Below, in pieces: positions 1-64,000 of a stretch of 64,000 nt of DNA; within the stretch, counting starts at the first letter, position 1; every line of letters begins with the position of its first letter. Below the pieces are notes generated by a model, which saw only the letters and a list, made by a program, of their open reading frames with translations, was not told where the DNA came from and ran no database searches. The DNA lies in NCBI GenBank assembly GCA_963779825.1, contig CAVZZU010000009.1:72258-136257 (forward strand), written 5' to 3'. Made by a program: the position numbers and the translations under genes. Origin of the DNA: an uncultured Acidobacteriota bacterium (GTDB lineage Bacteria; Acidobacteriota; Terriglobia; Acidiferrales; UBA7541).

Positions 1-288
1 GCTCGAAGGCTATCTGGCGGAGTTTAAAGGGCAAAATCGACTGCCGGCGTCGATTCAAAGAAAACCCTGTCCTGGTTAGGTCTAATTTGAGTGCAGCCTA
101 ATAGATCGGTCTTCTCTGAAGGGTACTAACGGAACTACTGTTTAGAGGGTGTTGCATCGACCGGTTGAACCGGCACGGCTTATCGGGGTTTAGCGGAAAG
201 CACGGCCGAAGGGAGCGACTCTGGCTCCTGTAGCGGCCGCGGATGGTATTGGACCGACGGTTGAGTCCGCGCAACCTAAAGGTCGCAC

Positions 289-305
289 TGTTGAATCAAT
301 CAACA
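289..305. promoter_or_regulatory. Perfect inverted repeat TGTTGA-N5-TCAACA, a candidate enhancer (UAS) for a sigma-54 activator. An extra TCAACA half-site lies at 319-324.
   Basis: The palindrome was read directly. Its centre is about 125 bp upstream of the -24/-12 element at 420-435, the usual bEBP UAS distance. An AT-rich stretch (350-400) lies between them. Confidence 0.35.
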
Positions 306-419
306 GATTTGCGAAAAGTCAACAAATCCTGAAATTCGGAGATTCCTGCTGGCCTCATCCATTTTAATTAACCCATTTATTTACAATCATTTGGACCGAA
401 CCCGAATCTTTCCACCATT

Positions 420-435
420 TGGCGCGACGATTGCA
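420..435 (+). promoter_or_regulatory. Sigma-54 (-24/-12) promoter TGGCGCGACGATTGCA
   Basis: GG at 421-422 and GC at 433-434 give exact GG-N10-GC spacing. The sequence is close to the consensus TGGCAC-N5-TTGCW. It lies about 50 nt upstream of the ATG at 483. Confidence 0.6.
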
Positions 436-482
436 CTACGGCCCTGCGTAGCAAGAGCTAAAAATCCCCGGAGGACACAGAC

Positions 483-566
483 ATGAAGACCGCAAAGCCA
501 GTCAAGAAGACCAAACTCACCGCCACGAAGCTCGAAAAGAAAGTGCCGTTGACCGTGATGAGGTAA
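483..566 (+). CDS. Small ORF, 27 aa, Lys/Thr-rich: MKTAKPVKKTKLTATKLEKKVPLTVMR
   Basis: ATG is preceded by GGAGGA (470-475) at 7-nt spacing. A sigma-54 promoter lies upstream and a strong terminator downstream. The ORF is too short for the supplied ORF track. No family was recognised. Confidence 0.5.
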   Translation: MKTAKPVKKTKLTATKLEKKVPLTVMR

Positions 567-662
567 CTTCTTCGATCTGGCCGTAGCCCTGGGCTGTGTT
601 CTCTCCCATCCGTCGAGGCGCCCGGGCAGGGTTCGAGTAAGCCGAATACGCGCGGATGGCTG

Positions 663-696
663 AAGGGCCGCCTCTGAAGGCGGCCCTTTTTGTTTT
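663..696 (+). terminator. Rho-independent terminator
   Basis: 10-bp GC-rich stem AAGGGCCGCC/GGCGGCCCTT with a 6-nt loop, followed by TTTTTGTTTT. Confidence 0.85.
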
Positions 697-1212
697 GCGG
701 TGCCCGCGATTTCACCGGCGGGCGGGTGAAGCAGCCTCATCGCGCGCGTGTAAATGTCACACCCGTGTTCCTTGGTGCCTCGGCTTAAATCTGTGGGTGT
801 CGCACCCCTTCACCCGGTGCTTGCTCTCGCAATGTGGAATAACTCCGCGCCGGGCACGACACTTGACCCGGCCTGCCGGAACCCGACAACCGGGCCACCC
901 AAGTCCCCGGCATGACAGGACCTAGACGCCCCGGTTAGGGGCGCTCGGGAGATTGTCGAGTCTGGTGCATCAGCCGGGCCTAATTCGGCGGCCGGGATTA
1001 CCCTGACAGCCAAGCAAGCTGAAATCGTCACGAGACGCCTGTGGACTTTCGCGTCCCCGTTCGCCGATCCCTCCATCATTGCGGTTCGCGGCTCGCTCGG
1101 ATACGATCTGCAGTTCAACTGGCAAGGAACGTGCCGGGCGCATCATACGAACCCAATTCTCCGGAGCGACCTTGACTGCTGCCGCGCGAAACTGGCACGG
1201 GAATCACTGACG

Positions 1213-3045
1213 ATGACTAAAATGGACGCGACCGTGAAAAAGAAGGGCTTCCCGCTTCCCAGTTCGCTGAAGGTGATCGCGGGCACCGAGGCGGCGCAAG
1301 CCGGCTATCCTTACTACACGCAATTCTCCAAAGAAGACGACGACCGGTTCTGGTTTTACAACTCCATGCACTTTCCCGAGCCGATGTGCGTCTTCGACAT
1401 GATCACCGCCGAAGCCGCCTATGCCGCCCTGGGCTCGGCGAATACGCGCGTTCATTCCCTGCCGACCACGCTCGGCATTGATTGCCGGATCATCAACGGC
1501 CGCGTCTATATCGGCGGTAACGCCGTCACCGATCCTGCGGAGATCGCCAAGCGCACGGAAGAATTTCAGCTTCGCGCTTTCTACTACTACGCAAACTGGG
1601 AGCGGCTCTTCGCGCAGTGGAAGAATAAGATGATGAAGCTCATTCGCGACGCCGAGGCGCTACCGAAACTGGAGCTTCCGGAATTCGAGCCGCTGGAACA
1701 CGTTCATGCCGGCCGCGGCGTCGCCTCCAATCACTACATCCTTGAAACGTATCAGAAAACTCTGGAAGGCTACTTCCGGATGTGGCAGCACCATTTCGAG
1801 TTTCTCCTGCTCGGATACGGCGCTTACCTGACCTTCTTCGATTTCTGCAAGAAAGCGTTCCCGGAAATCAGTGATCAGACGGTAGCGCGCATGGTGGCGG
1901 GCATCGAGGCGGAAATCTTTCGTCCCGATGACGAGCTTCGGCGCCTCGCGAAATGCGCCATTGAACTCGGCGTGGATGGCCAGTTCCGCGAAGGCCTAAC
2001 GCCGGACCAGATCATCAAGTCTCTAGAGAAACTCGGTGAGAAAGGCGCGGCCTGGTTGAAGGAACTCGCTATTTCGCGCGATCCCTGGTTCAACATCAAC
2101 GTCGGCGACGGCTTCTATCATTACCATCGTTCGTGGAACGACGACTTGACCATGCCTTTCGGCGCCCTGCCGAACTACATCGCAAATGCCAAGAAGGGCG
2201 AGCGCCTCGAACGCCAGACGGACAAATTAATCACTGAACGCAAGCAGCTGATTGCCGACTACCGCGAGCTTTTGGAGACCGACGACGAGCGCGCTGCATA
2301 CGATCAGATGATCGAGCTCGCGCACCGCGTCTTCCCGTACGTCGAGGGGCACAAATTTTATTGCGAGCATTGGTACACCAACCTTTTCTTCAACAAGATT
2401 CGCGAATTCGGCGCCATGCTCGCTTCAAAAGGATTCTTCCCCGATACCGAAGACGTATTTCAGTTGAGCCATTACGAACTGGAAGCGGCGATCGTTGACC
2501 TGATGACTTCCTGGTCGAACGGTTCTCCTCCGCGCGGTATTTCGCACTGGCCCGCAATCGTTCGAGAACGCAAGGCAGCGATCAAGGAATGGGCGAAGCA
2601 CGCAACTGCTCCGGCGCTTGGACCCGTTCCCGACATCATTGATGATCCTGCGATCGTGATGCTGTGGGGGATCACCCGCGAGAATCTCGATAAGTGGCTG
2701 ACGGCCGGCGAGAAGCCGGATTCCAATGAGATCAGAGGCTTCGCCGCTTCGAATGGTGTGGTCGAGGGCATCGCCCGCGTCGTGAAATCTGCGGACGAGA
2801 TTAGTCGCCTGCGCAAAGGCGACATCCTGGTTTGCCAGGTCACCAATCCGAGCTGGGCTCCCGTTTTCCAGAATATCTCCGCGGCAGTATCCGACATCGG
2901 CGGCTCGATGAGCCACGCGGCGATTGTGGCGCGTGAGTATGGCCTGCCCGCTGTGGTCGGCACAGGCACCGGCACTCAGAAAATTAAGGACGGCCAACGA
3001 ATCCGCGTTGACGGCGGCCGCGGCGTAGTAACCCTTCTCGAGTAG
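1213..3045 (+). CDS. PEP-utilising-enzyme family phosphotransferase, large subunit. The N-terminal ~470 aa are an unassigned domain and the C-terminus is a phosphohistidine swivel domain. PpsA-like, as in phenylphosphate synthase.
   Basis: The C-terminal motif GGSMSHAAIVAREYGLPAVVGTG marks the mobile His domain. The protein ends right after it, so there is no PEP/pyruvate TIM-barrel domain. 610 aa. Confidence 0.85.
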   Translation: MTKMDATVKKKGFPLPSSLKVIAGTEAAQAGYPYYTQFSKEDDDRFWFYNSMHFPEPMCVFDMITAEAAYAALGSANTRVHSLPTTLGIDCRIINGRVYIGGNAVTDPAEIAKRTEEFQLRAFYYYANWERLFAQWKNKMMKLIRDAEALPKLELPEFEPLEHVHAGRGVASNHYILETYQKTLEGYFRMWQHHFEFLLLGYGAYLTFFDFCKKAFPEISDQTVARMVAGIEAEIFRPDDELRRLAKCAIELGVDGQFREGLTPDQIIKSLEKLGEKGAAWLKELAISRDPWFNINVGDGFYHYHRSWNDDLTMPFGALPNYIANAKKGERLERQTDKLITERKQLIADYRELLETDDERAAYDQMIELAHRVFPYVEGHKFYCEHWYTNLFFNKIREFGAMLASKGFFPDTEDVFQLSHYELEAAIVDLMTSWSNGSPPRGISHWPAIVRERKAAIKEWAKHATAPALGPVPDIIDDPAIVMLWGITRENLDKWLTAGEKPDSNEIRGFAASNGVVEGIARVVKSADEISRLRKGDILVCQVTNPSWAPVFQNISAAVSDIGGSMSHAAIVAREYGLPAVVGTGTGTQKIKDGQRIRVDGGRGVVTLLE

Positions 3046-3055
3046 AATAGACTTC

Positions 3056-4105
3056 GTGCACTCTTCAGAGATCATTGGCTGGTTTGCGGACATCGGTCTC
3101 TCCGATCGCCCGACTGTCGGCGGTAAAGGCGGATCGCTGGGCGAAATGACGCGGGCGAGCATTCCTGTGCCGCCCGGCTTCGTGGTGCGAACTGCCGCGT
3201 TTGAGCGTTTTCTTCGAGCGCTCGAAAAGGAAGAGCCGATTCGCCCGAAGGTAGAAGCTCTGGGTGCGGATCAACTCGACGAGATCACTGCGCTTTCCAA
3301 GCATCTCCGCGCACGTTTGGAAAGTGTGCCGCTGCCGGACGACATCAATTCCGAACTCATCGCGGCGCACGCAGAACTTTGTGGCGCGAACTGCGATTCG
3401 CCTGTGGCGGTGCGCTCGTCGGCCACCACCGAGGACGCTGAAGACGCCAGTTTTGCGGGACTCCAGGACACGTACTTGTGGGTGAAGGATGCGCAGTCAA
3501 CAATGAAATACGTGCGCTCCTGCTGGGCCAGTCTCTATTCCGTTCCCTCGATTGCGTACCGCCGTAAGCACGGCTTGCCGGAAACCGGCGTGGCCATGGC
3601 GGTCGTAATTCAGCGGATGGTGAATGCGCGAACCGCGGGAGTGATGTTCACGCGCAGCCCCCTGACCGGCGACCGTTCTGTAATCACCATCGAAGGAGCA
3701 TGGGGTCTCGGCTCCGCTGTGGTGAGCGGGGAGGTCACGCCCGACCGCTTCGTGATCGCCAAGATCACCGGCGAAATCTCCGTGCGCGATATTTCCGACA
3801 AGCACATTCAACATTTGCCTGCGCCGGATGGCGGCGTCATCGAGGTTGAAACTCCAGAAAATCTCCGGCGAGAACCCTGCCTTAGCGACCCAGAGATCGT
3901 CGCGCTCCGGGACATCGCCCGCAGGATCGAGCGCCACTACGGCCGCCCGCAGGATATCGAGTGGGCCGTTGATCAGTCCGGCGACATCTTGTTGTTGCAG
4001 AGCCGGCCAGAGACAGTTTGGTCCTCGAAGGACCGTGCGCCCGTCGCCAAGCCTGCGGAGAATCCGCTTCACCACGTCATGAAAATCTTCGGAGGCCGCC
4101 GGTGA
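3056..4105 (+). CDS. PEP synthase / PPDK N-terminal ATP-binding (ATP-grasp) domain protein, PpsB-like
   Basis: N-terminal VGGKGGSLGEM...IPVPPGFVV and DIEWA motifs are typical of PPDK_N. 349 aa. It starts 10 nt after the preceding gene. Confidence 0.85.
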   Translation: MHSSEIIGWFADIGLSDRPTVGGKGGSLGEMTRASIPVPPGFVVRTAAFERFLRALEKEEPIRPKVEALGADQLDEITALSKHLRARLESVPLPDDINSELIAAHAELCGANCDSPVAVRSSATTEDAEDASFAGLQDTYLWVKDAQSTMKYVRSCWASLYSVPSIAYRRKHGLPETGVAMAVVIQRMVNARTAGVMFTRSPLTGDRSVITIEGAWGLGSAVVSGEVTPDRFVIAKITGEISVRDISDKHIQHLPAPDGGVIEVETPENLRREPCLSDPEIVALRDIARRIERHYGRPQDIEWAVDQSGDILLLQSRPETVWSSKDRAPVAKPAENPLHHVMKIFGGRR

Positions 4106-4563
4106 CTCTCACTGCCAAGGACGTGGCGGAGATCATGCGGCTGCTCGAACAATCGAGTTTCGATAACCTCTCGCTCGAAATTGACGGCGTGAAGCTGAAC
4201 CTGCAACGCGGCTCGGCCGCTCTTATCCGTGAGTCTGCGGTCCCCGTCCCGTCAGTCCAGTCGCAGCCGAAGCCGCTGCAATCAGCTTCGCCAAAAATCA
4301 AACCGCCGTCCGAGCCCGGACTCGCGGAAGTCGCCTCTCCTCTGCTCGGAATTTTCTATCGCGCGCCCAAGCCCGGCGAGCCGCCGTTCGTCGAAGTTGG
4401 CTCGAAAGTCGAAGACGACACGGTCATCGGCATCATCGAAGTGATGAAATTAATGAACTCCGTGCGCGCTGGCGTGAAAGGCGAAGTGGTCGAGATACTG
4501 GCGGAAAACGCGGCGCTCGTCGAATATGACGAGATTTTGCTGCGCCTGCGCCCCGGAACCTAG
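4102..4563 (+). CDS. Biotin carboxyl carrier protein (stand-alone BCCP)
   Basis: Biotinyl-lysine motif IIEVMKLMN near the C-terminus, plus a Pro/Ala/Ser-rich linker. The GTG start overlaps the upstream TGA (GTGA), with GGAGG 8 nt upstream. Confidence 0.8.
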   Translation: MTLTAKDVAEIMRLLEQSSFDNLSLEIDGVKLNLQRGSAALIRESAVPVPSVQSQPKPLQSASPKIKPPSEPGLAEVASPLLGIFYRAPKPGEPPFVEVGSKVEDDTVIGIIEVMKLMNSVRAGVKGEVVEILAENAALVEYDEILLRLRPGT

Positions 4564-4565
4564 CA

Positions 4566-5942
4566 ATGGCGATCCGCCGCATCCTGATCGCCAATCGCGG
4601 CGAAATTGCTCTCCGCGTCATTCGCACCTGCAAGGCGCTCGGCATCGAAAGCGTTCTGGCTGCTTCCAAGGCGGATATGGATTCGCTTCCCGCTCGCCTC
4701 GCGAACCGCACTCTTTGCATCGGCCCCGCCCGGCCTGCGGATAGTTATCTGCGGGCAGACACGATCGTGCAGGCCGCGCTCAGCGTGAAGGCGGACGTCA
4801 TTCACCCGGGCTACGGATTTCTTTCCGAGCGCGCGGTTCTCGCCAGACTCTGCGAACAAGAAGGCGTAATCTTCATCGGCCCGACGGCCGCTCAAATCGA
4901 GGCCGTCGGCGATAAGCTGCGTGCGCGAGCAGAAGCTGAGTCCGCCGGCGTGCCCACCGCGCCGGGCGGCGCCGTTGCAACCGTGCGCGAAGCCGAAGTG
5001 CTCGGACGAAAAATCGGCGTGCCGCTGCTGATCAAAGCGGTTGGCGGCGGCGGCGGTCGCGGCATGAAGCGAGTGGATCGCCTGGAGGACATACCTTCGG
5101 CAATGGAGCTAGCCGGAGCGGAAGCGGGGTCGGCGTTTGGCGACGCACGCGTTTACCTTGAGCGATTTGTGGAACGCGGCCGCCATGTGGAAGTCCAGGT
5201 CCTCGGTGACGGAAACGGCCGCGTGATACATCTCGGCGAGCGCGACTGTTCGGTTCAGCGCCGCTTTCAAAAGTTGATCGAGGAAACACCGGCTCCCGGC
5301 CTTTCCGCGGACTTTCGTGCGCGCATCCACGCGGCCGCCGTGCACTTTGGCGAGCGGCTCTGCTACCGCAGCGCGGGCACGGTCGAATTCCTCGTTGATC
5401 TGGAGCGTGACGCTTTCTACTTCCTGGAAATGAACGCCCGCATTCAGGTCGAACACCCAATCACGGAAGCGGTAACCGGAATAGACTTGGTGGCCGAGCA
5501 GATCGCCATCGCCGACGGCCGCGGCCTGCGCCTGAAACAAGCGGATGTCCGGAGGAATGGTTGCGCAATCGAGTGCAGGATCAACGCGGAAGATCCAGCG
5601 CGCGATTTTCAGCCCAGCCCCGGCACGGTTCGCACCGCCGTGTGGCCCTTAGGCGAAGGCGTCCGCGTGGATACCCACATTGCTTCTGGTTCTCGCATCC
5701 CGCCATATTACGATTCTCTGATGGCGAAGATTATCGCGCACGGTGCCGATCGCCCCGCGGCAATCGAACGGATGCGCCACGCGCTCGCAGCGACTCGCAT
5801 CGAGGGCGTCGCCACGAATATCGCGTTCCACTTAGAAGTCCTGGCCGATCCGGAATTTCAAGCCGGAGGCGTGGACACTGGTTTTCTGCCGCGCTTCCTT
5901 GAACGCCAGCGCCTCGCGCAGGGGGTTCGTGCGCATGGCTAA
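4566..5942 (+). CDS. Biotin carboxylase (AccC-type ATP-grasp)
   Basis: Motifs RILIANRGEIALRVIRT, GGGGRGM and EMNARIQVEHPITE. 458 aa. Confidence 0.95.
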   Translation: MAIRRILIANRGEIALRVIRTCKALGIESVLAASKADMDSLPARLANRTLCIGPARPADSYLRADTIVQAALSVKADVIHPGYGFLSERAVLARLCEQEGVIFIGPTAAQIEAVGDKLRARAEAESAGVPTAPGGAVATVREAEVLGRKIGVPLLIKAVGGGGGRGMKRVDRLEDIPSAMELAGAEAGSAFGDARVYLERFVERGRHVEVQVLGDGNGRVIHLGERDCSVQRRFQKLIEETPAPGLSADFRARIHAAAVHFGERLCYRSAGTVEFLVDLERDAFYFLEMNARIQVEHPITEAVTGIDLVAEQIAIADGRGLRLKQADVRRNGCAIECRINAEDPARDFQPSPGTVRTAVWPLGEGVRVDTHIASGSRIPPYYDSLMAKIIAHGADRPAAIERMRHALAATRIEGVATNIAFHLEVLADPEFQAGGVDTGFLPRFLERQRLAQGVRAHG

Positions 5943-7416
5943 AGTACAAATCGTAGAAACTTCGCTGCGTGACGGCAACCAGTGCCTTTGGTCCGCCCTC
6001 GGCGTGGACACAGCTCGCAGCCTGACCATCGCGCCCGTCATGGACCGCGTGGGTTTCAAGGCCATAGATTTCACCACCTCGACTCACATGGGCGTTGCTG
6101 TCCGTTTCAAAAAGGAAGATCCCTGGGAACGCATTCGCCTGATGGCCGCAGCTATGCCGAAGACGCCGTTGCAATTCCTCTCCACCGGATTTCGTTTTAT
6201 TTCCTGGGAAACGGCCAGCCCCGAGTTCATGGCGCTCGTGTTCAAGACTCTCATCAACAACGGTATGCGCCGGTTCGCTTTGGCCGATCCAATGAACGAC
6301 GCGGACTCCAACGTCGCCTGCGCGCGCATGATCAAAGCGGCCGGGGGCGAGTACGTGATCGGCGCGCTCGTCTTTACGCTGAGTCCCATTCACGACGACA
6401 CTCACTACGTTGCCCGCGCCAGCACGCTTGCCGCAAGCCCCGATGTGGACGCGGTATACATCAAAGATCCCGGCGGTCTTTTGACGCCCTTGCGCGCCCG
6501 CACACTTATTCCGGCCATCAAGGCCGTCATCGGCAGCAAGCCGCTCGAGCTGCATTCGCACTGCACCATCGGCATCGGCGAACTCACATACATGGACGCG
6601 CCCGATTGGGGCGTGAGCGCCGTTCAATGCGCGTCGGGCGGCGTCGCCGACGGCATTTCCAATCCGCCATCCGAGCGCGTAGTTTCCAATCTCCGCGCGC
6701 TGGGGCATCAGGTGGACGTGGACGATCAGGCGCTCGCGGAGGTCGGCCGCTACTTCACCCGCCTTGCCGCGGCGGAAGGGCTCCCCACCGGCAGCCCGCA
6801 GGCTTTCGACGCCAGCTATCTTCGCCACCAAATGCCGGGAGGAACCGTTGGCACGATGCGCCGCCATCTTGCCGAAACCAGAGTCTCCCATTTGGAGGGT
6901 GCCGTTGTTGAGGAGTTGGACCGCGTGCGCCAGGAGCTTGGCTGGCCGATCGTGATGACTCCTTTCGCGCAGATGTTGATCACCCAGGCGGTAATGAACG
7001 TCACCGGAAAAGAGCGCTACGCCACCATTCCCGACGAAATCATCCGCTACGCGCTGGGAAAATTCGGCCGGCCCAATATTCCGATTGCGCCGGAGGTGAT
7101 GGGTCGCATTGAGTCTCTGCCTCGCACGCGCGAGCTGCGCCAACAACCGGGAATGCCGCCTCTGCGCGAATTGCGCCAGCGCATCGGCCCGGAATTAAGC
7201 GACGAGGAATTTCTCCTTCGTGCCACCATGCCCTCCGGTCAGGTGGACGCGATGAAGGCGGCCGGGCCTGCGGAAAAAAACTACGATCCTGATATGGCTC
7301 CGGTGATGAGCCTGCTTCGTCAATTGAGTGCCATTCGTGACATCGCTTACCTGTCAATCGAAAAGGGCAGCTTCAAGCTTGAACTGCGCGGGCAGGCTGC
7401 CCCGGTGGAGGCGTGA
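5935..7416 (+). CDS. Carboxyltransferase subunit, HMGL-like (pyruvate carboxylase subunit B / oxaloacetate decarboxylase alpha type), lacking its own biotinyl domain
   Basis: The N-terminus reads MAKVQIVETSLRDGNQCLWS, a TIM-barrel carboxyltransferase signature. No AMKM motif at the C-terminus. The start overlaps the end of the biotin carboxylase gene by 8 nt. Confidence 0.8.
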   Translation: MAKVQIVETSLRDGNQCLWSALGVDTARSLTIAPVMDRVGFKAIDFTTSTHMGVAVRFKKEDPWERIRLMAAAMPKTPLQFLSTGFRFISWETASPEFMALVFKTLINNGMRRFALADPMNDADSNVACARMIKAAGGEYVIGALVFTLSPIHDDTHYVARASTLAASPDVDAVYIKDPGGLLTPLRARTLIPAIKAVIGSKPLELHSHCTIGIGELTYMDAPDWGVSAVQCASGGVADGISNPPSERVVSNLRALGHQVDVDDQALAEVGRYFTRLAAAEGLPTGSPQAFDASYLRHQMPGGTVGTMRRHLAETRVSHLEGAVVEELDRVRQELGWPIVMTPFAQMLITQAVMNVTGKERYATIPDEIIRYALGKFGRPNIPIAPEVMGRIESLPRTRELRQQPGMPPLRELRQRIGPELSDEEFLLRATMPSGQVDAMKAAGPAEKNYDPDMAPVMSLLRQLSAIRDIAYLSIEKGSFKLELRGQAAPVEA

Positions 7417-8297
7417 GCATGGCTTCGCGTGGCAAACGTTGGAATGAGCCTTTGGGGCCTGTCGAGGGCTTCATGTTCGATCTCGACGGCACACTGCTCC
7501 TCAGTGACCGCTCCCTCGGCGGTTACCGCTTGCTGCCCGGAGCCGTCGAGATTCTGTGCGAGCTACAAACTCGCGGCATTCCGTTCGTCGTGCTCACGAA
7601 CGGCACCGCGTACCCGGTGGCGGAGCAGGCGCCGAAACTCCGCGCGCTGGGCCTGCCCATTTCCGATGAGGCGTTGCTCACGCCGAACACCGTCACAGCG
7701 GACCTGATGCCGAAGCGCGGCGTGAAGCGCGCCCTCGTGTTAGGCGTGCCGGGGGTGGGCCAGCCGCTCGCCGAAGCCGGCATCGAGACTGTCTTCCCCG
7801 GAAAAGATCGCGCCGAAGATGTACAGGCGGTATATGTCGGCTGGCACCCGGACTGTGGCATGAAGGATATCGAAGCGGCCTGCAAAGCGATCTGGAATGG
7901 CGCCGAGCTTTACGTCGCCTCCGACGTCCCTTTTTTTGCCACGTCCGCCGGCAAAACGATGGGGTACTCGCACGCAATCGTCGCCGCGGTCAGAAAGATA
8001 ACGCACGCTCCCATGATTCTTACCGGCAAGCCCTCATTGCATGCGCTGAGGCTGGTCGCAAAAAAACTCGGCATTCCCATGCGCAGGGTCGGCGTAGTTG
8101 GCGACGATCCGCTCGTGGAAATGATCATGGCCCGGCGCGGCGGAGCAATGGGCTTTGGTGTGACCACCGGTTTCACAACCGAGGAGGACTGGGCCGCGCT
8201 ACCGCGCGCTCGCCGCCCGCATCGGATCGTGGGCAGCCTCGACGAAATTCTGAAGCTGACCGCTTCCCCATCCGGGAAATCACGTCGGAGCAAGTGA
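7413..8297 (+). CDS. HAD-superfamily hydrolase, subfamily IIA (NagD-like phosphatase)
   Basis: Motif I FDLDGTLL, motif II VLTNGT, and K...GDD motifs. The GTG start overlaps the upstream TGA; an alternative ATG lies at 7419. Confidence 0.8.
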   Translation: MSMASRGKRWNEPLGPVEGFMFDLDGTLLLSDRSLGGYRLLPGAVEILCELQTRGIPFVVLTNGTAYPVAEQAPKLRALGLPISDEALLTPNTVTADLMPKRGVKRALVLGVPGVGQPLAEAGIETVFPGKDRAEDVQAVYVGWHPDCGMKDIEAACKAIWNGAELYVASDVPFFATSAGKTMGYSHAIVAAVRKITHAPMILTGKPSLHALRLVAKKLGIPMRRVGVVGDDPLVEMIMARRGGAMGFGVTTGFTTEEDWAALPRARRPHRIVGSLDEILKLTASPSGKSRRSK

Positions 8298-8455
8298 ACA
8301 CGCCAACGGATTGCGCCGCCGGGAGAATGTCGAAGGCGAGCGCACCCGATCCGGAGTTTTCGGAATTCAGCCGAGCTATCCGAGGAAAGCGGCAGGACTT
8401 CCCGTAACGGTTGGTTGGCTTCGGCGTTTTGGTAGTGCTTTCATTTTCTGGGCGT

Positions 8456-9397
8456 CTACCGCGCCGAAGCGGTGTCAACGCGCAGCCCTCCCTTTCCGCC
8501 GGAACTCAAATGAGCTCGCTTCTCCATCTCCACGATCACAGCCGAAAAATCAAGCTCCTGTGCTTGGGCCGCTTGTGCCGCATTGATTTCGAAAGCCGCT
8601 CGTGTCGCAGGCGTCTCTGCTTGCACTGCAGCTGCGAGGCTCAAAATCAGACCGAAGTCCTTGTTCATCAGCCGTAGCGGAAACTGCGGGCTGTAGTCGT
8701 CTATCATGGCTCGTTGTAGCTTTCCCGTATGGGCCGGAGCCACGACTGCGGTGTGGGACAAAACGTCGAGCAAACGATTGCGATCCAGACCAGCCTTCTC
8801 ACCGAGTGCCACGGCTTCGGCAATCGCCTGCATTCCGATTCCCAACAGGCTGTTCACCACCAGCTTCATAATCGCTCCCGAACCGTTTGGGCCCATGTAG
8901 AAATAGCTTCGCGCGATTGCACGGAAAATCGACTCGGCGGCTTCGAAGCAGCCTCGGTCTCCGCCACCAAACAAAACTAACGCTCCCTGTTCGGCAACCG
9001 GAGTGCTCCCGGAAATGGTCACGTCGAGGACGTCAACTCGGCTCTCGGAACCCAGTTTCGAGAGTTCGAGCGACGTCTTCGGATCGACCGTGCTCATGTC
9101 AATGATCAGTGAACCTTTCTTCGTATTGGCGAAGGTCCCCTGCAATCCGCCGTGAACCTTCAAGACAGCTTCATCGGTTGGAAGGCAGGACAACACGACA
9201 TCGCAGCTGGAGGAAAGTGCCGCGACACTTTCCGCGACTGTGCCGCCGTACTGAACAAGCTCCTGCGCCTTGCCGGGGTTCCGGTCATAAGCGGTCAACC
9301 GGAACCCGGATGCAAGCAATCGCTGTGCGATCGGCCGGCCCATATAGCCGATTCCTATAAACCCGAGCCTTGTTGTCTCTGGTGTGATCGGATTCAT
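8456..9397 (-). CDS. NAD(P)-dependent beta-hydroxyacid dehydrogenase (3-hydroxyisobutyrate / 6-phosphogluconate dehydrogenase NAD-binding family)
   Basis: N-terminal Rossmann motif LGFIGIGYMGRPIA. Good SD (AAAGGAGA) upstream of the ATG. Confidence 0.85.
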   Translation of the reverse strand: MNPITPETTRLGFIGIGYMGRPIAQRLLASGFRLTAYDRNPGKAQELVQYGGTVAESVAALSSSCDVVLSCLPTDEAVLKVHGGLQGTFANTKKGSLIIDMSTVDPKTSLELSKLGSESRVDVLDVTISGSTPVAEQGALVLFGGGDRGCFEAAESIFRAIARSYFYMGPNGSGAIMKLVVNSLLGIGMQAIAEAVALGEKAGLDRNRLLDVLSHTAVVAPAHTGKLQRAMIDDYSPQFPLRLMNKDFGLILSLAAAVQAETPATRAAFEINAAQAAQAQELDFSAVIVEMEKRAHLSSGGKGGLRVDTASAR

Positions 9398-9499
9398 ACT
9401 GGATCTCCTTTGGACGAAGACGGATCGATCTCCTCACCCCCGTCGTCGGCTTTCGTTTAGGTTTTTGCAAACTCAATTTGATCTTCGAATCCATCGATC

Positions 9500-10501
9500 C
9501 TACGCAGAAGCGGACTTGGTTGTCGGAGGCGCCATGAACTCGGGACCGACGGGATCGGCGATCGCCTGTCGCAGAATCTGGTCGATCGCCACGCGCGTAT
9601 CCGCCTCAAGTTTCCAATCGAGTGCGCCCGACACAGCTTCCAGATCCGCAGGATGGCGCGAGCCCCACAGTGCCGCAGTGATTCCGGCCGTATCCAAGAC
9701 CCAGCGCACCGCAAGATCCATCACATGTTTTCCATAGCGTTTTTGTGCCAAATCATCTAGTTGCTGAACGGCTTTCAGATATTGCGCGTAGCGTGGCAGC
9801 TGGAATTTCGGATCGGACTTGCGGAGGTCGTCGCCGGTGAACTTCGTGTCCGGCCGCATTTTCCCAGTCAGCAGCCCCCGGCACAACGGCCCGTAGGCGA
9901 GTTCGCTCAGACTCTTTTCGCGCACGAACGGCAGCACGTCTCGATCAATTTCCTGTTCGAAGAGGCTGTAGGGAGATTGATTCACGTGCAGCTCGGAAAC
10001 GGACATAAACCGCTCCATCTGCTCCGGCGAATAGTTGCTCACGCCGATCGCGCGGATCAGACCCTCGTTAAACAGGGTTTGCATGGTCCGAGCCGTTTCT
10101 TCGATCGGTACAGTCAAATCTGGCCAATGAACCTGATAGATGTCAATGTAGTCCGTGCGCAAGCGACCGAGCGAATCTTGGATTTCCTGACGGATGCGTC
10201 CGCGCGAGGAGTTTCGGGAAACGGACCCGTTGTGCCACTCGAGTCCTACTTTCGTGGCGATTACAACTTTTTCCCGGTGCCCTCTCTGCTCGATCGCCTT
10301 TCCGACGATTTCTTCGGAAACTCCAAAACCATACACCGGCGCCGTGTCAATCAGGTTAATCCCTTTGTCGAGGGCGGCGTGAATCGTTCGAATCGATTCC
10401 GTTTCGTCGGTGCCTCCCCACATCCAGCCGCCGATGGCCCAAGTACCCAAGGCGATTCGTGAAGCCGTGAGATTGGTGCCTTTGATAGGGATGTATTCCA
10501 T
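9500..10501 (-). CDS. Aldo/keto reductase
   Basis: AKR signatures: IALGTWAIGG, IDTAPVYG, and a long TIM-barrel pattern. The start at 10501 was chosen because GGAGGA precedes it; the ORF-track start at 10516 is also possible. Confidence 0.85.
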   Translation of the reverse strand: MEYIPIKGTNLTASRIALGTWAIGGWMWGGTDETESIRTIHAALDKGINLIDTAPVYGFGVSEEIVGKAIEQRGHREKVVIATKVGLEWHNGSVSRNSSRGRIRQEIQDSLGRLRTDYIDIYQVHWPDLTVPIEETARTMQTLFNEGLIRAIGVSNYSPEQMERFMSVSELHVNQSPYSLFEQEIDRDVLPFVREKSLSELAYGPLCRGLLTGKMRPDTKFTGDDLRKSDPKFQLPRYAQYLKAVQQLDDLAQKRYGKHVMDLAVRWVLDTAGITAALWGSRHPADLEAVSGALDWKLEADTRVAIDQILRQAIADPVGPEFMAPPTTKSASA

Positions 10502-10660
10502 GGCGTCCTCCGGCATTTCTCTCTTTGGAGATCGTTTGTTCTGCTTTCTCCAAGGATTCCACGAAGGCTACTATGCGATTGTCGGAAGCTGGCTTGGGCG
10601 GGCAATTCGGAAACATCCCTGCGTCGCGGTACCGCGCATGCCGCGCTGCTCCACGTTCGC

Positions 10661-12061
10661 TTATTGCTGCCAGCCGCCGCCGAGCGCCCTGTAAAGTTGC
10701 ACGAGACTTTGGTACTCGTCACCTCGCGCCTGTGCGAGCGTCAACTCAGCGGCAAACAACGATTGTTGCCCTTCCAATACTTCGAGATAGGTCGTCGTCC
10801 CGCCCCGATAACGCAAGTTGGACAGACGGACGGACTCTTGTAAATCCGCGACGCTCGTCTCTTCGCGAACCCGTACCTGGTGGAATTTTTCGTAACCGAT
10901 CAACGCGTCGGATACATCTCCGAATGCTTGTTGGATGGCTTGGCGGTACGCAATCAACTCCTGTTGGTGCTGCGACTCGGCCAGCTGCAGATTCCCCCGG
11001 AGGGCTCCTCCAGTGAAAATGGGCTGAGTCACTTGCGCGCCGTAAGACCAGATTCCAATCTGCGAGCTCATCAGACTCGTGAACGCGCTGCTGCGCCCAA
11101 AGCTTCCGCCGCCGGCGCCCGTAAAGGAAATTTGCGGAAAGAACTGCGCCTTGGCCACTCCAATTTCCGCGTTCGCGGCAACTAGGTTTTGTTCGGCCTC
11201 CCGAATATCGGGTCGGCGCTCCAAGAGCGACGAAGGCAGCCCCGCCGGCACTTCGGGAGGAAGCGTCTGCTCCACCAGCGGGCGTCCACGCGGCACGGCC
11301 TGAGGGTAGTTGCCAAGAAGTATGCTGATGGCATTTTCTTCCTGCGCGATCTGTCGCTCCAGGTCGGGAATTTGAGCGTTCGCCGTATCGAGGACCTGCT
11401 GAGCCTGCAAGACGTCAAGCTTCGTGGCTACGCCGTGCTCGACTCGAAAATTGGTGAGCTTCACCGAATCCTGCTGCGATATGACGGTCTCATGAGTGAT
11501 TTGGAGCGAAAGGTCGAGTCGCAGGAGCTCGAAATAATCGCTCGCCACGTCGCTCACGAGCGTCAATATGACCGTCTGCTTCGCATCTTGTGTCGCCAGA
11601 AGTTGAGCACGCGCCGCTTCGGTCGCGCGGCGCAACTTTCCGAAAAGGTCCAACTGAAACGCTGCGTCACCCGTCAGCATCAGAAAGTTGTACTTGGTTC
11701 GGGTCGCACCATCTTTTCCGCCCTCAAAATCTCCATTCCCTTGCAGCTGCGGAAAAAGATAGGAGCGCGTTATGGCAACTTGGGCACGCTCCTCATTGAT
11801 GCGCTCCGTTGCGATCTGCAAGTCGTAGTTCTGCTTTAAGGCTGTGCGGATCAGATCCTGTAATTGCTGATCCTGGAAGACCTGCCACCAGGGAAGATCG
11901 GCATAGGACGCAGTCTGGGCCTGGACGGGCGAGTTGTCGCTAAGATCCCGGAACACGGCCGGGGTCTGAACGTCAGGCTTGTGGTAGTTCGGACCTACCG
12001 CGCACCCGGCGGCTAAGCTCGCGGCTATCGCGGCGGCGATGTACGGCGCTAGTTTCTTCAT
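10661..12061 (-). CDS. RND efflux outer-membrane lipoprotein, NodT/OprM family
   Basis: Lipobox ASLAAGC, two OEP repeats, and position downstream of the RND pump gene. Confidence 0.9.
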   Translation of the reverse strand: MKKLAPYIAAAIAASLAAGCAVGPNYHKPDVQTPAVFRDLSDNSPVQAQTASYADLPWWQVFQDQQLQDLIRTALKQNYDLQIATERINEERAQVAITRSYLFPQLQGNGDFEGGKDGATRTKYNFLMLTGDAAFQLDLFGKLRRATEAARAQLLATQDAKQTVILTLVSDVASDYFELLRLDLSLQITHETVISQQDSVKLTNFRVEHGVATKLDVLQAQQVLDTANAQIPDLERQIAQEENAISILLGNYPQAVPRGRPLVEQTLPPEVPAGLPSSLLERRPDIREAEQNLVAANAEIGVAKAQFFPQISFTGAGGGSFGRSSAFTSLMSSQIGIWSYGAQVTQPIFTGGALRGNLQLAESQHQQELIAYRQAIQQAFGDVSDALIGYEKFHQVRVREETSVADLQESVRLSNLRYRGGTTTYLEVLEGQQSLFAAELTLAQARGDEYQSLVQLYRALGGGWQQ

Positions 12062-12109
12062 AGGCGGCTCCGCTGTTCGTCCTCGGTACCGTGTTCGCTG
12101 ATATTCATC

Positions 12110-15100
12110 TCAGTCACCCGGCGCTGGAGCGGGCGATGCCGGCAACACTCCGGGAGCAGGCTCCTTCCCGGCGCCTGACCATTTCTCCACGAGGTAGAAA
12201 ATCGCGGGCACGAAAAAGATTCCGATCAAGCTGGCGGCCATCATCCCGCCGATCACAGTTGTGCCCATGATTTGGCGCGCGACCGCCCCGGCACCGGACG
12301 CTGTCCACAGCGGCACGCAACCAAGAATGAAGGCGAAGGAAGTCATCAAAATCGGCCGCAGACGAAGCCTGGCTCCTTCGAGCGCAGCATCGGCCAGGGG
12401 CTTCCCCTGTTCGTGCTCGTCCTTGGCGAACTCGACGATCAAAATCGCATTCTTAGCGGCCAGACCGATCAGCATAACCAACCCGATTTGCGAATAAACG
12501 TCGGTCTCGATCTGGACCATGTAAGGCGGCAGGAACACCCCGAGGAGGACGCGGCGCAGCCATAGGATTGCGAAGGCTCCGAAAATCGCCACCGGCGTGC
12601 TCAGCAGCACGCTGAAGGGGAGCGCCCAGCTTTCATATAGTGCCGCCAGGACCAGAAAAACGAACAACAGGGAGATCCCGAAAATCACCGCAGGGGGCAC
12701 TCCCTCGCGCGCTTTCTGCTCCTGGAACGATATGCCGGAGTAATCGAAACCCATTTCGCGCGGCATGCTTTGATGAAACACTTCTTCGAGCGCGGCAGTG
12801 GCCTGATCCGCGCTGTAACCCGGCGCGGCGCTCCCGTTGATTTGCGCGGAGCGGTATTCGTTAAAGCGCAAAGTGAATTCCGGGCCGAGGCGTGGCTCTA
12901 TGGACGTAAGCGTCGAGAGGGGAACGTTCTGTCCCTTGTTGTTGAGGACGTAGAACCGCCCGACATTTTCCGCGTTGGCCCGGTCTTCATTCTCCGCTTC
13001 GATGTAAACCTGCCACTGGCGGCCAAAGCGATTGAAATAGTTGATGAAATATCCGCCCATGAACGCCTGTATCGTCTTGTAGACGTCGCTTAAAGCCACC
13101 CCCTGCTTCAGCACTTTGTCTCGGTCCACCTTGACGAACTGTTGCGGGACGCTCGCCAAGAAAGTGGTACTGAGGCTGGCGATTTCCGGCCGTTTTCGGG
13201 CGGCATCAAGAAAAATGCCCAGGTTCTTAGCGAGGAACTGAATGTCGCTGCCGGAACGGTCCTCGAGGATGAACGTAAACCCGCCGGACGTGCCGACACC
13301 CGGAATGGCGGGCGGGGAGAATGCGAAGGCAACTGCGGCAGGCAACTTGCTCAACTGCTGATTCAGGTGCGTCTTGAGCGATTGAAATTGCTCGGCCCGC
13401 GTCTTGCGCTCATCCCAGGGTTTGAAGGTCACAAAAAAAGTGGCGTTGTAACTGGTGCGCACGTAACTCAGCAAACTGAAGCCGACGAAGCCGGTAACCG
13501 TCTGGACCCCCGGCGTATTCATCAGGATTTTTTCCACATCAGCCGAGACGGCCGTCGTGCGTTCGAGCGAAGACCCATTCGGCAACTGCACGTTGACGTA
13601 GGCGTAGCCTTGATCTTCATCCGGAAGGAAGCTCGACGGCACATGGCTTGCGAAAAACCCGCCCGCCAGTCCAAAGACCAAGAGTGCCACGATCACGACG
13701 ACGGTCTTGTGCAGGAGTGCCCCGCTCCAACGAACGTAGCCCTCGGTCGCGCGACCGAATGCGCGGTTGAACGAATCGAAAAATCGTCTCAGCAATCCCC
13801 TGCTCTCCTTCCGGGGCCGCAGCAGCAGGGCGGCGAGAGCTGGGCTGAGCGTGAGCGCGTTAAACGCCGAAAGCAGCACGGAAATCGCGATCGTAACCGC
13901 GAATTGCTGGTAGAGTTTGCCGGTGATTCCGGGAACAAACGCCGTTGGTATAAAGACCGCGGAGAGAACCAGCGCTATACCTACGACGGGTCCGGAGAGT
14001 TCGTCCATCGCTTTCAGCGCCGCGTCTTTCGGCGTCATGCCCTCCTCGATGTGTCGCTGGACACCTTCGACTACGACGATCGCATCGTCCACCACCAAGC
14101 CGATCGCCAGCACCAACCCGAAAAGAGACAGCGTATTGATCGAAAAACCGAAGACTGGAAACAGTATGAATGTGCCGACAAGCGAAACCGGCACGGCAAG
14201 CAGCGGAATCAGGGTGGCGCGCCAGTCCTGCAAGAACAGGAAGACAACCAGCATTACCAGTGCCAGCGCTATTACCAGCGTTTCCACGATTTCTTTCATG
14301 CCTTGCGTGACCGATCGGGTTGTGTCCAGCGCCACCACGAAATCCAGGTCTTCCGGGAAGCGCTGCTTCAACTGAGCCATCAGCTTCCTGACGCCGGCTG
14401 CCGCATCAACTGCATTCGATCCCGGCAGCTGGTAAGTCGCGATGACTGCACTCGGCGCTCCGTTAAGCCGTCCGGCGACGCTATAGTCCTGCGAACCCAG
14501 CTCGATTCGAGCAACATCCCGGACCCGCACAATCCCGCCGTCCGGCGTCTCGCGCACCACAATCTGTCCGAATTCTTCCGGCGACACCAGGCGGCCCTGC
14601 GCCAAAACCGAATAGGTAAATTCCTGTCCCTTGGGTGCAGGTTCGCCCCCTGCCTTCCCGGCCGGATTTACGGTGTTCTGCGCCTGAACGGCGCTTACGA
14701 TCTCGGGCACCGTAATGCCGAGCTTGGCCAGCTGGTCGGGTTTTACCCACATTCGCATGGCGTACTGCCCGGAGCCGAATACTTGAACGTTTCCGATGCC
14801 CGGCGAACGCAGGATCGGATCCGCGAGATTGATGTACGCGTAGTTCGCCAGAAAATTGGCGTCGTACGTTCCATGCGGCGAATACACCGCGATTAACATC
14901 AACGGTGCGGTCACTGATTTTCGAACCGTGACTCCGTAATTGGTCACGTCCACAGGAAGCTGAGAAGCCGCCAGCGTTTCGCGGCTTTGCGCCAGAATGT
15001 AGTCCGTGTTCGGATCTGTTTTTTGGTCGAAGTCCACAATCAGCGTGGTGGTCGAGTTCGCTGTGGCGTTCAGCGAATACATGTAGTTCATGTTGTCCAC

Positions 15101-15313
15101 GCCACTCATCTGCTGTTCGATGGGAGTGGCCACCGCCTGTTCCAGCGTTTGCGCATCCGCTCCCACGTAGGTCGCCAGAATTTGAATCTCGGGAGGTGCG
15201 ATGTTGGGAAATTGTGCGACGGGTAGACTCAGTATCGTGATCGAGCCAACGATGACCAGCACGATCGAAATCACCATGGCGACGATGGGGCGATTGATAA
15301 AGAACTTTGACAT
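12110..15313 (-). CDS. RND multidrug efflux permease (HAE1, AcrB-like)
   Basis: Starts MSKFFINRPIVAMVISI. About 1067 aa with a 12-TM pattern. The start at 15313 is placed just after the MFP stop. Confidence 0.95.
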   Translation of the reverse strand: MSKFFINRPIVAMVISIVLVIVGSITILSLPVAQFPNIAPPEIQILATYVGADAQTLEQAVATPIEQQMSGVDNMNYMYSLNATANSTTTLIVDFDQKTDPNTDYILAQSRETLAASQLPVDVTNYGVTVRKSVTAPLMLIAVYSPHGTYDANFLANYAYINLADPILRSPGIGNVQVFGSGQYAMRMWVKPDQLAKLGITVPEIVSAVQAQNTVNPAGKAGGEPAPKGQEFTYSVLAQGRLVSPEEFGQIVVRETPDGGIVRVRDVARIELGSQDYSVAGRLNGAPSAVIATYQLPGSNAVDAAAGVRKLMAQLKQRFPEDLDFVVALDTTRSVTQGMKEIVETLVIALALVMLVVFLFLQDWRATLIPLLAVPVSLVGTFILFPVFGFSINTLSLFGLVLAIGLVVDDAIVVVEGVQRHIEEGMTPKDAALKAMDELSGPVVGIALVLSAVFIPTAFVPGITGKLYQQFAVTIAISVLLSAFNALTLSPALAALLLRPRKESRGLLRRFFDSFNRAFGRATEGYVRWSGALLHKTVVVIVALLVFGLAGGFFASHVPSSFLPDEDQGYAYVNVQLPNGSSLERTTAVSADVEKILMNTPGVQTVTGFVGFSLLSYVRTSYNATFFVTFKPWDERKTRAEQFQSLKTHLNQQLSKLPAAVAFAFSPPAIPGVGTSGGFTFILEDRSGSDIQFLAKNLGIFLDAARKRPEIASLSTTFLASVPQQFVKVDRDKVLKQGVALSDVYKTIQAFMGGYFINYFNRFGRQWQVYIEAENEDRANAENVGRFYVLNNKGQNVPLSTLTSIEPRLGPEFTLRFNEYRSAQINGSAAPGYSADQATAALEEVFHQSMPREMGFDYSGISFQEQKAREGVPPAVIFGISLLFVFLVLAALYESWALPFSVLLSTPVAIFGAFAILWLRRVLLGVFLPPYMVQIETDVYSQIGLVMLIGLAAKNAILIVEFAKDEHEQGKPLADAALEGARLRLRPILMTSFAFILGCVPLWTASGAGAVARQIMGTTVIGGMMAASLIGIFFVPAIFYLVEKWSGAGKEPAPGVLPASPAPAPGD

Positions 15314-15317
15314 GGGA

Positions 15318-16523
15318 TTACCTTCCTGCTGTTTGTCCGGCAAAAGGCTTGGGATTCACCTGCATTCCCTGACGCACCTTCTGCACTCCCTCGGCCACAA
15401 CGCGTTCGCCCGGCTTAAGGCCATCGGTAATAATCCAGTCGGAACCGACTCGGTCGCCGACTTTAACCGTCTGTATTCTCACTTTGTTCTCGCCGTCCAC
15501 CACCGCCACCTGATAGCCGCCCTGCAACTCCGAGACTGAACGCTGGGGTACTAGCAACGCGCCTTGCTGGATTCGGGTGGCCGTGCGAATCCTGGCGTAA
15601 CCGCCGGGGCGCAGGATGTTGCCAGGGTTGGAAAATAACCCGGCGAGCCGAATTGCGCCCGTATTCGGATCCACTTGGCGGTCCGCGAAGTAAAACGTGC
15701 CGTCGCGCGGATACGTCGAGCCGTCGGCCAAAATCAGTTGGAGTCGCAGATCCTTGTCAGCCGCTTCCCTGGTAGCATCGGTCGGAAATCGTTTTCTCCA
15801 CGCGAGATACTCTTGTTCGCTGACGGTGAAATAGACCTTGATGGGATCAACAGTGGACACCGAAGTCACCGGCCCGCTGCTGGGATTGACCAGCGCGCCT
15901 ACCTGGAGTTGAGCCTGTCCGGCGATGCCGTCAATCGGTGCTATGAGGCGCGTAAAATCCAGGTTGATCTGCGCCGTTTCGACAGCCGCTTGCGCCGTCT
16001 GGATTTGCGCCTGGGCCGTTGCCACTGTAGCCTTGGCTGCCAGATTATTCTGAATGGCGTTGTCCAGGTCTTGCTGGCTGGCGGCCTCCTCCTTTGCCAG
16101 TGGCGTGTAACGGTTCACATCCAGTTCGGTTCTGCGCTGAACGGCCTCGGCATTGGCAAGCTGGGCCTTCGCTTGAGCCAATTGCCCCTCGACCTGATCG
16201 AGCACCGCCTGGAACGGACGCGGATCGATCTGAAACAACAGCTGTCCCTGCTTCACGAACGCGCCTTCCTGGTATCCCTGCCGCAGCAGGTAGCCGCTGA
16301 CCTGCGCCCGGACGTCCGCATTCGTAAATCCGTCGAGCGTGCCAATCCACTCGCTGTAAATCGGAACATCCTTCTGCGCGACCTCCACCACCTCAACGTC
16401 GGGCGTAGGTCCCGGCTGCGCTCCCGATACATGTTCCAGGCGCGTTGCCGCGAAAATTAGGCCGAACGCGACCAAGCAAAGTGATCCGCCTATTATCAGA
16501 ATACGTCTCAAAGGGGTGTTCAT
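15318..16523 (-). CDS. RND efflux periplasmic adaptor (membrane fusion protein, AcrA-like)
   Basis: N-terminal TM/signal segment, a coiled-coil hairpin rich in AQ repeats, and a beta-barrel C-terminus. It is the first gene of the triad. Confidence 0.9.
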   Translation of the reverse strand: MNTPLRRILIIGGSLCLVAFGLIFAATRLEHVSGAQPGPTPDVEVVEVAQKDVPIYSEWIGTLDGFTNADVRAQVSGYLLRQGYQEGAFVKQGQLLFQIDPRPFQAVLDQVEGQLAQAKAQLANAEAVQRRTELDVNRYTPLAKEEAASQQDLDNAIQNNLAAKATVATAQAQIQTAQAAVETAQINLDFTRLIAPIDGIAGQAQLQVGALVNPSSGPVTSVSTVDPIKVYFTVSEQEYLAWRKRFPTDATREAADKDLRLQLILADGSTYPRDGTFYFADRQVDPNTGAIRLAGLFSNPGNILRPGGYARIRTATRIQQGALLVPQRSVSELQGGYQVAVVDGENKVRIQTVKVGDRVGSDWIITDGLKPGERVVAEGVQKVRQGMQVNPKPFAGQTAGR

Positions 16524-16735
16524 CTTCGTCTCCGGCGCGGTGCGATTGGGCGAGGGCCGATATTAACATTTCTTGTGTGGACCGTCTTCCCCCAAGCCGA
16601 ATTTGCTAATCGGACGGAATCCTCGCCAACTGCATTTCTTTGTTGATGGATATTAATGCCGGTCGTGAAACGCGGGGTTGTTACGCTTGCGTGAATGCGC
16701 CTCGCTTTTTCCCCTCACCTTGCGTTCCATAGCAC

Positions 16736-16765
16736 TTGACATTGGATTCACCTAGTAGGTAAATA
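16736..16765 (+). promoter_or_regulatory. Sigma-70-like promoter: TTGACA, 17 nt spacer, GTAAAT
   Basis: Exact -35 hexamer and an A/T-rich -10 region, about 35 nt upstream of the fdnG start. Confidence 0.4.
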
Positions 16766-16798
16766 GGCTCCGAATCCTGACTGGATCAGGAGGCGCCC

Positions 16799-19700
16799 TT
16801 GGCTCAGACGTCCCGCAGAGACTTCTTCAAGGTTGCGGCGGTCGGTGGCGTCGCCGCCACAGTTTTTGGTTTCGACCTCAAGCCCGCCTACGCTCAGCTC
16901 AAAGAGTTAAAAATCGCGCGCGCGGCCGAGACGCGCTCGACGTGTCCGTACTGCGCGGTGGGTTGCGGAGTCCTCATCTACACGATCGGGGACCGGGCGA
17001 AAAACGTCACGCCGCAGGTGATTCACGTCGAAGGCGATCCCGATCATCCCACCAATCGCGGCACGCTGTGCCCGAAGGGCTCCTCACTTGAACAGGACAT
17101 GTTCAACCCGCGGCGGCTGATGAAGCCGCAAGTCCGGCGGCCTGGCGCAACGGACTGGCAGGACATTTCCTGGGACATGGCCTTGGATGAGATTGCGCAT
17201 TGGACTAAAAAGACCCGTGACGCCACGTTCGTGGAAAAAGACGCGAATGGGCGGACGGTAAACCAGTGCCAAGGCATCTCGTTCATCGGCGGCTGCACCG
17301 ACACAAATGAATTCAATTATCTGGCCGTAAAGGCGATGAGGAGTCTGGGCTTGGTTTATTTAGAAAACCAAGCCCGTGTTTGACACGGCCCCACGGTCTC
17401 AAGTTTGGGACCAACGTTTGGACGCGGGGCGATGACGAATGGCTGGATCGACATCAAGAACACCGACATGATGTTGATCATGGGTGGGAATCCCGCCGAG
17501 AACCATCCCTGCGGCTTCAAGTGGGCGATGGAGGCCAAACGCAACCGGAATGCTAAGCTCATCTCGGTTGATCCGAGATTTACTCGCACGTCCGCGACCG
17601 CCGACCTCTTTCTTCAAATACGCGCCGGGACCGACATTGCATTTCTCGGCGGGCTGATCCGCTACGCCATCGAAAACAACCGGATCGCCAAGGAATATCT
17701 CGTCAATTACACAAACGCCGCGTTCATCGTCGAGGATGGTTTCAAGCTGCCGGACGACGGGCTGTTCTCCGGGTTCGATTCCGCTTCAGGCGCCTACGAT
17801 AAAACCACCTGGAACTATCAAAGTGTAGGAGAAGCCGGCGGCGGGACGGGTGCTGCCTCGCATTCCGGCCATGGTCCTGCTGCACACTCGCCCGGTACAG
17901 CCGCGACACCGGCTCCCACCCTACCGCCAAACGTGGCGTACGATCTGACGCTCCAGCATCCGCGTTGCGTATTCCAACTGTTGAAGCAGCAGTATTCGCG
18001 CTATACGCCTGAAATGGTCGAGCGCATCACCGGCATCCCCAAGGAACAATTCCTCAAGGCCGTTGACATGTTCACCTCCATCCGCAAAGACGGCGACACC
18101 AAGAAGGTGGCCACAATCATCTACGCAGTCGGTTGGACGCAGCACACCTTCGGGACGCAGATTATTCGCACCGCCGCCATGATTCAACTGTTGCTCGGGA
18201 ACGTCGGGCGGGCGGGCGGCGGCGTGAACGCGCTGCGCGGACATTCGAACATTCAGGGCGCAACGGACATGGGCGGGCTCGCGGACGGCATGCCTGGATA
18301 TTTGAAAGTGCCCACTCCTGCGGACACGGACCTGGCGGCGTACCTGAAGCGCACAACACCGACAGCTTCGAAACCCGGCGCCTGGGATTCGTTCAACTAT
18401 TACTCGAACACGTCGAAATTCTTTGTATCCCTGTTGAAAGCGTTCTACGGGGATGCGGCGACGAAGGAAAATGGGTTTGCGTATGATTACTTTCCCAAAG
18501 TGGATCGCGATTATTCGTGGACGCATATCTGGGACGACATGTACAACGGCAAGGTCAAGGGGATGTTTGCGTTCGGGATGAACGGCGTGATGATTGGGCC
18601 GGACACCGCGAAGAACATCGACGCGCTGAAGAAGGCGGACTGGCTTGTCGTGGGCGAAATTTATCCCGATGAGACCAGCGAGTTCTGGAAAGCGCCGGGA
18701 ATCACGGCCGACGAGCAGAAAACCATCAACACGACGGTGTATCGCCTTCCGTGCGCCGGTTTTGCGGAAAAAGACGGCAGCATGACCAACTCGGCGCGCT
18801 GGGTCACATGGAAATATGCTGCAGTACCTCCTCCGGGAGATGCGCGGCTCGATCAGGATATCGTTGCGCAGGTTTTCCTTCGCGTCCGCGGTCTGTACAG
18901 GAAAGAGGGCGGAAAATTCCCCGATCCCATTCTGAATGCAAGTTGGGCATATGCGGACGCGGAACACCCTTCGCTTTCGCAAGTGGCCATGGAGCTCAAC
19001 GGCAGAGCGCTCGCGGACCTGAAGGATGACGCGACGGGCCAGGTCGTGCTAAAGGCGGGCCAGCAGCTACCAGGTTTCGCAGCGCTGAAGGATGACGGCA
19101 CGACCATGTGCGGAAATTGGATCTATTCCGGTATGTGGACGGAAGCGGGGTCGCAATGCCAGCGGCGCGGCACGGAGGATCCTTCGGGCCTGGGAGTGTT
19201 CGGCAACTGGTCGTGGTCGTGGCCTGCCAACCGGCGCATTCTTTACAATCGCGCTTCGTGCAATCCGGACGGGAAGCCGTGGGATCCGGATCGGAAGCAG
19301 ATCGCGTGGAATGAAACGACGGGTAAATGGGCTGGTGCCGACGTGCCGGACTTCAAGGTTGACTCCCCTCCGAAGGATCACATGGGGCCGTTCATCATGA
19401 ACGCGGAGGGCGTGGGGCGTTTGTTCGCTCCCATCGGAGTGCTTGCGGACGGGCCGTTTCCCGAATTTTACGAACCGATCGAAAGCCCGATCAAGAATCC
19501 CCTGCACCCCGATCAATCGAATAATCCGCTGGTGAAGAAGTTCAAGACGCCGTATGACAAGTTTGGATCGCCGGACGAGTACAGCATCGTCTGCACCACC
19601 TACCGGCTGACCGAGCAGTATCACTACTGGACGAAGAATAATCCGATGAATGTGCAGTTGATTCCGGAACCATTCGTGGAGATTCCTGTGGAGTTGGCGG

Positions 19701-19981
19701 ACGAAAAAGGAATTCGCGGGACGGACTTGATCCACGTGATCAGCGCTCGGGGAACCTACACCGCCAAAGCTTTCGTGACGCGGCGTCTGAGGCCGATGAT
19801 GATTGACGGCAAGAAGGTCTATCAGATCGGGCTACCGATTCACCAGGGTTTCCGCGGTATTGACGAGGACGAAGGAAGAAACGCGCGAACGCCGGCGAAT
19901 TTGTTGACACCCACAGTCACCGATCCGAATGCCCACACGCCTGAATCCAAGGGCTTCCTGGTAAAGGTCGAGAAGGCATAG
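16799..19981 (+). CDS. fdnG: Formate dehydrogenase alpha subunit, Tat-exported, selenocysteine-containing (in-frame UGA at 17381-17383)
   Basis: Twin-arginine signal SRRDFFK. The two ORF-track pieces (16799-17383 and 17405-19981) join in frame through TGA in the conserved context ENQARV-U-HGPTVS...FGRGAMTN, as in E. coli FdnG/FdoG. Confidence 0.9.
17381..17412 (+). other. Selenocysteine UGA plus a SECIS-like hairpin
   Basis: The stem GGTCTC/GGGACC with loop AAGTTT begins 12 nt after the UGA. Confidence 0.6.
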
Positions 19982-19990
19982 AGAGCGACG

Positions 19991-20881
19991 ATGAGCCAAG
20001 CCTCAACAGAGATTGTTCGGATATCGGGACACGCCGGGAGTGTCCCGGGCGCTGGCGTGAATCGCGAATATCAAGTTTGCAAGCTCGTTGACACCACGAC
20101 ATGCATCGGCTGCAAAGCATGCGAAGTAGCCTGCCTGGAATGGAACGGCTACACGTTCAGCGAAACCACTTTTGACAATTCGTACCAGACCATGCCGGAG
20201 ACGGCCTGGAACTACTGGAATCTGATCAAGTTCAACGAACACGAGCGCGAAGACGGCAGCATGATGCTGCTGATGCGCAAAGATCAGTGCATGCACTGCG
20301 AAGATCCGGGCTGCCTCGCGGCCTGCCCCGCGGATGCCGCGATCGTGCAGTATGCCAACGGAATCGTTGATTTCCAGGAAGCCAACTGCATCGGTTGCGG
20401 CTATTGCATCACGGGCTGTCCGTTCAATATTCCAAAATTCAGTCCGACGGCGCGCAAGGTTTTCAAGTGTACGCTGTGCAACGATCGCGTGTCGCAAGGC
20501 CTCGAGCCGGCCTGCATCAAGGCATGCCCGACAGGCTGCCTGCATTTCGGGACGAAATCGGAAATGAAGGAACTGGCGGAAACACGAGCCGACCAGCTTC
20601 GCGAACATTCCGGATTCCCGGATGCCGGAGTTTACGACCCGCCGGGGGTTGGCGGCACGCACGTGATTTATGTACTGCACGACGCAAAGAATCCCGAGTT
20701 GTACGGCGGACTGCCGAAAGATCCGCACATTCCGTATTCCGTCTGGCTCTGGAAAAAACCTCTGAAATGGCTAGGCAATCTGGCGATCGTAGGGGGCCTG
20801 GCAGGGCTTGCGTGGCATTACATGCGCTACGGCCCAAAAAGGGAAGAGCCGATCCCGCCAGGCCAAGAGAGACGCCCATGA
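19991..20881 (+). CDS. fdnH: Formate dehydrogenase iron-sulfur (beta) subunit
   Basis: Four Cys clusters (CIGCKACEVAC, CMHCEDPGC, CIGCGYCITGC, CTLCNDR...C) and a C-terminal TM anchor. Confidence 0.92.
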   Translation: MSQASTEIVRISGHAGSVPGAGVNREYQVCKLVDTTTCIGCKACEVACLEWNGYTFSETTFDNSYQTMPETAWNYWNLIKFNEHEREDGSMMLLMRKDQCMHCEDPGCLAACPADAAIVQYANGIVDFQEANCIGCGYCITGCPFNIPKFSPTARKVFKCTLCNDRVSQGLEPACIKACPTGCLHFGTKSEMKELAETRADQLREHSGFPDAGVYDPPGVGGTHVIYVLHDAKNPELYGGLPKDPHIPYSVWLWKKPLKWLGNLAIVGGLAGLAWHYMRYGPKREEPIPPGQERRP

Positions 20882-21558
20882 GCACCGGCACCGTCCAACA
20901 TTCCGCTACTGCGGCAGATCGAAACGAGGAATTGATTTCGCGGTACAGCTTGGGCGAGCGGGCAAACCACTGGCTCGGCGCGCTCACTTACATCTATCTG
21001 TTAGCTACAGGGCTGGCGTTCTGGTCTCCTTACCTGTTTTGGATGGCAGCGGTAGTCGGCGGCGGACCTACCGCAAGATTCTGGCATCCGTGGTTCGGCC
21101 TGATTTTTGCGGCATCGCTCTTCTGGACGTTCAAGGAGTGGCGCCGCGACATGGAGGTGGAAGACGGCGATCGCGCCTGGGCGAAAGCGATACCCGACTA
21201 CATCCAGAACCATGACGAGAAGCTTCCGCCAGTCGGCCGCTTCAACTTTGGACAAAAGCTCTTTTTCTGGGGGATCTTCTACAGCGTGATCTTGCTGCTG
21301 CTCTCCGGTGTCGTCTTGTGGTACACCGAATCGTTACCGTGGAGCCTCCGGTTCGTGCGCTATGCGGCGATTCTGATCCACGCGAGCGCGGCGCTCATCA
21401 CGATCGGCCTGTTCTTAATCCATGTGTATATGAGCACGATCCTCGAAGAGGGCAGCTTCGGTTCCATGGTGCATGGGACCGTCACGCGTGCGTGGGCCTG
21501 GACATTCCATCGGAGCTGGTACTACAAGGTCACCGGTGAATCCCAACCCAAACAATGA
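20878..21558 (+). CDS. fdnI: Formate dehydrogenase cytochrome b556 (gamma) subunit
   Basis: The ATG overlaps the fdnH stop (ATGA). Four TM helices with conserved His residues. The ORF-track N-terminal extension overlaps fdnH and was not used. Confidence 0.85.
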   Translation: MSTGTVQHSATAADRNEELISRYSLGERANHWLGALTYIYLLATGLAFWSPYLFWMAAVVGGGPTARFWHPWFGLIFAASLFWTFKEWRRDMEVEDGDRAWAKAIPDYIQNHDEKLPPVGRFNFGQKLFFWGIFYSVILLLLSGVVLWYTESLPWSLRFVRYAAILIHASAALITIGLFLIHVYMSTILEEGSFGSMVHGTVTRAWAWTFHRSWYYKVTGESQPKQ

Positions 21559-22394
21559 TTGATCCGAAGTGGGATCGCCGCATCCGTCGTGCTAACGAGC
21601 TCGCTTCCACTTATCCATTCGCTGCGGAAGGTCTACGCTATTACGCTCACCTCGTGGCATTTCAGAAAAGCCTGTACGCCGAAATTGGAAAAGCTCTCGC
21701 GGATTCGCCCAAGATTACCGACGGCCGTCCCCTACGCGACGAATTAGATCTCTTTCTCCTGCTTCCTCGTTTCCCGGGGTTTCTGTCAACGATCCAGCAT
21801 GTTGCTCCTGCTCCGCTGGCCGAAGCCGCCGCTCAGCTGGCGCAGCAAGGAAGTGCCGGGTGGCAGCGCGCAATTGAAAGGTTTTGGTACGACGAGTCGG
21901 GATCGGATACAACTGCGAACGATGCGGCGCCGATCGAGCCCGCGGATTCCGATCGATTGCTCGCATGGGTTTTTCTTCAACCCTACGCCGAGTATCTTGC
22001 CGATCACCGCGAAATCGCAGTTGTGCATGGGACTCCGTCAACTTGTCCGCTTTGCGGCGGCAGACCCGTTGTTGGTGTCTTGCGACGCGAAGGCGATGGC
22101 GCGAAAAAATCCCTCATCTGCATGCTCTGTGCGCACGAGTGGGCGTTCCGCAGAATTTATTGCCCGGCGTGCGGAGAAGAACGAGAACCGCAAATGGCAT
22201 TCTATTCCGCGCCCGAAATCGCGCACGTTCGCGTGGACGTCTGCGACACGTGCCATTCCTACCTGAAAACTATCGATTTGACGAAAACGGGCCTGGCGGT
22301 TCCCGTGGTGGACGAGCTGGCTACGATTCCCCTCGACCTGTGGGCACGCGAACACGGCTATGAGAAGCTGCAATTCAATCTGGTGGGGACCTGA
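21555..22394 (+). CDS. fdhE: Formate dehydrogenase accessory protein FdhE
   Basis: CPLCG, CMLC, CPAC and CDTC pairs typical of FdhE. 4-nt overlap with fdnI. Confidence 0.85.
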   Translation: MIDPKWDRRIRRANELASTYPFAAEGLRYYAHLVAFQKSLYAEIGKALADSPKITDGRPLRDELDLFLLLPRFPGFLSTIQHVAPAPLAEAAAQLAQQGSAGWQRAIERFWYDESGSDTTANDAAPIEPADSDRLLAWVFLQPYAEYLADHREIAVVHGTPSTCPLCGGRPVVGVLRREGDGAKKSLICMLCAHEWAFRRIYCPACGEEREPQMAFYSAPEIAHVRVDVCDTCHSYLKTIDLTKTGLAVPVVDELATIPLDLWAREHGYEKLQFNLVGT

Positions 22395-22828
22395 CTAAAC
22401 AAGCGACAAGAGTCTGTACCGCGGAGGATGTTGCCTCCAGCCTTGGAGTCGTTAGGCGCGTGGCGCACCCTTTGGGTTCCCGCATGCCGTCAATTCCGTC
22501 CCCGCTGAGCGTTCTCCGCGGCGGCCTGCCCATTCGTCCAGTCCTATAACCTGTCCTTTTTTCTCGGTGTAAACTCTTGAAACTCTCGCGGCGCCGTGCC
22601 AGCCTCAAGTGTGATGAAAGTTGTCCGCCCTCCGAGCGAGGGCGCGACGCTCTTCGAAAAATGACGATGCGACCAGCATCGGCATCCCGAGCGACAAACA
22701 GGAGCCGAGGGATCTCTCTTCGCCTGCAGGGCTCCCAGTGTCGACGGCGAGTCGAGCCTGGGAGATCAGTGGGCTGAGGAGCCTCAGTCTCGGCGTCTGT
22801 CTACCCGGCGAGAACCTGCGTTTCGTCG

Positions 22829-22922
22829 CATTCTACTCGACACAGCGTGCCGAGTAGATTTTGAGCTAACTCATTCAAAACAAAGAGGCGACGTGAGCGC
22901 TACCCGACACAGATCGAGGGGT
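22829..22922. repeat. Copy 1 of a ~90-bp intergenic repeat: hairpin CTACTCG-N11-CGAGTAG, then a second TACCCGACACA box 66 nt downstream
   Basis: It aligns by eye with 52183-52270. Shared blocks are TACTCGACACA, TGCCGAGTA, TAACTC and AACAAA. Box spacing is conserved (66 vs 67 nt). Confidence 0.6.
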
Positions 22923-22937
22923 CCCGCAGCACCGTTA

Positions 22938-24668
22938 TCAATTTGGGTAAGGCACGCGCAGCAGGGTCCCCGAAGTGGACGGCAAGACGTAGCGGATGCC
23001 GACGTAGACCATGCTGAGATGCGCATTCTTGGGGTCACCCGGACCCACGTACCAGGGAGCGCGAGTCAGATAGGAATACTGTGTGTAATACTGCAGCGCT
23101 CCGTACCTCTCGCTCTTCCAAAAAGTCAGCAGCCAATCGAACGTGGCCTGCTGGATGGCGCGATTATTTGTATTGGGGGAACCCGGACCACCGTAACCGA
23201 TAATCGTTCCCGGATGGGCGGTGTTGGTCGTGTCAGGAAAGAAATTTCGCCCGTAATAATCTGCACCGTAATAAACAGCGAAGGCTTGTTTCGGGCTTGC
23301 TCTCCACTCCAGGCCGGCTGAGCCCGCTCCGGCATGCAGCATCGAAAGATTGACGTCGGTGCCGGCAGGGTTTGGGCGAACCACGAGTTGCGGCCCCGTT
23401 CCTACGAGGTAGTGAGCGCCACCGTCGCTCCAAAACACGTTCGCGAGGACAACGAGCTTGTTGGGCAACAGGTCGTAGTTCGTGGCGAATTGGCCACCGC
23501 CGCCGAATGTCGTGTGCGTATTGTACGCAGTAGATCCGATGGGGATCACCGTGGCGTGAGCGCCGGTAAGAAAACCCGTAAGTTCCGCGTGAAAATGTCT
23601 GGCGCCGAGACTGGTGTCGTAGGTGGTCTTGGCGATGATGTCCGGCATGAGGTTCGCGGCTCCCGCGTTGGCGTTGTTATCGAACTGCGAACCAATCGCA
23701 GTGAACTGCGCCGGGAGCGCGACATAGGTGCCGATAAATTGGTTGGAATTTTCAATACCTATCCCGACTGCCCAATGTTCGTTGGGGTGATACGCGACGC
23801 GGAACTCGGCCGCCCGCGTATAAGGCACTCCCATGCCAAGGTTTTGGTCCTCGTTGTACGTGATAGCCAAATCGGACGGGAGCGGGCCGATGCCATCACG
23901 GTTCGGCGTCAGCCAGCTCCAGGTTTGTCCGCCTACAAATACCCACTTACCATGCCTTGCATATCCAAAGTAAAGCCGCAGTCGGTTGGTGAGACCGTTC
24001 ACGCTTTGATAGACGCCGGGGGCGCTGTTTCCGCTGAAATCACCTTCGACGTAGCCCAGGAAGTCAGTGCCTCTAAAAGTGTCTTCGATCTTGAAGTTGA
24101 GGCGGGAGAATTGCGCCGTGGTGCGGATTTCAGAGACATTTCCTAGTGCCGTGTTGCTGAAAGGTATGCCCGCGAAATTGGTGGCGATATTACTCTGAGT
24201 ATTCGTGGTCCGATATATATTTTCGAAGTCAACGAATCCACCGGGCGTCAGTACGGCATCGCCGATTTTGATGGACGCTGGCGGAGCTGGCGGTCCCGCT
24301 TGCTGCGCTTGCGGATTCGCGGACTGGCTCGAGGTGTTCGCAACGTCGTTCGGGATTTCCGGCGAAAGGTCTGACGGATTCGCGTTAAGCGGCGCCGGAC
24401 TTGCAGAAATTGCCTCGGTCTTTGCGGATATTAAGGCGATACCACCCGTCGCGGTTTGTTCCGTTTTCGATTGCGCCTTCAGGATTTCAATTTCCTGCTG
24501 TTGTGCGGCCACTTGCTGCTGAGTTCGCAACAGTGCTTCGCGGAGAGCCTGCACCTCAGTCCCAACATCCGAGGTGTTGGACGACGAATCAGCCTGGGCG
24601 GTAGTCTGACCGTGCACAAATCCGGGTACCACCAGCAGGAGCCACACAGCGTACAAAAAGTTTCGCAT
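22938..24668 (-). CDS. Outer-membrane porin-like protein with an N-terminal coiled-coil segment
   Basis: Signal peptide MRNFLYAVWLLLVVPGFVHG, a Q/A-rich heptad stretch, then a long alternating beta-strand pattern rich in G/Y/N/T. Start chosen at 24668 (GAGG upstream). Confidence 0.6.
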   Translation of the reverse strand: MRNFLYAVWLLLVVPGFVHGQTTAQADSSSNTSDVGTEVQALREALLRTQQQVAAQQQEIEILKAQSKTEQTATGGIALISAKTEAISASPAPLNANPSDLSPEIPNDVANTSSQSANPQAQQAGPPAPPASIKIGDAVLTPGGFVDFENIYRTTNTQSNIATNFAGIPFSNTALGNVSEIRTTAQFSRLNFKIEDTFRGTDFLGYVEGDFSGNSAPGVYQSVNGLTNRLRLYFGYARHGKWVFVGGQTWSWLTPNRDGIGPLPSDLAITYNEDQNLGMGVPYTRAAEFRVAYHPNEHWAVGIGIENSNQFIGTYVALPAQFTAIGSQFDNNANAGAANLMPDIIAKTTYDTSLGARHFHAELTGFLTGAHATVIPIGSTAYNTHTTFGGGGQFATNYDLLPNKLVVLANVFWSDGGAHYLVGTGPQLVVRPNPAGTDVNLSMLHAGAGSAGLEWRASPKQAFAVYYGADYYGRNFFPDTTNTAHPGTIIGYGGPGSPNTNNRAIQQATFDWLLTFWKSERYGALQYYTQYSYLTRAPWYVGPGDPKNAHLSMVYVGIRYVLPSTSGTLLRVPYPN

Positions 24669-24835
24669 CGCGAACCTCAATCCCATTGATTGTGTGACAT
24701 TCACACAAAGTCATCACGTACCCGAGCCGCCGGGGATTGCCACACTCCCGCCCGGGCGCGTGACAATCCGACGGCAATTGTTGGCCGACGAAGATCGCCT
24801 CGGCGAAGGACGCCTCAGCGATTTCGAATGTCGGT

Positions 24836-26584
24836 CTAGATCGACTCCAGTGACTCGCCGATATGTCGAATATTGCCTTTGACTGTGTCCATAACTTCTT
24901 CGAGGTTCCCCGCGAGCACCATCTTCCCCAGGGCCAACGCGAAGCCCACCGCTTGCGACTTATCGGCATGCGAAGGTATCGAAAGAGCATTTGGATCAGT
25001 CACCACATCAATGAGCGCGGGCCCCGGATGCTGCAGCGCCTTCTTGAGGCCCGAGGTCAAATCAGCGGGGTTTTCGATTCGTACACCCATCATGCCGACG
25101 GCTTCGGCAAGCTTTGCGAAGTTTGGATTCTTCAGGTCGGTTTGATAGTCCGGCCACCCCCCGGTTTCCATCTCGAGTTTCACCATCCCTAGTGCGCTGT
25201 TGTCGAACACGACTACCTTAATGGGGAGGTTGTACTGGGTCAGTGTCAACAAATCACCCATGAGCATCGCGAAACCGCCATCTCCGGACACCGAGATGAC
25301 CTGTCTACCGGGATAGGCACATTGAGCGCCGATGGCCTGAGGAAGCGCGTTCGCCATGGACCCGTGGTTAAAGGAACCGATGAGCCGCCGGTCCTTGGTC
25401 GCCTTGATATACCGGGCGGACCAGACGTTGCACATGCCGGTGTCCGCTGTGAAGATTGCGTCGGGCGCCGCAACTTCACTCAGAGCTGCTGCGACGGGCT
25501 CCGGGTGCATGGGCAAGCGTTTTCCCACGTGGTCCACGTACACATTCATTTTTCGAACCTTCTCTTTGTGCTTGCCGAGCGTGGCAGCTAGGTATGCTCC
25601 GTCCTGTTTTGTGTCCAACATCGGCAGCAGGGCTTCCAGCGTCTCGCGCACGTCGCCCCAGATTCCAAGGTCGAGCTTGCTCCGCCGTCCCAAACGCTCA
25701 ACTCGGATGTCAATTTGGGCGATCTTGGTATTCGTCGGCAGGAATTTGTCGTACGGAAAATCGGTGCCCAGAAGTAGCAGAAGGTCGCATTCGTGGATCG
25801 CCTCGTAACACATCCCGAAACCAATCATGCCGGTCATTCCCACGTCGTAAGGATTGTCATATTCGACGAACGGCTTTCCCCGGTAGGTATGCCCAACCGG
25901 AGCTTTCACTTTCTCGGCGAGAGCGACTACCTCATCGTGGGCTTTCTCGCATCCAATTCCGCACATGAGTGCAACTTTCTTCGCGGAATTGATCAGGTCC
26001 GCCAGCTTGGCCAGGTCCTTTTCGCCGGGACGGACGCTCGGCCGTTTGGTTACCAGGGAACGCGCAGAGCTCTCGGGGGGTAATTCCGCTCCAGCCAGGT
26101 CGCCAGGCAGCACGATCACGCCTACTCCACCTTTTCCAATGGCATTCTGCATGGCGATGTGCAGAACGCGCTCAAACTGAGCTGGATTCGTGATCATCTC
26201 GCAATAGTGGCTGCATTCCTGAAACAGATTTTGTGGATGCGTTTCCTGAAAATATCCGGTGCCGATCTCACTGCTGGGAATGTGCGATGCGATTGCAAGC
26301 ACCGGAGCATTGCTCCGGTGAGAGTCGAAAAGGCCGTTGATCAGGTGGAGGTTGCCGGGACCGCAGCTCCCCGCGCAGGCGGCGAGCTTGCCGGTGAGCT
26401 GTGCTTCCGCGCCGGCCGCAAACGCGCCGGCTTCTTCGTTGCGCACATGGATCCACTTAACTTTATTGTTCAGCCGCAGCGCGTCCGTCACCGGATTCAG
26501 GCTGTCGCCCACTACCCCGTAGATCCTTTCCACGCCCGCTTCGGCAAGCCTGCGAATTAATTCATCTGCAAGTCTGTGTGGCAT
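24836..26584 (-). CDS. poxB: Thiamine-diphosphate-dependent pyruvate oxidase / pyruvate dehydrogenase (quinone)-like enzyme
   Basis: N-terminus reads MPHRLADELIRRLAEAGVERIYGVVGDSL. ThDP motif GDGGFAMLMGDLLT...N. About 582 aa. Confidence 0.8.
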   Translation of the reverse strand: MPHRLADELIRRLAEAGVERIYGVVGDSLNPVTDALRLNNKVKWIHVRNEEAGAFAAGAEAQLTGKLAACAGSCGPGNLHLINGLFDSHRSNAPVLAIASHIPSSEIGTGYFQETHPQNLFQECSHYCEMITNPAQFERVLHIAMQNAIGKGGVGVIVLPGDLAGAELPPESSARSLVTKRPSVRPGEKDLAKLADLINSAKKVALMCGIGCEKAHDEVVALAEKVKAPVGHTYRGKPFVEYDNPYDVGMTGMIGFGMCYEAIHECDLLLLLGTDFPYDKFLPTNTKIAQIDIRVERLGRRSKLDLGIWGDVRETLEALLPMLDTKQDGAYLAATLGKHKEKVRKMNVYVDHVGKRLPMHPEPVAAALSEVAAPDAIFTADTGMCNVWSARYIKATKDRRLIGSFNHGSMANALPQAIGAQCAYPGRQVISVSGDGGFAMLMGDLLTLTQYNLPIKVVVFDNSALGMVKLEMETGGWPDYQTDLKNPNFAKLAEAVGMMGVRIENPADLTSGLKKALQHPGPALIDVVTDPNALSIPSHADKSQAVGFALALGKMVLAGNLEEVMDTVKGNIRHIGESLESI

Positions 26585-26678
26585 TTTTTCTGCCTCCCTT
26601 ATTTGTCTCCGTACTCTTGAAACGAGATGAATCCGAATTAAAGCGGCGAGGGCATCTTCGGCCTGTGCCGCATTGTTG

Positions 26679-27953
26679 CTATTTCGACCCCGCTGTCGCA
26701 TGCGCGGCTACGGCCGGTCCGGTTTCCCGAATGAAAAAGCTCACGACGATCGCAGCGGCGCAGCACACCATCCAAAAGGATGTCCCATTCTGGAAATGCA
26801 AGTGCAGGTTCGCCGAATTCCCGATGCCTTTGCCGACGTGTCTCGCGTAAACCGGGCCTAGAAAAGCCGTGATTCCGAAAACGAGGAAATTGATCCCACC
26901 CGCGGCGCTGCCCTTTACACTATCAGGATTGACTTCCTTGATGACACTGTAGGGAATCATCGCGGCGCCTGAAGCAACACCGAACAGGAACATGGCGACG
27001 TGCACCGGAAGCGGGAGTGGTTTGAAGGCAATCTGAGCGGCAGCCAAAATCATGAAAGCCGCGCTCCCGATAATCACCGGTTTTCGCCTTCCAATGCGGT
27101 CGGATAGCCATCCGAGCAGCGGGCACCCGAAAACCCAGCCGAGGGGAACCATTGACGCAACCACCACTGCGTCGTGATAGGAAAACTGCAAGTCTTTTTG
27201 AAACGCCGCTACACCCCAAATCATGTCTCCAATTGTTGTCGGTGCGAACAGCAGTCCGGCGACTATTCCGCAGAGATAAGACTGAGGGTTCGAAAAAACG
27301 ATCTTGTACGGCTTCAGGATTGAGCTGAAGCCTCCTTCCTGGGCGTGAGGTCCGAACTGTTCCTTAGGCGTCGCCACGTATAACACCAACGCGTTCGCGA
27401 TAATAATGACTCCCAGCCCAATCCACAGCGCGTGAACATTCACTCCATGCTCGATCAAGGGCCCTACGACAAACTGTCCGGCCGAACCACCCAACATTCC
27501 AACGCATTGAGTGGCCCCAATCGCTGTTGCAAGGTAGCGTGCGGAAAATCCGTGGGCGGCAAGGTAGACGGCGCCCGTGAATGCAAAGGCTGAGCCGGCT
27601 CCCTGGAGCAATCGCCCTACATCACCTGCGGATACGGCGGCTACGCTAAAGCAGAGGCATCCGATGCCCAAAATGGCAGTGCCAACAGGCACTGTGCGCT
27701 TGGCTCCTAAATGATCAAGGGCCGCTCCAGCGACCAGACTCATCGTGGAATAGGTGTAGTAGTAGGCCCCGAGAATCGCACTGATGCCGAGCGCCGTGGT
27801 GTGGAATGCAGATTCCAGCTCTGGAATCATCACGGCAGGGGAAGACCTCACTGCATACTCAAGGAAGTAGAAGACAACGGTGAAAGCCCAAGCGATGGCA
27901 AAAGCGCGTGTTTGGGTCCCGGTCTGATCTTGCTTTACCGCCAATGTGCTCAT
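26679..27953 (-). CDS. MFS transporter
   Basis: 12 predicted TM segments and an MFS-type loop motif (DRIGRRKPV). Confidence 0.85.
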   Translation of the reverse strand: MSTLAVKQDQTGTQTRAFAIAWAFTVVFYFLEYAVRSSPAVMIPELESAFHTTALGISAILGAYYYTYSTMSLVAGAALDHLGAKRTVPVGTAILGIGCLCFSVAAVSAGDVGRLLQGAGSAFAFTGAVYLAAHGFSARYLATAIGATQCVGMLGGSAGQFVVGPLIEHGVNVHALWIGLGVIIIANALVLYVATPKEQFGPHAQEGGFSSILKPYKIVFSNPQSYLCGIVAGLLFAPTTIGDMIWGVAAFQKDLQFSYHDAVVVASMVPLGWVFGCPLLGWLSDRIGRRKPVIIGSAAFMILAAAQIAFKPLPLPVHVAMFLFGVASGAAMIPYSVIKEVNPDSVKGSAAGGINFLVFGITAFLGPVYARHVGKGIGNSANLHLHFQNGTSFWMVCCAAAIVVSFFIRETGPAVAAHATAGSK

Positions 27954-28338
27954 GGGTCTCTGAACCTTTGCTCCGCAGGAACAGGAGATCTATCTCCCGC
28001 CCGTCGGCGAAATCCTTGCGCTCCCCTTGTCGCCCAGCAAGCAATGCGGAGGAGCAAGACACACAGACAAGGGGCATTTCATGGCCCAATTGGCCATTCG
28101 TTCAGAGTGATGAATAAGCGCGGCTTACGTCGCTCGCGCGACGGGCTTGGCCCGATGTTGGTGTTAGCGTGCTCGCAACTGCTGGGGTATTGACACTCCT
28201 AGTGGATCTTCGCGGAGTTGAGAAACGGCAGGTCGAAATCTCAGCGTTGTCAGGAGGAAGATATTGCTGGGAATCAAATCTAGAGCGACGCTTGGGTTAG
28301 AGAGTTGAGCCAGGCAGGGGTGGATGTTAAGGGCTCGC

Positions 28339-28364
28339 AAAAAAATCGCTTCGGTGCTCCGATT
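28339..28364 (-). terminator. Possible weak intrinsic terminator at the end of the respiratory operon
   Basis: On the minus strand: AATCG/CGATT stem with an 11-nt loop, followed by T7. It starts 4 nt after the stop at 28368. Confidence 0.3.
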
Positions 28365-28367
28365 GCC

Positions 28368-29438
28368 CTACTTACTTTCTAAAGTGTCCTTGATCGCCAT
28401 GAGTGACTTCTTGAGCGAAGACGCCGAGCGATCCACCGCTACTTTTCTGACGATCGATCCTTTGAAACCAGTCAGACCGGTCTGCTCGGAGCCCATGGCC
28501 ATAATGAGATAGAAACCGGGACTCGAGGAATCGGTGGCCTCGGGAATACAAAATGTAAGGTCCAGCGCGGTTTCAAAATAGTGGCTTGAATAGAGCTGTT
28601 TTTCAGCCACTATGATTTCGGGCCCCGCCGGAGTATCTCGCCGTAACGTCAGCACGTGCACCACGCGAAGAGTCGGTTTCAATCCGAATTTAACCTTTGC
28701 CCAGTAGAAAGTATTTTCGACGTCAGACGGCTGTGCGTCAGGATAGGTCAGAAGATAATTGTAGAAATCCGGAAAGTACCTTGGCAGGGCCTTTGAATAG
28801 CTGAGCATGTATTTGAACTGCTCGGGCACGATTGTGGGGTTGTGCTTGTCGTTGTACACGCCGAGAATCTGGTTTCCCTCCCGCTGGTAGGCCAGGAGGC
28901 GTGTGAGCGCCGTCCGTTGGACGAACCGATTCACCTGATCCACCGCATCAGGGGCCGACAAGTCAATGGAGCTATGGAGCTCTTCGATGGAGCTTGTCGG
29001 CATCTGAACCTCGCAGTTGCCGGTTTTGCAATTCTTCAGTTCCTTTATGTCCTCGCTCTCAAACGTAAAATCCTTCAGGTCTGAAAGCTGAGGAGGGTCG
29101 CTGAATTGGTTGATTGCGAGATATCCAGGAAGCGTGCGAAGGCGATCGAAATCGCGAGAGAGCTTCAGGTAGCTTTCCGCTGCTGCTTTGATGTAGACCG
29201 CGCCAAACACGAAGATTTCGTCAGCGGTGCGCGATTGCAGGTTCTTGGTGACAGCGTCGCCATTCCGGATGGAAGTAATCTGGTCATCGTTCAACCCAAT
29301 ATATTCCGTGAAATAGGTTCGCAAATCAGGATTAGCCTGAGAAAACGAGGTTGAGACGACTGCAGAAATCAAGGCGAACAAGACGACGACTCGCAAGTAG
29401 CGTGACGTCGTTAGCCTCCCACCATCGCGGGTATTCAT
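28368..29438 (-). CDS. Hypothetical secreted protein (356 aa)
   Basis: N-terminal signal/anchor LRVVVLFALISAVVSTSFSQA. No family recognised. ATGA overlap with the upstream ORF. Confidence 0.6.
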   Translation of the reverse strand: MNTRDGGRLTTSRYLRVVVLFALISAVVSTSFSQANPDLRTYFTEYIGLNDDQITSIRNGDAVTKNLQSRTADEIFVFGAVYIKAAAESYLKLSRDFDRLRTLPGYLAINQFSDPPQLSDLKDFTFESEDIKELKNCKTGNCEVQMPTSSIEELHSSIDLSAPDAVDQVNRFVQRTALTRLLAYQREGNQILGVYNDKHNPTIVPEQFKYMLSYSKALPRYFPDFYNYLLTYPDAQPSDVENTFYWAKVKFGLKPTLRVVHVLTLRRDTPAGPEIIVAEKQLYSSHYFETALDLTFCIPEATDSSSPGFYLIMAMGSEQTGLTGFKGSIVRKVAVDRSASSLKKSLMAIKDTLESK

Positions 29439-29890
29439 AGATCGCCTCGGAGCGAGTCGATTTCAGCGCGACAGGTCTCACTGAAACGCTTCAATGGATC
29501 GTTGCCGTTCAACGCTCTGGATCGGATTTCCTCCGGTGTCAGGTTTGGTTCGCCATAGTTCTTTACGATGTTTTTTATCAGCGCCTCTGCGCTTGCTAAG
29601 ACCTCTTCAGAAGAAGTAAGTCGAATCCGGCTCAGTAACGCATAGGCAGGTATCAGTTTGTCAGGGTCCTGGAACTTGTTCTCCAACGCGTCAGCCAATA
29701 CGCGTGTGCTTTCGGTGATGAAGTCGGAATACAACTGCACGCGATAGAAAATCCTTCTCGCGAGCAAGTCACGGCGGTCAGCATGCCTTTGCGTAATCCA
29801 GGTGCTCGCACTGGAGCCCAGCGCTCCTACCAGCGAACCAAAAAGAGCCGCCATGGCCGGATTCATTGCCATTGGTTGCATAGGCGTCAT
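29435..29890 (-). CDS. Hypothetical protein (151 aa) with one N-terminal hydrophobic segment
   Basis: ATGA overlap with the ctaB stop at 29887-29890. No family recognised. Confidence 0.55.
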   Translation of the reverse strand: MTPMQPMAMNPAMAALFGSLVGALGSSASTWITQRHADRRDLLARRIFYRVQLYSDFITESTRVLADALENKFQDPDKLIPAYALLSRIRLTSSEEVLASAEALIKNIVKNYGEPNLTPEEIRSRALNGNDPLKRFSETCRAEIDSLRGDL

Positions 29891-30813
29891 TTCTTATCGA
29901 GCACCAACAACGTAAACAGCAGCGGAAGGTAAAAGATCGAGGAGACCAGGAGCTGTCTCGCCGTAACGTTCGATCTGTGGAAAGCAAAGCGGCCGCTGAA
30001 GTAGAAAAAGGCCAAACTGAACATCGCGGCACCGACCGAATAAACGGCGCCCGAGTTGCCCGTGATAACCGGGACTAGCGCAGCCGGAACGAGAGCCAGT
30101 GAAAACGCGAGGCTCTGCCAAGCTACAAAACGATCTCGCGACGCCCGTGTAGGCAGGACGCGATAGCCAGCCCGCGAGTAATCTTCGCGGTACATCCAAG
30201 CGATCGCCATGAAATGGGGAAACTGCCAAAGAAAGACGATGAGATAGAGGGCCCATGCTTCTGGGTCAAGCCGCCCTCGCGCTGCGGCCCAACCAATCAA
30301 AGGCGGCACAGCACCGGGGAAAGCTCCGACCAGTGTACACAGCGGCGTTATCCGCTTGAGCGGCGTGTACAAGAACAGGTAGCTTAGCAACGTGAGCACA
30401 GCCAGCAAAACCGTCAAACGATTTAACGCTGCCAGGTAAAGCGCTCCTGCCACCGAAAGAGTAATTCCAAACCAAAGGACGCTCAGCGGGCTAAGCCTCC
30501 CAGCGGCCAGAGGCCGCCGGGCCGTCCTTCGCATCTTCGCATCGAAGGAACGCTCGATGAACTGGTTCAGCGTTGCTGCTCCGCTCGCCACAAGCAAGGT
30601 GCCGACGAGCGTGTGAATCAAAGTCAGAGTGCGAGTCGCACTGGGACTGGAAGCTAAATGGAAAGACACGAATGTTGTGATGACAATTAGGAAGTTCACC
30701 TCGGGCTTGGTCAAAGCCCAATAGTCGGCCGCAGTTGTATGCCAGCTTGCAGGCCTGTTCGTTACTGCAGACGGCGCTCTCGCCAAGACGGCAGTCGTCA
30801 GATCGGTTGCCAC
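29887..30813 (-). CDS. ctaB: Protohaem IX farnesyltransferase (haem O synthase)
   Basis: UbiA-family polytopic protein (YWALTKPEVNFL...). A GTG start at 30813, 2 nt after the ctaG stop, gives about 308 aa. The longer ORF-track version overlaps ctaG. Confidence 0.85.
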   Translation of the reverse strand: MATDLTTAVLARAPSAVTNRPASWHTTAADYWALTKPEVNFLIVITTFVSFHLASSPSATRTLTLIHTLVGTLLVASGAATLNQFIERSFDAKMRRTARRPLAAGRLSPLSVLWFGITLSVAGALYLAALNRLTVLLAVLTLLSYLFLYTPLKRITPLCTLVGAFPGAVPPLIGWAAARGRLDPEAWALYLIVFLWQFPHFMAIAWMYREDYSRAGYRVLPTRASRDRFVAWQSLAFSLALVPAALVPVITGNSGAVYSVGAAMFSLAFFYFSGRFAFHRSNVTARQLLVSSIFYLPLLFTLLVLDKK

Positions 30814-30815
30814 GT

Positions 30816-31715
30816 TCAGAGAACCTCTAGTTTTGAGACGTGGAGATATTGCTCGGCGAGTTCTCGCGACACCGTCCGCGGTTTCTCCGCCCAATGCACT
30901 TTCATCGGAGAAAGATTCTCCATCGTCACCACTATTGCCGGCACAAGAAGGATAAGCGTTACGGAAACCCACATGAGCGCGGCCGCGCACTCCTGATCCT
31001 GCAACGGCGAAAGTCCAAAGAGCCGCGGTCCAGATAGATAAGACCTGTAGACAACTCGGTCGCAAAACGCGAGAAACGCAGAAAGCACATCACACGGCAA
31101 TGTGGCGCAGAAAAGGTAAAGGGGAATGGACCATCTTGGCCATCTGTTGATACTCGGCCACGGTTGTACCACCGGCCACCAAAACAGAAGGCCCGTTATC
31201 AGGAACGACGCGTGTTCCAATTCATGCAGCCAGTCCCAGCGCAAGGCTGCCTCGAATACGCCGGGTATGTGCCATCCGACCAGCGCAAACGCTGCGGCGA
31301 GCCAGCAAACAACGGGGTGCGCAACAACATGTGCGAGCGATTTGAAGAAGTCGGAACGCGAAACAGGGCCGACGGCGCGGCGAACCATCCATCGCGGCAA
31401 CCCTCGCATGAAAGGCAGAGCGGGCCAACCCAGTAGGATCAGCGGTGGAGAAAAGCTCATCAGCAGCAAGTGCTGCACCATATGAACAGTAAGCGAGACA
31501 TCATCGAAGGCTTCCAGTGGCGATCCGATCGCGATCCATATGCCCGCCACACCGGCAAGGAATGCACTGAGCCGCCATGCGGATATCAGCTTGGGAAAAG
31601 CAGCGTGAAGCCGAATCCAGCCCCTCACGTAAACCAAAACTGCGAGACACACTGATGCGTCCACCGCTACGGGAGGCGACCAGGATTGCAGCAGGGCTTG
31701 AGTGCTTGTGACCAT
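30816..31715 (-). CDS. ctaG: Cytochrome c oxidase assembly factor, Caa3_CtaG family membrane protein
   Basis: Polytopic, with motif VHMVQHLLLMSFSPPLILLGWP. Located between the cytochrome b and ctaB genes. Confidence 0.7.
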   Translation of the reverse strand: MVTSTQALLQSWSPPVAVDASVCLAVLVYVRGWIRLHAAFPKLISAWRLSAFLAGVAGIWIAIGSPLEAFDDVSLTVHMVQHLLLMSFSPPLILLGWPALPFMRGLPRWMVRRAVGPVSRSDFFKSLAHVVAHPVVCWLAAAFALVGWHIPGVFEAALRWDWLHELEHASFLITGLLFWWPVVQPWPSINRWPRWSIPLYLFCATLPCDVLSAFLAFCDRVVYRSYLSGPRLFGLSPLQDQECAAALMWVSVTLILLVPAIVVTMENLSPMKVHWAEKPRTVSRELAEQYLHVSKLEVL

Positions 31716-31721
31716 CGGAAT

Positions 31722-33209
31722 TTACCGGGGGTTCGATGCGCCCACGGTCGTATTCTCCTCGACTACGACCGAACGCGAGGCGTCCTGGGCCGGCCGTTGC
31801 CCTGCAGGATGCAGCGTCTCCAGGAAAGCAACTAAGGCGCTCGTTTCCGCAGGGCTGAGGTTCTTGCCATACGAAGGCATGTTCCCCCCGCCCTGAATTA
31901 CTTGCCGAATCAATTGATCTTGCGTGAGCCTCAGCGCCACCGCGTCGAGAGCCGGTCCGCGCTTTCCGCCTTCGTCGCCCAGCGAGTGACAGTTGTGACA
32001 CTGCTTGACCTGGAAGACCAGCGCTCCTTGCCGTTCCAGCGCAGTTCGGTTGTGCAAGAAATCATTTGGAATCGGAATCCTGCTCCATGCATCCATCAAG
32101 GGACTCCATGGCGTGTGCAAACCCAACTGAGTAAACGCGGTCAACGAAACGGCTACCAGTACAATCGTGAGTACTGCGATAGGTCTGCGCCGCCAACTCT
32201 TCTCCCCTTCGCCAAACACAAATGGCAGCAGCAGCAGAGCGAGTATTCCGAGCACTGGACCGATCAGCAAAACGGGAGTTTCCATCGAGGGCGGCAAAAA
32301 CGAAAGCACGGCATAAAGCCACAGGAAGAAGAAATCCGGGCGGGGAACTGTTTGGATGATCGTCGGGTCCGGCGGGCCCGAAGGCCCGAAGGGACCAAAG
32401 TAATAGGCGCAGGCGCCTAGCGCGAGCATGATAAACGCCGCAAAGAACATGTCCTTGTAAACAGCGCCGGGAACAAATGGCAAACCGTCCTTCTTGGTGA
32501 GCTCGTGGTATTCCTTTATGTATGTGGCCTTACGCACCAGGCGTCCGGGCACAGGCCAATCATTGATTCCGAGCTTTATAACCATTAGAAGATGGATTGC
32601 GACGAACGCGATCAGCAACCCCGGGACGACGAAGACATGCAGAGCGAAAAAGCGTGAGAGCGTCGCTCCCGCAATGATTGGACCACCGAGCATTAGGTGC
32701 ACGATGGAAGGCCCGAGGATGGGCACGCGACTGGCAATGGATGCGCCGATTCCGAGCCCCCAATAGGCGTCCTGATCAAATCTCAAGACCTGACCCGTGA
32801 AGGCCATACCAAGAGTCACAAGTAGCAGGAACACGCCCACGATCCACGTAAGTTCACGCGGGTATTTGTATGCTCCAAATAGAAAGACCTGGACCATGTG
32901 AATGAGGACTATTGCCACCATGAAATTCGAGCCCCATCCATGAAGGGCGCGAATGTACCAGCCGAGTGGAACGTTGTGATTCAGCGCCTGCAGGCTGTTC
33001 CAGGCTTCTCCCGCAGAAGGGACGTAGATGAGCGCCAGCAAGATCCCAGTAACGATTTGAAGCAGGAAAACGACAAAGGCAGCACTGCCGAAAACATAAA
33101 ACCAGCTAGCAGTTTCGCGGGGAACTTCATGCCCGGCAGTTTCGCGAATTGTGCTGCCGAGCTGCAGCCGTGCGTCCAGCCATTTCCCGATCAATGCGAT
33201 CACGCGCAT
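31722..33209 (-). CDS. Cytochrome b fused to a C-terminal monohaem cytochrome c domain
   Basis: Cytochrome b N-terminal and C-terminal helices with conserved His residues (ALHGWGSNFMVAIVLIHM). C-terminal CHNCH haem-c site. Confidence 0.88.
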   Translation of the reverse strand: MRVIALIGKWLDARLQLGSTIRETAGHEVPRETASWFYVFGSAAFVVFLLQIVTGILLALIYVPSAGEAWNSLQALNHNVPLGWYIRALHGWGSNFMVAIVLIHMVQVFLFGAYKYPRELTWIVGVFLLLVTLGMAFTGQVLRFDQDAYWGLGIGASIASRVPILGPSIVHLMLGGPIIAGATLSRFFALHVFVVPGLLIAFVAIHLLMVIKLGINDWPVPGRLVRKATYIKEYHELTKKDGLPFVPGAVYKDMFFAAFIMLALGACAYYFGPFGPSGPPDPTIIQTVPRPDFFFLWLYAVLSFLPPSMETPVLLIGPVLGILALLLLPFVFGEGEKSWRRRPIAVLTIVLVAVSLTAFTQLGLHTPWSPLMDAWSRIPIPNDFLHNRTALERQGALVFQVKQCHNCHSLGDEGGKRGPALDAVALRLTQDQLIRQVIQGGGNMPSYGKNLSPAETSALVAFLETLHPAGQRPAQDASRSVVVEENTTVGASNPR

Positions 33210-33751
33210 GGTTGTATCTCTCGGACGAGATTCGAGGCCTGGCCTGGCTGTCCCGGTGTCGGCAGTTCGCCAGCCTTAATTAGTATCTGGCGGCCGTCAA
33301 TCTTGTATTCGTACTCGAACAACCCGCGTTCCGGAGGGCCTGAAGCGCGGGAACCATCCTGGTAGTACGCACCGCCATGGCACGGGCACATGAAAAGGCC
33401 AGAGTGCGGAAACCAGCGGACCGGGCACCCGAGGTGAGCGCAATTGACGGCGAAGACCTGGAAACTTTTCCCGTCTATATTTCGAACCCAACAGGCGATA
33501 TTTGCAGTCTGGCCGTCCGAAGTGGTCACGACGGGATTCCGGTACGTGGCGAGGCGCGTCTCGCCGGACGGAAATTGCTGAAGATCCCCGAGAGTAACCC
33601 ACGAGTCGTAGCTCTTGTTGCGGTCGCGCGAAACGGGAGACATGAGGTAACGCAAGATCGGGGCGGCGAGAATCACACCAACGATACCGTTGAGCGCGAT
33701 TCCGATCTTCATGAAGAGTGCACGCCGTGTTAGGTCCGCTGGCGCAGTCAT
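33200..33751 (-). CDS. Rieske [2Fe-2S] protein
   Basis: CAHLGCPV and CPCHGG boxes. N-terminal Tat-like/TM segment. Confidence 0.9.
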   Translation of the reverse strand: MTAPADLTRRALFMKIGIALNGIVGVILAAPILRYLMSPVSRDRNKSYDSWVTLGDLQQFPSGETRLATYRNPVVTTSDGQTANIACWVRNIDGKSFQVFAVNCAHLGCPVRWFPHSGLFMCPCHGGAYYQDGSRASGPPERGLFEYEYKIDGRQILIKAGELPTPGQPGQASNLVREIQPCA

Positions 33752-34485
33752 CGAGTTTCTCCTGTTGATTTGTTGGCGCCGGAATACGGTTGGCCGGGGA
33801 ACTGCGGTCGCTGAGAGGCAAGCCAGGTCACCACGTCCGAAACGTCCTCCGCGGACAGTGGTTTTCCGGGCAAGTCATCGCGCCAGTCTGGTGCGCCAAG
33901 TTCAGGACGTCCGACGATTACGATTGTTCGAAGCTCTTGATCGTTCAGTAGTGCGAGAAATGACCCGTCCACAATGGAGCTCGCCCCTTGCCCACCACGC
34001 CCCCCAGCGCCATGGCACGACTGACAATGGCTGGCATAGACTTCAGCCCCGCGCGAACCGTTTCCCGATCCAGCTGAGGAATATGGCGGCGGAACCGCGC
34101 CCTGCAAAGCATTGGTCTTCGACCAGCGCTCCCGAATTCCGCTGGCAATCGTGTCAATCTGTTTGTCGGTGAGCATGCCGCCGGCGCTTTGCGCAAAAGC
34201 GGGCATTGACGTGCCTTGAATTCCGTCGCTTGCGACGCGGCGCAGAGTCGCATCATCCACGATTGCCAGATACACTGGATTGGCAAGCGCAATCGCCGCC
34301 CCGCCTTTTCCATCCGCGCCGTGACATCCCGCACAGTTTGCGCCATACAAAGCACCGAAGTCGGAAACCGAGCTCGGCGTCGTCGGCGTCTGCTCCGCAG
34401 CTAAGCGCCCCGGCGCATCGCCGCACCCGCTCACACTAAGACTCGCGAAAACCACGAGGCCGAAAATAGTGAAAGTTAGCCTCAT
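33748..34485 (-). CDS. Dihaem c-type cytochrome, probable lipoprotein
   Basis: CAGCH and CQSCH motifs. Lipobox LSVSGC. The ATG overlaps the upstream stop (ATGA at 34482-34485). Confidence 0.85.
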   Translation of the reverse strand: MRLTFTIFGLVVFASLSVSGCGDAPGRLAAEQTPTTPSSVSDFGALYGANCAGCHGADGKGGAAIALANPVYLAIVDDATLRRVASDGIQGTSMPAFAQSAGGMLTDKQIDTIASGIRERWSKTNALQGAVPPPYSSAGSGNGSRGAEVYASHCQSCHGAGGRGGQGASSIVDGSFLALLNDQELRTIVIVGRPELGAPDWRDDLPGKPLSAEDVSDVVTWLASQRPQFPGQPYSGANKSTGETR

Positions 34486-35348
34486 GGAGTTCCATCGCCG
34501 CGGCTCTTGTGGTCGCTGATGCCGGGAGCCTCGAACCCAGCACGCATTAAGAAAGGTAAGAATTGTTGAACGCGCACGCGCGACTGCCGGACTACGACAA
34601 GCCCCGCCACAACGCCAAACGCGATCTGCGAAGCGATGAACCATGGCCAACTAATCAGTTGATTGAGCAACGGGTTGATGAGCCCCAGAATGCTGTGAAG
34701 CAATCCCGTCCAGAGAATCGGTGCGACCAGGCCGCCAAGGAGAATTGGGTGGCGAGAAAACATCGGTAACATCGCTCCGTAGAGCAGCCCCACAAGCAGA
34801 GAAGTCACCAGATGGATAACCACAGCGAGCAGAAAACTTTCTAAATGAAAAGCGCCGAGCGACGTGCGGTCTGGCTTAAGCGACTGAGCGTAGGCCGTTG
34901 CGGCGAGCAAATTGATCGGGTACCAGATGCTTCTCTGCTTGAGAAGGCCGTAGAGGCACGCTAGCACTGCCATTGCCGCGCTGCCGGCCAGGCCGCCTTT
35001 GATTCCCGCCGAGACTGGGTATGTCTCGAGAGGCAGCAGGACACGCGGGAGATCAGGTGCCACGGACAGCCTTTCGACTTCGTGTCGAGAACTCTTCGCA
35101 GCGGCGGGCAGCTCTCCGACTTGGACCGTCTCCTCCTTTTCCTGCGGCAGCACGTCGCGGAACCAGCCCGCACCAGAGGCGACTAACAAGACTGCCCCCA
35201 CGACGCTGATTGGAGTGCTTGTAACCAAACCAGCCAACAATAATGTGACTCCGAACGCCAGCGCGATTGGCCACGCAGTAGGCGCCGGGAGATTCACGGT
35301 TTCCGGAATCATATCGGTCTGTTCCACCGTCGAAGTATCGGGATTCAT
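34482..35348 (-). CDS. Hypothetical polytopic membrane protein (~288 aa) embedded in the oxidase/bc operon
   Basis: Several long hydrophobic helices. The start MNPDTSTVEQ at 35348 lies 13 nt after the ctaE stop. No family recognised. Confidence 0.6.
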   Translation of the reverse strand: MNPDTSTVEQTDMIPETVNLPAPTAWPIALAFGVTLLLAGLVTSTPISVVGAVLLVASGAGWFRDVLPQEKEETVQVGELPAAAKSSRHEVERLSVAPDLPRVLLPLETYPVSAGIKGGLAGSAAMAVLACLYGLLKQRSIWYPINLLAATAYAQSLKPDRTSLGAFHLESFLLAVVIHLVTSLLVGLLYGAMLPMFSRHPILLGGLVAPILWTGLLHSILGLINPLLNQLISWPWFIASQIAFGVVAGLVVVRQSRVRVQQFLPFLMRAGFEAPGISDHKSRGDGTP

Positions 35349-35361
35349 GTGCCGGCTTTCC

Positions 35362-35958
35362 TCAACGACCGGTGACGTAAACCACGGTGAACACAACTAC
35401 CCATACGACATCCACAAAATGCCAATACAGCGAAAATACTTCCAGGCGATCGCTGAATTCCGATGTCACCTTCCCTAAAAGAGTGAACGTCATGACGATC
35501 GCGATTACGATGAGCCCGAACGTGACGTGAGACGCGTGTAGGCCGACAAGCGAGTAGTAGGTGGTTCCAAAAAGATTCGTGCTGACGGTCAACCCCTCCT
35601 TAAAAATCATCCTGTGCCACTCGAGGCCCGTTCCGATTAGAAAGATCGCCCCTAGCATCAGTGTTAGAAACCACCAGAACCCGAATGAAACGATCTGTGC
35701 ATTTCGCAATGCTCTAACAGCCAGGTGAATTGTCAGACTGCTTGAGAGCAAGCAAATAGTGCTAAGTATCGGGATCGTCAGCACATCTCTAGGGGTAGGT
35801 CCTGATAGGCTCTTTCCGATGTAGAAAATGTAGGCCACAACGAAAATCGTAAAGATCGCCGACTCCGCGGCAATGAGGCAAACCATGCCGACGCGGCCCC
35901 GCGAAGGAAGAGTCCACTGGGTTTCAAGCGACGAGCCTGACAGAGCTGCGCTACTCAA
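35362..35958 (-). CDS. ctaE: Cytochrome c oxidase subunit III
   Basis: Typical subunit III helices and a C-terminal WHFVDVVWV motif. Confidence 0.9.
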   Translation of the reverse strand: MSSAALSGSSLETQWTLPSRGRVGMVCLIAAESAIFTIFVVAYIFYIGKSLSGPTPRDVLTIPILSTICLLSSSLTIHLAVRALRNAQIVSFGFWWFLTLMLGAIFLIGTGLEWHRMIFKEGLTVSTNLFGTTYYSLVGLHASHVTFGLIVIAIVMTFTLLGKVTSEFSDRLEVFSLYWHFVDVVWVVVFTVVYVTGR

Positions 35959-35972
35959 ACGAGATCTCCTCT

Positions 35973-37646
35973 TTATTCGTATTTCCAGTCCGGATCTTCC
36001 GGGTGCTTAACGTCCCAGAGCGGCCGACGGCTCTGAACGACAGGAATTTTGGCGAAGTTATAATCGGGAGGAGGTGACGTCGTGGACCACTCCAGCGTCC
36101 ATGCATCCCATGGATCATTTCCCGCAACTTCCCCCTTAACCAATGACCAAAGAAGGTTTCCGACAAAAACAAGGACGCCCGCACCCTGGAAGAACACCCC
36201 GACAGTCACGATCAGGTTCCAGATTTCCCATCCGCGGCCTGGCTCGTACGTATAGATACGGCGGGGCATGCCCAGCAATCCTGGAATGTGCATGAAGTCA
36301 AATGTGAGATGAAAGCCGATTAAGAACAGCCAGAAGTGCCATTTCGCCAGGGTCTCGTTGTACATTCGGCCGCTCATTTTCGGAAACCAGTAATAGAAAG
36401 CCCCGAAGAGCGCAAAGAGAATCCCGCCGACGATGACGTAATGAAAGTGCGCTACGACGAAATAGGAATTGCCGAGCTGCCAATCGAACGGTGAGGCCGA
36501 CAGCATAATCCCGGTCAGACCGGCAATTAGGAATTGGAATAAAAAGCCGATGCAGAACAGCATGGGGGCTTTGAACTGAATCTTCCCCCCCCACATCGTT
36601 CCGATCCAGTTGAAAATTTTGATTCCAGTGGGCACTCCGACGGCCATCGTGGTGATCGTGAAGAAACTGTTCGCATAGGAACTCATGCCGACCGTAAACA
36701 TGTGGTGCGCCCAAACACTGAGGCTCACGAAGCCGATGCAGATGGTTGCCGCGACCATTACCGGATACCCGAAAATCGGCTTGCGCGAGAAAACGGGGAC
36801 GATTTCAGATACAAAAGCAAAGGCCGGGATGACCAACACATATACCTCTGGATGGCCAAATATCCAGAAGAAGTGCATCCAGAGAACTGCGGACCCTCCG
36901 GCTTGGGTGTCGAAGAAGTGGCCGCCTAGATAGCGATCAACGCACAGCATGATCTGGGCTGCCGTCAGCGGGGAGACCGCGAGGATCACCATGCCAGCCA
37001 TCACGAGGTTTAGCCATGCGACCAAAGGCATCTTGCCGAGCGTCATCCCGGGGCAACGCATGCAGAGAATCGTGGTGATGAAGTTCACCGCTGTCCCGAT
37101 GCTCCCGATGCCGGAGACAAGCAGGCCGAGTGTCCAGAAGTCAGTGCTGTGACCGAGCGAAAACGGGCGCGATGTAAGCGGGGCATACGCGAACCATCCA
37201 ACATCCGGGGCATTGCCGGCGCCGTAGAGTCCATTTGCACCTATAAAGCTGAAGTAGAGAAGCAGACCTCCGAATGCTGTGAGCCAAAAGCTCAGAGCGT
37301 TCAATCGGGGGAAGGCCATATCCCGCGTGCCAATCATCAATGGAATCAGATATGTGCCGAAGCCAAACAGAACGGGCATCGCCACGAAGAAGATCATGGT
37401 AGTGCCGTGCATCGTGAACAGGCGGTTGAAGACTTCTGGCGAGACGAAGTGATTGTTTGGAACCATGAGCTGTATTCGCATCACCGTCGCTTCAATTCCG
37501 CCGATCACGAGAAAGCAGAGTGCGTAGACGATGTACATAATTCCGAGCTTCTTGTGATCCACCGTCACGACCCAGTCGTGTAGCCTTTCGCTGATCGGTC
37601 GAGTGGAAACGCCAGCGGAATTTATCGCGATTGAGTCAGAGGCCAT
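35973..37646 (-). CDS. ctaD: Cytochrome c oxidase subunit I
   Basis: Haem-copper oxidase signatures (WFFGHPEVY, HHMF, VAHFHYV). Confidence 0.97.
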   Translation of the reverse strand: MASDSIAINSAGVSTRPISERLHDWVVTVDHKKLGIMYIVYALCFLVIGGIEATVMRIQLMVPNNHFVSPEVFNRLFTMHGTTMIFFVAMPVLFGFGTYLIPLMIGTRDMAFPRLNALSFWLTAFGGLLLYFSFIGANGLYGAGNAPDVGWFAYAPLTSRPFSLGHSTDFWTLGLLVSGIGSIGTAVNFITTILCMRCPGMTLGKMPLVAWLNLVMAGMVILAVSPLTAAQIMLCVDRYLGGHFFDTQAGGSAVLWMHFFWIFGHPEVYVLVIPAFAFVSEIVPVFSRKPIFGYPVMVAATICIGFVSLSVWAHHMFTVGMSSYANSFFTITTMAVGVPTGIKIFNWIGTMWGGKIQFKAPMLFCIGFLFQFLIAGLTGIMLSASPFDWQLGNSYFVVAHFHYVIVGGILFALFGAFYYWFPKMSGRMYNETLAKWHFWLFLIGFHLTFDFMHIPGLLGMPRRIYTYEPGRGWEIWNLIVTVGVFFQGAGVLVFVGNLLWSLVKGEVAGNDPWDAWTLEWSTTSPPPDYNFAKIPVVQSRRPLWDVKHPEDPDWKYE

Positions 37647-37662
37647 GTCTATGCCCTTCGTT

Positions 37663-38727
37663 TCATCGGAGTGTCCCGAGATAGGCGACTAACGCGTCGA
37701 GATCGTCATCGTTCAGTTTCATTGCAGGCATTAGTGACCCCTCTTTTATCGAATCGGGATCCTGGATCCACTGGCGAAGGTTTTCGGGTGTATTTGGCGC
37801 GATCCCCGCGGCGATCGTGTCGCGACTCATCAGGTGAGTGAGATCGGGGCCAAAGCGCCCGTTGGCAACCGTTCCTCTGACGGCGTGGCAGTTAATGCAA
37901 CCGGTTGATTCAAAGACGCGGCGACCAGCCTCGGTTGAGTTATCACTGGACGCCTCCGCTTTTTGTTCCTGAGCCCATTTATCGAACTGTTCCTGCGAAT
38001 CAACGTAAACGCGCAACAACATCTTGGCGTGCTCGACGCCACAGTACTGTGCGCATTGCCCGAGATAGAGTCCTGTCTCGCGCGGATCGATCCACATCTT
38101 GTTTGGGTGGTTCGGAATGAGGTCGGTCTTCCCAGCAAGGCGGGGCACCCAAAAGCTGTGATCGGTATCAGCCGAAAGCAAAGTGAGAAACGTTGGCGTC
38201 GGATTCGACGGATCGCTGACCGGAACATGAAGCTCATTTGCCGTGACAATTCCTAATCCTGGGTACCGATACTCCCACCAGAATTGATGGCCGATAGCTA
38301 TGACTCGCATGGATGTAGGAGGCTGGGCAGCGTCTTGAACGGAGTGAATCACGCGGGCGGTAGCGAGGAAAAGTATGAGGACGATCAGCACCGGAATCAC
38401 CGTCCACGCTAGCTCTACCTGATTGCTGCCGTAGACTTGAGGAGGTTCGCTGTGGTCCCCGTCGTCACGCCTGCGGTATTTCACAATGGAGTAGACGATC
38501 AGGATAAAGACCACCAAGAAAATCAGGCCCGTGATTGCGAGTACCAGCAACGACAAATGGAAAATCGAGTCCGCAGGGGTTGACTCCGGTTTGAAGATAT
38601 TGGGACTCTTGGAGGAGTCTACCAGTGCACCAAAACACAATCGCGCCGCGAGCATGAACCCCGTGAGCAACACGACGACACCCGTTGCTTTGCTGACTAG
38701 AATCCGAGTTTGCTCGCTGCATCTCAT
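37663..38727 (-). CDS. ctaC: Cytochrome c oxidase subunit II with a fused C-terminal cytochrome c domain (caa3 type)
   Basis: CuA site HSFWVP...CAQYCGVEHAKM, plus a C-terminal CINCH. Confidence 0.93.
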   Translation of the reverse strand: MRCSEQTRILVSKATGVVVLLTGFMLAARLCFGALVDSSKSPNIFKPESTPADSIFHLSLLVLAITGLIFLVVFILIVYSIVKYRRRDDGDHSEPPQVYGSNQVELAWTVIPVLIVLILFLATARVIHSVQDAAQPPTSMRVIAIGHQFWWEYRYPGLGIVTANELHVPVSDPSNPTPTFLTLLSADTDHSFWVPRLAGKTDLIPNHPNKMWIDPRETGLYLGQCAQYCGVEHAKMLLRVYVDSQEQFDKWAQEQKAEASSDNSTEAGRRVFESTGCINCHAVRGTVANGRFGPDLTHLMSRDTIAAGIAPNTPENLRQWIQDPDSIKEGSLMPAMKLNDDDLDALVAYLGTLR

Positions 38728-39105
38728 CTATCACGCTTGCTCGGAGCCGTTCACGTCCGATCCTGCTAGTTGATCTCGGCAGCATTTCGGTCGAGGTCCG
38801 TGGCACCGCAGGCTGGAGCGCCGAGGAACGCTGGATAGCCGACCGGCACCGAATGCGGCCTCGAGGGTCCGACCGGGCACTAAAAGGCATTCTCGGGACC
38901 AAAGCCACGGACGTTGAAAACATGCGATTTACGACACTCACCCTTACCCGAAGCGTTTGCGACGGTGACGGCATCCTCACAGCTGCGCAGATATTGACAC
39001 CGGGCATTGCCAGCGGGAGGTGGGTTAGGGTGGGTGGAATCCGGAGTCGTCGGTTTGAAGGCAGCTAGGCTGCCTGGAGCCGGTAAATGACGAGAAGGTT
39101 GAGGA

Positions 39106-40404
39106 CTATAACGCGCGCAACGCGTGACCGAGCTTGTCGCGCTTCGTGGTCAAATAGCGAAGATTCGACGGTGACGCCGGGATTTCAAGCGGCAACCATT
39201 GCGCCACGGAAAGGCCGTAGCCTTCAATGGCGACGAGTTTTCGAGGGTTGTTGCTGAGGAGTCTCATCGAAACAATTCCGAGTTCCCGCAAGATTTGTAC
39301 GCCAACGCCGTAATCCCGCTGATCCGCCTTGAACCCGAGCCGCTCGTTGGCCTCCACGGTGTCGAGCCCTTCGTCTTGAAGGGCATACGCGCGGATCTTG
39401 TTCGCCAATCCGATTCCGCGGCCTTCCTGGTTCAGGTAAAGCAGCACACCTCGTCCTTCCCCTGCGATTCGACGCAATGCCTTTTCGAGCTGGGTGCCGC
39501 AGTCGCATCGCACTGAATGAAAAACGTCTCCGGTAAGGCACTGCGAATGCACCCGAACGAGCACATCCTGGCCGTCTCCGATGTCTCCACATACGAGAGC
39601 GATGTGTACCTGTTTGTCGATCAGATTTTCGAACGCGTGCAGACTGAATTCGCCGTACTCGGTTGGCAGTTTTGCGGACGCCACCTTATTGACGATAGAT
39701 TCGGTGCGCATGCGATAGGCAATCAAATCCGCCACAGTTATCAGCGGGATGCCGTGGCGGCGTGCGAAGTGATGAAGTTCCGGCACGCGCGCCATCGTGC
39801 CGTCCTCATTCATGATTTCACAGATTACTCCGGCAGGACGCAGACCGGCCAATCGCGCCAGGTCCACAGCGGCCTCCGTTTGCCCGGCTCGTGCCAGCAC
39901 TCCCGCACTGCGAGCGCACAATGGAAAGATGTGGCCGGGACGACTCAGATCTGAAGGCTTAGTCGCCGGGTCAATTGCTGCAAGTACCGTTGCCGCATGA
40001 TCGGCAGCCGAAATACCGGTAGTCGCGCCTGCTCTCGCCTCGATGCTCACGCAAAATGCAGTCTCGAACCGGGAGTCGTTCTGCGACACCATCAGTGGAA
40101 TCTCGAGCTCGTCGAGCCGTTCGGGCGTCATCGCAAGGCAAATAAGTCCTCGGCCATACCGCGCCATGAAGTTGATGGCTTCGGGCGTTACTTTTTCGGC
40201 GGCGATGGTCAGATCACCCTCATTTTCCCGATCTTGATCGTCAACAACGATGACCATCTTGCCAGCGCGCATTGCTGCGATAGCGTCCTCGATCCACGAA
40301 AATGAACCGTCGCGATCGGCTGAACTGTTCAGAATTTGAAGTCGCTGCCTCACACTTGCCTTCCTTCCGATTGCCTGCCCGTGCGTCGTACCTTCGGTGC
40401 TCAT
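39106..40404 (-). CDS. ribBA: Bifunctional 3,4-dihydroxy-2-butanone-4-phosphate synthase / GTP cyclohydrolase II
   Basis: DRENEGDL (DHBPS) and [18 protein letters not shown] (GCH II) motifs. Confidence 0.95.
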
Positions 40405-41756
40405 TGAGGTGTGATTCCCATCGCCTCGACCAGTTCGTCGTGCGCCTGAATGTAGCCAAGCCGCGACTGGAGAAGGAGCGTCTTGGCGTCCAGCTCTTGA
40501 GCGGCTGCAGCGTCAGCTTGCGACTGGAGTGCTTCGCCTCTCAAGAGTTTTTGAGCAGTTACGCGACTGGATTCGTCTCGCAAAGCCACGACCTGTTCCG
40601 AGACACTTACCATTTCCTTCGTGCGATCGAGCCTGTTCAAGGCCGTCTCGACCCCGAGTTCCACATCGTCTGTAACGCGCGCGAGGTTTTCCCTGGCCTG
40701 CGCGAGCTTGGAATTGCTTTCTCCCAGCGCCGCGCCCCTCCTGCCTCCGTCAAAGAGGTCATAGTTGAGTGAGGCTCCGAAGGTCCCGAAGTTACGCGCC
40801 AGAAATGGGACGTTATCCTGATAACTGTATCGCGCGAAAGCGACAATATCCGGGAAATAGTCGGCCTTCGCCAAACGTACTCCCGCGGAAGCTTTTGTCA
40901 CTTCCTCGCGGGCGGCCACAACTTCCGGATGCGACTCCAAAGCAATCTTTACGCATTCTTCCTTCGGGCAAGTTTCCTGAACCGCGGGAACTTCCGAATC
41001 GAGCGTGAGCTGGGTCGTAACCGGCAATCCCATCACGTCATCGAGCTGCATGGTCAGGTCCGAAATCTGCAACTCCGTTGTCAGCAAATCCTGCTTGGCT
41101 TCGAGCAGCTGGGCTCGGCTTTCGATTAGTGCTTCATCTAGCTCGCTGCCGTACTTCACCTGCTCAACGCGTTCGCCTTCAAGGTCCTGATCGGCCCGGA
41201 TTTTGGCTGAAGTGGCGCTGCTCCGGAGTTGGGCGATTAACAGCTGGTAGTAGATCTGGTGCACTTTCAATGCGACTTCATTTTGTGTTTGTTGAGCGTC
41301 GGCCCGTGAAGCACTCAGATCGGCCTCCGCAGCATCATTCGCGGGCTTAATTCGGGTTAACAGTTGTGTCAGCGGTTGGGAAAGCGTCGTTCCGCTCAGC
41401 ACAATTGTCCTTCCACCTTGGTTGATCGTTACCGGCGTAGAAGGAATCGGAGTGCCGTCTACAGTGCCAAGACTGCCCGCAGGAAAGCCAACAAACTGTG
41501 TGTCCGTCAGCCTCGCGATTTTGCTTTCGTTCTCTATGGTGGGAAGGTAACCGCTTCTCGCGACTTCCTTCGCGTGCTGCTTCTCCTCAACTTGGAATTC
41601 CGCAATGCGCGCCACGTGATTCTGTTTCAGAGCGAGTTGAACTGCCTCAGCTAATGTTATGTGTCGCGCCGCCGTCCCGGCAGTTTGTGCTCGAACGGAA
41701 AACGCAAGACTGCCCAGAAGTAATACAACTGCCAAAGGCCCGCCCCGTAGATTCAT
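40401..41756 (-). CDS. TolC-family outer-membrane efflux protein
   Basis: Signal peptide [24 protein letters not shown] and two OEP repeats. The ATG overlaps the upstream stop (ATGA). Confidence 0.85.
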
Positions 41757-43429
41757 TGCTTCGCTCCCTTCGCCGGAGTCGGGTGCCGCTGCAGAGCGCT
41801 GATTTCTCCATATTTCAGCGGCGATTCTCGCAAGCAGGCCACGAAGACCAAGGCAATAACGCAGACCCACGCCACTAGGTAGAATCCGTCGTTGATACTC
41901 AGCGTGTATGCTTGAAGACGAACGCGCCCGCCCGCGACATCCACGGCGCGGGACGCCGCTTGAGCCAAGCCAGATGATTTGGCAAAGGCGCCTGCTGTCA
42001 TTTGACGGATGCTTCCGTCGGTGATCCAGTTACCCTGCTGCACGTGCAGCCCCAGCAGGTTCGAATGGAATTTCTCCCGCTCGGCAATAAAACGCCCCAT
42101 GAGGACCGCTCCCACAGTCCCTCCGAAAATCCGAATGGTATGAAAAAAGGCAGAAAAGGTGAGGATGCGCTGGGGCTTCGCCAACCCACCCGAGAAAAGC
42201 CCCTGCAGTATGATCGCTGCGACTAGTCCGATGAACGCAAAGCATTGACCGAATCCCATTAGAAATTCCGTGCGGTAGTAGTTTGCCGCCGCCCAGGCGC
42301 TGGTCATTTCGGCGTTCAGCAAGGATGCGACAGCCATGCTCACAAAACCTGCTGCGAGGAGTAAACGAGGGTCCACGTTCGAAAGCAGCAGGAAGCCGGC
42401 CACAAGCGCAAGCGGAACGAAAGAAGCAGCCGTCCAAATCACGGCCGGCCCGATCTGATCGGGTTCGAATCCGTGTATGGCCAGAGACTGCGGGACCAAA
42501 ATGATTGTTGTCACCAGAAAGAAGCGAAAGAAGAACAAGCCAATGCCCAGGAGAATCGAATTCCGCTGACGGAGGTAGGGCATGTCAACCAGAGGGTTGG
42601 GGCCGCGCAGGCGACGAACGAGACCGCACAATAACAGGAACGCGCCGCTCGCAAAAAGGGCGTTGAATACTCCAGAGCGCCACCAATCGAGTCGTTCACC
42701 TTGTTCGCACGCGGCCAAAATCAATGCGAAGCCAGCGCTCGCGTATAGAAATCCGGCGAAGCTCGGCGCCTCGCCGTGCTCTTTTGCGGGAGGAGATTTC
42801 GGTATTCCGAAGTAAATGCAGATCATCATGATCGGGGTAATCACCGCCGAATTCCAAAACATCCACTCCCAGGAGAGATGAATCCTGTACCAGCCGTAAA
42901 GCGATGGGGCAATATTCACCGCGCCATCCACGCATGAGGCGTACAGAGCAATCGTGAAAGGAAGATAACGAAGCGGGATATTGCGCAGAGCAAAGGTAAG
43001 CGTCAGGGGGTAGAAGGTGCCGGAAGTCAAACCAGCCAAACCCAGAGCCACGATGACCAGGCCGTAATTGTGAATGAAGGGCACGAAAATCAGAATCATC
43101 GTAAACATCGCCGCGGCCGCCAGGAGAATTCGCCGTGGGCCCATCAATCCGCCAAGGTAGACGGTGAACGGGCCGATAAACATCAAGCCGACGTCGAAGG
43201 CCGTGCCAATCCAAGCGCTCTCGTCGTACCCGAATCCGCGGTGGCCCTTGAAGTCCGCTAGTCCGAGCGAGATCATGCGGCTCGTGAGAGTGACCACTCC
43301 CGCACCGGTGATCACGCCGAGGATGCCAAGCAACGGACTTTTGGACAGCTCGGCTGGCACTGCCCCAGCGATTCCTTGCGCGAGTTGCGCTGGAGTCGGT
43401 TGAGGCAAGGCTATCGAGGAAGCGGACAT
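41753..43429 (-). CDS. MFS drug:H+ antiporter, DHA2 (EmrB/QacA) family, 14 TMS
   Basis: Length, TM pattern and position between HlyD-type and TolC-type genes. Confidence 0.88.
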   Translation of the reverse strand: MSASSIALPQPTPAQLAQGIAGAVPAELSKSPLLGILGVITGAGVVTLTSRMISLGLADFKGHRGFGYDESAWIGTAFDVGLMFIGPFTVYLGGLMGPRRILLAAAAMFTMILIFVPFIHNYGLVIVALGLAGLTSGTFYPLTLTFALRNIPLRYLPFTIALYASCVDGAVNIAPSLYGWYRIHLSWEWMFWNSAVITPIMMICIYFGIPKSPPAKEHGEAPSFAGFLYASAGFALILAACEQGERLDWWRSGVFNALFASGAFLLLCGLVRRLRGPNPLVDMPYLRQRNSILLGIGLFFFRFFLVTTIILVPQSLAIHGFEPDQIGPAVIWTAASFVPLALVAGFLLLSNVDPRLLLAAGFVSMAVASLLNAEMTSAWAAANYYRTEFLMGFGQCFAFIGLVAAIILQGLFSGGLAKPQRILTFSAFFHTIRIFGGTVGAVLMGRFIAEREKFHSNLLGLHVQQGNWITDGSIRQMTAGAFAKSSGLAQAASRAVDVAGGRVRLQAYTLSINDGFYLVAWVCVIALVFVACLRESPLKYGEISALQRHPTPAKGAKQ

Positions 43430-43440
43430 CGAGGCTCCGA

Positions 43441-44661
43441 TTAATTTCCCGTCCGGACAGTGGCGATCACCGAGAGTCCAGGCTGCAGCGTCGCCGCGAC
43501 ACTTTCGTCGTCGAGGGTGATTTTTACGGGAATACGCTGGACAACTTTTGTGAAGTTACCTGTCGCATTGTCTGGTGGCAGTAAAGCGAATTGTGAACCG
43601 CTTGCCGGAGCGATCTCGAGGACTTTGCCTTTCAAGATTTTCCCAGGGAATTCGTCAATGCGAATCTCCGTGGGGTCTCCGATTTTCATGTTTGTGAGCT
43701 GCGTTTCACGGTAATTCGCTACCACCCATTTGATCCGGCTGACGAAAGAGATCACTTGCGTTCCCGGAGATACCAATTGCCCGGGCCGGACCTGCCTCTC
43801 GCCGACGGTGCCATCCTCAGGTGCTGTGATGCGCGTGTATCCCAGATTTACTCTTGCGACTTCAAGCGCGGCTTCCTTGGCATGCAGGTCCGCGGTGAGT
43901 TGCGCATCCTGCGACTCCAATACACGTTTCGTCCGGCGCTCAGCCTCCACGGCGAGTTCGTTGCTCCGTAACAACGACTTCGCTTGTACTAAGTCAGCGT
44001 CACGGCTCGCCAACTTTGCACTGAATAGTTGCTGGTCGGCAACCGCCTGCTCCACCTCCCGCTGCGTGGTTGAGCCCGTTTGGATCAGCGCTTCTTGCCG
44101 CTTGCGTTCCAATCCGCTGCGCACGACTTCCGCTTGAACTTCTTCTATGCCACCTTGCGCCGCTGCGATTTGGGCGTTCGCATCGTCAACCCCGGCGAGC
44201 GCACGATCAATACGAGCGTCTTCGAGGTCTTGTTGCCGTTTGTTGTCTTCGATGGCAGCCTTTGCAGCTTCCACTGCGGCGCTCGCCTGGGCCACTTGAG
44301 CGTTGAAATCGTCATCATCAAGCTGAACGATCAGATCTCCCTTGCGCACCGACTGATAGTCGGAAACCGTGACTTCCTTGACGAGGCCGGCGACCTTTGT
44401 GCTGAGTGGAGTGATGTCGCCGCGGACGTAAGCATCGTCCGTAACCTGTTCAACGCGACCGCCCTCCCAGGAGTTCCAGTTCCAGGTGATTGTGACGAGG
44501 ATCACAGCAGCGAGCAGCACGATCAGTATTGGCGTCCCGTACTTTCGCAGATTTGCGCCGGAGCGAGCCGGGGCGTGCTCCGGCTCGGGCTTCTGCGTTG
44601 GTCCCGGCGTGGGAGCCGACGGCGTACCGCCTGTGGCCATAGTTGACATACCTCGATGCAC
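43441..44661 (-). CDS. HlyD/EmrA-family membrane fusion protein
   Basis: Single N-terminal TM segment, a long coiled-coil, and C-terminal barrel motifs. Confidence 0.88.
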
Positions 44662-44859
44662 CTGTCAGTACACTGTGTTAAAGGCACTTCCGGTGCCGAG
44701 CGAGCTCGCACGGATCCTCATGAAAAAAGACAACTTACTGCTGCGGAGGGAAAGCGGTTTCCGACGCAGGTGTTAACATTCCGTCGTTTGCAAAGATGCG
44801 GACAGGCCGATCCCGCCGCGGCGATGCCAGGGATTGGAAATAAATCGAACAGGATTATA

Positions 44860-47421
44860 ATGCGCCCCATGGCCTCTCCAGGTCGAGAATCCGAGTCCTT
44901 GAATATTCAGCTTCTCGTGGATTCGATCCCCGCGTTGATCCACACCTCCATGCCCGACGGCTACCTCGATTACTTCAATAAACCTTGGCTGGAATACCTG
45001 GGCGCCACGCTGGAACAAGTGACCGGCTGGAATTGGAGGGACTTCATTCATCCCGAGGACGTTGATGGGATTGTCGCTAGATGGCTCGCTTGCCTCGCGT
45101 CCGGAGAGATCTTCGAATACGAAACTCGCGTGCGCCGCGCAGATGGGGAATACCGCTGGATGTTCCACCACAAGGTGCCGCTCCGGGATGAGCGCGGCAA
45201 CATCGTCAAGTGGTACGGTTCGAGTCTGGATATTGAGGAGCGCAAAACGGCGGCCAAAGCGCTGCAAAGAAGCGAGTTCTATCTCGCCGAAGGGCAGCGT
45301 CTTGGCCACATGGGAAGCTGGGCCTTCGACGCTAATGGATTCGACTATTGGTCCCCTCAGTTATTTCGAATGCACGGTCTCGATCCGGCAGGCAAGGCGC
45401 CTAGCGTTGAGGAGTATTTAAGTTTCATCCACCCAGAAGATCACCAATCCATGGCAAATGTGATCAACCGGCTCGTGGCGGAAGCGACGCCCTTCGATGC
45501 CACCAAGCGCATCGTGCGACTCGATGGCGAGGTCCGCTACATTCGTTGCGTCGGTGTTCCTTTTGTTGACGGCCAAGGGCTCAAAAAGTGCGTCGGCAGC
45601 GCCATAGACGTCACTGAGCACGAGCTCCTGACCCAGGAGCTCCGACGGCGAGAAGCCGACCTTGCGGAGGCGCAGAGACTCAGCCACACAGGAAGTTGGG
45701 CATGGAGTCCAGACAACGATATCAGGTACTGGTCGGAGGAATGCTACCGCGTTCTGAGTTTCGATCCACACGATGGTTTGCCTCGGTTCGAAGATTTCTT
45801 TCAGCGGATCCATCCCGACGACCAGCCCGGCTTCAGGAAACTAATCGAGACGGCTATCTGCGAGAAGGCCGAGTGGCAGGCGGACTACCGCATCGTGCAT
45901 CCCGATGGCCCCGTCAGGGACATTCACGTCGTAGCTCACCCTGTTCTGAGCCCGTCCGGGCATCTCGTCGAATTCGTGGGCACTGTGATTGATATCACGG
46001 AGCGTAAACGAGCAGAGGAGGAACGGCGCAGAAGTGAAATGGAACTCCAGCAGATTCTGGACCTGGCGCCTCAACTTATTGTGGTATTCGGGCCTAACAG
46101 TGAACGCCTCTTTGCAAACCGCATCACGCTCGATTACCTCGGCATCGGTCTCGACGAATGGCGGCACAGGAGCTTTGCGGCTGATGTTCATCCTTCCGAT
46201 GCGGAACGGTTCAAGACCTATTTGGATCGTGCTTTATCAGGTGGCGCTGCAGACGAATTGGAGTTGCGACTACGCAAACGTGACGGAGGTTATCGCTGGT
46301 TCTTGACTCGGTTCAACCCATTGCGGGATGAACGGGGACAAACTACGCGTTGGTATCTTACTGGGACAGACATCGAAGATCGCAAGCAGGCTGAACAGAG
46401 GCTTCAGCACGAGAACGTCGCCCTTCGTGAAGAAATCGACAAAGCATCCATGTTCGAAGAGATTGTTGGAACCTCCCCAGCTTTGCGAACTGTGCTATCG
46501 CGCGTTTCCAAAGTTGCACGAAGTGACTCTACCGTTCTTATCACGGGTGAAACGGGAACGGGCAAAGAGCTTGTCGCACGCGCCATCCACCGACGATCAG
46601 ACCGCAGCTCGCGCGCATTCGTTAGTGTGAACTGCGCAGCCATCCCGCGAGATTTGATCGCCTCGGAGTTGTTCGGCCATGAGAAGGGTGCCTTTACCGG
46701 TGCGACTCAGCAGCGCCTGGGTCGGTTTGAGCTGGCGAACGGAGGCACGATCTTCCTCGATGAAGTCGGTGAGCTTCCACCCGAGACTCAGATTGCCCTT
46801 CTGCGTGTGTTGCAGGAGCACGAATTTGAGCGCGTCGGCGGAACCCGTCGAATCCGTGCTGACGTTCGTGTAATCGCAGCCACCAACCGCGACTTGCAGG
46901 CCGCCATCCGTACCGGATCGTTCCGAAGCGATCTGTTTTACCGCCTGCATGTTTTCCCAATCGTGCTTCCTCCTCTTCGAGAGCGAGGAGAGGACATTGC
47001 CCTCCTGGTTGAATACTTTATAGATCGCTACGCGCGAAAAATCGGTAAGAACATACGCGACATCAGCAAGAAGACGCTGGGACTGCTCCAGTCCTATCCT
47101 TGGCCCGGAAACATACGCGAATTACAGAACGTCATCGAGCGTTCAGTGCTGCTTTGCGAAACGGAAAGTTTCTCGATTGACGAAAGCTGGTTGCCAAAGG
47201 AGGCCTCTCCCGCAGAGCCGAACGACCAAATTCAGCTCCCTCTAGAACTCGTGGCTCAAGAGAAGAACATGATTGAGGCTGCGCTGAAGGAAAGTCGCGG
47301 GCGGGTTTTCGGACCCGCAGGGGCCGCGACGAAGTTAGGCATACCGAGGTCCACGCTGGAATCGAAAATCCGCTCACTTAGAATTGATAAGAACCGATTC
47401 AAGACCCATGCGGAAACTTGA
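44860..47421 (+). CDS. Sigma-54-dependent transcriptional activator with multiple N-terminal PAS domains
   Basis: Repeated PAS/PAC blocks (DGEYRWM, DGPVRDI, DGGYRWF). AAA+ core with GETGTGKE and the GAFTGA motif. C-terminal Fis-type HTH. Start taken at MRPMASPG. Confidence 0.9.
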
Positions 47422-47431
47422 GACGACCAAC

Positions 47432-48781
47432 ATGGCATCCGTTGAGAAACTCGACACTCATCAAAAGGCCCTCAACATTAACTTGGACCTCACCAAGTTC
47501 GGTTCCTTCGCCGAAATTGGCGCCGGCCAGGAGGTAGTACGATGGTTTTTGGTTGTCGGCGGCGCTTCCGGCACCGTCGCCAAATCCATCTCCGCGTATG
47601 ACAAGGAAGTCAGTGATGACCTTTACGGTCCTGGCTCTCGCTACGTGTCCAGAGAGCGGCTGGAGGCCATGCTGGAAAGCGAATGGACTCAGCTTCTCAA
47701 CCAATTAGCTAAGACGCGCGGACCACAGACTCGCTTCTTCTGCTTTGTTGACACGATCTCCGCCCGCAATTACGCCGGAACGAACGAGCCGCATGGCTGG
47801 GTTGGACTCCGCTTTCAAGTGCAGCCGGGCGGCGAGCCAAACGAAGTGCTCCTGCACATTAACTTGCGGGATTCTTCCAGTGTCCTCGAACAGGAGGCGA
47901 TCGGCATCCTCGGTGTAAATCTGATTTACGCCGCCCTTTATCAGCTTCAGAGCAAAGAGTCTTTCCTCGAGAACGTTGCTCAGGATGTTGAGAAACGCAT
48001 CGAAATTGATTATGTGGACTTCCGCGGTCCAGCGTTTCAGTCTTGGGACCAACGCGCGTTGCTCATTCACGCAGTGCAGACGGCTCTTGCCCAAGCCGTC
48101 TGTTTTCCATCGAACGGCTCCCCTTTGCCGCCAATGGAAGTTCTCCACAAGAAGGCGCTGGTGCTCGCGCCTGGATCCTTCGAACATGTGGACCCCGATC
48201 ACGCGAAAATTCACGAACAAATGCTGGCTGCTGCGATTGATCAGCTCCGCGGAGAGATCGTCGAAGGTCGGCTCGCGCCGGTTGGCTTTTTCTGTATCCC
48301 TGCGACACCGGCCGTGACCGGGGACCCGCCCCCGAAAATTGAGGATCTGCTAGAACGCGTAGATGCGCTTCGCGCGCGGGGCGGCGATGTATTGCTGTTT
48401 CGCGAACGAGAACTCTACACCATGACCGACTACGTGAACCGTTATACCGCGGAGCATGTCCGATTCGTCGTCGGTCTGTCCGTTCTGATCCGCGTATTCG
48501 AAGACGAGTACAGCAAGCTCACAGGCAGCTTTCTGGAGGCCTTGTCTCGACTGTTCGCCCAAAATGTCCGCATCTATGCGTATCCGATGAGGTCGAACGA
48601 CCTGCAGCAAACGATCGAATCCGCTTCTGCGACGGATTGGCAATGGACTGAGACAAACGGGTGGGTTTCCGCGAATCAACTACGGCTTCGACCGCCGTTG
48701 GGGCTGCTGTACGAGTATATTCTCGCCAGCAAGTTTCTCATTCCCATGCAGGTGCCCACCGCCCGCGCGGCCGACGCGTAG
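47432..48781 (+). CDS. Conserved-looking hypothetical cytoplasmic protein (449 aa)
   Basis: Long ORF with protein-like composition. It starts 10 nt after the bEBP stop. No family recognised by eye. Confidence 0.65.
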   Translation: MASVEKLDTHQKALNINLDLTKFGSFAEIGAGQEVVRWFLVVGGASGTVAKSISAYDKEVSDDLYGPGSRYVSRERLEAMLESEWTQLLNQLAKTRGPQTRFFCFVDTISARNYAGTNEPHGWVGLRFQVQPGGEPNEVLLHINLRDSSSVLEQEAIGILGVNLIYAALYQLQSKESFLENVAQDVEKRIEIDYVDFRGPAFQSWDQRALLIHAVQTALAQAVCFPSNGSPLPPMEVLHKKALVLAPGSFEHVDPDHAKIHEQMLAAAIDQLRGEIVEGRLAPVGFFCIPATPAVTGDPPPKIEDLLERVDALRARGGDVLLFRERELYTMTDYVNRYTAEHVRFVVGLSVLIRVFEDEYSKLTGSFLEALSRLFAQNVRIYAYPMRSNDLQQTIESASATDWQWTETNGWVSANQLRLRPPLGLLYEYILASKFLIPMQVPTARAADA

Positions 48782-48909
48782 GCACACTCCAATCCACTGA
48801 CATCAACAGTCGAAAACGAACTGGTGTTGTGGTTTGACGACTTTCCGACATTTGGCGAGAACTCGCCATCAACAATCTGCGTAAGTGACCTCTTTTCACC
48901 CAGGTACGT

Positions 48910-48925
48910 TGGCCATCGCTTTGCA
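48910..48925 (+). promoter_or_regulatory. Sigma-54-type -24/-12 element TGGCCATCGCTTTGCA
   Basis: Exact GG-N10-GC spacing with a TTGCA -12 box. The predicted TSS almost coincides with the GTG at 48937, so function is uncertain. Confidence 0.35.
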
Positions 48926-48936
48926 TCTGTCGCTAC

Positions 48937-49215
48937 GTGTTCAGGATTCTTCGCAGCGCAAACGGGGATGTTGTTCTGACGCTTATCGGTCGAATGAGCG
49001 ACGAAAACCTGCCGGAATTGAAGTCATTGATCGCGTCGGAGCGGAAAATCTCTCGAATCATACTGGACTTGAAGGATGTGACATTGGTGGATCGCGAAGC
49101 CGTTCGCTTTCTCGGGCGGTGCGAAACCGACAAAATAACCCTCAAGAATTGCCCACCCTATATTCGAGACTGGATTGAGGGAAGTCGAAAACGAAAACCT
49201 AGGCGAAAGAAGTAA
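48937..49215 (+). CDS. Small STAS-like (anti-sigma-factor-antagonist fold) protein with a basic C-terminal tail
   Basis: The pattern VVLTLIGRM...LPELK...RIILDLKDVTLVDREAVRFL resembles SpoIIAA/STAS domains. GTG start with no obvious SD. Confidence 0.5.
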   Translation: MFRILRSANGDVVLTLIGRMSDENLPELKSLIASERKISRIILDLKDVTLVDREAVRFLGRCETDKITLKNCPPYIRDWIEGSRKRKPRRKK

Positions 49216-49266
49216 TGCTCACGATGTTCCCACATAGCTTTCAAAGCGGACAAAGAGGGGGCTGCT

Positions 49267-50334
49267 ATGGCACTGCACAGTTTAGCTTTTGAGGAAATGC
49301 GTCATCAATCTCCTCGCTCCGCCAACGAGTTGGCCAGCTTCGCCGTTGTCGGCGAACTCACTCCAAACGAGGACAGATTCGAGGGAATCATTGGCCAGAG
49401 TACAGCGCTGCGAAGAGTGCTGAACATGGTCGAGCAGGTCGCGTTGGGCAATTCGACTGTGCTGCTGTTCGGCGAGACCGGCACTGGAAAGGAACTCATC
49501 GCTCGAGCGATCCACAATTGCAGTAGTCGAAGAGACCAGAGCTTTGTGAAGCTTAACTGCGCAGCCATCCCAAGCGGCCTGCTCGAAAGCGAACTCTTCG
49601 GACATGAGCGCGGCGCCTTCACCGGAGCCATTACACAGAAGGTCGGACGCCTCGAGCTTGCCGATCAAGGCTCGCTATTCTTGGACGAGATTGGCGATAT
49701 TCCGCTCGAACTCCAGCCGAAGCTCCTGCGCGTGTTGCAGGAACGAGAATTCGAACGGCTGGGCAGTACTCGCACGAGGAGGGTGGACGTTCGCGTTGTC
49801 GCTGCGACGCATCGTGACTTGGAAGGGATGATTCTCGAAAAAGAGTTTCGGAGCGATCTCTACTATCGCTTGAATGTTGTGCCTATATTCCTTCCGCCAT
49901 TGCGCAAACGGCCGGAGGATATTCCACTCCTGGTGCAACATTTTGTGGGGAAATTCGCGAGGAAAGTCGGCAAGACGATAAACATGATCTCGTCGGACAC
50001 GATGGACGCGTTGAAGCGCTATCCGTGGCCCGGCAATATCCGGGAATTGGAAAACGTAATCGAACGCGCGGTAATTCTAGGTTCCGGTCCCGTCCTGCGG
50101 ATCTCACAGCACGATCTGAGTACGCGTATTGCGTCTGCAAGCAATGCGGATCACCTTCAGACTCTCGAGGAAGTCGAGCGTAAACATATTTTGACGACGC
50201 TGAAAGCGACTCGATGGATACTCTCCGGGCCCAGTGGCGCCGCAGCGCTCCTAGGCCTGAATCGTTCAACCCTTTATTTCCGAATGAAAAAGCTCGGCAT
50301 CGCTCGAAGCATTGACGCAAGCTTCGAACCCTGA
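49267..50334 (+). CDS. Sigma-54-dependent activator consisting only of an AAA+ core and an HTH (no sensory/receiver domain)
   Basis: [14 protein letters not shown], and C-terminal HTH AAALLGLNRSTLYFRMKKLGI. Only about 40 aa precede the AAA+ domain. Confidence 0.9.
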   Translation: MALHSLAFEEMRHQSPRSANELASFAVVGELTPNEDRFEGIIGQSTALRRVLNMVEQVALGNSTVLLFGETGTGKELIARAIHNCSSRRDQSFVKLNCAAIPSGLLESELFGHERGAFTGAITQKVGRLELADQGSLFLDEIGDIPLELQPKLLRVLQEREFERLGSTRTRRVDVRVVAATHRDLEGMILEKEFRSDLYYRLNVVPIFLPPLRKRPEDIPLLVQHFVGKFARKVGKTINMISSDTMDALKRYPWPGNIRELENVIERAVILGSGPVLRISQHDLSTRIASASNADHLQTLEEVERKHILTTLKATRWILSGPSGAAALLGLNRSTLYFRMKKLGIARSIDASFEP

Positions 50335-50394
50335 GGGTTCGCCGTACGTACGTTAGTTTCAATTGGATCCTTCACGCATAGAAGGGCGACGCAT

Positions 50395-51477
50395 ATGGCG
50401 TTCCCAGATCGCCGCACCCTCGACATCCTGCTGACAACACTCCTGTTCGCTGTTGTGCTTGTGACCGTGTATGTGGCCAGGGGAGTCCTCTTAATTTTCG
50501 CATTTGCGATCTTGCTGGCCTACCTCATAGACCCTGTGGTTCGATTCCTGCAAGGTCATGCTCTGTTTTTCAGAAACTTGAGAGGGCCGCATGTCCTGGA
50601 GGCTTATCTCGCATTTCTTCTTTTTCTTGCGTTCGCGGGCCATGCTCTTCTGCCTCATATGACAAGCGTCAAGGGTAAACTCTTTGAGACCGCCCCTTCG
50701 CTGATCGAGGGGCTTTCCACCGGAGAGATCGCCGAAAGCATTGGGCAAAAGTACCACTGGAATGAAGCCCGAACGTCGCGCCTGAGACAGTTCCTCATCG
50801 AGCATCGAGATTTCACTGTGAAATCCGTGCAGAGCGCCGAGCGGTCCGCTTCCAGCGCTTTGGCTGCAGCCGTCGTTATCCCCATTCTCGCGATTTTCTT
50901 CCTTGCCGAAGGCAGGCGCATGACGGATGCCGTAATACAGCGCTTCTTCACTGAAAATAGTCAGAAGGAGGTCAGGGAAATCGCCGGTGAACTCAACATC
51001 GGTCTGAAAGCGTACATCCGAGCCAAAGTAATTCTCGCCTGCTGTTCTTTCGCGTTTTATTCAGTCGCCATGCTTCTGGCGAGATTTCCGCACGCTGTCG
51101 CGCTCGGCGCCCTGGGAGGCGCGCTCGAGTTCGTCCCCGTAGCCGGTTGGATGGCCTCGGCGGCGGTCATAATTACTGTTGGCGCGCTGACGCATGCTCA
51201 CTGGATTTGGGTGGCGGCTCTTCTGGGTCTGTGGCGATTGATCATGGACTACTTCATCTCGCCCCGCGTCGTCGGACACAATTTGGAAGTCCATCCTTTG
51301 CTGGTGATTTTCGCGGTCATGGTGGGGGCCAAAATTGACGGAATTGTCGGCATCTATCTGTCAATCCCCGTAATCGTGGTGCTGCGCGTCCTGTGGGAGA
51401 AATGCTTCAAGCCAACACTGCGAACGCTGCCCGAACTTCCGCCTACAGGTAAGAATCCCGGACTCTCTCAAACGTAA
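50395..51477 (+). CDS. AI-2E family transporter (PerM/UPF0118)
   Basis: About 8 TM helices and the conserved C-terminal region FVPVAGW...ISPRVVG. Confidence 0.8.
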   Translation: MAFPDRRTLDILLTTLLFAVVLVTVYVARGVLLIFAFAILLAYLIDPVVRFLQGHALFFRNLRGPHVLEAYLAFLLFLAFAGHALLPHMTSVKGKLFETAPSLIEGLSTGEIAESIGQKYHWNEARTSRLRQFLIEHRDFTVKSVQSAERSASSALAAAVVIPILAIFFLAEGRRMTDAVIQRFFTENSQKEVREIAGELNIGLKAYIRAKVILACCSFAFYSVAMLLARFPHAVALGALGGALEFVPVAGWMASAAVIITVGALTHAHWIWVAALLGLWRLIMDYFISPRVVGHNLEVHPLLVIFAVMVGAKIDGIVGIYLSIPVIVVLRVLWEKCFKPTLRTLPELPPTGKNPGLSQT

Positions 51478-51667
51478 CCCACGCTACGCACTCGACTCTT
51501 ATCTTTCGCAGCGCGTTACCTTCAGGCAGTGCGCTGCTCGTGCTCGCCGTCCAATTCGACGAAAGGCGCGAGGTCCAGCGTAATCCCGCCGTCCCGCACC
51601 ATCTTCTCGGTTACTTTCGGGTGCTCGCGCACAAATCCCAAGTCATGCATGGGTTGCTAACAATAGC

Positions 51668-51742
51668 GGAGAGGAGAGGTTAGTGAAGAGTTTGCAATGC
51701 GCCTAGCCCTCGGCGACTAGCTGCAGCACTAACTCTCCTCTC
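51668..51742. repeat. Long inverted repeat: 16-17 bp arms GGAGAGGAGAGGTTAGTG / CACTAACTCTCCTCTC around a ~41-nt loop
   Basis: Read directly. There is one bulged G in the left arm. Confidence 0.6.
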
Positions 51743-52182
51743 TTGTTTGACAAACTCGAAGGTAACGTTTGATTTGTCGGGTCATGGCGACGGCAAACCA
51801 AGTGGGCGGCGCACTGCTCGAGGAATTCGCCGTGCTTTTGCTCACAGGATCCGGCTACCGACACATACGGGAGGAAGAGGAAGATACGTTGTCGCCACGA
51901 GCTTCACAACATTTTCGCCATCTTCCACCTCGAATCTCGACGAATTTCGCTGATTTCGTACAGCCGCGCCGCACTGTACTTTTTCTAGACTTTATCCCAG
52001 CTTCTGCGCGCTCGAAATTCGTGTAACGTCATTCTGGCGTTATGCGACACGAATACAAGTTCGGCGCAGTCCGGGAGCCTTGTGACAGAGACACTCCCTC
52101 GCCCAGAGGAACGCCGAAGGGTGTCTGCGCACGTAACGTTCGCGCGGTCAAACTCGCACCATCCCGGAGCCTCCATCATCCC

Positions 52183-52270
52183 CAAATTACTCGACACACC
52201 ATGCCGAGTAATTGTCGGCGTAACTCGCTGATAACAAACAGTTGGGTACCAAATTACTCGACACACTTTT
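52183..52270. repeat. Copy 2 of the ~90-bp intergenic repeat: hairpin ATTACTCG-N11-CGAGTAAT plus a second ATTACTCGACACAC box 67 nt downstream
   Basis: See copy 1 at 22829-22922. A related box CTACCGACACA also occurs at 51855-51865. Confidence 0.6.
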
Positions 52271-52465
52271 TCACGACAGGACTCCCAGGTCGGCGCAGGA
52301 CAGGGCTACCGAGGCCACGCGAACGGGGCCCCCAATGTCCACGGCAAGTGGAGCCTGGACGATCGAGCGAGCCTGGAATATCGGACCGCTCGCGCCTGGT
52401 AGGCCGGGGTTTCAACCCCGCCGCAAACAGCGCGTTCGCTTTGCTTATCGGCTTATTTGAAGACT

Positions 52466-52540
52466 TGGTAGCGATACCGGGAATCGAACCCGGATTTGAG
52501 CCTTGAGAGGGCTCCGTCCTAACCCTTAGACGATATCGCC
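52466..52540 (-). tRNA. tRNA-Glu (anticodon CUC), CCA encoded
   Basis: Manual cloverleaf: acceptor GGCGATA/TATCGCT, D arm GTCT-AAGGGTTA-GGAC, anticodon arm GAGCC-CTCTCAA-GGCTC, 4-nt variable loop, T arm CCGGG-TTCGATT-CCCGG, then ACCA. Confidence 0.85.
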
Positions 52541-52684
52541 GTCGCGCAGTTCCCCGCAACCACGAAGTAAGGTGCGAAGAGCCGGAAGATGATACGAACG
52601 CGTACTCGCGATTTTCGCATGCTTAAATCTTTGGTGCAAGCGCGCCCATCCGCGCCACTGGTTTGTGTTAGAATCGCGCTTCCC

Positions 52685-53035
52685 ATGGAAAAAGCTGGAG
52701 ATTTTCTAGGAAAAGTGGTGCGCCGGTTCGAGCGGCCGGAAGCAACGCTCGCTTGGCTCGCGGGCGCGTGGCCAGCCATCGCAGGCAAAACTCTTGCAGC
52801 GCATACGCGTCCTGTGCGATGCGACGGAGCGTTCCTCGAAGTGGCGGCAGACGCAAAGGCCTGGCAGCGGCAGATTGAGGGCATGAAACGCGAGTTGCGC
52901 GACCGCATCAATCAAGCGTGGGGCGGGAACCTGGTCCGCGAAGTGACATTTGTCGCCGCAAAACCCGGCCCGAAGTACGTTTCGCATGAGGCCGATAACG
53001 CGCACACTCCCTTCATTCGCCGTCGTCGCGCGTAG
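52685..53035 (+). CDS. DUF721-like protein
   Basis: The pattern W..IAG..LA.HT.P....G.L.V......W..Q......EL..RIN is typical of DUF721 proteins. Start at MEKAGDF. Confidence 0.6.
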   Translation: MEKAGDFLGKVVRRFERPEATLAWLAGAWPAIAGKTLAAHTRPVRCDGAFLEVAADAKAWQRQIEGMKRELRDRINQAWGGNLVREVTFVAAKPGPKYVSHEADNAHTPFIRRRRA

Positions 53036-53110
53036 CGCTCGCTTCCCTTTTCTCCACGGTCGTACCTGTTTGCATTGCGTCTCGTTTCCACTAAGATTAA
53101 GCGCATAGTC

Positions 53111-53425
53111 ATGAAAATTAGCCGCGAAGATGTATTGAGGGTGGCCGAGTTGGCGCACCTCGGCCTGTCGCCCGAGGAAATTGAGACGTACCGCGGCCAG
53201 CTCGACAGCATCCTCTCGTATATTGATAAGCTAAAGGAACTCGACATCACCAATGTCGAGCCGATGGCGCAGGTGATTTACGCGCCTGCGGGGCCCGCCG
53301 AATCGAATCACCCCGAACTTCGCGAGGACGTTTTGAAGCCTTGCGACGTCTCCGATCCGATTCTAGCCGGCGCGCCTGACGCCGCGAAGCCTTTCTTTCG
53401 AGTCCCCAAGGTGATCGAGCGTTGA
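53111..53425 (+). CDS. gatC: Asp/Glu-tRNA(Asn/Gln) amidotransferase subunit C
   Basis: Starts [23 protein letters not shown]. It lies directly upstream of gatA and overlaps it. Confidence 0.9.
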
Positions 53426-54867
53426 GCGCCGCTACGACGTGGACGATTGCCGGAGTGCGCACGGCGCTCCTGGCGAAAAAGATATCAGCGCGTGAGCTCG
53501 CCGATGAGTTTTATGCCAGGATCGACGCCCGCAACGCCGAGCTCAACGCCTATCTGACGCTCTCGTCCGAGCGAGCTTACGCGCAAGCCGATCGTGTGGA
53601 CGCAGCTATCGCTCGCGGCGACGATCTGCCGCCGCTCGCGGGCGTTCCGATGGCCATTAAGGACGTCATCAGCACCCGGAGCATTCGCACCACCTGTGCG
53701 TCCAAGATTCTTGAGACCTACGTACCGCCCTATGACGCGACAGCGGTCGAACGCCTGGAGAAAGCCGGCGCGGTTTTCCTGGGCAAGACAAACTGCGACG
53801 AATTTGCCATGGGCGGCTCGAACGAAAATTCTGCCTACGGACCGGTGCGCAACCCGGTCGCCACCGATCGCGTCCCCGGAGGTTCGAGCGGCGGCTCGGC
53901 GGCGGCCGTAGCTGCGGGCCTCGCCGTAGCAGCTCTCGGGACCGACACAGGCGGCTCGATTCGCCAGCCGGGCTCCTTCTGCGGAATTCCTGGACTGATG
54001 CCCACGTACGGCCGTGTTTCTCGCTACGGCCTGATTGCGTTTGCGTCCTCGCTCGATAAAATCGGACCGTTCGCCGGGAACATCGCCGACGCCGCTACCG
54101 TACTGTCGGTTATCGCTGGGCATGATGAAAACGATTCGACTTCGGCGGCGGTGCCAGTCCCGAACTACGCGGCGGAAATTCGGAAGCCCGTGCAAGGCCT
54201 ACGAATCGGCGTCCCGGAAGACTATTTCGGCGCGGGCCTCGACCCGGAAGTAAAAGAAAAAGTCCTATCGGGGATTGCGCTCCTCGAACACCTGGGCTGC
54301 AAACGAGTCCCGCTGCGAATGCCTCACACGGATTACGCAATCGCCACCTATTACATCCTGGCAACCGCGGAGGCCAGCTCCAACCTCGCCCGATACGATG
54401 GCGTGCGCTATGGCCTGCGCGTTCCCGGCGCGACGCTAACTGAGATGTATCGCCAAACGCGCGAGCGGGGTTTTGGCCCCGAGGTCAAGTGCAGGATCAT
54501 GCTCGGAACCTACGCGCTTTCCGCGGGCTACTACGATGCGTACTACCTGCGCGCGCAGAGCGTCCGCACGCTGATCGCCCGGGATTTTGCCGACGCATTC
54601 CACAAAGTGGACGCCATCATCACTCCGACGGCGCCCACTCCGGCCTTCCGCCTGGGCGAAAAAACCGCCGACCCTCTCCAAATGTACCTGGCAGACATCT
54701 ATACCGTCACAGGATCGCTCGCTGGCGTGCCCGGCATCTCCGTCCCTTGCGGCAAGACCAAGATCGGACTTCCCGTCGGAATGCAGATCTTTACCCCCCA
54801 CTTTAAAGAGGGAGCTGTATTGCAAATTGCGCATGCATTCGAGCAGGCTGGCGGTTCCGCGATTTGA
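53422..54867 (+). CDS. gatA: Asp/Glu-tRNA(Asn/Gln) amidotransferase subunit A
   Basis: Amidase signature [14 protein letters not shown]. 481 aa. The TTG start overlaps the gatC stop. Confidence 0.95.
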
Positions 54868-54915
54868 ACGAGGACCTGTTCTCTAATCTTCCGCAATCAT
54901 TCCGCGCGAATGAAG

Positions 54916-54929
54916 TACGAATATTCGTA
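54916..54929. promoter_or_regulatory. 14-bp perfect palindrome TACGAATATTCGTA. A related inverted repeat ATTTCG-N6-CGAAAT lies at 54984-55001.
   Basis: Read directly. Both share ACGAA/TTCGT half-sites and lie upstream of the small ORF at 55153. Confidence 0.3.
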
Positions 54930-55152
54930 TAAACTTCCCAAAGTTGGACCCGGATTTTCATCTTAGCCGCACAAAATCCGCACATTTCGTCGTAACGAAA
55001 TCGCACCCTCTGCATCTAAATCTTCGTATTTGAGGGCTTTGCCGCGATTCCTGACCGGCGAGTTCTAGTCCGCTAGTACGGAACGACTATTGCTGGGTAT
55101 TGCGGCGGCAATTAAACTGCTGGAAGCATCGAAGGAATCGGAGGCCAGTGCG

Positions 55153-55368
55153 ATGGTCCGAGTCAAGTCGAGCCAGAGGGTTTTTACCGAAGACGAGGTC
55201 ACGAGCCTCACGGGAATCTGCCGCGAACATCTGCGAGGCTTGGCCCGCAACAAGCACCTCGGAACGCTAACCGGCGTCGCCGAAGCTGCCGCAGGGGCCG
55301 AGAAATGGCTCTTCAGCCACTCCGAACTGATGATCGTGAACGTGCTCCATCCCCGTTGCCAGCACTAG
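55153..55368 (+). CDS. Small hypothetical protein (71 aa), possibly HTH-containing
   Basis: ATG preceded by GGAGG at 8-nt spacing. The segment EDEVTSLTGICREHLRGLARNKHLG resembles an excisionase/MerR-type HTH (weak). Confidence 0.4.
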   Translation: MVRVKSSQRVFTEDEVTSLTGICREHLRGLARNKHLGTLTGVAEAAAGAEKWLFSHSELMIVNVLHPRCQH

Positions 55369-55505
55369 GATCCGCCCGACCAGCCTCCCTAAGCCTGTTG
55401 TGAGTTGCGACCCTCTCGGCGTATTCTCGCCTTTACTTGGCTGAACTCAACTCAACCCAATCGTGTCATCAGGCATCCTAGGAGTGCAAGGGGGGCACTA
55501 GCGCC

Positions 55506-56441
55506 ATGGCCGGGAACCGATGGTTGATCCGCGCGATTTGGCCGGCACCAGCGGTAGCGCTCGTGTTGATGGCGGTGCTCGCGGTCACCGCTCTGGCCGT
55601 CCCTATCCTCCGAAGTCAGGACTCGGCAAGTTCTCCGTCTGCGCCGAATTCAAGCGGACAAGCGGCGCCCGCTGCTGCCAGCCCCACCCTGCCCCGCGGC
55701 AAGAAACTTATGCTGACCGACGGAAGTTTCCAATTGGTGCGCGAGTACAAGGTCGAGGGCGATCGGGTTCGCTATTACAGTCTTGACAGCTCGCAGTGGG
55801 AGCAGATTCCTGCTTCAATGGTTGACTGGGACGCTACCAAGAAGATCGAGGCGGAAGAGGCAAAATCAGACGCCGCGCTGGTCGCTAAAGTGCACAAGCA
55901 GGAAGCAGCGCGTCTGGCGGTGCCCCTCGACATTGACGCCAGCCTGGAAGTTGCCCCGGGGATCTTTCTGCCGCCGGGCGACCATCTCTTCGTTTTCGAC
56001 GGCAAGACAGTTTTGCCCTTGCCCCAGGCCGAAACGGACTCGAAACTTTCCATCGGCCACATGATTGCACAGGTAATGGTTCCGATACCCATCGTCCCGA
56101 CTCGACATTCCATCTCGATCGCCGGAGCGCACGCCAAATTCCGCATCACTGAAGGGCGGCTGGAATTCTACATCCGCGTGCCCAGCGGCCACCCGGACCT
56201 GGTGCTGATCCACGCGAAGGTCCACGGAGATAGCCGCCACCTCGAGAACCTGGATCAAATGTTTGGATTACAGGATGAGAAGCGCGACTCGGTGCCGATG
56301 CAGAGCTGGGACATTGCAGGAGGCGTCTACCGGTTTACGCTTGGCCAGGAGCTGACATCGGGAGAATACGCGATCGCCCAAATGGTTCAGGATCAAGGCG
56401 ACAGCCTGTACGTCTGGGACTTCGGCGTAGACAAGAAGTAA
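55506..56441 (+). CDS. Hypothetical exported protein (311 aa)
   Basis: N-terminal hydrophobic signal/anchor, then a Ser/Ala/Pro-rich linker. No family recognised. Confidence 0.6.
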   Translation: MAGNRWLIRAIWPAPAVALVLMAVLAVTALAVPILRSQDSASSPSAPNSSGQAAPAAASPTLPRGKKLMLTDGSFQLVREYKVEGDRVRYYSLDSSQWEQIPASMVDWDATKKIEAEEAKSDAALVAKVHKQEAARLAVPLDIDASLEVAPGIFLPPGDHLFVFDGKTVLPLPQAETDSKLSIGHMIAQVMVPIPIVPTRHSISIAGAHAKFRITEGRLEFYIRVPSGHPDLVLIHAKVHGDSRHLENLDQMFGLQDEKRDSVPMQSWDIAGGVYRFTLGQELTSGEYAIAQMVQDQGDSLYVWDFGVDKK

Positions 56442-56488
56442 AAAGCGGCCGGTAGCCGGGCGATGGCGAACGGCGGTCGCGATCGAGT

Positions 56489-59400
56489 TTACTTGACCGA
56501 TGATGGCTGAGGCTGAAGGAGCTCCGCCAGGAGCGCGGCCAAGGCCGAGATTTGGAAAGGTTTCTGCAAGATCCGGGCGCCTTTCTCGCGATAGCGGACC
56601 GCATCACTCGAAGACACCAGCTCGCCGGTCATGAACACAAAGCGCGGCAGCGAGCTGCCCAACCGGGCGCGCAATTCCTCGAATAATTTCTCCCCGCTCA
56701 TGCCCGGAAGATTGAAGTCGCAGACAATGATTTCGTAGGTGTTCTTCGCGACAAACTCCAGCGCCGCCTCTGAAGTTCCCGCAGCCTGAACCTTCATCCC
56801 GCGGGCAGAAAGGCCTTCCTGAACAATTTCGCGGATACCTTCCTCATCATCCACGATGAGGACTGAATGATCGCGCAATGCCGCAGTGCCCGACAGAACG
56901 GAAGCGGCCTTTTCCGCGGGCTTCGCCGGCGCCAGCGACGGCTGAATTTCGCCGGCCGCAGGCAAGACGACATGGATTATTGCGCCAGCGCCGGACTTGG
57001 ACTCGATTTCGATCGTTCCGCCGTGTTCCTTGATTACTGCCAGAGAAATCGTCAAACCCAGACCGCTGCCGCCCCCCGGGCGTTTCGTGGTGAAGAAGGG
57101 ATCGAAGACTTTCCCGATGATGTCAGCTGGAATACCCGGGCCGTCGTCGGCAAATGTCACGCGGATTTGATCGCCCGAGCGAGTTACGGAAATATCCAGT
57201 TGTCCCTGTTCGTGCGCGGGCGAGATGGATTGCTCCGCGTTTGCCAGAATATTCAGGAAGACCTGCAGAAGAAGTTTACGATCGCCGTCCACGGAGGGAA
57301 GATCGCCCACTGTCGTGAGCTTTACGCGGATGTTCTTCTTTTCAAGATTCGCCCGCTCGAGTTCCAGCGCCTCATTGAGAATTTCGCCCAGCCGGAGCGC
57401 CGTGCGACCCTGAGCAAGAGGCCGCGAAAAAGCGAGAAGGTTTTGGACGATTGCCGCCGCGCGGCGCGCCTGTTGGAGGACCAGATCCACCTGCCTGCGC
57501 GTCGCGTCTTCCACCGCGCGCTCCCGGAGAAGATCGCTGACTCCCAGGATGGCGGTGAGCGGGTTGTTCAACTCGTGAGCCGCTCCCGCCATCATCTGCC
57601 CCATGGCAGCGAATTTTTCCTTGTCGGCGAGCTGCTGTTCAAGCTGCTTCGACTCCGTCACATCCCGGCCGGATGAAACCATGCCGACAATCGCGCCCTT
57701 TTCATCAAATAGAGGATTCCCCAATAGCCTTAGGGTTTTCCAGGTGCCGTCAGCGTGTTGTGCGCGAATCTCGATTTGTTCGTGACTTTTGTGGCCGGAA
57801 ATCGCCTTTTGGAACATCTCGTTGAGCTTCACCCGGTCCTCCGGGCTTACTCGCTGACCAACTGGCTTGCCGACGTACTCTTCGGGCGTCACTCCGAGAA
57901 TGTCCGTTATGCGTTCGCTCACAAACTTGAAACGGCCCTCGCGATCCAGCACCACGATCAGGTCCGGGAAGCATTCGATCAGGCTGCGGACGAATTCCTG
58001 TTCCTGTTGAAGCTTACTTTCCATTTCGTGACGCTGGGTGACGTCACGCGTAATTTTCGAGAATCCTTGCAGCTTCCCTTCCTTGTCTCGCAAGGCTGTG
58101 ATCACCACGTTGGCCAGGAATCGGGAGCCATCCTTGCGCACTCGCCAACCTTCATCCTCCCATCGGCCTTTTTCAGCTGCACCCTTCAGTTTTTGCTCGG
58201 GTTTTCCGGCCGCGACGTCTTCCGGCGGGTAAAAGACGGAAAAGTGTTTTCCGATAATTTCGCTCGCCTGATACCCCTTCATCCGCTCTGCTCCGCGGTT
58301 CCAGCTGGCTACCCGCCCATCCGGATCGAGCAGAAAAATCGCGTAGTCCGCCACTCCCTCTACCATCAGGCGTACCTTTTCCTCGCTCTCGCGGAGGGCC
58401 TCCTCCATTTTCTTGCGCTCGGTGATGTCGCGCGCGGAGGTTACGAGGCCGCCTATTTTCCCGTCCTCGTCGAAGAAGGGCCGCGCTGTAAGCAGGAGGT
58501 CCCGCGAGGAGCCATCGGCATGAGGGGACCGGAATTCGACCTGGCCCTGGGATTCCTCGCCTCGCACGACGCGCTGGAACATGGCATGCAGGTTCGCCTT
58601 GTCCTCCGGATTCGCCCGGGTGCCAAACACACGTCCCACGTACGTGTCGGGCTGCCAGCCCAAAACCTTCTCGACGTGGTCGCTGATATAAATGAACCGA
58701 CCATCGCGATCAAGAACCGCGATTAAGTCCGGAAAACTTGCCACCATCCGGCGGATAAAGCTCTGCTCCTGCTGCAGGCGCTTTTCCATTTCCCGGCGTT
58801 CGGTGATGTCAATCAACGTCCCCTGCAAACGGACAGCGCGGCCGGATGCATCTCGAATCGCGAAGCCGGACGTGAGGCAATGGATCTGCCTTCCGTCCTT
58901 CCTGCGCACTACGATCTCGCGGTCTTGTACGGCTCCCTTTACCTCAAGTTCGCGAATGATTGCGTCTCGAACACCGGGATCCACGTAAATGTCCCGGAAA
59001 TTGACGGCCTGCAGTTCTTCCTTGCTGCTGTAACCGAGGATTCTTACCAGGGCTGGATTCGCATCGAGCAAGTGACCGCCGGGGGTGACGAAAAGAATTC
59101 CCTCGCCAAATGTTTCAAACAGCTCCTTGAAGCGAATTTCGGATTCGTGCTGCTTGGTAACATCACGGGCCCAGCCGATTACGGACTGGACCTCTCCATC
59201 CACGGCAGTCTGCAGCCAGCAATCGAAGTAGCGAAGCGTTTTGTCCTTCTTGAGCCACACCGGGATGATGCCGGACCACGCGCCATCCTTGACCAATGCA
59301 GGCAGTCCGCGCTGGGCATCCGCCAAAGTGGGCGATTCGACGAATTCGCTGAGCCGGCGCCCGATCAGCTCCTGGAAGGAGACTCCCAGAATTTCAGCAA

Positions 59401-59590
59401 GGCGGAGATTGGCGACACGAACTTCGCCCTCGTGGGAAAGCGTAAAAAGCGCCTGGTCGAGGTGGTCAATCAGCTCGCGGTAGTTGTGCTGCGAGCGGAC
59501 AATCGCCTCCGTCAGATTCTCAACCTGCGATCCCGAAACAGTCGTGGAGGCGGACTGGTCCCGCTCGCGGTGCGATAAATCCGTAGACAT
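56489..59590 (-). CDS. Multi-PAS hybrid sensor histidine kinase with a C-terminal receiver domain
   Basis: At least five PAS/PAC repeats. HisKA H-box AAHELNNPLTAILG. HATPase boxes DDGPGIP and GSGLGL. Receiver VLIVDDEEGIRE...CDFNLPGMSG. Confidence 0.92.
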   Translation of the reverse strand: MSTDLSHRERDQSASTTVSGSQVENLTEAIVRSQHNYRELIDHLDQALFTLSHEGEVRVANLRLAEILGVSFQELIGRRLSEFVESPTLADAQRGLPALVKDGAWSGIIPVWLKKDKTLRYFDCWLQTAVDGEVQSVIGWARDVTKQHESEIRFKELFETFGEGILFVTPGGHLLDANPALVRILGYSSKEELQAVNFRDIYVDPGVRDAIIRELEVKGAVQDREIVVRRKDGRQIHCLTSGFAIRDASGRAVRLQGTLIDITERREMEKRLQQEQSFIRRMVASFPDLIAVLDRDGRFIYISDHVEKVLGWQPDTYVGRVFGTRANPEDKANLHAMFQRVVRGEESQGQVEFRSPHADGSSRDLLLTARPFFDEDGKIGGLVTSARDITERKKMEEALRESEEKVRLMVEGVADYAIFLLDPDGRVASWNRGAERMKGYQASEIIGKHFSVFYPPEDVAAGKPEQKLKGAAEKGRWEDEGWRVRKDGSRFLANVVITALRDKEGKLQGFSKITRDVTQRHEMESKLQQEQEFVRSLIECFPDLIVVLDREGRFKFVSERITDILGVTPEEYVGKPVGQRVSPEDRVKLNEMFQKAISGHKSHEQIEIRAQHADGTWKTLRLLGNPLFDEKGAIVGMVSSGRDVTESKQLEQQLADKEKFAAMGQMMAGAAHELNNPLTAILGVSDLLRERAVEDATRRQVDLVLQQARRAAAIVQNLLAFSRPLAQGRTALRLGEILNEALELERANLEKKNIRVKLTTVGDLPSVDGDRKLLLQVFLNILANAEQSISPAHEQGQLDISVTRSGDQIRVTFADDGPGIPADIIGKVFDPFFTTKRPGGGSGLGLTISLAVIKEHGGTIEIESKSGAGAIIHVVLPAAGEIQPSLAPAKPAEKAASVLSGTAALRDHSVLIVDDEEGIREIVQEGLSARGMKVQAAGTSEAALEFVAKNTYEIIVCDFNLPGMSGEKLFEELRARLGSSLPRFVFMTGELVSSSDAVRYREKGARILQKPFQISALAALLAELLQPQPSSVK

Positions 59591-59615
59591 GAACGCGCTC
59601 GTCCTGCTCTCTGTT

Positions 59616-59637
59616 CAAAAAGGCTCCCGCCGGAGCC
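59616..59637 (-). terminator. Rho-independent terminator downstream of the S9 peptidase gene
   Basis: On the minus strand: GGCTCC-GGCG-GGAGCC followed by TTTTTG. Confidence 0.75.
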
Positions 59638-59738
59638 AGTGGATGTTGTCGTATAAAATTCTACAGACGAGGGACTCCGGAAAGTAAAAGAAAGGGGCCA
59701 GCGATGCCAAGATGCTTAACAGGCCGGCCCGTCGCGAT

Positions 59739-61847
59739 CTATGGGATGCGCTGCCCCGTGGCGGGATCGAATACCGCGTTTCGGAGGAACTGTTCGGAGG
59801 TCCATGGAGGCGCGTCTCCCCCCAGATAGCCATGAAACCATTCGAGATGCGCGGTGTAGTACAGGGCCATCTCGTACCAGCTTGGCCAATGGCCGGCGCG
59901 CGAATAAATGAACAGCTTCGACGGCACATTCATTTTCTGAAGAGACGTGAAAAACTCCAGCGACTGCGTGTACGGCACCCGGTAGTCGCGTTCGCCGGAT
60001 ATTACCATGCACGGCATTTTGAAATTTTTCACATAGGACGACGGCGACCATTTGTCGTAATCCGCCGAATTCCAGGGCTGTCCCTTGAACTCCCACTCCG
60101 GAAACCACAACTCCTCCGTCGAGCCGTACATCGAGCGCAGGTCGAATACGCCCATCATCGAAGCAATCGCCTTGAAGCGGTTCGTATGGCCCTCGAACCA
60201 ATCCATCATGTAGCCGCCATAGGACCAGCCCATCGCTCCCATTCGGTCGGGATCCACGTAAGGCAGTTTCGCGAGTTCGTCGGTGACTTTCATCAAGTCG
60301 TCGAATACCTGGCCGCCCCAATCGCCCGAAATTTCCGACGTGAAGTCCTGTCCGTAGCCCGTGGACCCGTGCGGGTTCGCGAAAGCCACGACATAGCCGG
60401 CGCCGGGATAGACCTGCCAATCCCCGCGGAAGCTATCTTGCCACTGGGATTGTGGTCCGCCATGCACGTTGAGAATCAGCGGATACTTCCTCGAAGGGTC
60501 GAAATCGTGAGGTTTGACGATGAAGACCTCGATCTTCGCGCCGCCAGCCCCCGCGACCCACATTCTCTCGGCCGGGCGAACATCAACCTCATTCATGAAG
60601 TCGTCGTTGAAATGCGAAAGCCGTTGCGGCGCGGACGCATTTCCGCCCGCCAGATCCACGGCAAAAACCTCCGGCACCGAGCCCACGGAGCGCTGCACGT
60701 ACACCATGCGCCGGCCGTCCGGAGAAATATCGAACGAGTCGATTGTACGGTCCACGAGAATCTTTTGAATCGCTCCGGTGTCCAGCGTCAGCTGAAAAAT
60801 CGGATTGTCCCCTTCTACCGCTGCGTCGAAATAAAGAGACTTCGAATCCGAAGCCCATTCGAAATCCTGTACCCAGTTGCGGAAGGATTCGGTGAGCACG
60901 CGAGACGTGCCAGAGGCGCGATCGTACAACGCAAGCCGGAAAAGATCCGATTCGTAGCCCGGCAGTTTCTGCAGGAGATAGGCGATATATTTCCCGTCCG
61001 GTGAATACTTCGGATTGCCGTCGAACGCGGGGTTAGAGGCCGTTATGTTGCGCGGCGGTTGGGCACCGCTGACCGGTACAACCCACAAGTCGCTGTTTGT
61101 GGAAGATTCCAGACGGCTGCCGCGATCGGAATCCACTGCCAGTTCCTTGCTGTCCGGCGAAAAATCATATTGCAGCGGGCCACTGAGCTGGTAGCGCGGA
61201 GAATCAAAATCTCCGGGCGTCAGATCGCGTACGGTGCCGCTGGGAACATCGTCCAGCAGGACGTGCGTTCGCTGGCCGTCCTTCCACTCGGTCCAATGGC
61301 GATAGAGAAGAGCGTTCGCCGTATGTGCCTGAAGCGGTCCCTTGCTCCAGCGGTCGCTGATCTTCTTGTTGCAGACGTCATCCGCGCCGCACTCCGGATA
61401 GACGTCACTTGAAAACGCGATGGATTTTCCGTCAGGTGACCATAGCGGGTCGGAAACGCCCGTGGAAATATTCGTCAGCTTGCGCGCGCCCCCGCCATTC
61501 ACGGGGATGATATAGAGTTGCTGGTCTTCACCGGCCTCGCGGATAAAAGCGATCCATTTGCCGTCGGGCGAAAAAATCGGCGAGGTATCATTCGCATCGC
61601 CGAACGTGAACTGCCGGGGATTTGCGCCGTCTGCGTCCATCAGCCAGATGTGACTCGTGCGCTTCGCTTTCCCGAGGTCGTACGTGGCGAGGGTTAGGAC
61701 GATCATGCGGCCGTCCGGCGAGAGGTGGACGTCCTCGACGCGTTGGTAACGGTACAAATCCTCGATGGTGAACGCGCGCTTCGCAGCATGGATGGGTGCA
61801 GCGAGCAGGAAGAGTGCGATTGCAAAATAAGACAGTTTTCGGCGCAT
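59739..61847 (-). CDS. S9-family serine peptidase (prolyl oligopeptidase / acylaminoacyl-peptidase type) with an N-terminal beta-propeller
   Basis: Nucleophile elbow GWSYGGYM. TolB-like repeats (SPDGK...). Signal peptide starting at MRRKLSYFAIALFLLAAPIHA. The start at 61847 has AAAGGA upstream, and the rpoC terminator occupies the longer ORF-track extension. Confidence 0.9.
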   Translation of the reverse strand: MRRKLSYFAIALFLLAAPIHAAKRAFTIEDLYRYQRVEDVHLSPDGRMIVLTLATYDLGKAKRTSHIWLMDADGANPRQFTFGDANDTSPIFSPDGKWIAFIREAGEDQQLYIIPVNGGGARKLTNISTGVSDPLWSPDGKSIAFSSDVYPECGADDVCNKKISDRWSKGPLQAHTANALLYRHWTEWKDGQRTHVLLDDVPSGTVRDLTPGDFDSPRYQLSGPLQYDFSPDSKELAVDSDRGSRLESSTNSDLWVVPVSGAQPPRNITASNPAFDGNPKYSPDGKYIAYLLQKLPGYESDLFRLALYDRASGTSRVLTESFRNWVQDFEWASDSKSLYFDAAVEGDNPIFQLTLDTGAIQKILVDRTIDSFDISPDGRRMVYVQRSVGSVPEVFAVDLAGGNASAPQRLSHFNDDFMNEVDVRPAERMWVAGAGGAKIEVFIVKPHDFDPSRKYPLILNVHGGPQSQWQDSFRGDWQVYPGAGYVVAFANPHGSTGYGQDFTSEISGDWGGQVFDDLMKVTDELAKLPYVDPDRMGAMGWSYGGYMMDWFEGHTNRFKAIASMMGVFDLRSMYGSTEELWFPEWEFKGQPWNSADYDKWSPSSYVKNFKMPCMVISGERDYRVPYTQSLEFFTSLQKMNVPSKLFIYSRAGHWPSWYEMALYYTAHLEWFHGYLGGDAPPWTSEQFLRNAVFDPATGQRIP

Positions 61848-61930
61848 GGATCCTTTCAGTCTTCGTCGAAGGTGTGAATCGACTCGCGAACCTAAGCACG
61901 ATTGGTATTTCGCGGGCAACTTGTGCGCGC

Positions 61931-61966
61931 AAGAAAAAGGCCGCCCCACCTTGCGGCGAAGCGGCC
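61931..61966 (-). terminator. Rho-independent terminator after rpoC
   Basis: On the minus strand: 12-bp stem (including G.U pairs) closed by a GCAA tetraloop, followed by TTTTTCTT. Confidence 0.85.
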
Positions 61967-62003
61967 CTGGTTTGTCGGTCGAGCCCTGAAAAAACTCACT
62001 GCT

Positions 62004-64000
62004 CTAGCTTTCCGCGATCGCGTCCGTATCCTTGCGCAGGAAATCGAGCGCCGCCGCCTCTTCCGGCGTGAGCTCGGGCTCCATCGCTTGCGGCTCCTCC
62101 TTCGGGATTTCGGTGAGGAGTTGGATATTGCGATAGCGCTCGAGACCCGTGCCAGCGGGAATCAGGCGGCCCATGATGACGTTTTCCTTCAGGCCGCGCA
62201 GGTAATCAACCTTTCCGGAGATGGCCGCTTCGGTAAGGACGCGTGTGGTCTCCTGAAAGCTTGCCGCGGAAATGAACGAATCGGTCGAGAGCGAAGCCTT
62301 CGTGATGCCGAGGAGCAGCGGACGCCCGGTTGCGGGACGGCCACCATCGCTGATGATCCGGTCGTTTTCCTCGCGGAAGCGGAATTTGTCCACTTGCTCC
62401 TCAAGAAGGAACGTGGTGTCACCCACGTCCTCGACCTTTACCCAGCGCATCATCTGGCGAACGATCGTCTCGATGTGCTTGTCGTTGATGTTCACGCCCT
62501 GCAGCCGGTAGACCTCCTGGACCGAATTGACCAGGTAGGCCTGCGTGTACTTTTCGCCGAGGACGGCCAGCAAGTCGTGCGGGTTGAGCGGGCCGTCAAT
62601 GAGAGGTTCGCCGGCGCGCACGTGCTCGCCTTCCTGCACGTTGATGTGCACGCCACGCGGGATGGAGTATTCCTTAACCGTCTTGCCATCCTCGCTCTCG
62701 ACGTACGTCTTGCGCTGGCCCTTGGCGATTTCGCCGTATTTTACCACGCCATCAATTTCGCTGATGACCGCGGGGTCGCGAGGTTTGCGCGTTTCGAAGA
62801 GTTCCACGACGCGCGGCAAACCTCCGGTGATGTCCTTGGTCTTCGTGGTCTCGCGAGGGATCTTCGCGAGCACGTCGCCAGGCTGCACTTCGTCGCCGTC
62901 CACGACCATCAAGTGGGCGCGTGATGGCATCAGGTATTTCTTCTTGGCGCGGCCAGCGGAATCGCGGACCAAAATCGTCGGCTGGTGCTTTTCGTCACCC
63001 GGGGGAAGCGTGACAACCAGCTGCGAAAGGCCCGTGACTTCGTCCACCTGCTCTTCGATGGTGATCCCGGGCTGCAGATCCTTGAACTCGACCGTGCCAC
63101 CTGTTTCCGTGAGGATCGAGAACGTGTACGGATCCCATTCGACCATTGTCTGGCCGAGCGTGACCGGTTGCCCGTCTTCGACCTTGAAACGCGCGCCATA
63201 AACGACGTGGTGACGTTCCTTCTCACGGCCCTTTTCGTCCACGACCGCGATCAAGCCGGAGCGGTTCATGGCGATCAGGGTCTTGCCGCGGCCCTCGACC
63301 ACCTTCAGGTCGATGTACTTAACGAAGCCGTTGTTGCGGGCTTCGACTTTGGACTGCTCGGTGACGCGAGTCGCCGTGCCGCCGATATGGAACGTCCGCA
63401 TGGTGAGCTGCGTGCCGGGCTCGCCGATGGATTGCGCGGCGATGACGCCGACCGCTTCACCCATTTCCACGAAGCGCCCGGTGGCCAGGTTGCGGCCATA
63501 GCACCGCGCGCAAACACCGCGGCGGGATTCGCACGTGAGCACGGAGCGAATATTGACTCGCTCGATGCCCGCGGCTTGAATTGCGCTGGCGAGTTCTTCC
63601 GTGATTTCCTGGTTGATCTCGACGATCACGTTGCCTTCGTAATCCTTGATCTTTTCAAGGGAGACGCGGCCGATCACGCGATCGCGCAACGGTTCGACTT
63701 CGACTCCGGCTTCGAGAATCGGCTCGACGTAAATTCCGTCAGCCGTGCCGCAATCGAATTCGTTGATGATCACGTCCTGCGCCACGTCCACCAGACGCCG
63801 CGTGAGATAGCCAGAATCGGCGGTCTTGAGCGCCGTATCCGCCAAACCCTTGCGAGCGCCGTGCGTGGAGATGAAGTACTGCAGCACGGTGAGGCCTTCG
63901 CGGAAGTTCGATGTGATCGGCGTTTCGATGACCTCGCCCGAGGGCTTCGCCATCAATCCGCGCATTCCGGAAAGCTGCCGGATCTGCTGTTTCGATCCGC
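62004..64000 (-). CDS. rpoC: DNA-directed RNA polymerase beta' subunit, C-terminal part (the gene continues beyond the window)
   Basis: Conserved beta' blocks ([52 protein letters not shown]). The reading frame is open to position 64000. Confidence 0.95.

Follow-up and report, generated by a model that had tools for sequence, protein, structure and literature searches.

The window analysed here, a stretch of 64,000 nucleotides from an uncultured Acidobacteriota bacterium, carries six genes in which a split phosphotransferase is followed by a three-part biotin carboxylase and a HAD phosphatase. What does such a combination act upon, and does it belong to a pathway that has already been described? 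The original prediction took it for an undescribed one, a view that does not hold: the Hpe pathway of Rhodococcus (PMC9618137, 2022; PMC12167813, 2025) and the Acv pathway of Sphingobium (bioRxiv 10.1101/2022.04.28.489975, later AEM 2022) have both been published, and the Hpe/Acv pathway has been surveyed over 17,510 genomes (PMC12624787). This route degrades lignin- and plant-derived 4-hydroxyphenyl methyl ketones. To judge by sequence homology, the operon very probably encodes the upper part of this hydroxyphenylethanone (Hpe/Acv-type) catabolic pathway; the system is not new, and what we have is a copy of a known pathway in an uncultured soil Acidobacteriota.

Layout and gene content of the operon

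The six ORFs (Table 1), their five junctions and the three motifs quoted in the original prediction were all recovered when read from the sequence, and the Pfam domains of genes 1-6 were exactly those that it had anticipated. Genes 1 and 2 are separated by 10 nt (TAG 3043-3045, GTG 3056) and genes 3 and 4 by 2 nt (TAG 4561-4563, ATG 4566). The other junctions are overlaps, GTGA at 4102-4105 between genes 2 and 3, with GGAGG 7 nt upstream, ATGGCTAA at 5935-5942 between genes 4 and 5, and GTGA at 7413-7416 between genes 5 and 6. Gene 1 may start at ATG 1222 instead of 1213, because its closest homologues have 606-607 aa, and ATG 7419 may be an alternative start of gene 6. The non-coding block before gene 1 aligns with the upstream regions of four relatives (L007, L008, L010 and L011), which diverge further upstream; it matched no Rfam family. 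A simple scan found no sigma-70-like promoter, with no sigma-70 consensus in the block, and no terminator 3' of gene 6.

Table 1. Features of the operon, with amino acid identities (%) to the clusters on plasmids of Rhodococcus sp. JS3073 (L006) and Rhizobium leguminosarum (L001).
Feature	Position	Strand	ORF (aa)	Assignment	Basis	L006	L001
Conserved non-coding block	1084..1212	+		Presumably promoter/operator or 5' leader	Alignment with upstream regions of relatives		
Gene 1	1213..3045	+	610	Dikinase alpha subunit, HpeH/AcvA/PpsA-like	Pfam, NCBIfam, identity, AlphaFold2/Foldseek	46 (HpeH proxy)	55
Gene 2	3056..4105	+	349	Dikinase beta subunit, stand-alone ATP-grasp, HpeI/AcvB/PpsB-like	Pfam, PDB match	45	51
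Gene 3	4102..4563	+	153	Biotin carboxyl carrier protein (BCCP), HpeC/AcvC-like	PF00364 (Pfam)	58 (biotinyl domain)	42
Gene 4	4566..5942	+	458	Biotin carboxylase (BC), HpeB/AcvD-like	PF00289, PF02786, PF02785 (Pfam)	51	59
Gene 5	5935..7416	+	493	Carboxyltransferase (CT), HpeA/AcvE-like	PF00682, PF02436 (Pfam)	42	54
Gene 6	7413..8297	+	294	HAD-IIA (NagD-like) phosphatase, HpeD/AcvF-like	PF13344, PF00702, PF13242 (Pfam)	34	42

The sole Pfam family in gene 1 is PF00391 (aa 534-604), the phosphohistidine swivel domain, and the PEP/pyruvate-binding barrel (PEP-utilizers_C) is absent. The motif SDIGGSMSHAAIVAREYG (aa 560-577, nt 2890-2943) includes SDIGGSMSH with the catalytic His, H568, which was invariant in both gene 1 alignments. 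It follows the pattern T/SxxGGxxxH with a Met at -2, a feature common to gene 1, HpeH, CreH and PpsA. Gene 1 scored above the cut-offs of NCBIfam NF006153/NF006151 (PRK08296), and the PEP synthase equivalog models gave 107-109 bits against cut-offs of 598-740. Approximately aa 10-500 form a predicted helical phenol-binding domain. When the AlphaFold2 model (pLDDT 91.7) was searched with Foldseek, rifampin phosphotransferase (RPH, 5fbu) matched full-length (E 1e-17, TMq 0.62), and PPDK and PEP synthase matched only the ca. 120 aa of the swivel domain. The predicted fold is thus a rifampin-phosphotransferase-like substrate domain plus a swivel domain, bearing out the analogy first drawn with PpsA/PpsB and rifampin phosphotransferase; the same RPH-like fold was reported for HpeH by Dexter et al. 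Its partner, gene 2, contains PF01326 (346 bits) and has as best PDB match the crystal structure of HpeI (9GOJ, E 5e-73, 43.7% identity across 334 aa).

The carboxylase appears complete. In gene 3 the MKM-type biotinylation site is intact (EVMKLM, aa 113-118, nt 4438-4455), with a TIGR00531 score of 113.7 bits, slightly below the cut-off of 115.2. Gene 4 has the glycine loop GGGGGRGM and EMNARIQVEH, which fits EMNxRxQVEH, and scored under the equivalog cut-offs of the accC models. Gene 5 combines an HMGL-like TIM barrel with a PYC_OADA domain, without a fused BCCP; its metal-site motifs ETSLRDGNQ (aa 8-16), IKDPGG and HSH leave the Asp/Lys/HxH site of the CT intact. It cannot be classed as either PycB or OadA, because both model scores lie far under their cut-offs (283.9 bits against 402 for PycB, NF006761, and 244 against 756.5 for oadA). 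The best PDB matches were 2nx9 and 5ks8. HAD motifs I-IV (DLDGT, LTNGT, GKP and GDD) are all intact in gene 6.

Conservation, phylogeny and alternative readings

We have compared the 80 best genome loci; in 64 of them the downstream flank of the kinase alpha gene was 6.5 kb or longer. All six genes appeared in the same order in 47 of these 64, and in 10 further loci the BC gene alone was missing; a gene 6 homologue closed the conserved block in 57. The recurrence of the same order in several phyla puts the linkage far beyond chance. Homologues of HpeE and/or HpeF were located within 10 kb in half of the carboxylase-linked loci (30 of 60). The kinase alpha clade of the window was recovered in 100/100 NJ bootstraps and includes Acidobacteriota, Steroidobacteraceae and some Alphaproteobacteria, with 70-97% identity to gene 1; all members with enough flanking sequence are carboxylase-linked. 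Its grouping with the HpeH of the GD02 type was weak (57/100); between the two lie kinases of Chloroflexi that have a UbiD carboxylase linked to them.

An anaplerotic or gluconeogenic operon, in which a split PEP synthase adjoins a pyruvate (or 2-oxoglutarate) carboxylase of several subunits, would agree with the labels that automated annotation gives to homologues of gene 1 ("pyruvate, water dikinase" or "PEP-utilizing enzyme") and with PycB and OadA as the best named NCBIfam and PDB matches of gene 5. This reading is already refuted by the gene 1 fold, with its missing barrel and low equivalog scores, and by the gene context, where the HAD phosphatase, kept in so many loci, would have no role and HpeE and HpeF recur as neighbours; together with the low PycB and OadA scores, this leaves it next to no likelihood. 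It is also very improbable that the kinase is a phenylphosphate synthase (PpsAB, serving phenol catabolism) or belongs to the CreHI type, which acts on 4-methylphenol, with the carboxylase no more than an unrelated neighbour. Gene 1 shares 43% identity with the PpsA of Azoarcus and 41-42% with the CreH type of Rhodococcus, and HpeHI itself also accepts phenol and cresol, though inefficiently. However, the window contains neither a UbiD/Ppc carboxylase or PpsC-like CBS protein nor a Cre-type P450, HD phosphohydrolase or aldehyde dehydrogenase; tblastn queries with these partner genes matched only in L003-L005 and the Chloroflexi loci. The translational coupling of the six genes and their conserved synteny bind the kinase to the biotin carboxylase, and the kinases found beside ppcBDAG (Azoarcus) and beside P450/HD genes (Rhodococcus) fall outside the window clade.

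An Hpe/Acv sub-branch with the same machinery and reactions, whose substrate is another para-hydroxyphenyl ketone or a phenol related to it, is a possibility of another order, although still an unlikely one. The candidates would be acetosyringone, 4-hydroxypropiophenone, 3,4-dihydroxyacetophenone (pungenol) or a non-lignin phenolic ketone. The fully supported separate branch, the mere 46% identity of gene 1 to the HpeH proxy and the Acidobacteriota members without adjoining hpeEF speak for it. Besides, the dikinase is thought to determine pathway specificity, and preferences already diverge between AcvAB (acetosyringone) and HpeHI (4-hydroxyacetophenone and acetovanillone). Against it, Steroidobacteraceae of the same clade (L019, L020, L024, L025, L028 and L030) have HpeE/HpeF homologues adjoining the cassette, which suggests the same type of beta-ketopropionate product. 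The kinase sequence alone does not fix the substrate, because HpeH, CreH and PpsA are all ca. 45% identical to each other; the assignment depends on the linked carboxylase and phosphatase.

Proposed reactions and comparison with the Hpe and Acv systems

For the Hpe/Acv-type pathway that we favour, we infer the reactions, their order and the substrate class by homology, starting from what the analysis itself shows: domain content, catalytic motifs, the gene 1 fold, and homology and synteny with characterised clusters. The ATP-grasp subunit (gene 2) would present ATP, His568 would accept the beta-phosphate, with AMP and Pi leaving, and the swivel domain would move with the phosphate to the helical domain of gene 1. 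The substrate bound there, a 4-hydroxyphenyl methyl ketone, e.g., 4-hydroxyacetophenone (piceol), acetovanillone or acetosyringone, would receive it on its para-hydroxyl. The products of genes 3-5, with bicarbonate and a second ATP (converted to ADP), would carboxylate the acetyl methyl carbon of the phospho-ketone, giving a 4-phosphophenyl-beta-ketopropionate, and the HAD-IIA enzyme would dephosphorylate it to 4-hydroxybenzoylacetate or vanilloylacetate. In later steps a CoA thioester would be formed and cleaved to 4-hydroxybenzoate or vanillate and acetyl-CoA.

Those later steps must be encoded elsewhere in the genome, since no such gene is present in the window. Neither HpeE nor HpeF has a homologue in its 64 kb, nor next to the six genes in those close Acidobacteriota relatives that were sampled (L007-L016), and the window ORFs covered by the Pfam scan included no ring-cleavage, vanAB or pobA genes. 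Without HpeE/HpeF the beta-keto acid would revert to the ketone by decarboxylation, in a futile cycle. This absence of hpeEF is modestly new, as are the Acidobacteriota host and the abundance of the clade in metagenomes.

The clusters hpeHICBAD of Rhodococcus rhodochrous GD02 and acvABCDEF of Sphingobium SYK-6 have been tested biochemically. Their two-component dikinase phosphorylates 4-hydroxyacetophenone or acetovanillone at the phenolic OH, converting ATP to AMP; HpeHI yields AMP and its H581Q variant is inactive. HpeCBA accepts only phospho-compounds, which are carboxylated at the acetyl methyl group with one ATP going to ADP, the HAD phosphatase takes off the phosphate last, with HpeD preferring the carboxylated phospho-product, and SYK-6 needs each of the acv genes to grow on acetovanillone. 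In the scheme first put forward by the SYK-6 authors the order differed, the phosphate being removed ahead of carboxylation. By these homologues, the predicted logic of phosphorylating, carboxylating and dephosphorylating a phenolic enolisable ketone was right, and a 2-oxoacid substrate finds no support. The idea that phosphorylation drives the carboxylation fails as chemistry. The phosphate of the characterised system is attached at the para-hydroxyl, far from the carboxylated carbon, it is not a leaving group, and carboxylation is paid for by the separate ATP spent in the biotin carboxylase. Its role is that of a recognition or trapping handle.

The order of both clusters is that of the window: kinase alpha, kinase beta, BCCP, BC, CT and NagD-like HAD. 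In the case of acvABCDEF the likeness is one of gene content and order. The JS3073 plasmid has the eight-gene hpe arrangement, with an HpeI 97% identical to the crystallised GD02 protein (9GOJ); identities of the window proteins to characterised-type proteins are only 34-58%. The R. leguminosarum cluster runs on into an acetoacetate-CoA ligase (HpeE-like) and an amidohydrolase (HpeF-like).

A six-gene operon with a split kinase, a biotin carboxylase and a phosphatase

We have found six ORFs on the forward strand between positions 1213 and 8297 of the window, coding for proteins of 610, 349, 153, 458, 493 and 294 amino acids (genes 1 to 6: kinase alpha and beta subunits, BCCP, biotin carboxylase (BC), carboxyltransferase (CT) and HAD phosphatase). 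The ORFs and the five junctions described in the original prediction match the sequence as written, the three motifs quoted there were all located, and Pfam gave exactly the domains that had been predicted (see table). BCCP, BC and CT are separate proteins, and gene 5 has no biotinyl domain by Pfam. All six gene types lie on one strand and are tightly coupled, in the order published for hpeHICBAD of Rhodococcus rhodochrous GD02 and acvABCDEF of Sphingobium sp. SYK-6.

Features of the operon and of its surroundings (window positions; aa, residues of the protein)
Feature	Position	Strand	Remarks
Terminator-like hairpin	662–689	+	Strong; 12-bp stem with 8 G-C pairs, then a T-run
Gene 1	aa 534–604		Swivel domain (PEP-utilizers), sole Pfam domain; first ~530 residues without assignment
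Junction gene 1/gene 2	TAG 3043–3045, GTG 3056	+	10-nt gap
Gene 2			Stand-alone PPDK_N ATP-grasp (Pfam)
Junction gene 2/gene 3	GTGA 4102–4105	+	GGAGG 7 nt upstream
Genes 3–5			BCCP; biotin carboxylase; HMGL-like + PYC_OADA carboxyltransferase (Pfam)
Junction gene 3/gene 4	4563/4566	+	2-nt gap
Junction gene 4/gene 5	5935–5942	+	8-nt overlap ATGGCTAA
Junction gene 5/gene 6	GTGA 7413–7416	+	
Gene 6			HAD-IIA hydrolase (Pfam)
Beta-hydroxyacid dehydrogenase	8456–9397	−	Flank of operon
Aldo/keto reductase	9500–10516	−	Flank of operon
4Fe-4S subunit	19991–20881		After formate dehydrogenase gene
Cytochrome b	20395–21558		After formate dehydrogenase gene
FdhE	21555–22394		After formate dehydrogenase gene

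The AlphaFold2 model of gene 1 (39-sequence alignment, mean pLDDT 91.7) was compared with the PDB by Foldseek. Full-length matches were obtained only with rifampin phosphotransferase (RPH; 5FBU, 5FBT, 5HV1 and 5FBS), with E-values from 1e-17 to 1e-16, TMq about 0.6 and about 630 aligned columns (for 5FBU, 1e-17 over 633 columns). PPDK, PEP synthase and enzyme I aligned to the swivel domain of ~120 residues only. According to the model, gene 1 is thus made of an RPH-like substrate-binding domain followed by the swivel domain. HpeH has likewise been reported as RPH-like, with rifampin-binding and swivel domains (Dexter et al., PMC12167813). The T/SxxGGxxxH motif reads SDIGGSMSH in gene 1, and its catalytic histidine, H568, is invariant in the alignments. 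Gene 1 has the same Met as HpeH at −2 of this histidine, while the residue preceding it is Ser, common to CreH and PpsA, instead of the Cys of HpeH.

A split PEP synthase beside a pyruvate carboxylase is the anaplerotic reading that the original prediction had set against its own. The domains present, the scores against curated cut-offs, the fold and the gene context all exclude it. The ordinary PEP/pyruvate domain that it would place in gene 1 was not found, the model matching RPH over its full length, and the PEP/pyruvate TIM barrel (PF02896) had no match in gene 1 by Pfam. The only NCBIfam models passed by the operon proteins were unnamed PRK08296 family models, and the equivalog cut-offs for PEP synthase, PycB, OadA and AccC were all missed. 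Against PEP synthase-type models gene 1 scored 106.7 (TIGR01418, cut-off 739.75) and 108.9 (NF005057, cut-off 598). A two-subunit pyruvate carboxylase (PycAB) or an oxaloacetate decarboxylase alpha subunit fares no better: gene 5 does score against their models, although below the cut-offs (NF006761, 283.9 of 402; NF010644, 229.7 of 734; TIGR01108, 244 of 756.5), and it carries no fused biotinyl domain, BCCP being a separate gene.

Conservation, hosts and kinase phylogeny

We have carried out one scan of the GTDB species-representative genomes and retained the best 80 loci, 47–97% identical to gene 1. The neighborhood is conserved: 64 of these loci extend at least 6.5 kb downstream, of which 47 carried the complete set of six genes in unchanged order and a further 10 lacked only the BC gene. 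The rest were mostly partial, or Chloroflexi with the kinase linked to a UbiD-type carboxylase. Hosts of the related loci were Acidobacteriota, Steroidobacteraceae and other Gammaproteobacteria, Alpha- and Betaproteobacteria, Eremiobacterota and many Actinomycetota. Homologues of HpeE (CoA ligase) and/or HpeF (beta-ketoacyl-CoA hydrolase) were found within 10 kb at half of the carboxylase-linked loci (30/60), including Steroidobacteraceae from the window's own clade. The best 120 protein-database matches to gene 1 were all at least 81% identical and came from many metagenomes.

Labelled comparators were obtained by tblastn of gene 1 against the PLSDB plasmids and annotation of the best matches. 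On a Rhizobium leguminosarum plasmid (L001) the six genes were complete and in order, with genes for an acetoacetate-CoA ligase and an amidohydrolase behind them, and a plasmid of Rhodococcus sp. JS3073 (L006) had the six genes plus ligase and amidohydrolase. By tblastn the window proteins 1 to 6 were 55, 51, 42, 59, 54 and 42% identical to those of L001 and, in the same order, 46, 45, 58, 51, 42 and 34% to those of L006. The best PDB match of gene 2 was the crystal structure of HpeI (9GOJ, E-value 5e-73), with 43.7% identity. The beta subunit of L006 is 97% identical to this structure, so that L006 closely reproduces the characterised hpe cluster and can validly stand in for it. The other comparators were a bona fide ppsAB-ppsC-ppcBDAG cluster on an Azoarcus plasmid (L003) and two Cre-type clusters on Rhodococcus plasmids (L004 and L005) with P450, ferredoxin/reductase, HD phosphohydrolase and aldehyde dehydrogenase genes. 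In these three only the two kinase subunits had partners (41–46% identical by tblastn).

In a neighbor-joining tree of the kinase alpha subunit the window sequence grouped with its Acidobacteriota relatives (91 of 100 bootstraps), within a clade of Steroidobacteraceae and Alphaproteobacteria (100/100). The enclosing core clade was equally well supported (100/100), and every member of it with enough flank was carboxylase-linked. The Pps (L003) and Cre (L004, L005) kinases fell outside this core clade, which was joined to the GD02-type HpeH weakly (57/100). The window clade comprises uncultured Acidobacteriota, Steroidobacteraceae and some Alphaproteobacteria that are 70–97% identical to gene 1 and abundant in metagenomes.

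Several variants of the cluster appeared. In ten loci (L013, L016, L021, L035, L037, L074, L075, L079, L082 and L086) both kinase genes, BCCP, CT and HAD were present without the BC gene, and the CT gene directly followed that of BCCP; these clusters presumably borrow the housekeeping AccC. The Hpe/Acv papers cited here do not mention this variant. Two of these loci, L013 and L016, also had ~600 nt extra separating the genes of the two kinase subunits, a distance otherwise of about 10–40 nt among the relatives. In a second Acidobacteriota clade (L045, L046, L048, L049 and L064), 57% identical to gene 1, the six genes were preceded by an HpeE-like ligase and followed by an HpeF-like amidohydrolase. 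Since this is the full arrangement, two distinct versions of the cluster exist within Acidobacteriota. In three Chloroflexi/Anaerolineales MAGs (L070, L073 and L087) the kinase alpha and beta genes, 47–49% identical, were located beside a HAD gene and one for a UbiD/PpcB-type carboxylase. In the neighbor-joining tree their kinases fell between GD02-type HpeH on one side and the carboxylase-linked core clade on the other, and the type of partner carboxylase may therefore have switched within this kinase lineage.

Flanking genes and upstream region

We searched the 64-kb window for HpeE, HpeF and an AraC regulator and found no match at an E-value of 1e-3. Aromatic ring-cleavage or O-demethylase genes were not found either, Pfam giving only housekeeping functions for the ORFs across the rest of the window. 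The beta-hydroxyacid dehydrogenase, the aldo/keto reductase and the RND efflux genes had no homologues in the 88 related loci, and the downstream neighbors differ in relatives with 92% and 97% identity; these flanking genes were for both reasons rejected as components of the system. With no HpeE or HpeF, unmatched flanks, variable neighbors and no aromatic-catabolic ORF by Pfam, the cassette behaves as a self-contained unit of six genes, as it does in SYK-6.

The G+C content of the cassette (0.60–0.635) is slightly above that of its flanks (0.56–0.59), and the Acidobacteriota kinase branch is nested among proteobacterial sequences in the neighbor-joining tree. Together, both features hint at a horizontal acquisition. 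In the related locus L007 an integrase (rve) gene is located ~3.2 kb upstream of the cassette (5996–6793, reverse strand) and in L008 an AAA_25 gene ~1.3 kb upstream (7598–8722, reverse strand). These genes and the variable downstream flanks indicate that the six-gene block may be mobile.

The terminator-like hairpin ends the upstream transcription unit, and ~520 nt without ORF separate it from gene 1. An Rfam hit of ftsZ-DE on this hairpin was sub-threshold (E-value 0.026, minus strand) and probably due to chance. Directly upstream of gene 1 a non-coding block of ~100–130 nt (about 1084–1180) is conserved in L007, L008, L010 and L011, loci among which the sequence further upstream diverges. 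Rfam gave no match for this block, nor does it contain a sigma-70 consensus; it may act as operator/promoter or as leader. We discarded a sigma-54 promoter at TGGCAC (1193), as its −12 element is poor and not conserved in L007 or L008 and the start codon is too near. The upstream region also contains short repeats, whose meaning is doubtful.

Elsewhere in the window, the gene of a formate dehydrogenase-N-type molybdopterin subunit (16799–19981, forward strand) is interrupted by an in-frame TGA (17381–17383) in the motif ENQARV*HGPTV, the classic selenocysteine position.

Predicted pathway and comparison with known systems

The original prediction did not recognise the combination as a known pathway. 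Actually, it was published in 2022, both as the Hpe (PMC9618137) and as the Acv system (bioRxiv 10.1101/2022.04.28.489975). The Hydroxyphenylethanone (Hpe) pathway, encoded by hpeHICBADEF, was defined in R. rhodochrous GD02 (Dexter et al., 2022; PMC9618137). HpeHI, a kinase of two components with homology to phenylphosphate synthase and CreHI, transfers phosphate to the 4-OH of 4-hydroxyacetophenone and acetovanillone; HpeCBA, a biotin carboxylase made of three components, accepts phosphorylated ketones only and converts one ATP to ADP; HpeD, a NagD-like HAD, removes the phosphate from the carboxylated product (PMC9618137). HpeHI is a dikinase yielding AMP, and its conserved His is essential (PMC12167813). 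The acvABCDEF operon serves acetovanillone and acetosyringone catabolism in Sphingobium lignivorans SYK-6 (Higuchi et al., bioRxiv 10.1101/2022.04.28.489975; AEM 2022). It is homologous and syntenous with hpe, each of its genes is essential for growth on either compound, and the six are co-transcribed as seen by RT-PCR (bioRxiv 10.1101/2022.04.28.489975).

The operon described here has all the parts, with intact catalytic motifs, and shares homology, synteny and fold with these systems, from which its reaction steps are taken. The ATP-grasp subunit (gene 2) would bind ATP, and His568 of the gene 1 swivel domain would be pyrophosphorylated and lose the gamma-phosphate, giving AMP and Pi. The swivel domain would then carry the beta-phosphate to the helical domain and hand it to the para-hydroxyl of the 4-hydroxyphenyl methyl ketone held there. 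BCCP would be loaded with CO2 by the biotin carboxylase (ATP to ADP), the carboxyltransferase would carboxylate the acetyl methyl of the phospho-ketone, and the HAD enzyme would finally take off the phosphate. Phosphorylation, carboxylation restricted to phospho-ketones and dephosphorylation are in this way predicted for the window proteins from homologues, the only proteins in which they were demonstrated. The mechanism originally put forward was largely right, but its wording as phosphorylation-driven carboxylation is inaccurate, because the phosphate does not act as a leaving group and sits far from the carbon that is carboxylated. The Hpe authors proposed substrate trapping or scavenging and recognition as the rationale for the phosphorylation (PMC9618137, PMC12167813).

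With the mechanism known since 2022, nothing conceptually new is gained. Judging from the sequences, the only new element is the distribution, the operon extending the known Hpe/Acv system to a new host group, the Acidobacteriota. The published surveys called the colocalised cluster rare: the one of 2022 listed four further genomes, and that of 2025 found the heterodimeric kinase colocalised with carboxylase and phosphatase in 25 of 17,510 representative genomes (PMC12624787). The hosts named in the published surveys are Alphaproteobacteria, Actinomycetota and Bacillota. Our literature search for a link between Acidobacteriota and the Hpe/Acv pathway found nothing, and the Hpe/Acv papers cited here do not mention the phylum. 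In the Acidobacteriota sampled, the cassette occurs alone, without hpeEF and between unrelated flanks. The natural phenolic ketone used by the window clade might differ from those of the characterised enzymes, or its beta-keto acid might enter a different downstream route. In either case the clade would be a functionally new sub-branch of Hpe/Acv, and soil Acidobacteriota would turn over phenolic ketones by a route so far unrecognised, although we consider this unlikely. The occurrence of the cassette in many MAGs of uncultured Acidobacteriota and Steroidobacteraceae suggests a use of the pathway by two major soil groups for consuming compounds of the 4-hydroxyacetophenone type, for example piceol from conifers, apocynin and products of lignin breakdown. 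These sequences also widen the pool of enzyme variants for lignin-valorisation engineering. The value is modest, ecological and practical.

Among the known systems, RPH (5FBS, 5FBT, 5FBU and 5HV1) provides the sole solved structures matching the whole of gene 1. [quoted passage not shown] However, RPH is a single chain with the order ATP-grasp, substrate and swivel, has ~18% identity and serves antibiotic resistance, not catabolism. A protein from the representative search (P0122, 970 aa, matched by gene 1 at residues 360–963) is a single-chain fusion of both kinase components in the domain order of RPH.

PpsABC (Thauera, Azoarcus) and CreHI (Corynebacterium, Rhodococcus) have two-component dikinases of the same family, 41–43% identical, which share the conversion of ATP to AMP and Pi through a phosphohistidine. 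Nevertheless, the partner of PpsABC is the UbiD-type carboxylase PpcABCD, which frees the phosphate during ring carboxylation, and those of CreHI are a P450 and a HD phosphohydrolase, with no biotin enzyme in either case. Neither in the window nor in the clade of gene 1 did PpcB or PpsC homologues adjoin the kinase gene; they were found only in L003, L073 and L087. An identity as phenylphosphate synthase or CreHI was rejected, as the partner genes are absent and those kinases are placed elsewhere in the tree. XccABC belongs to the p-ethylphenol/4-hydroxyacetophenone cluster of Aromatoleum aromaticum EbN1, which has Pps-like genes. PMC9618137 describes it as a biotin carboxylase homologue whose genes lie together with homologues of hpeHI; its proposed substrate is 4-hydroxyacetophenone. 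EbN1 is an anaerobic denitrifier with the gene order xccA-xccC-xccB, and the window organism encodes an aa3-type oxidase.

The closest counterparts are the Acv and Hpe clusters. Like acvABCDEF, as described in the publication, the operon has exactly six genes (kinase alpha, kinase beta, BCCP, BC, CT and HAD), and the single acv transcript agrees with the translational coupling in the window. SYK-6 encodes its downstream CoA-dependent enzymes, VceA and VceB, away from the operon, and no HpeE or HpeF homologue was found in the window. The AraC-type regulator acvR is directly upstream in SYK-6, whereas the 1.2 kb upstream of gene 1 contain no such ORF; AraC-like genes do occur at some related loci. 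With the hpe cluster of GD02 the operon shares the six gene types and their order, here with overlapping or near-abutting junctions, the RPH-like fold of the kinase alpha subunit, the separate BCCP, BC and CT and the NagD-like HAD phosphatase. It differs in that hpeE and hpeF are absent after the phosphatase and from the rest of the window, and in its host, an uncultured Acidobacteriota bacterium instead of an actinomycete.
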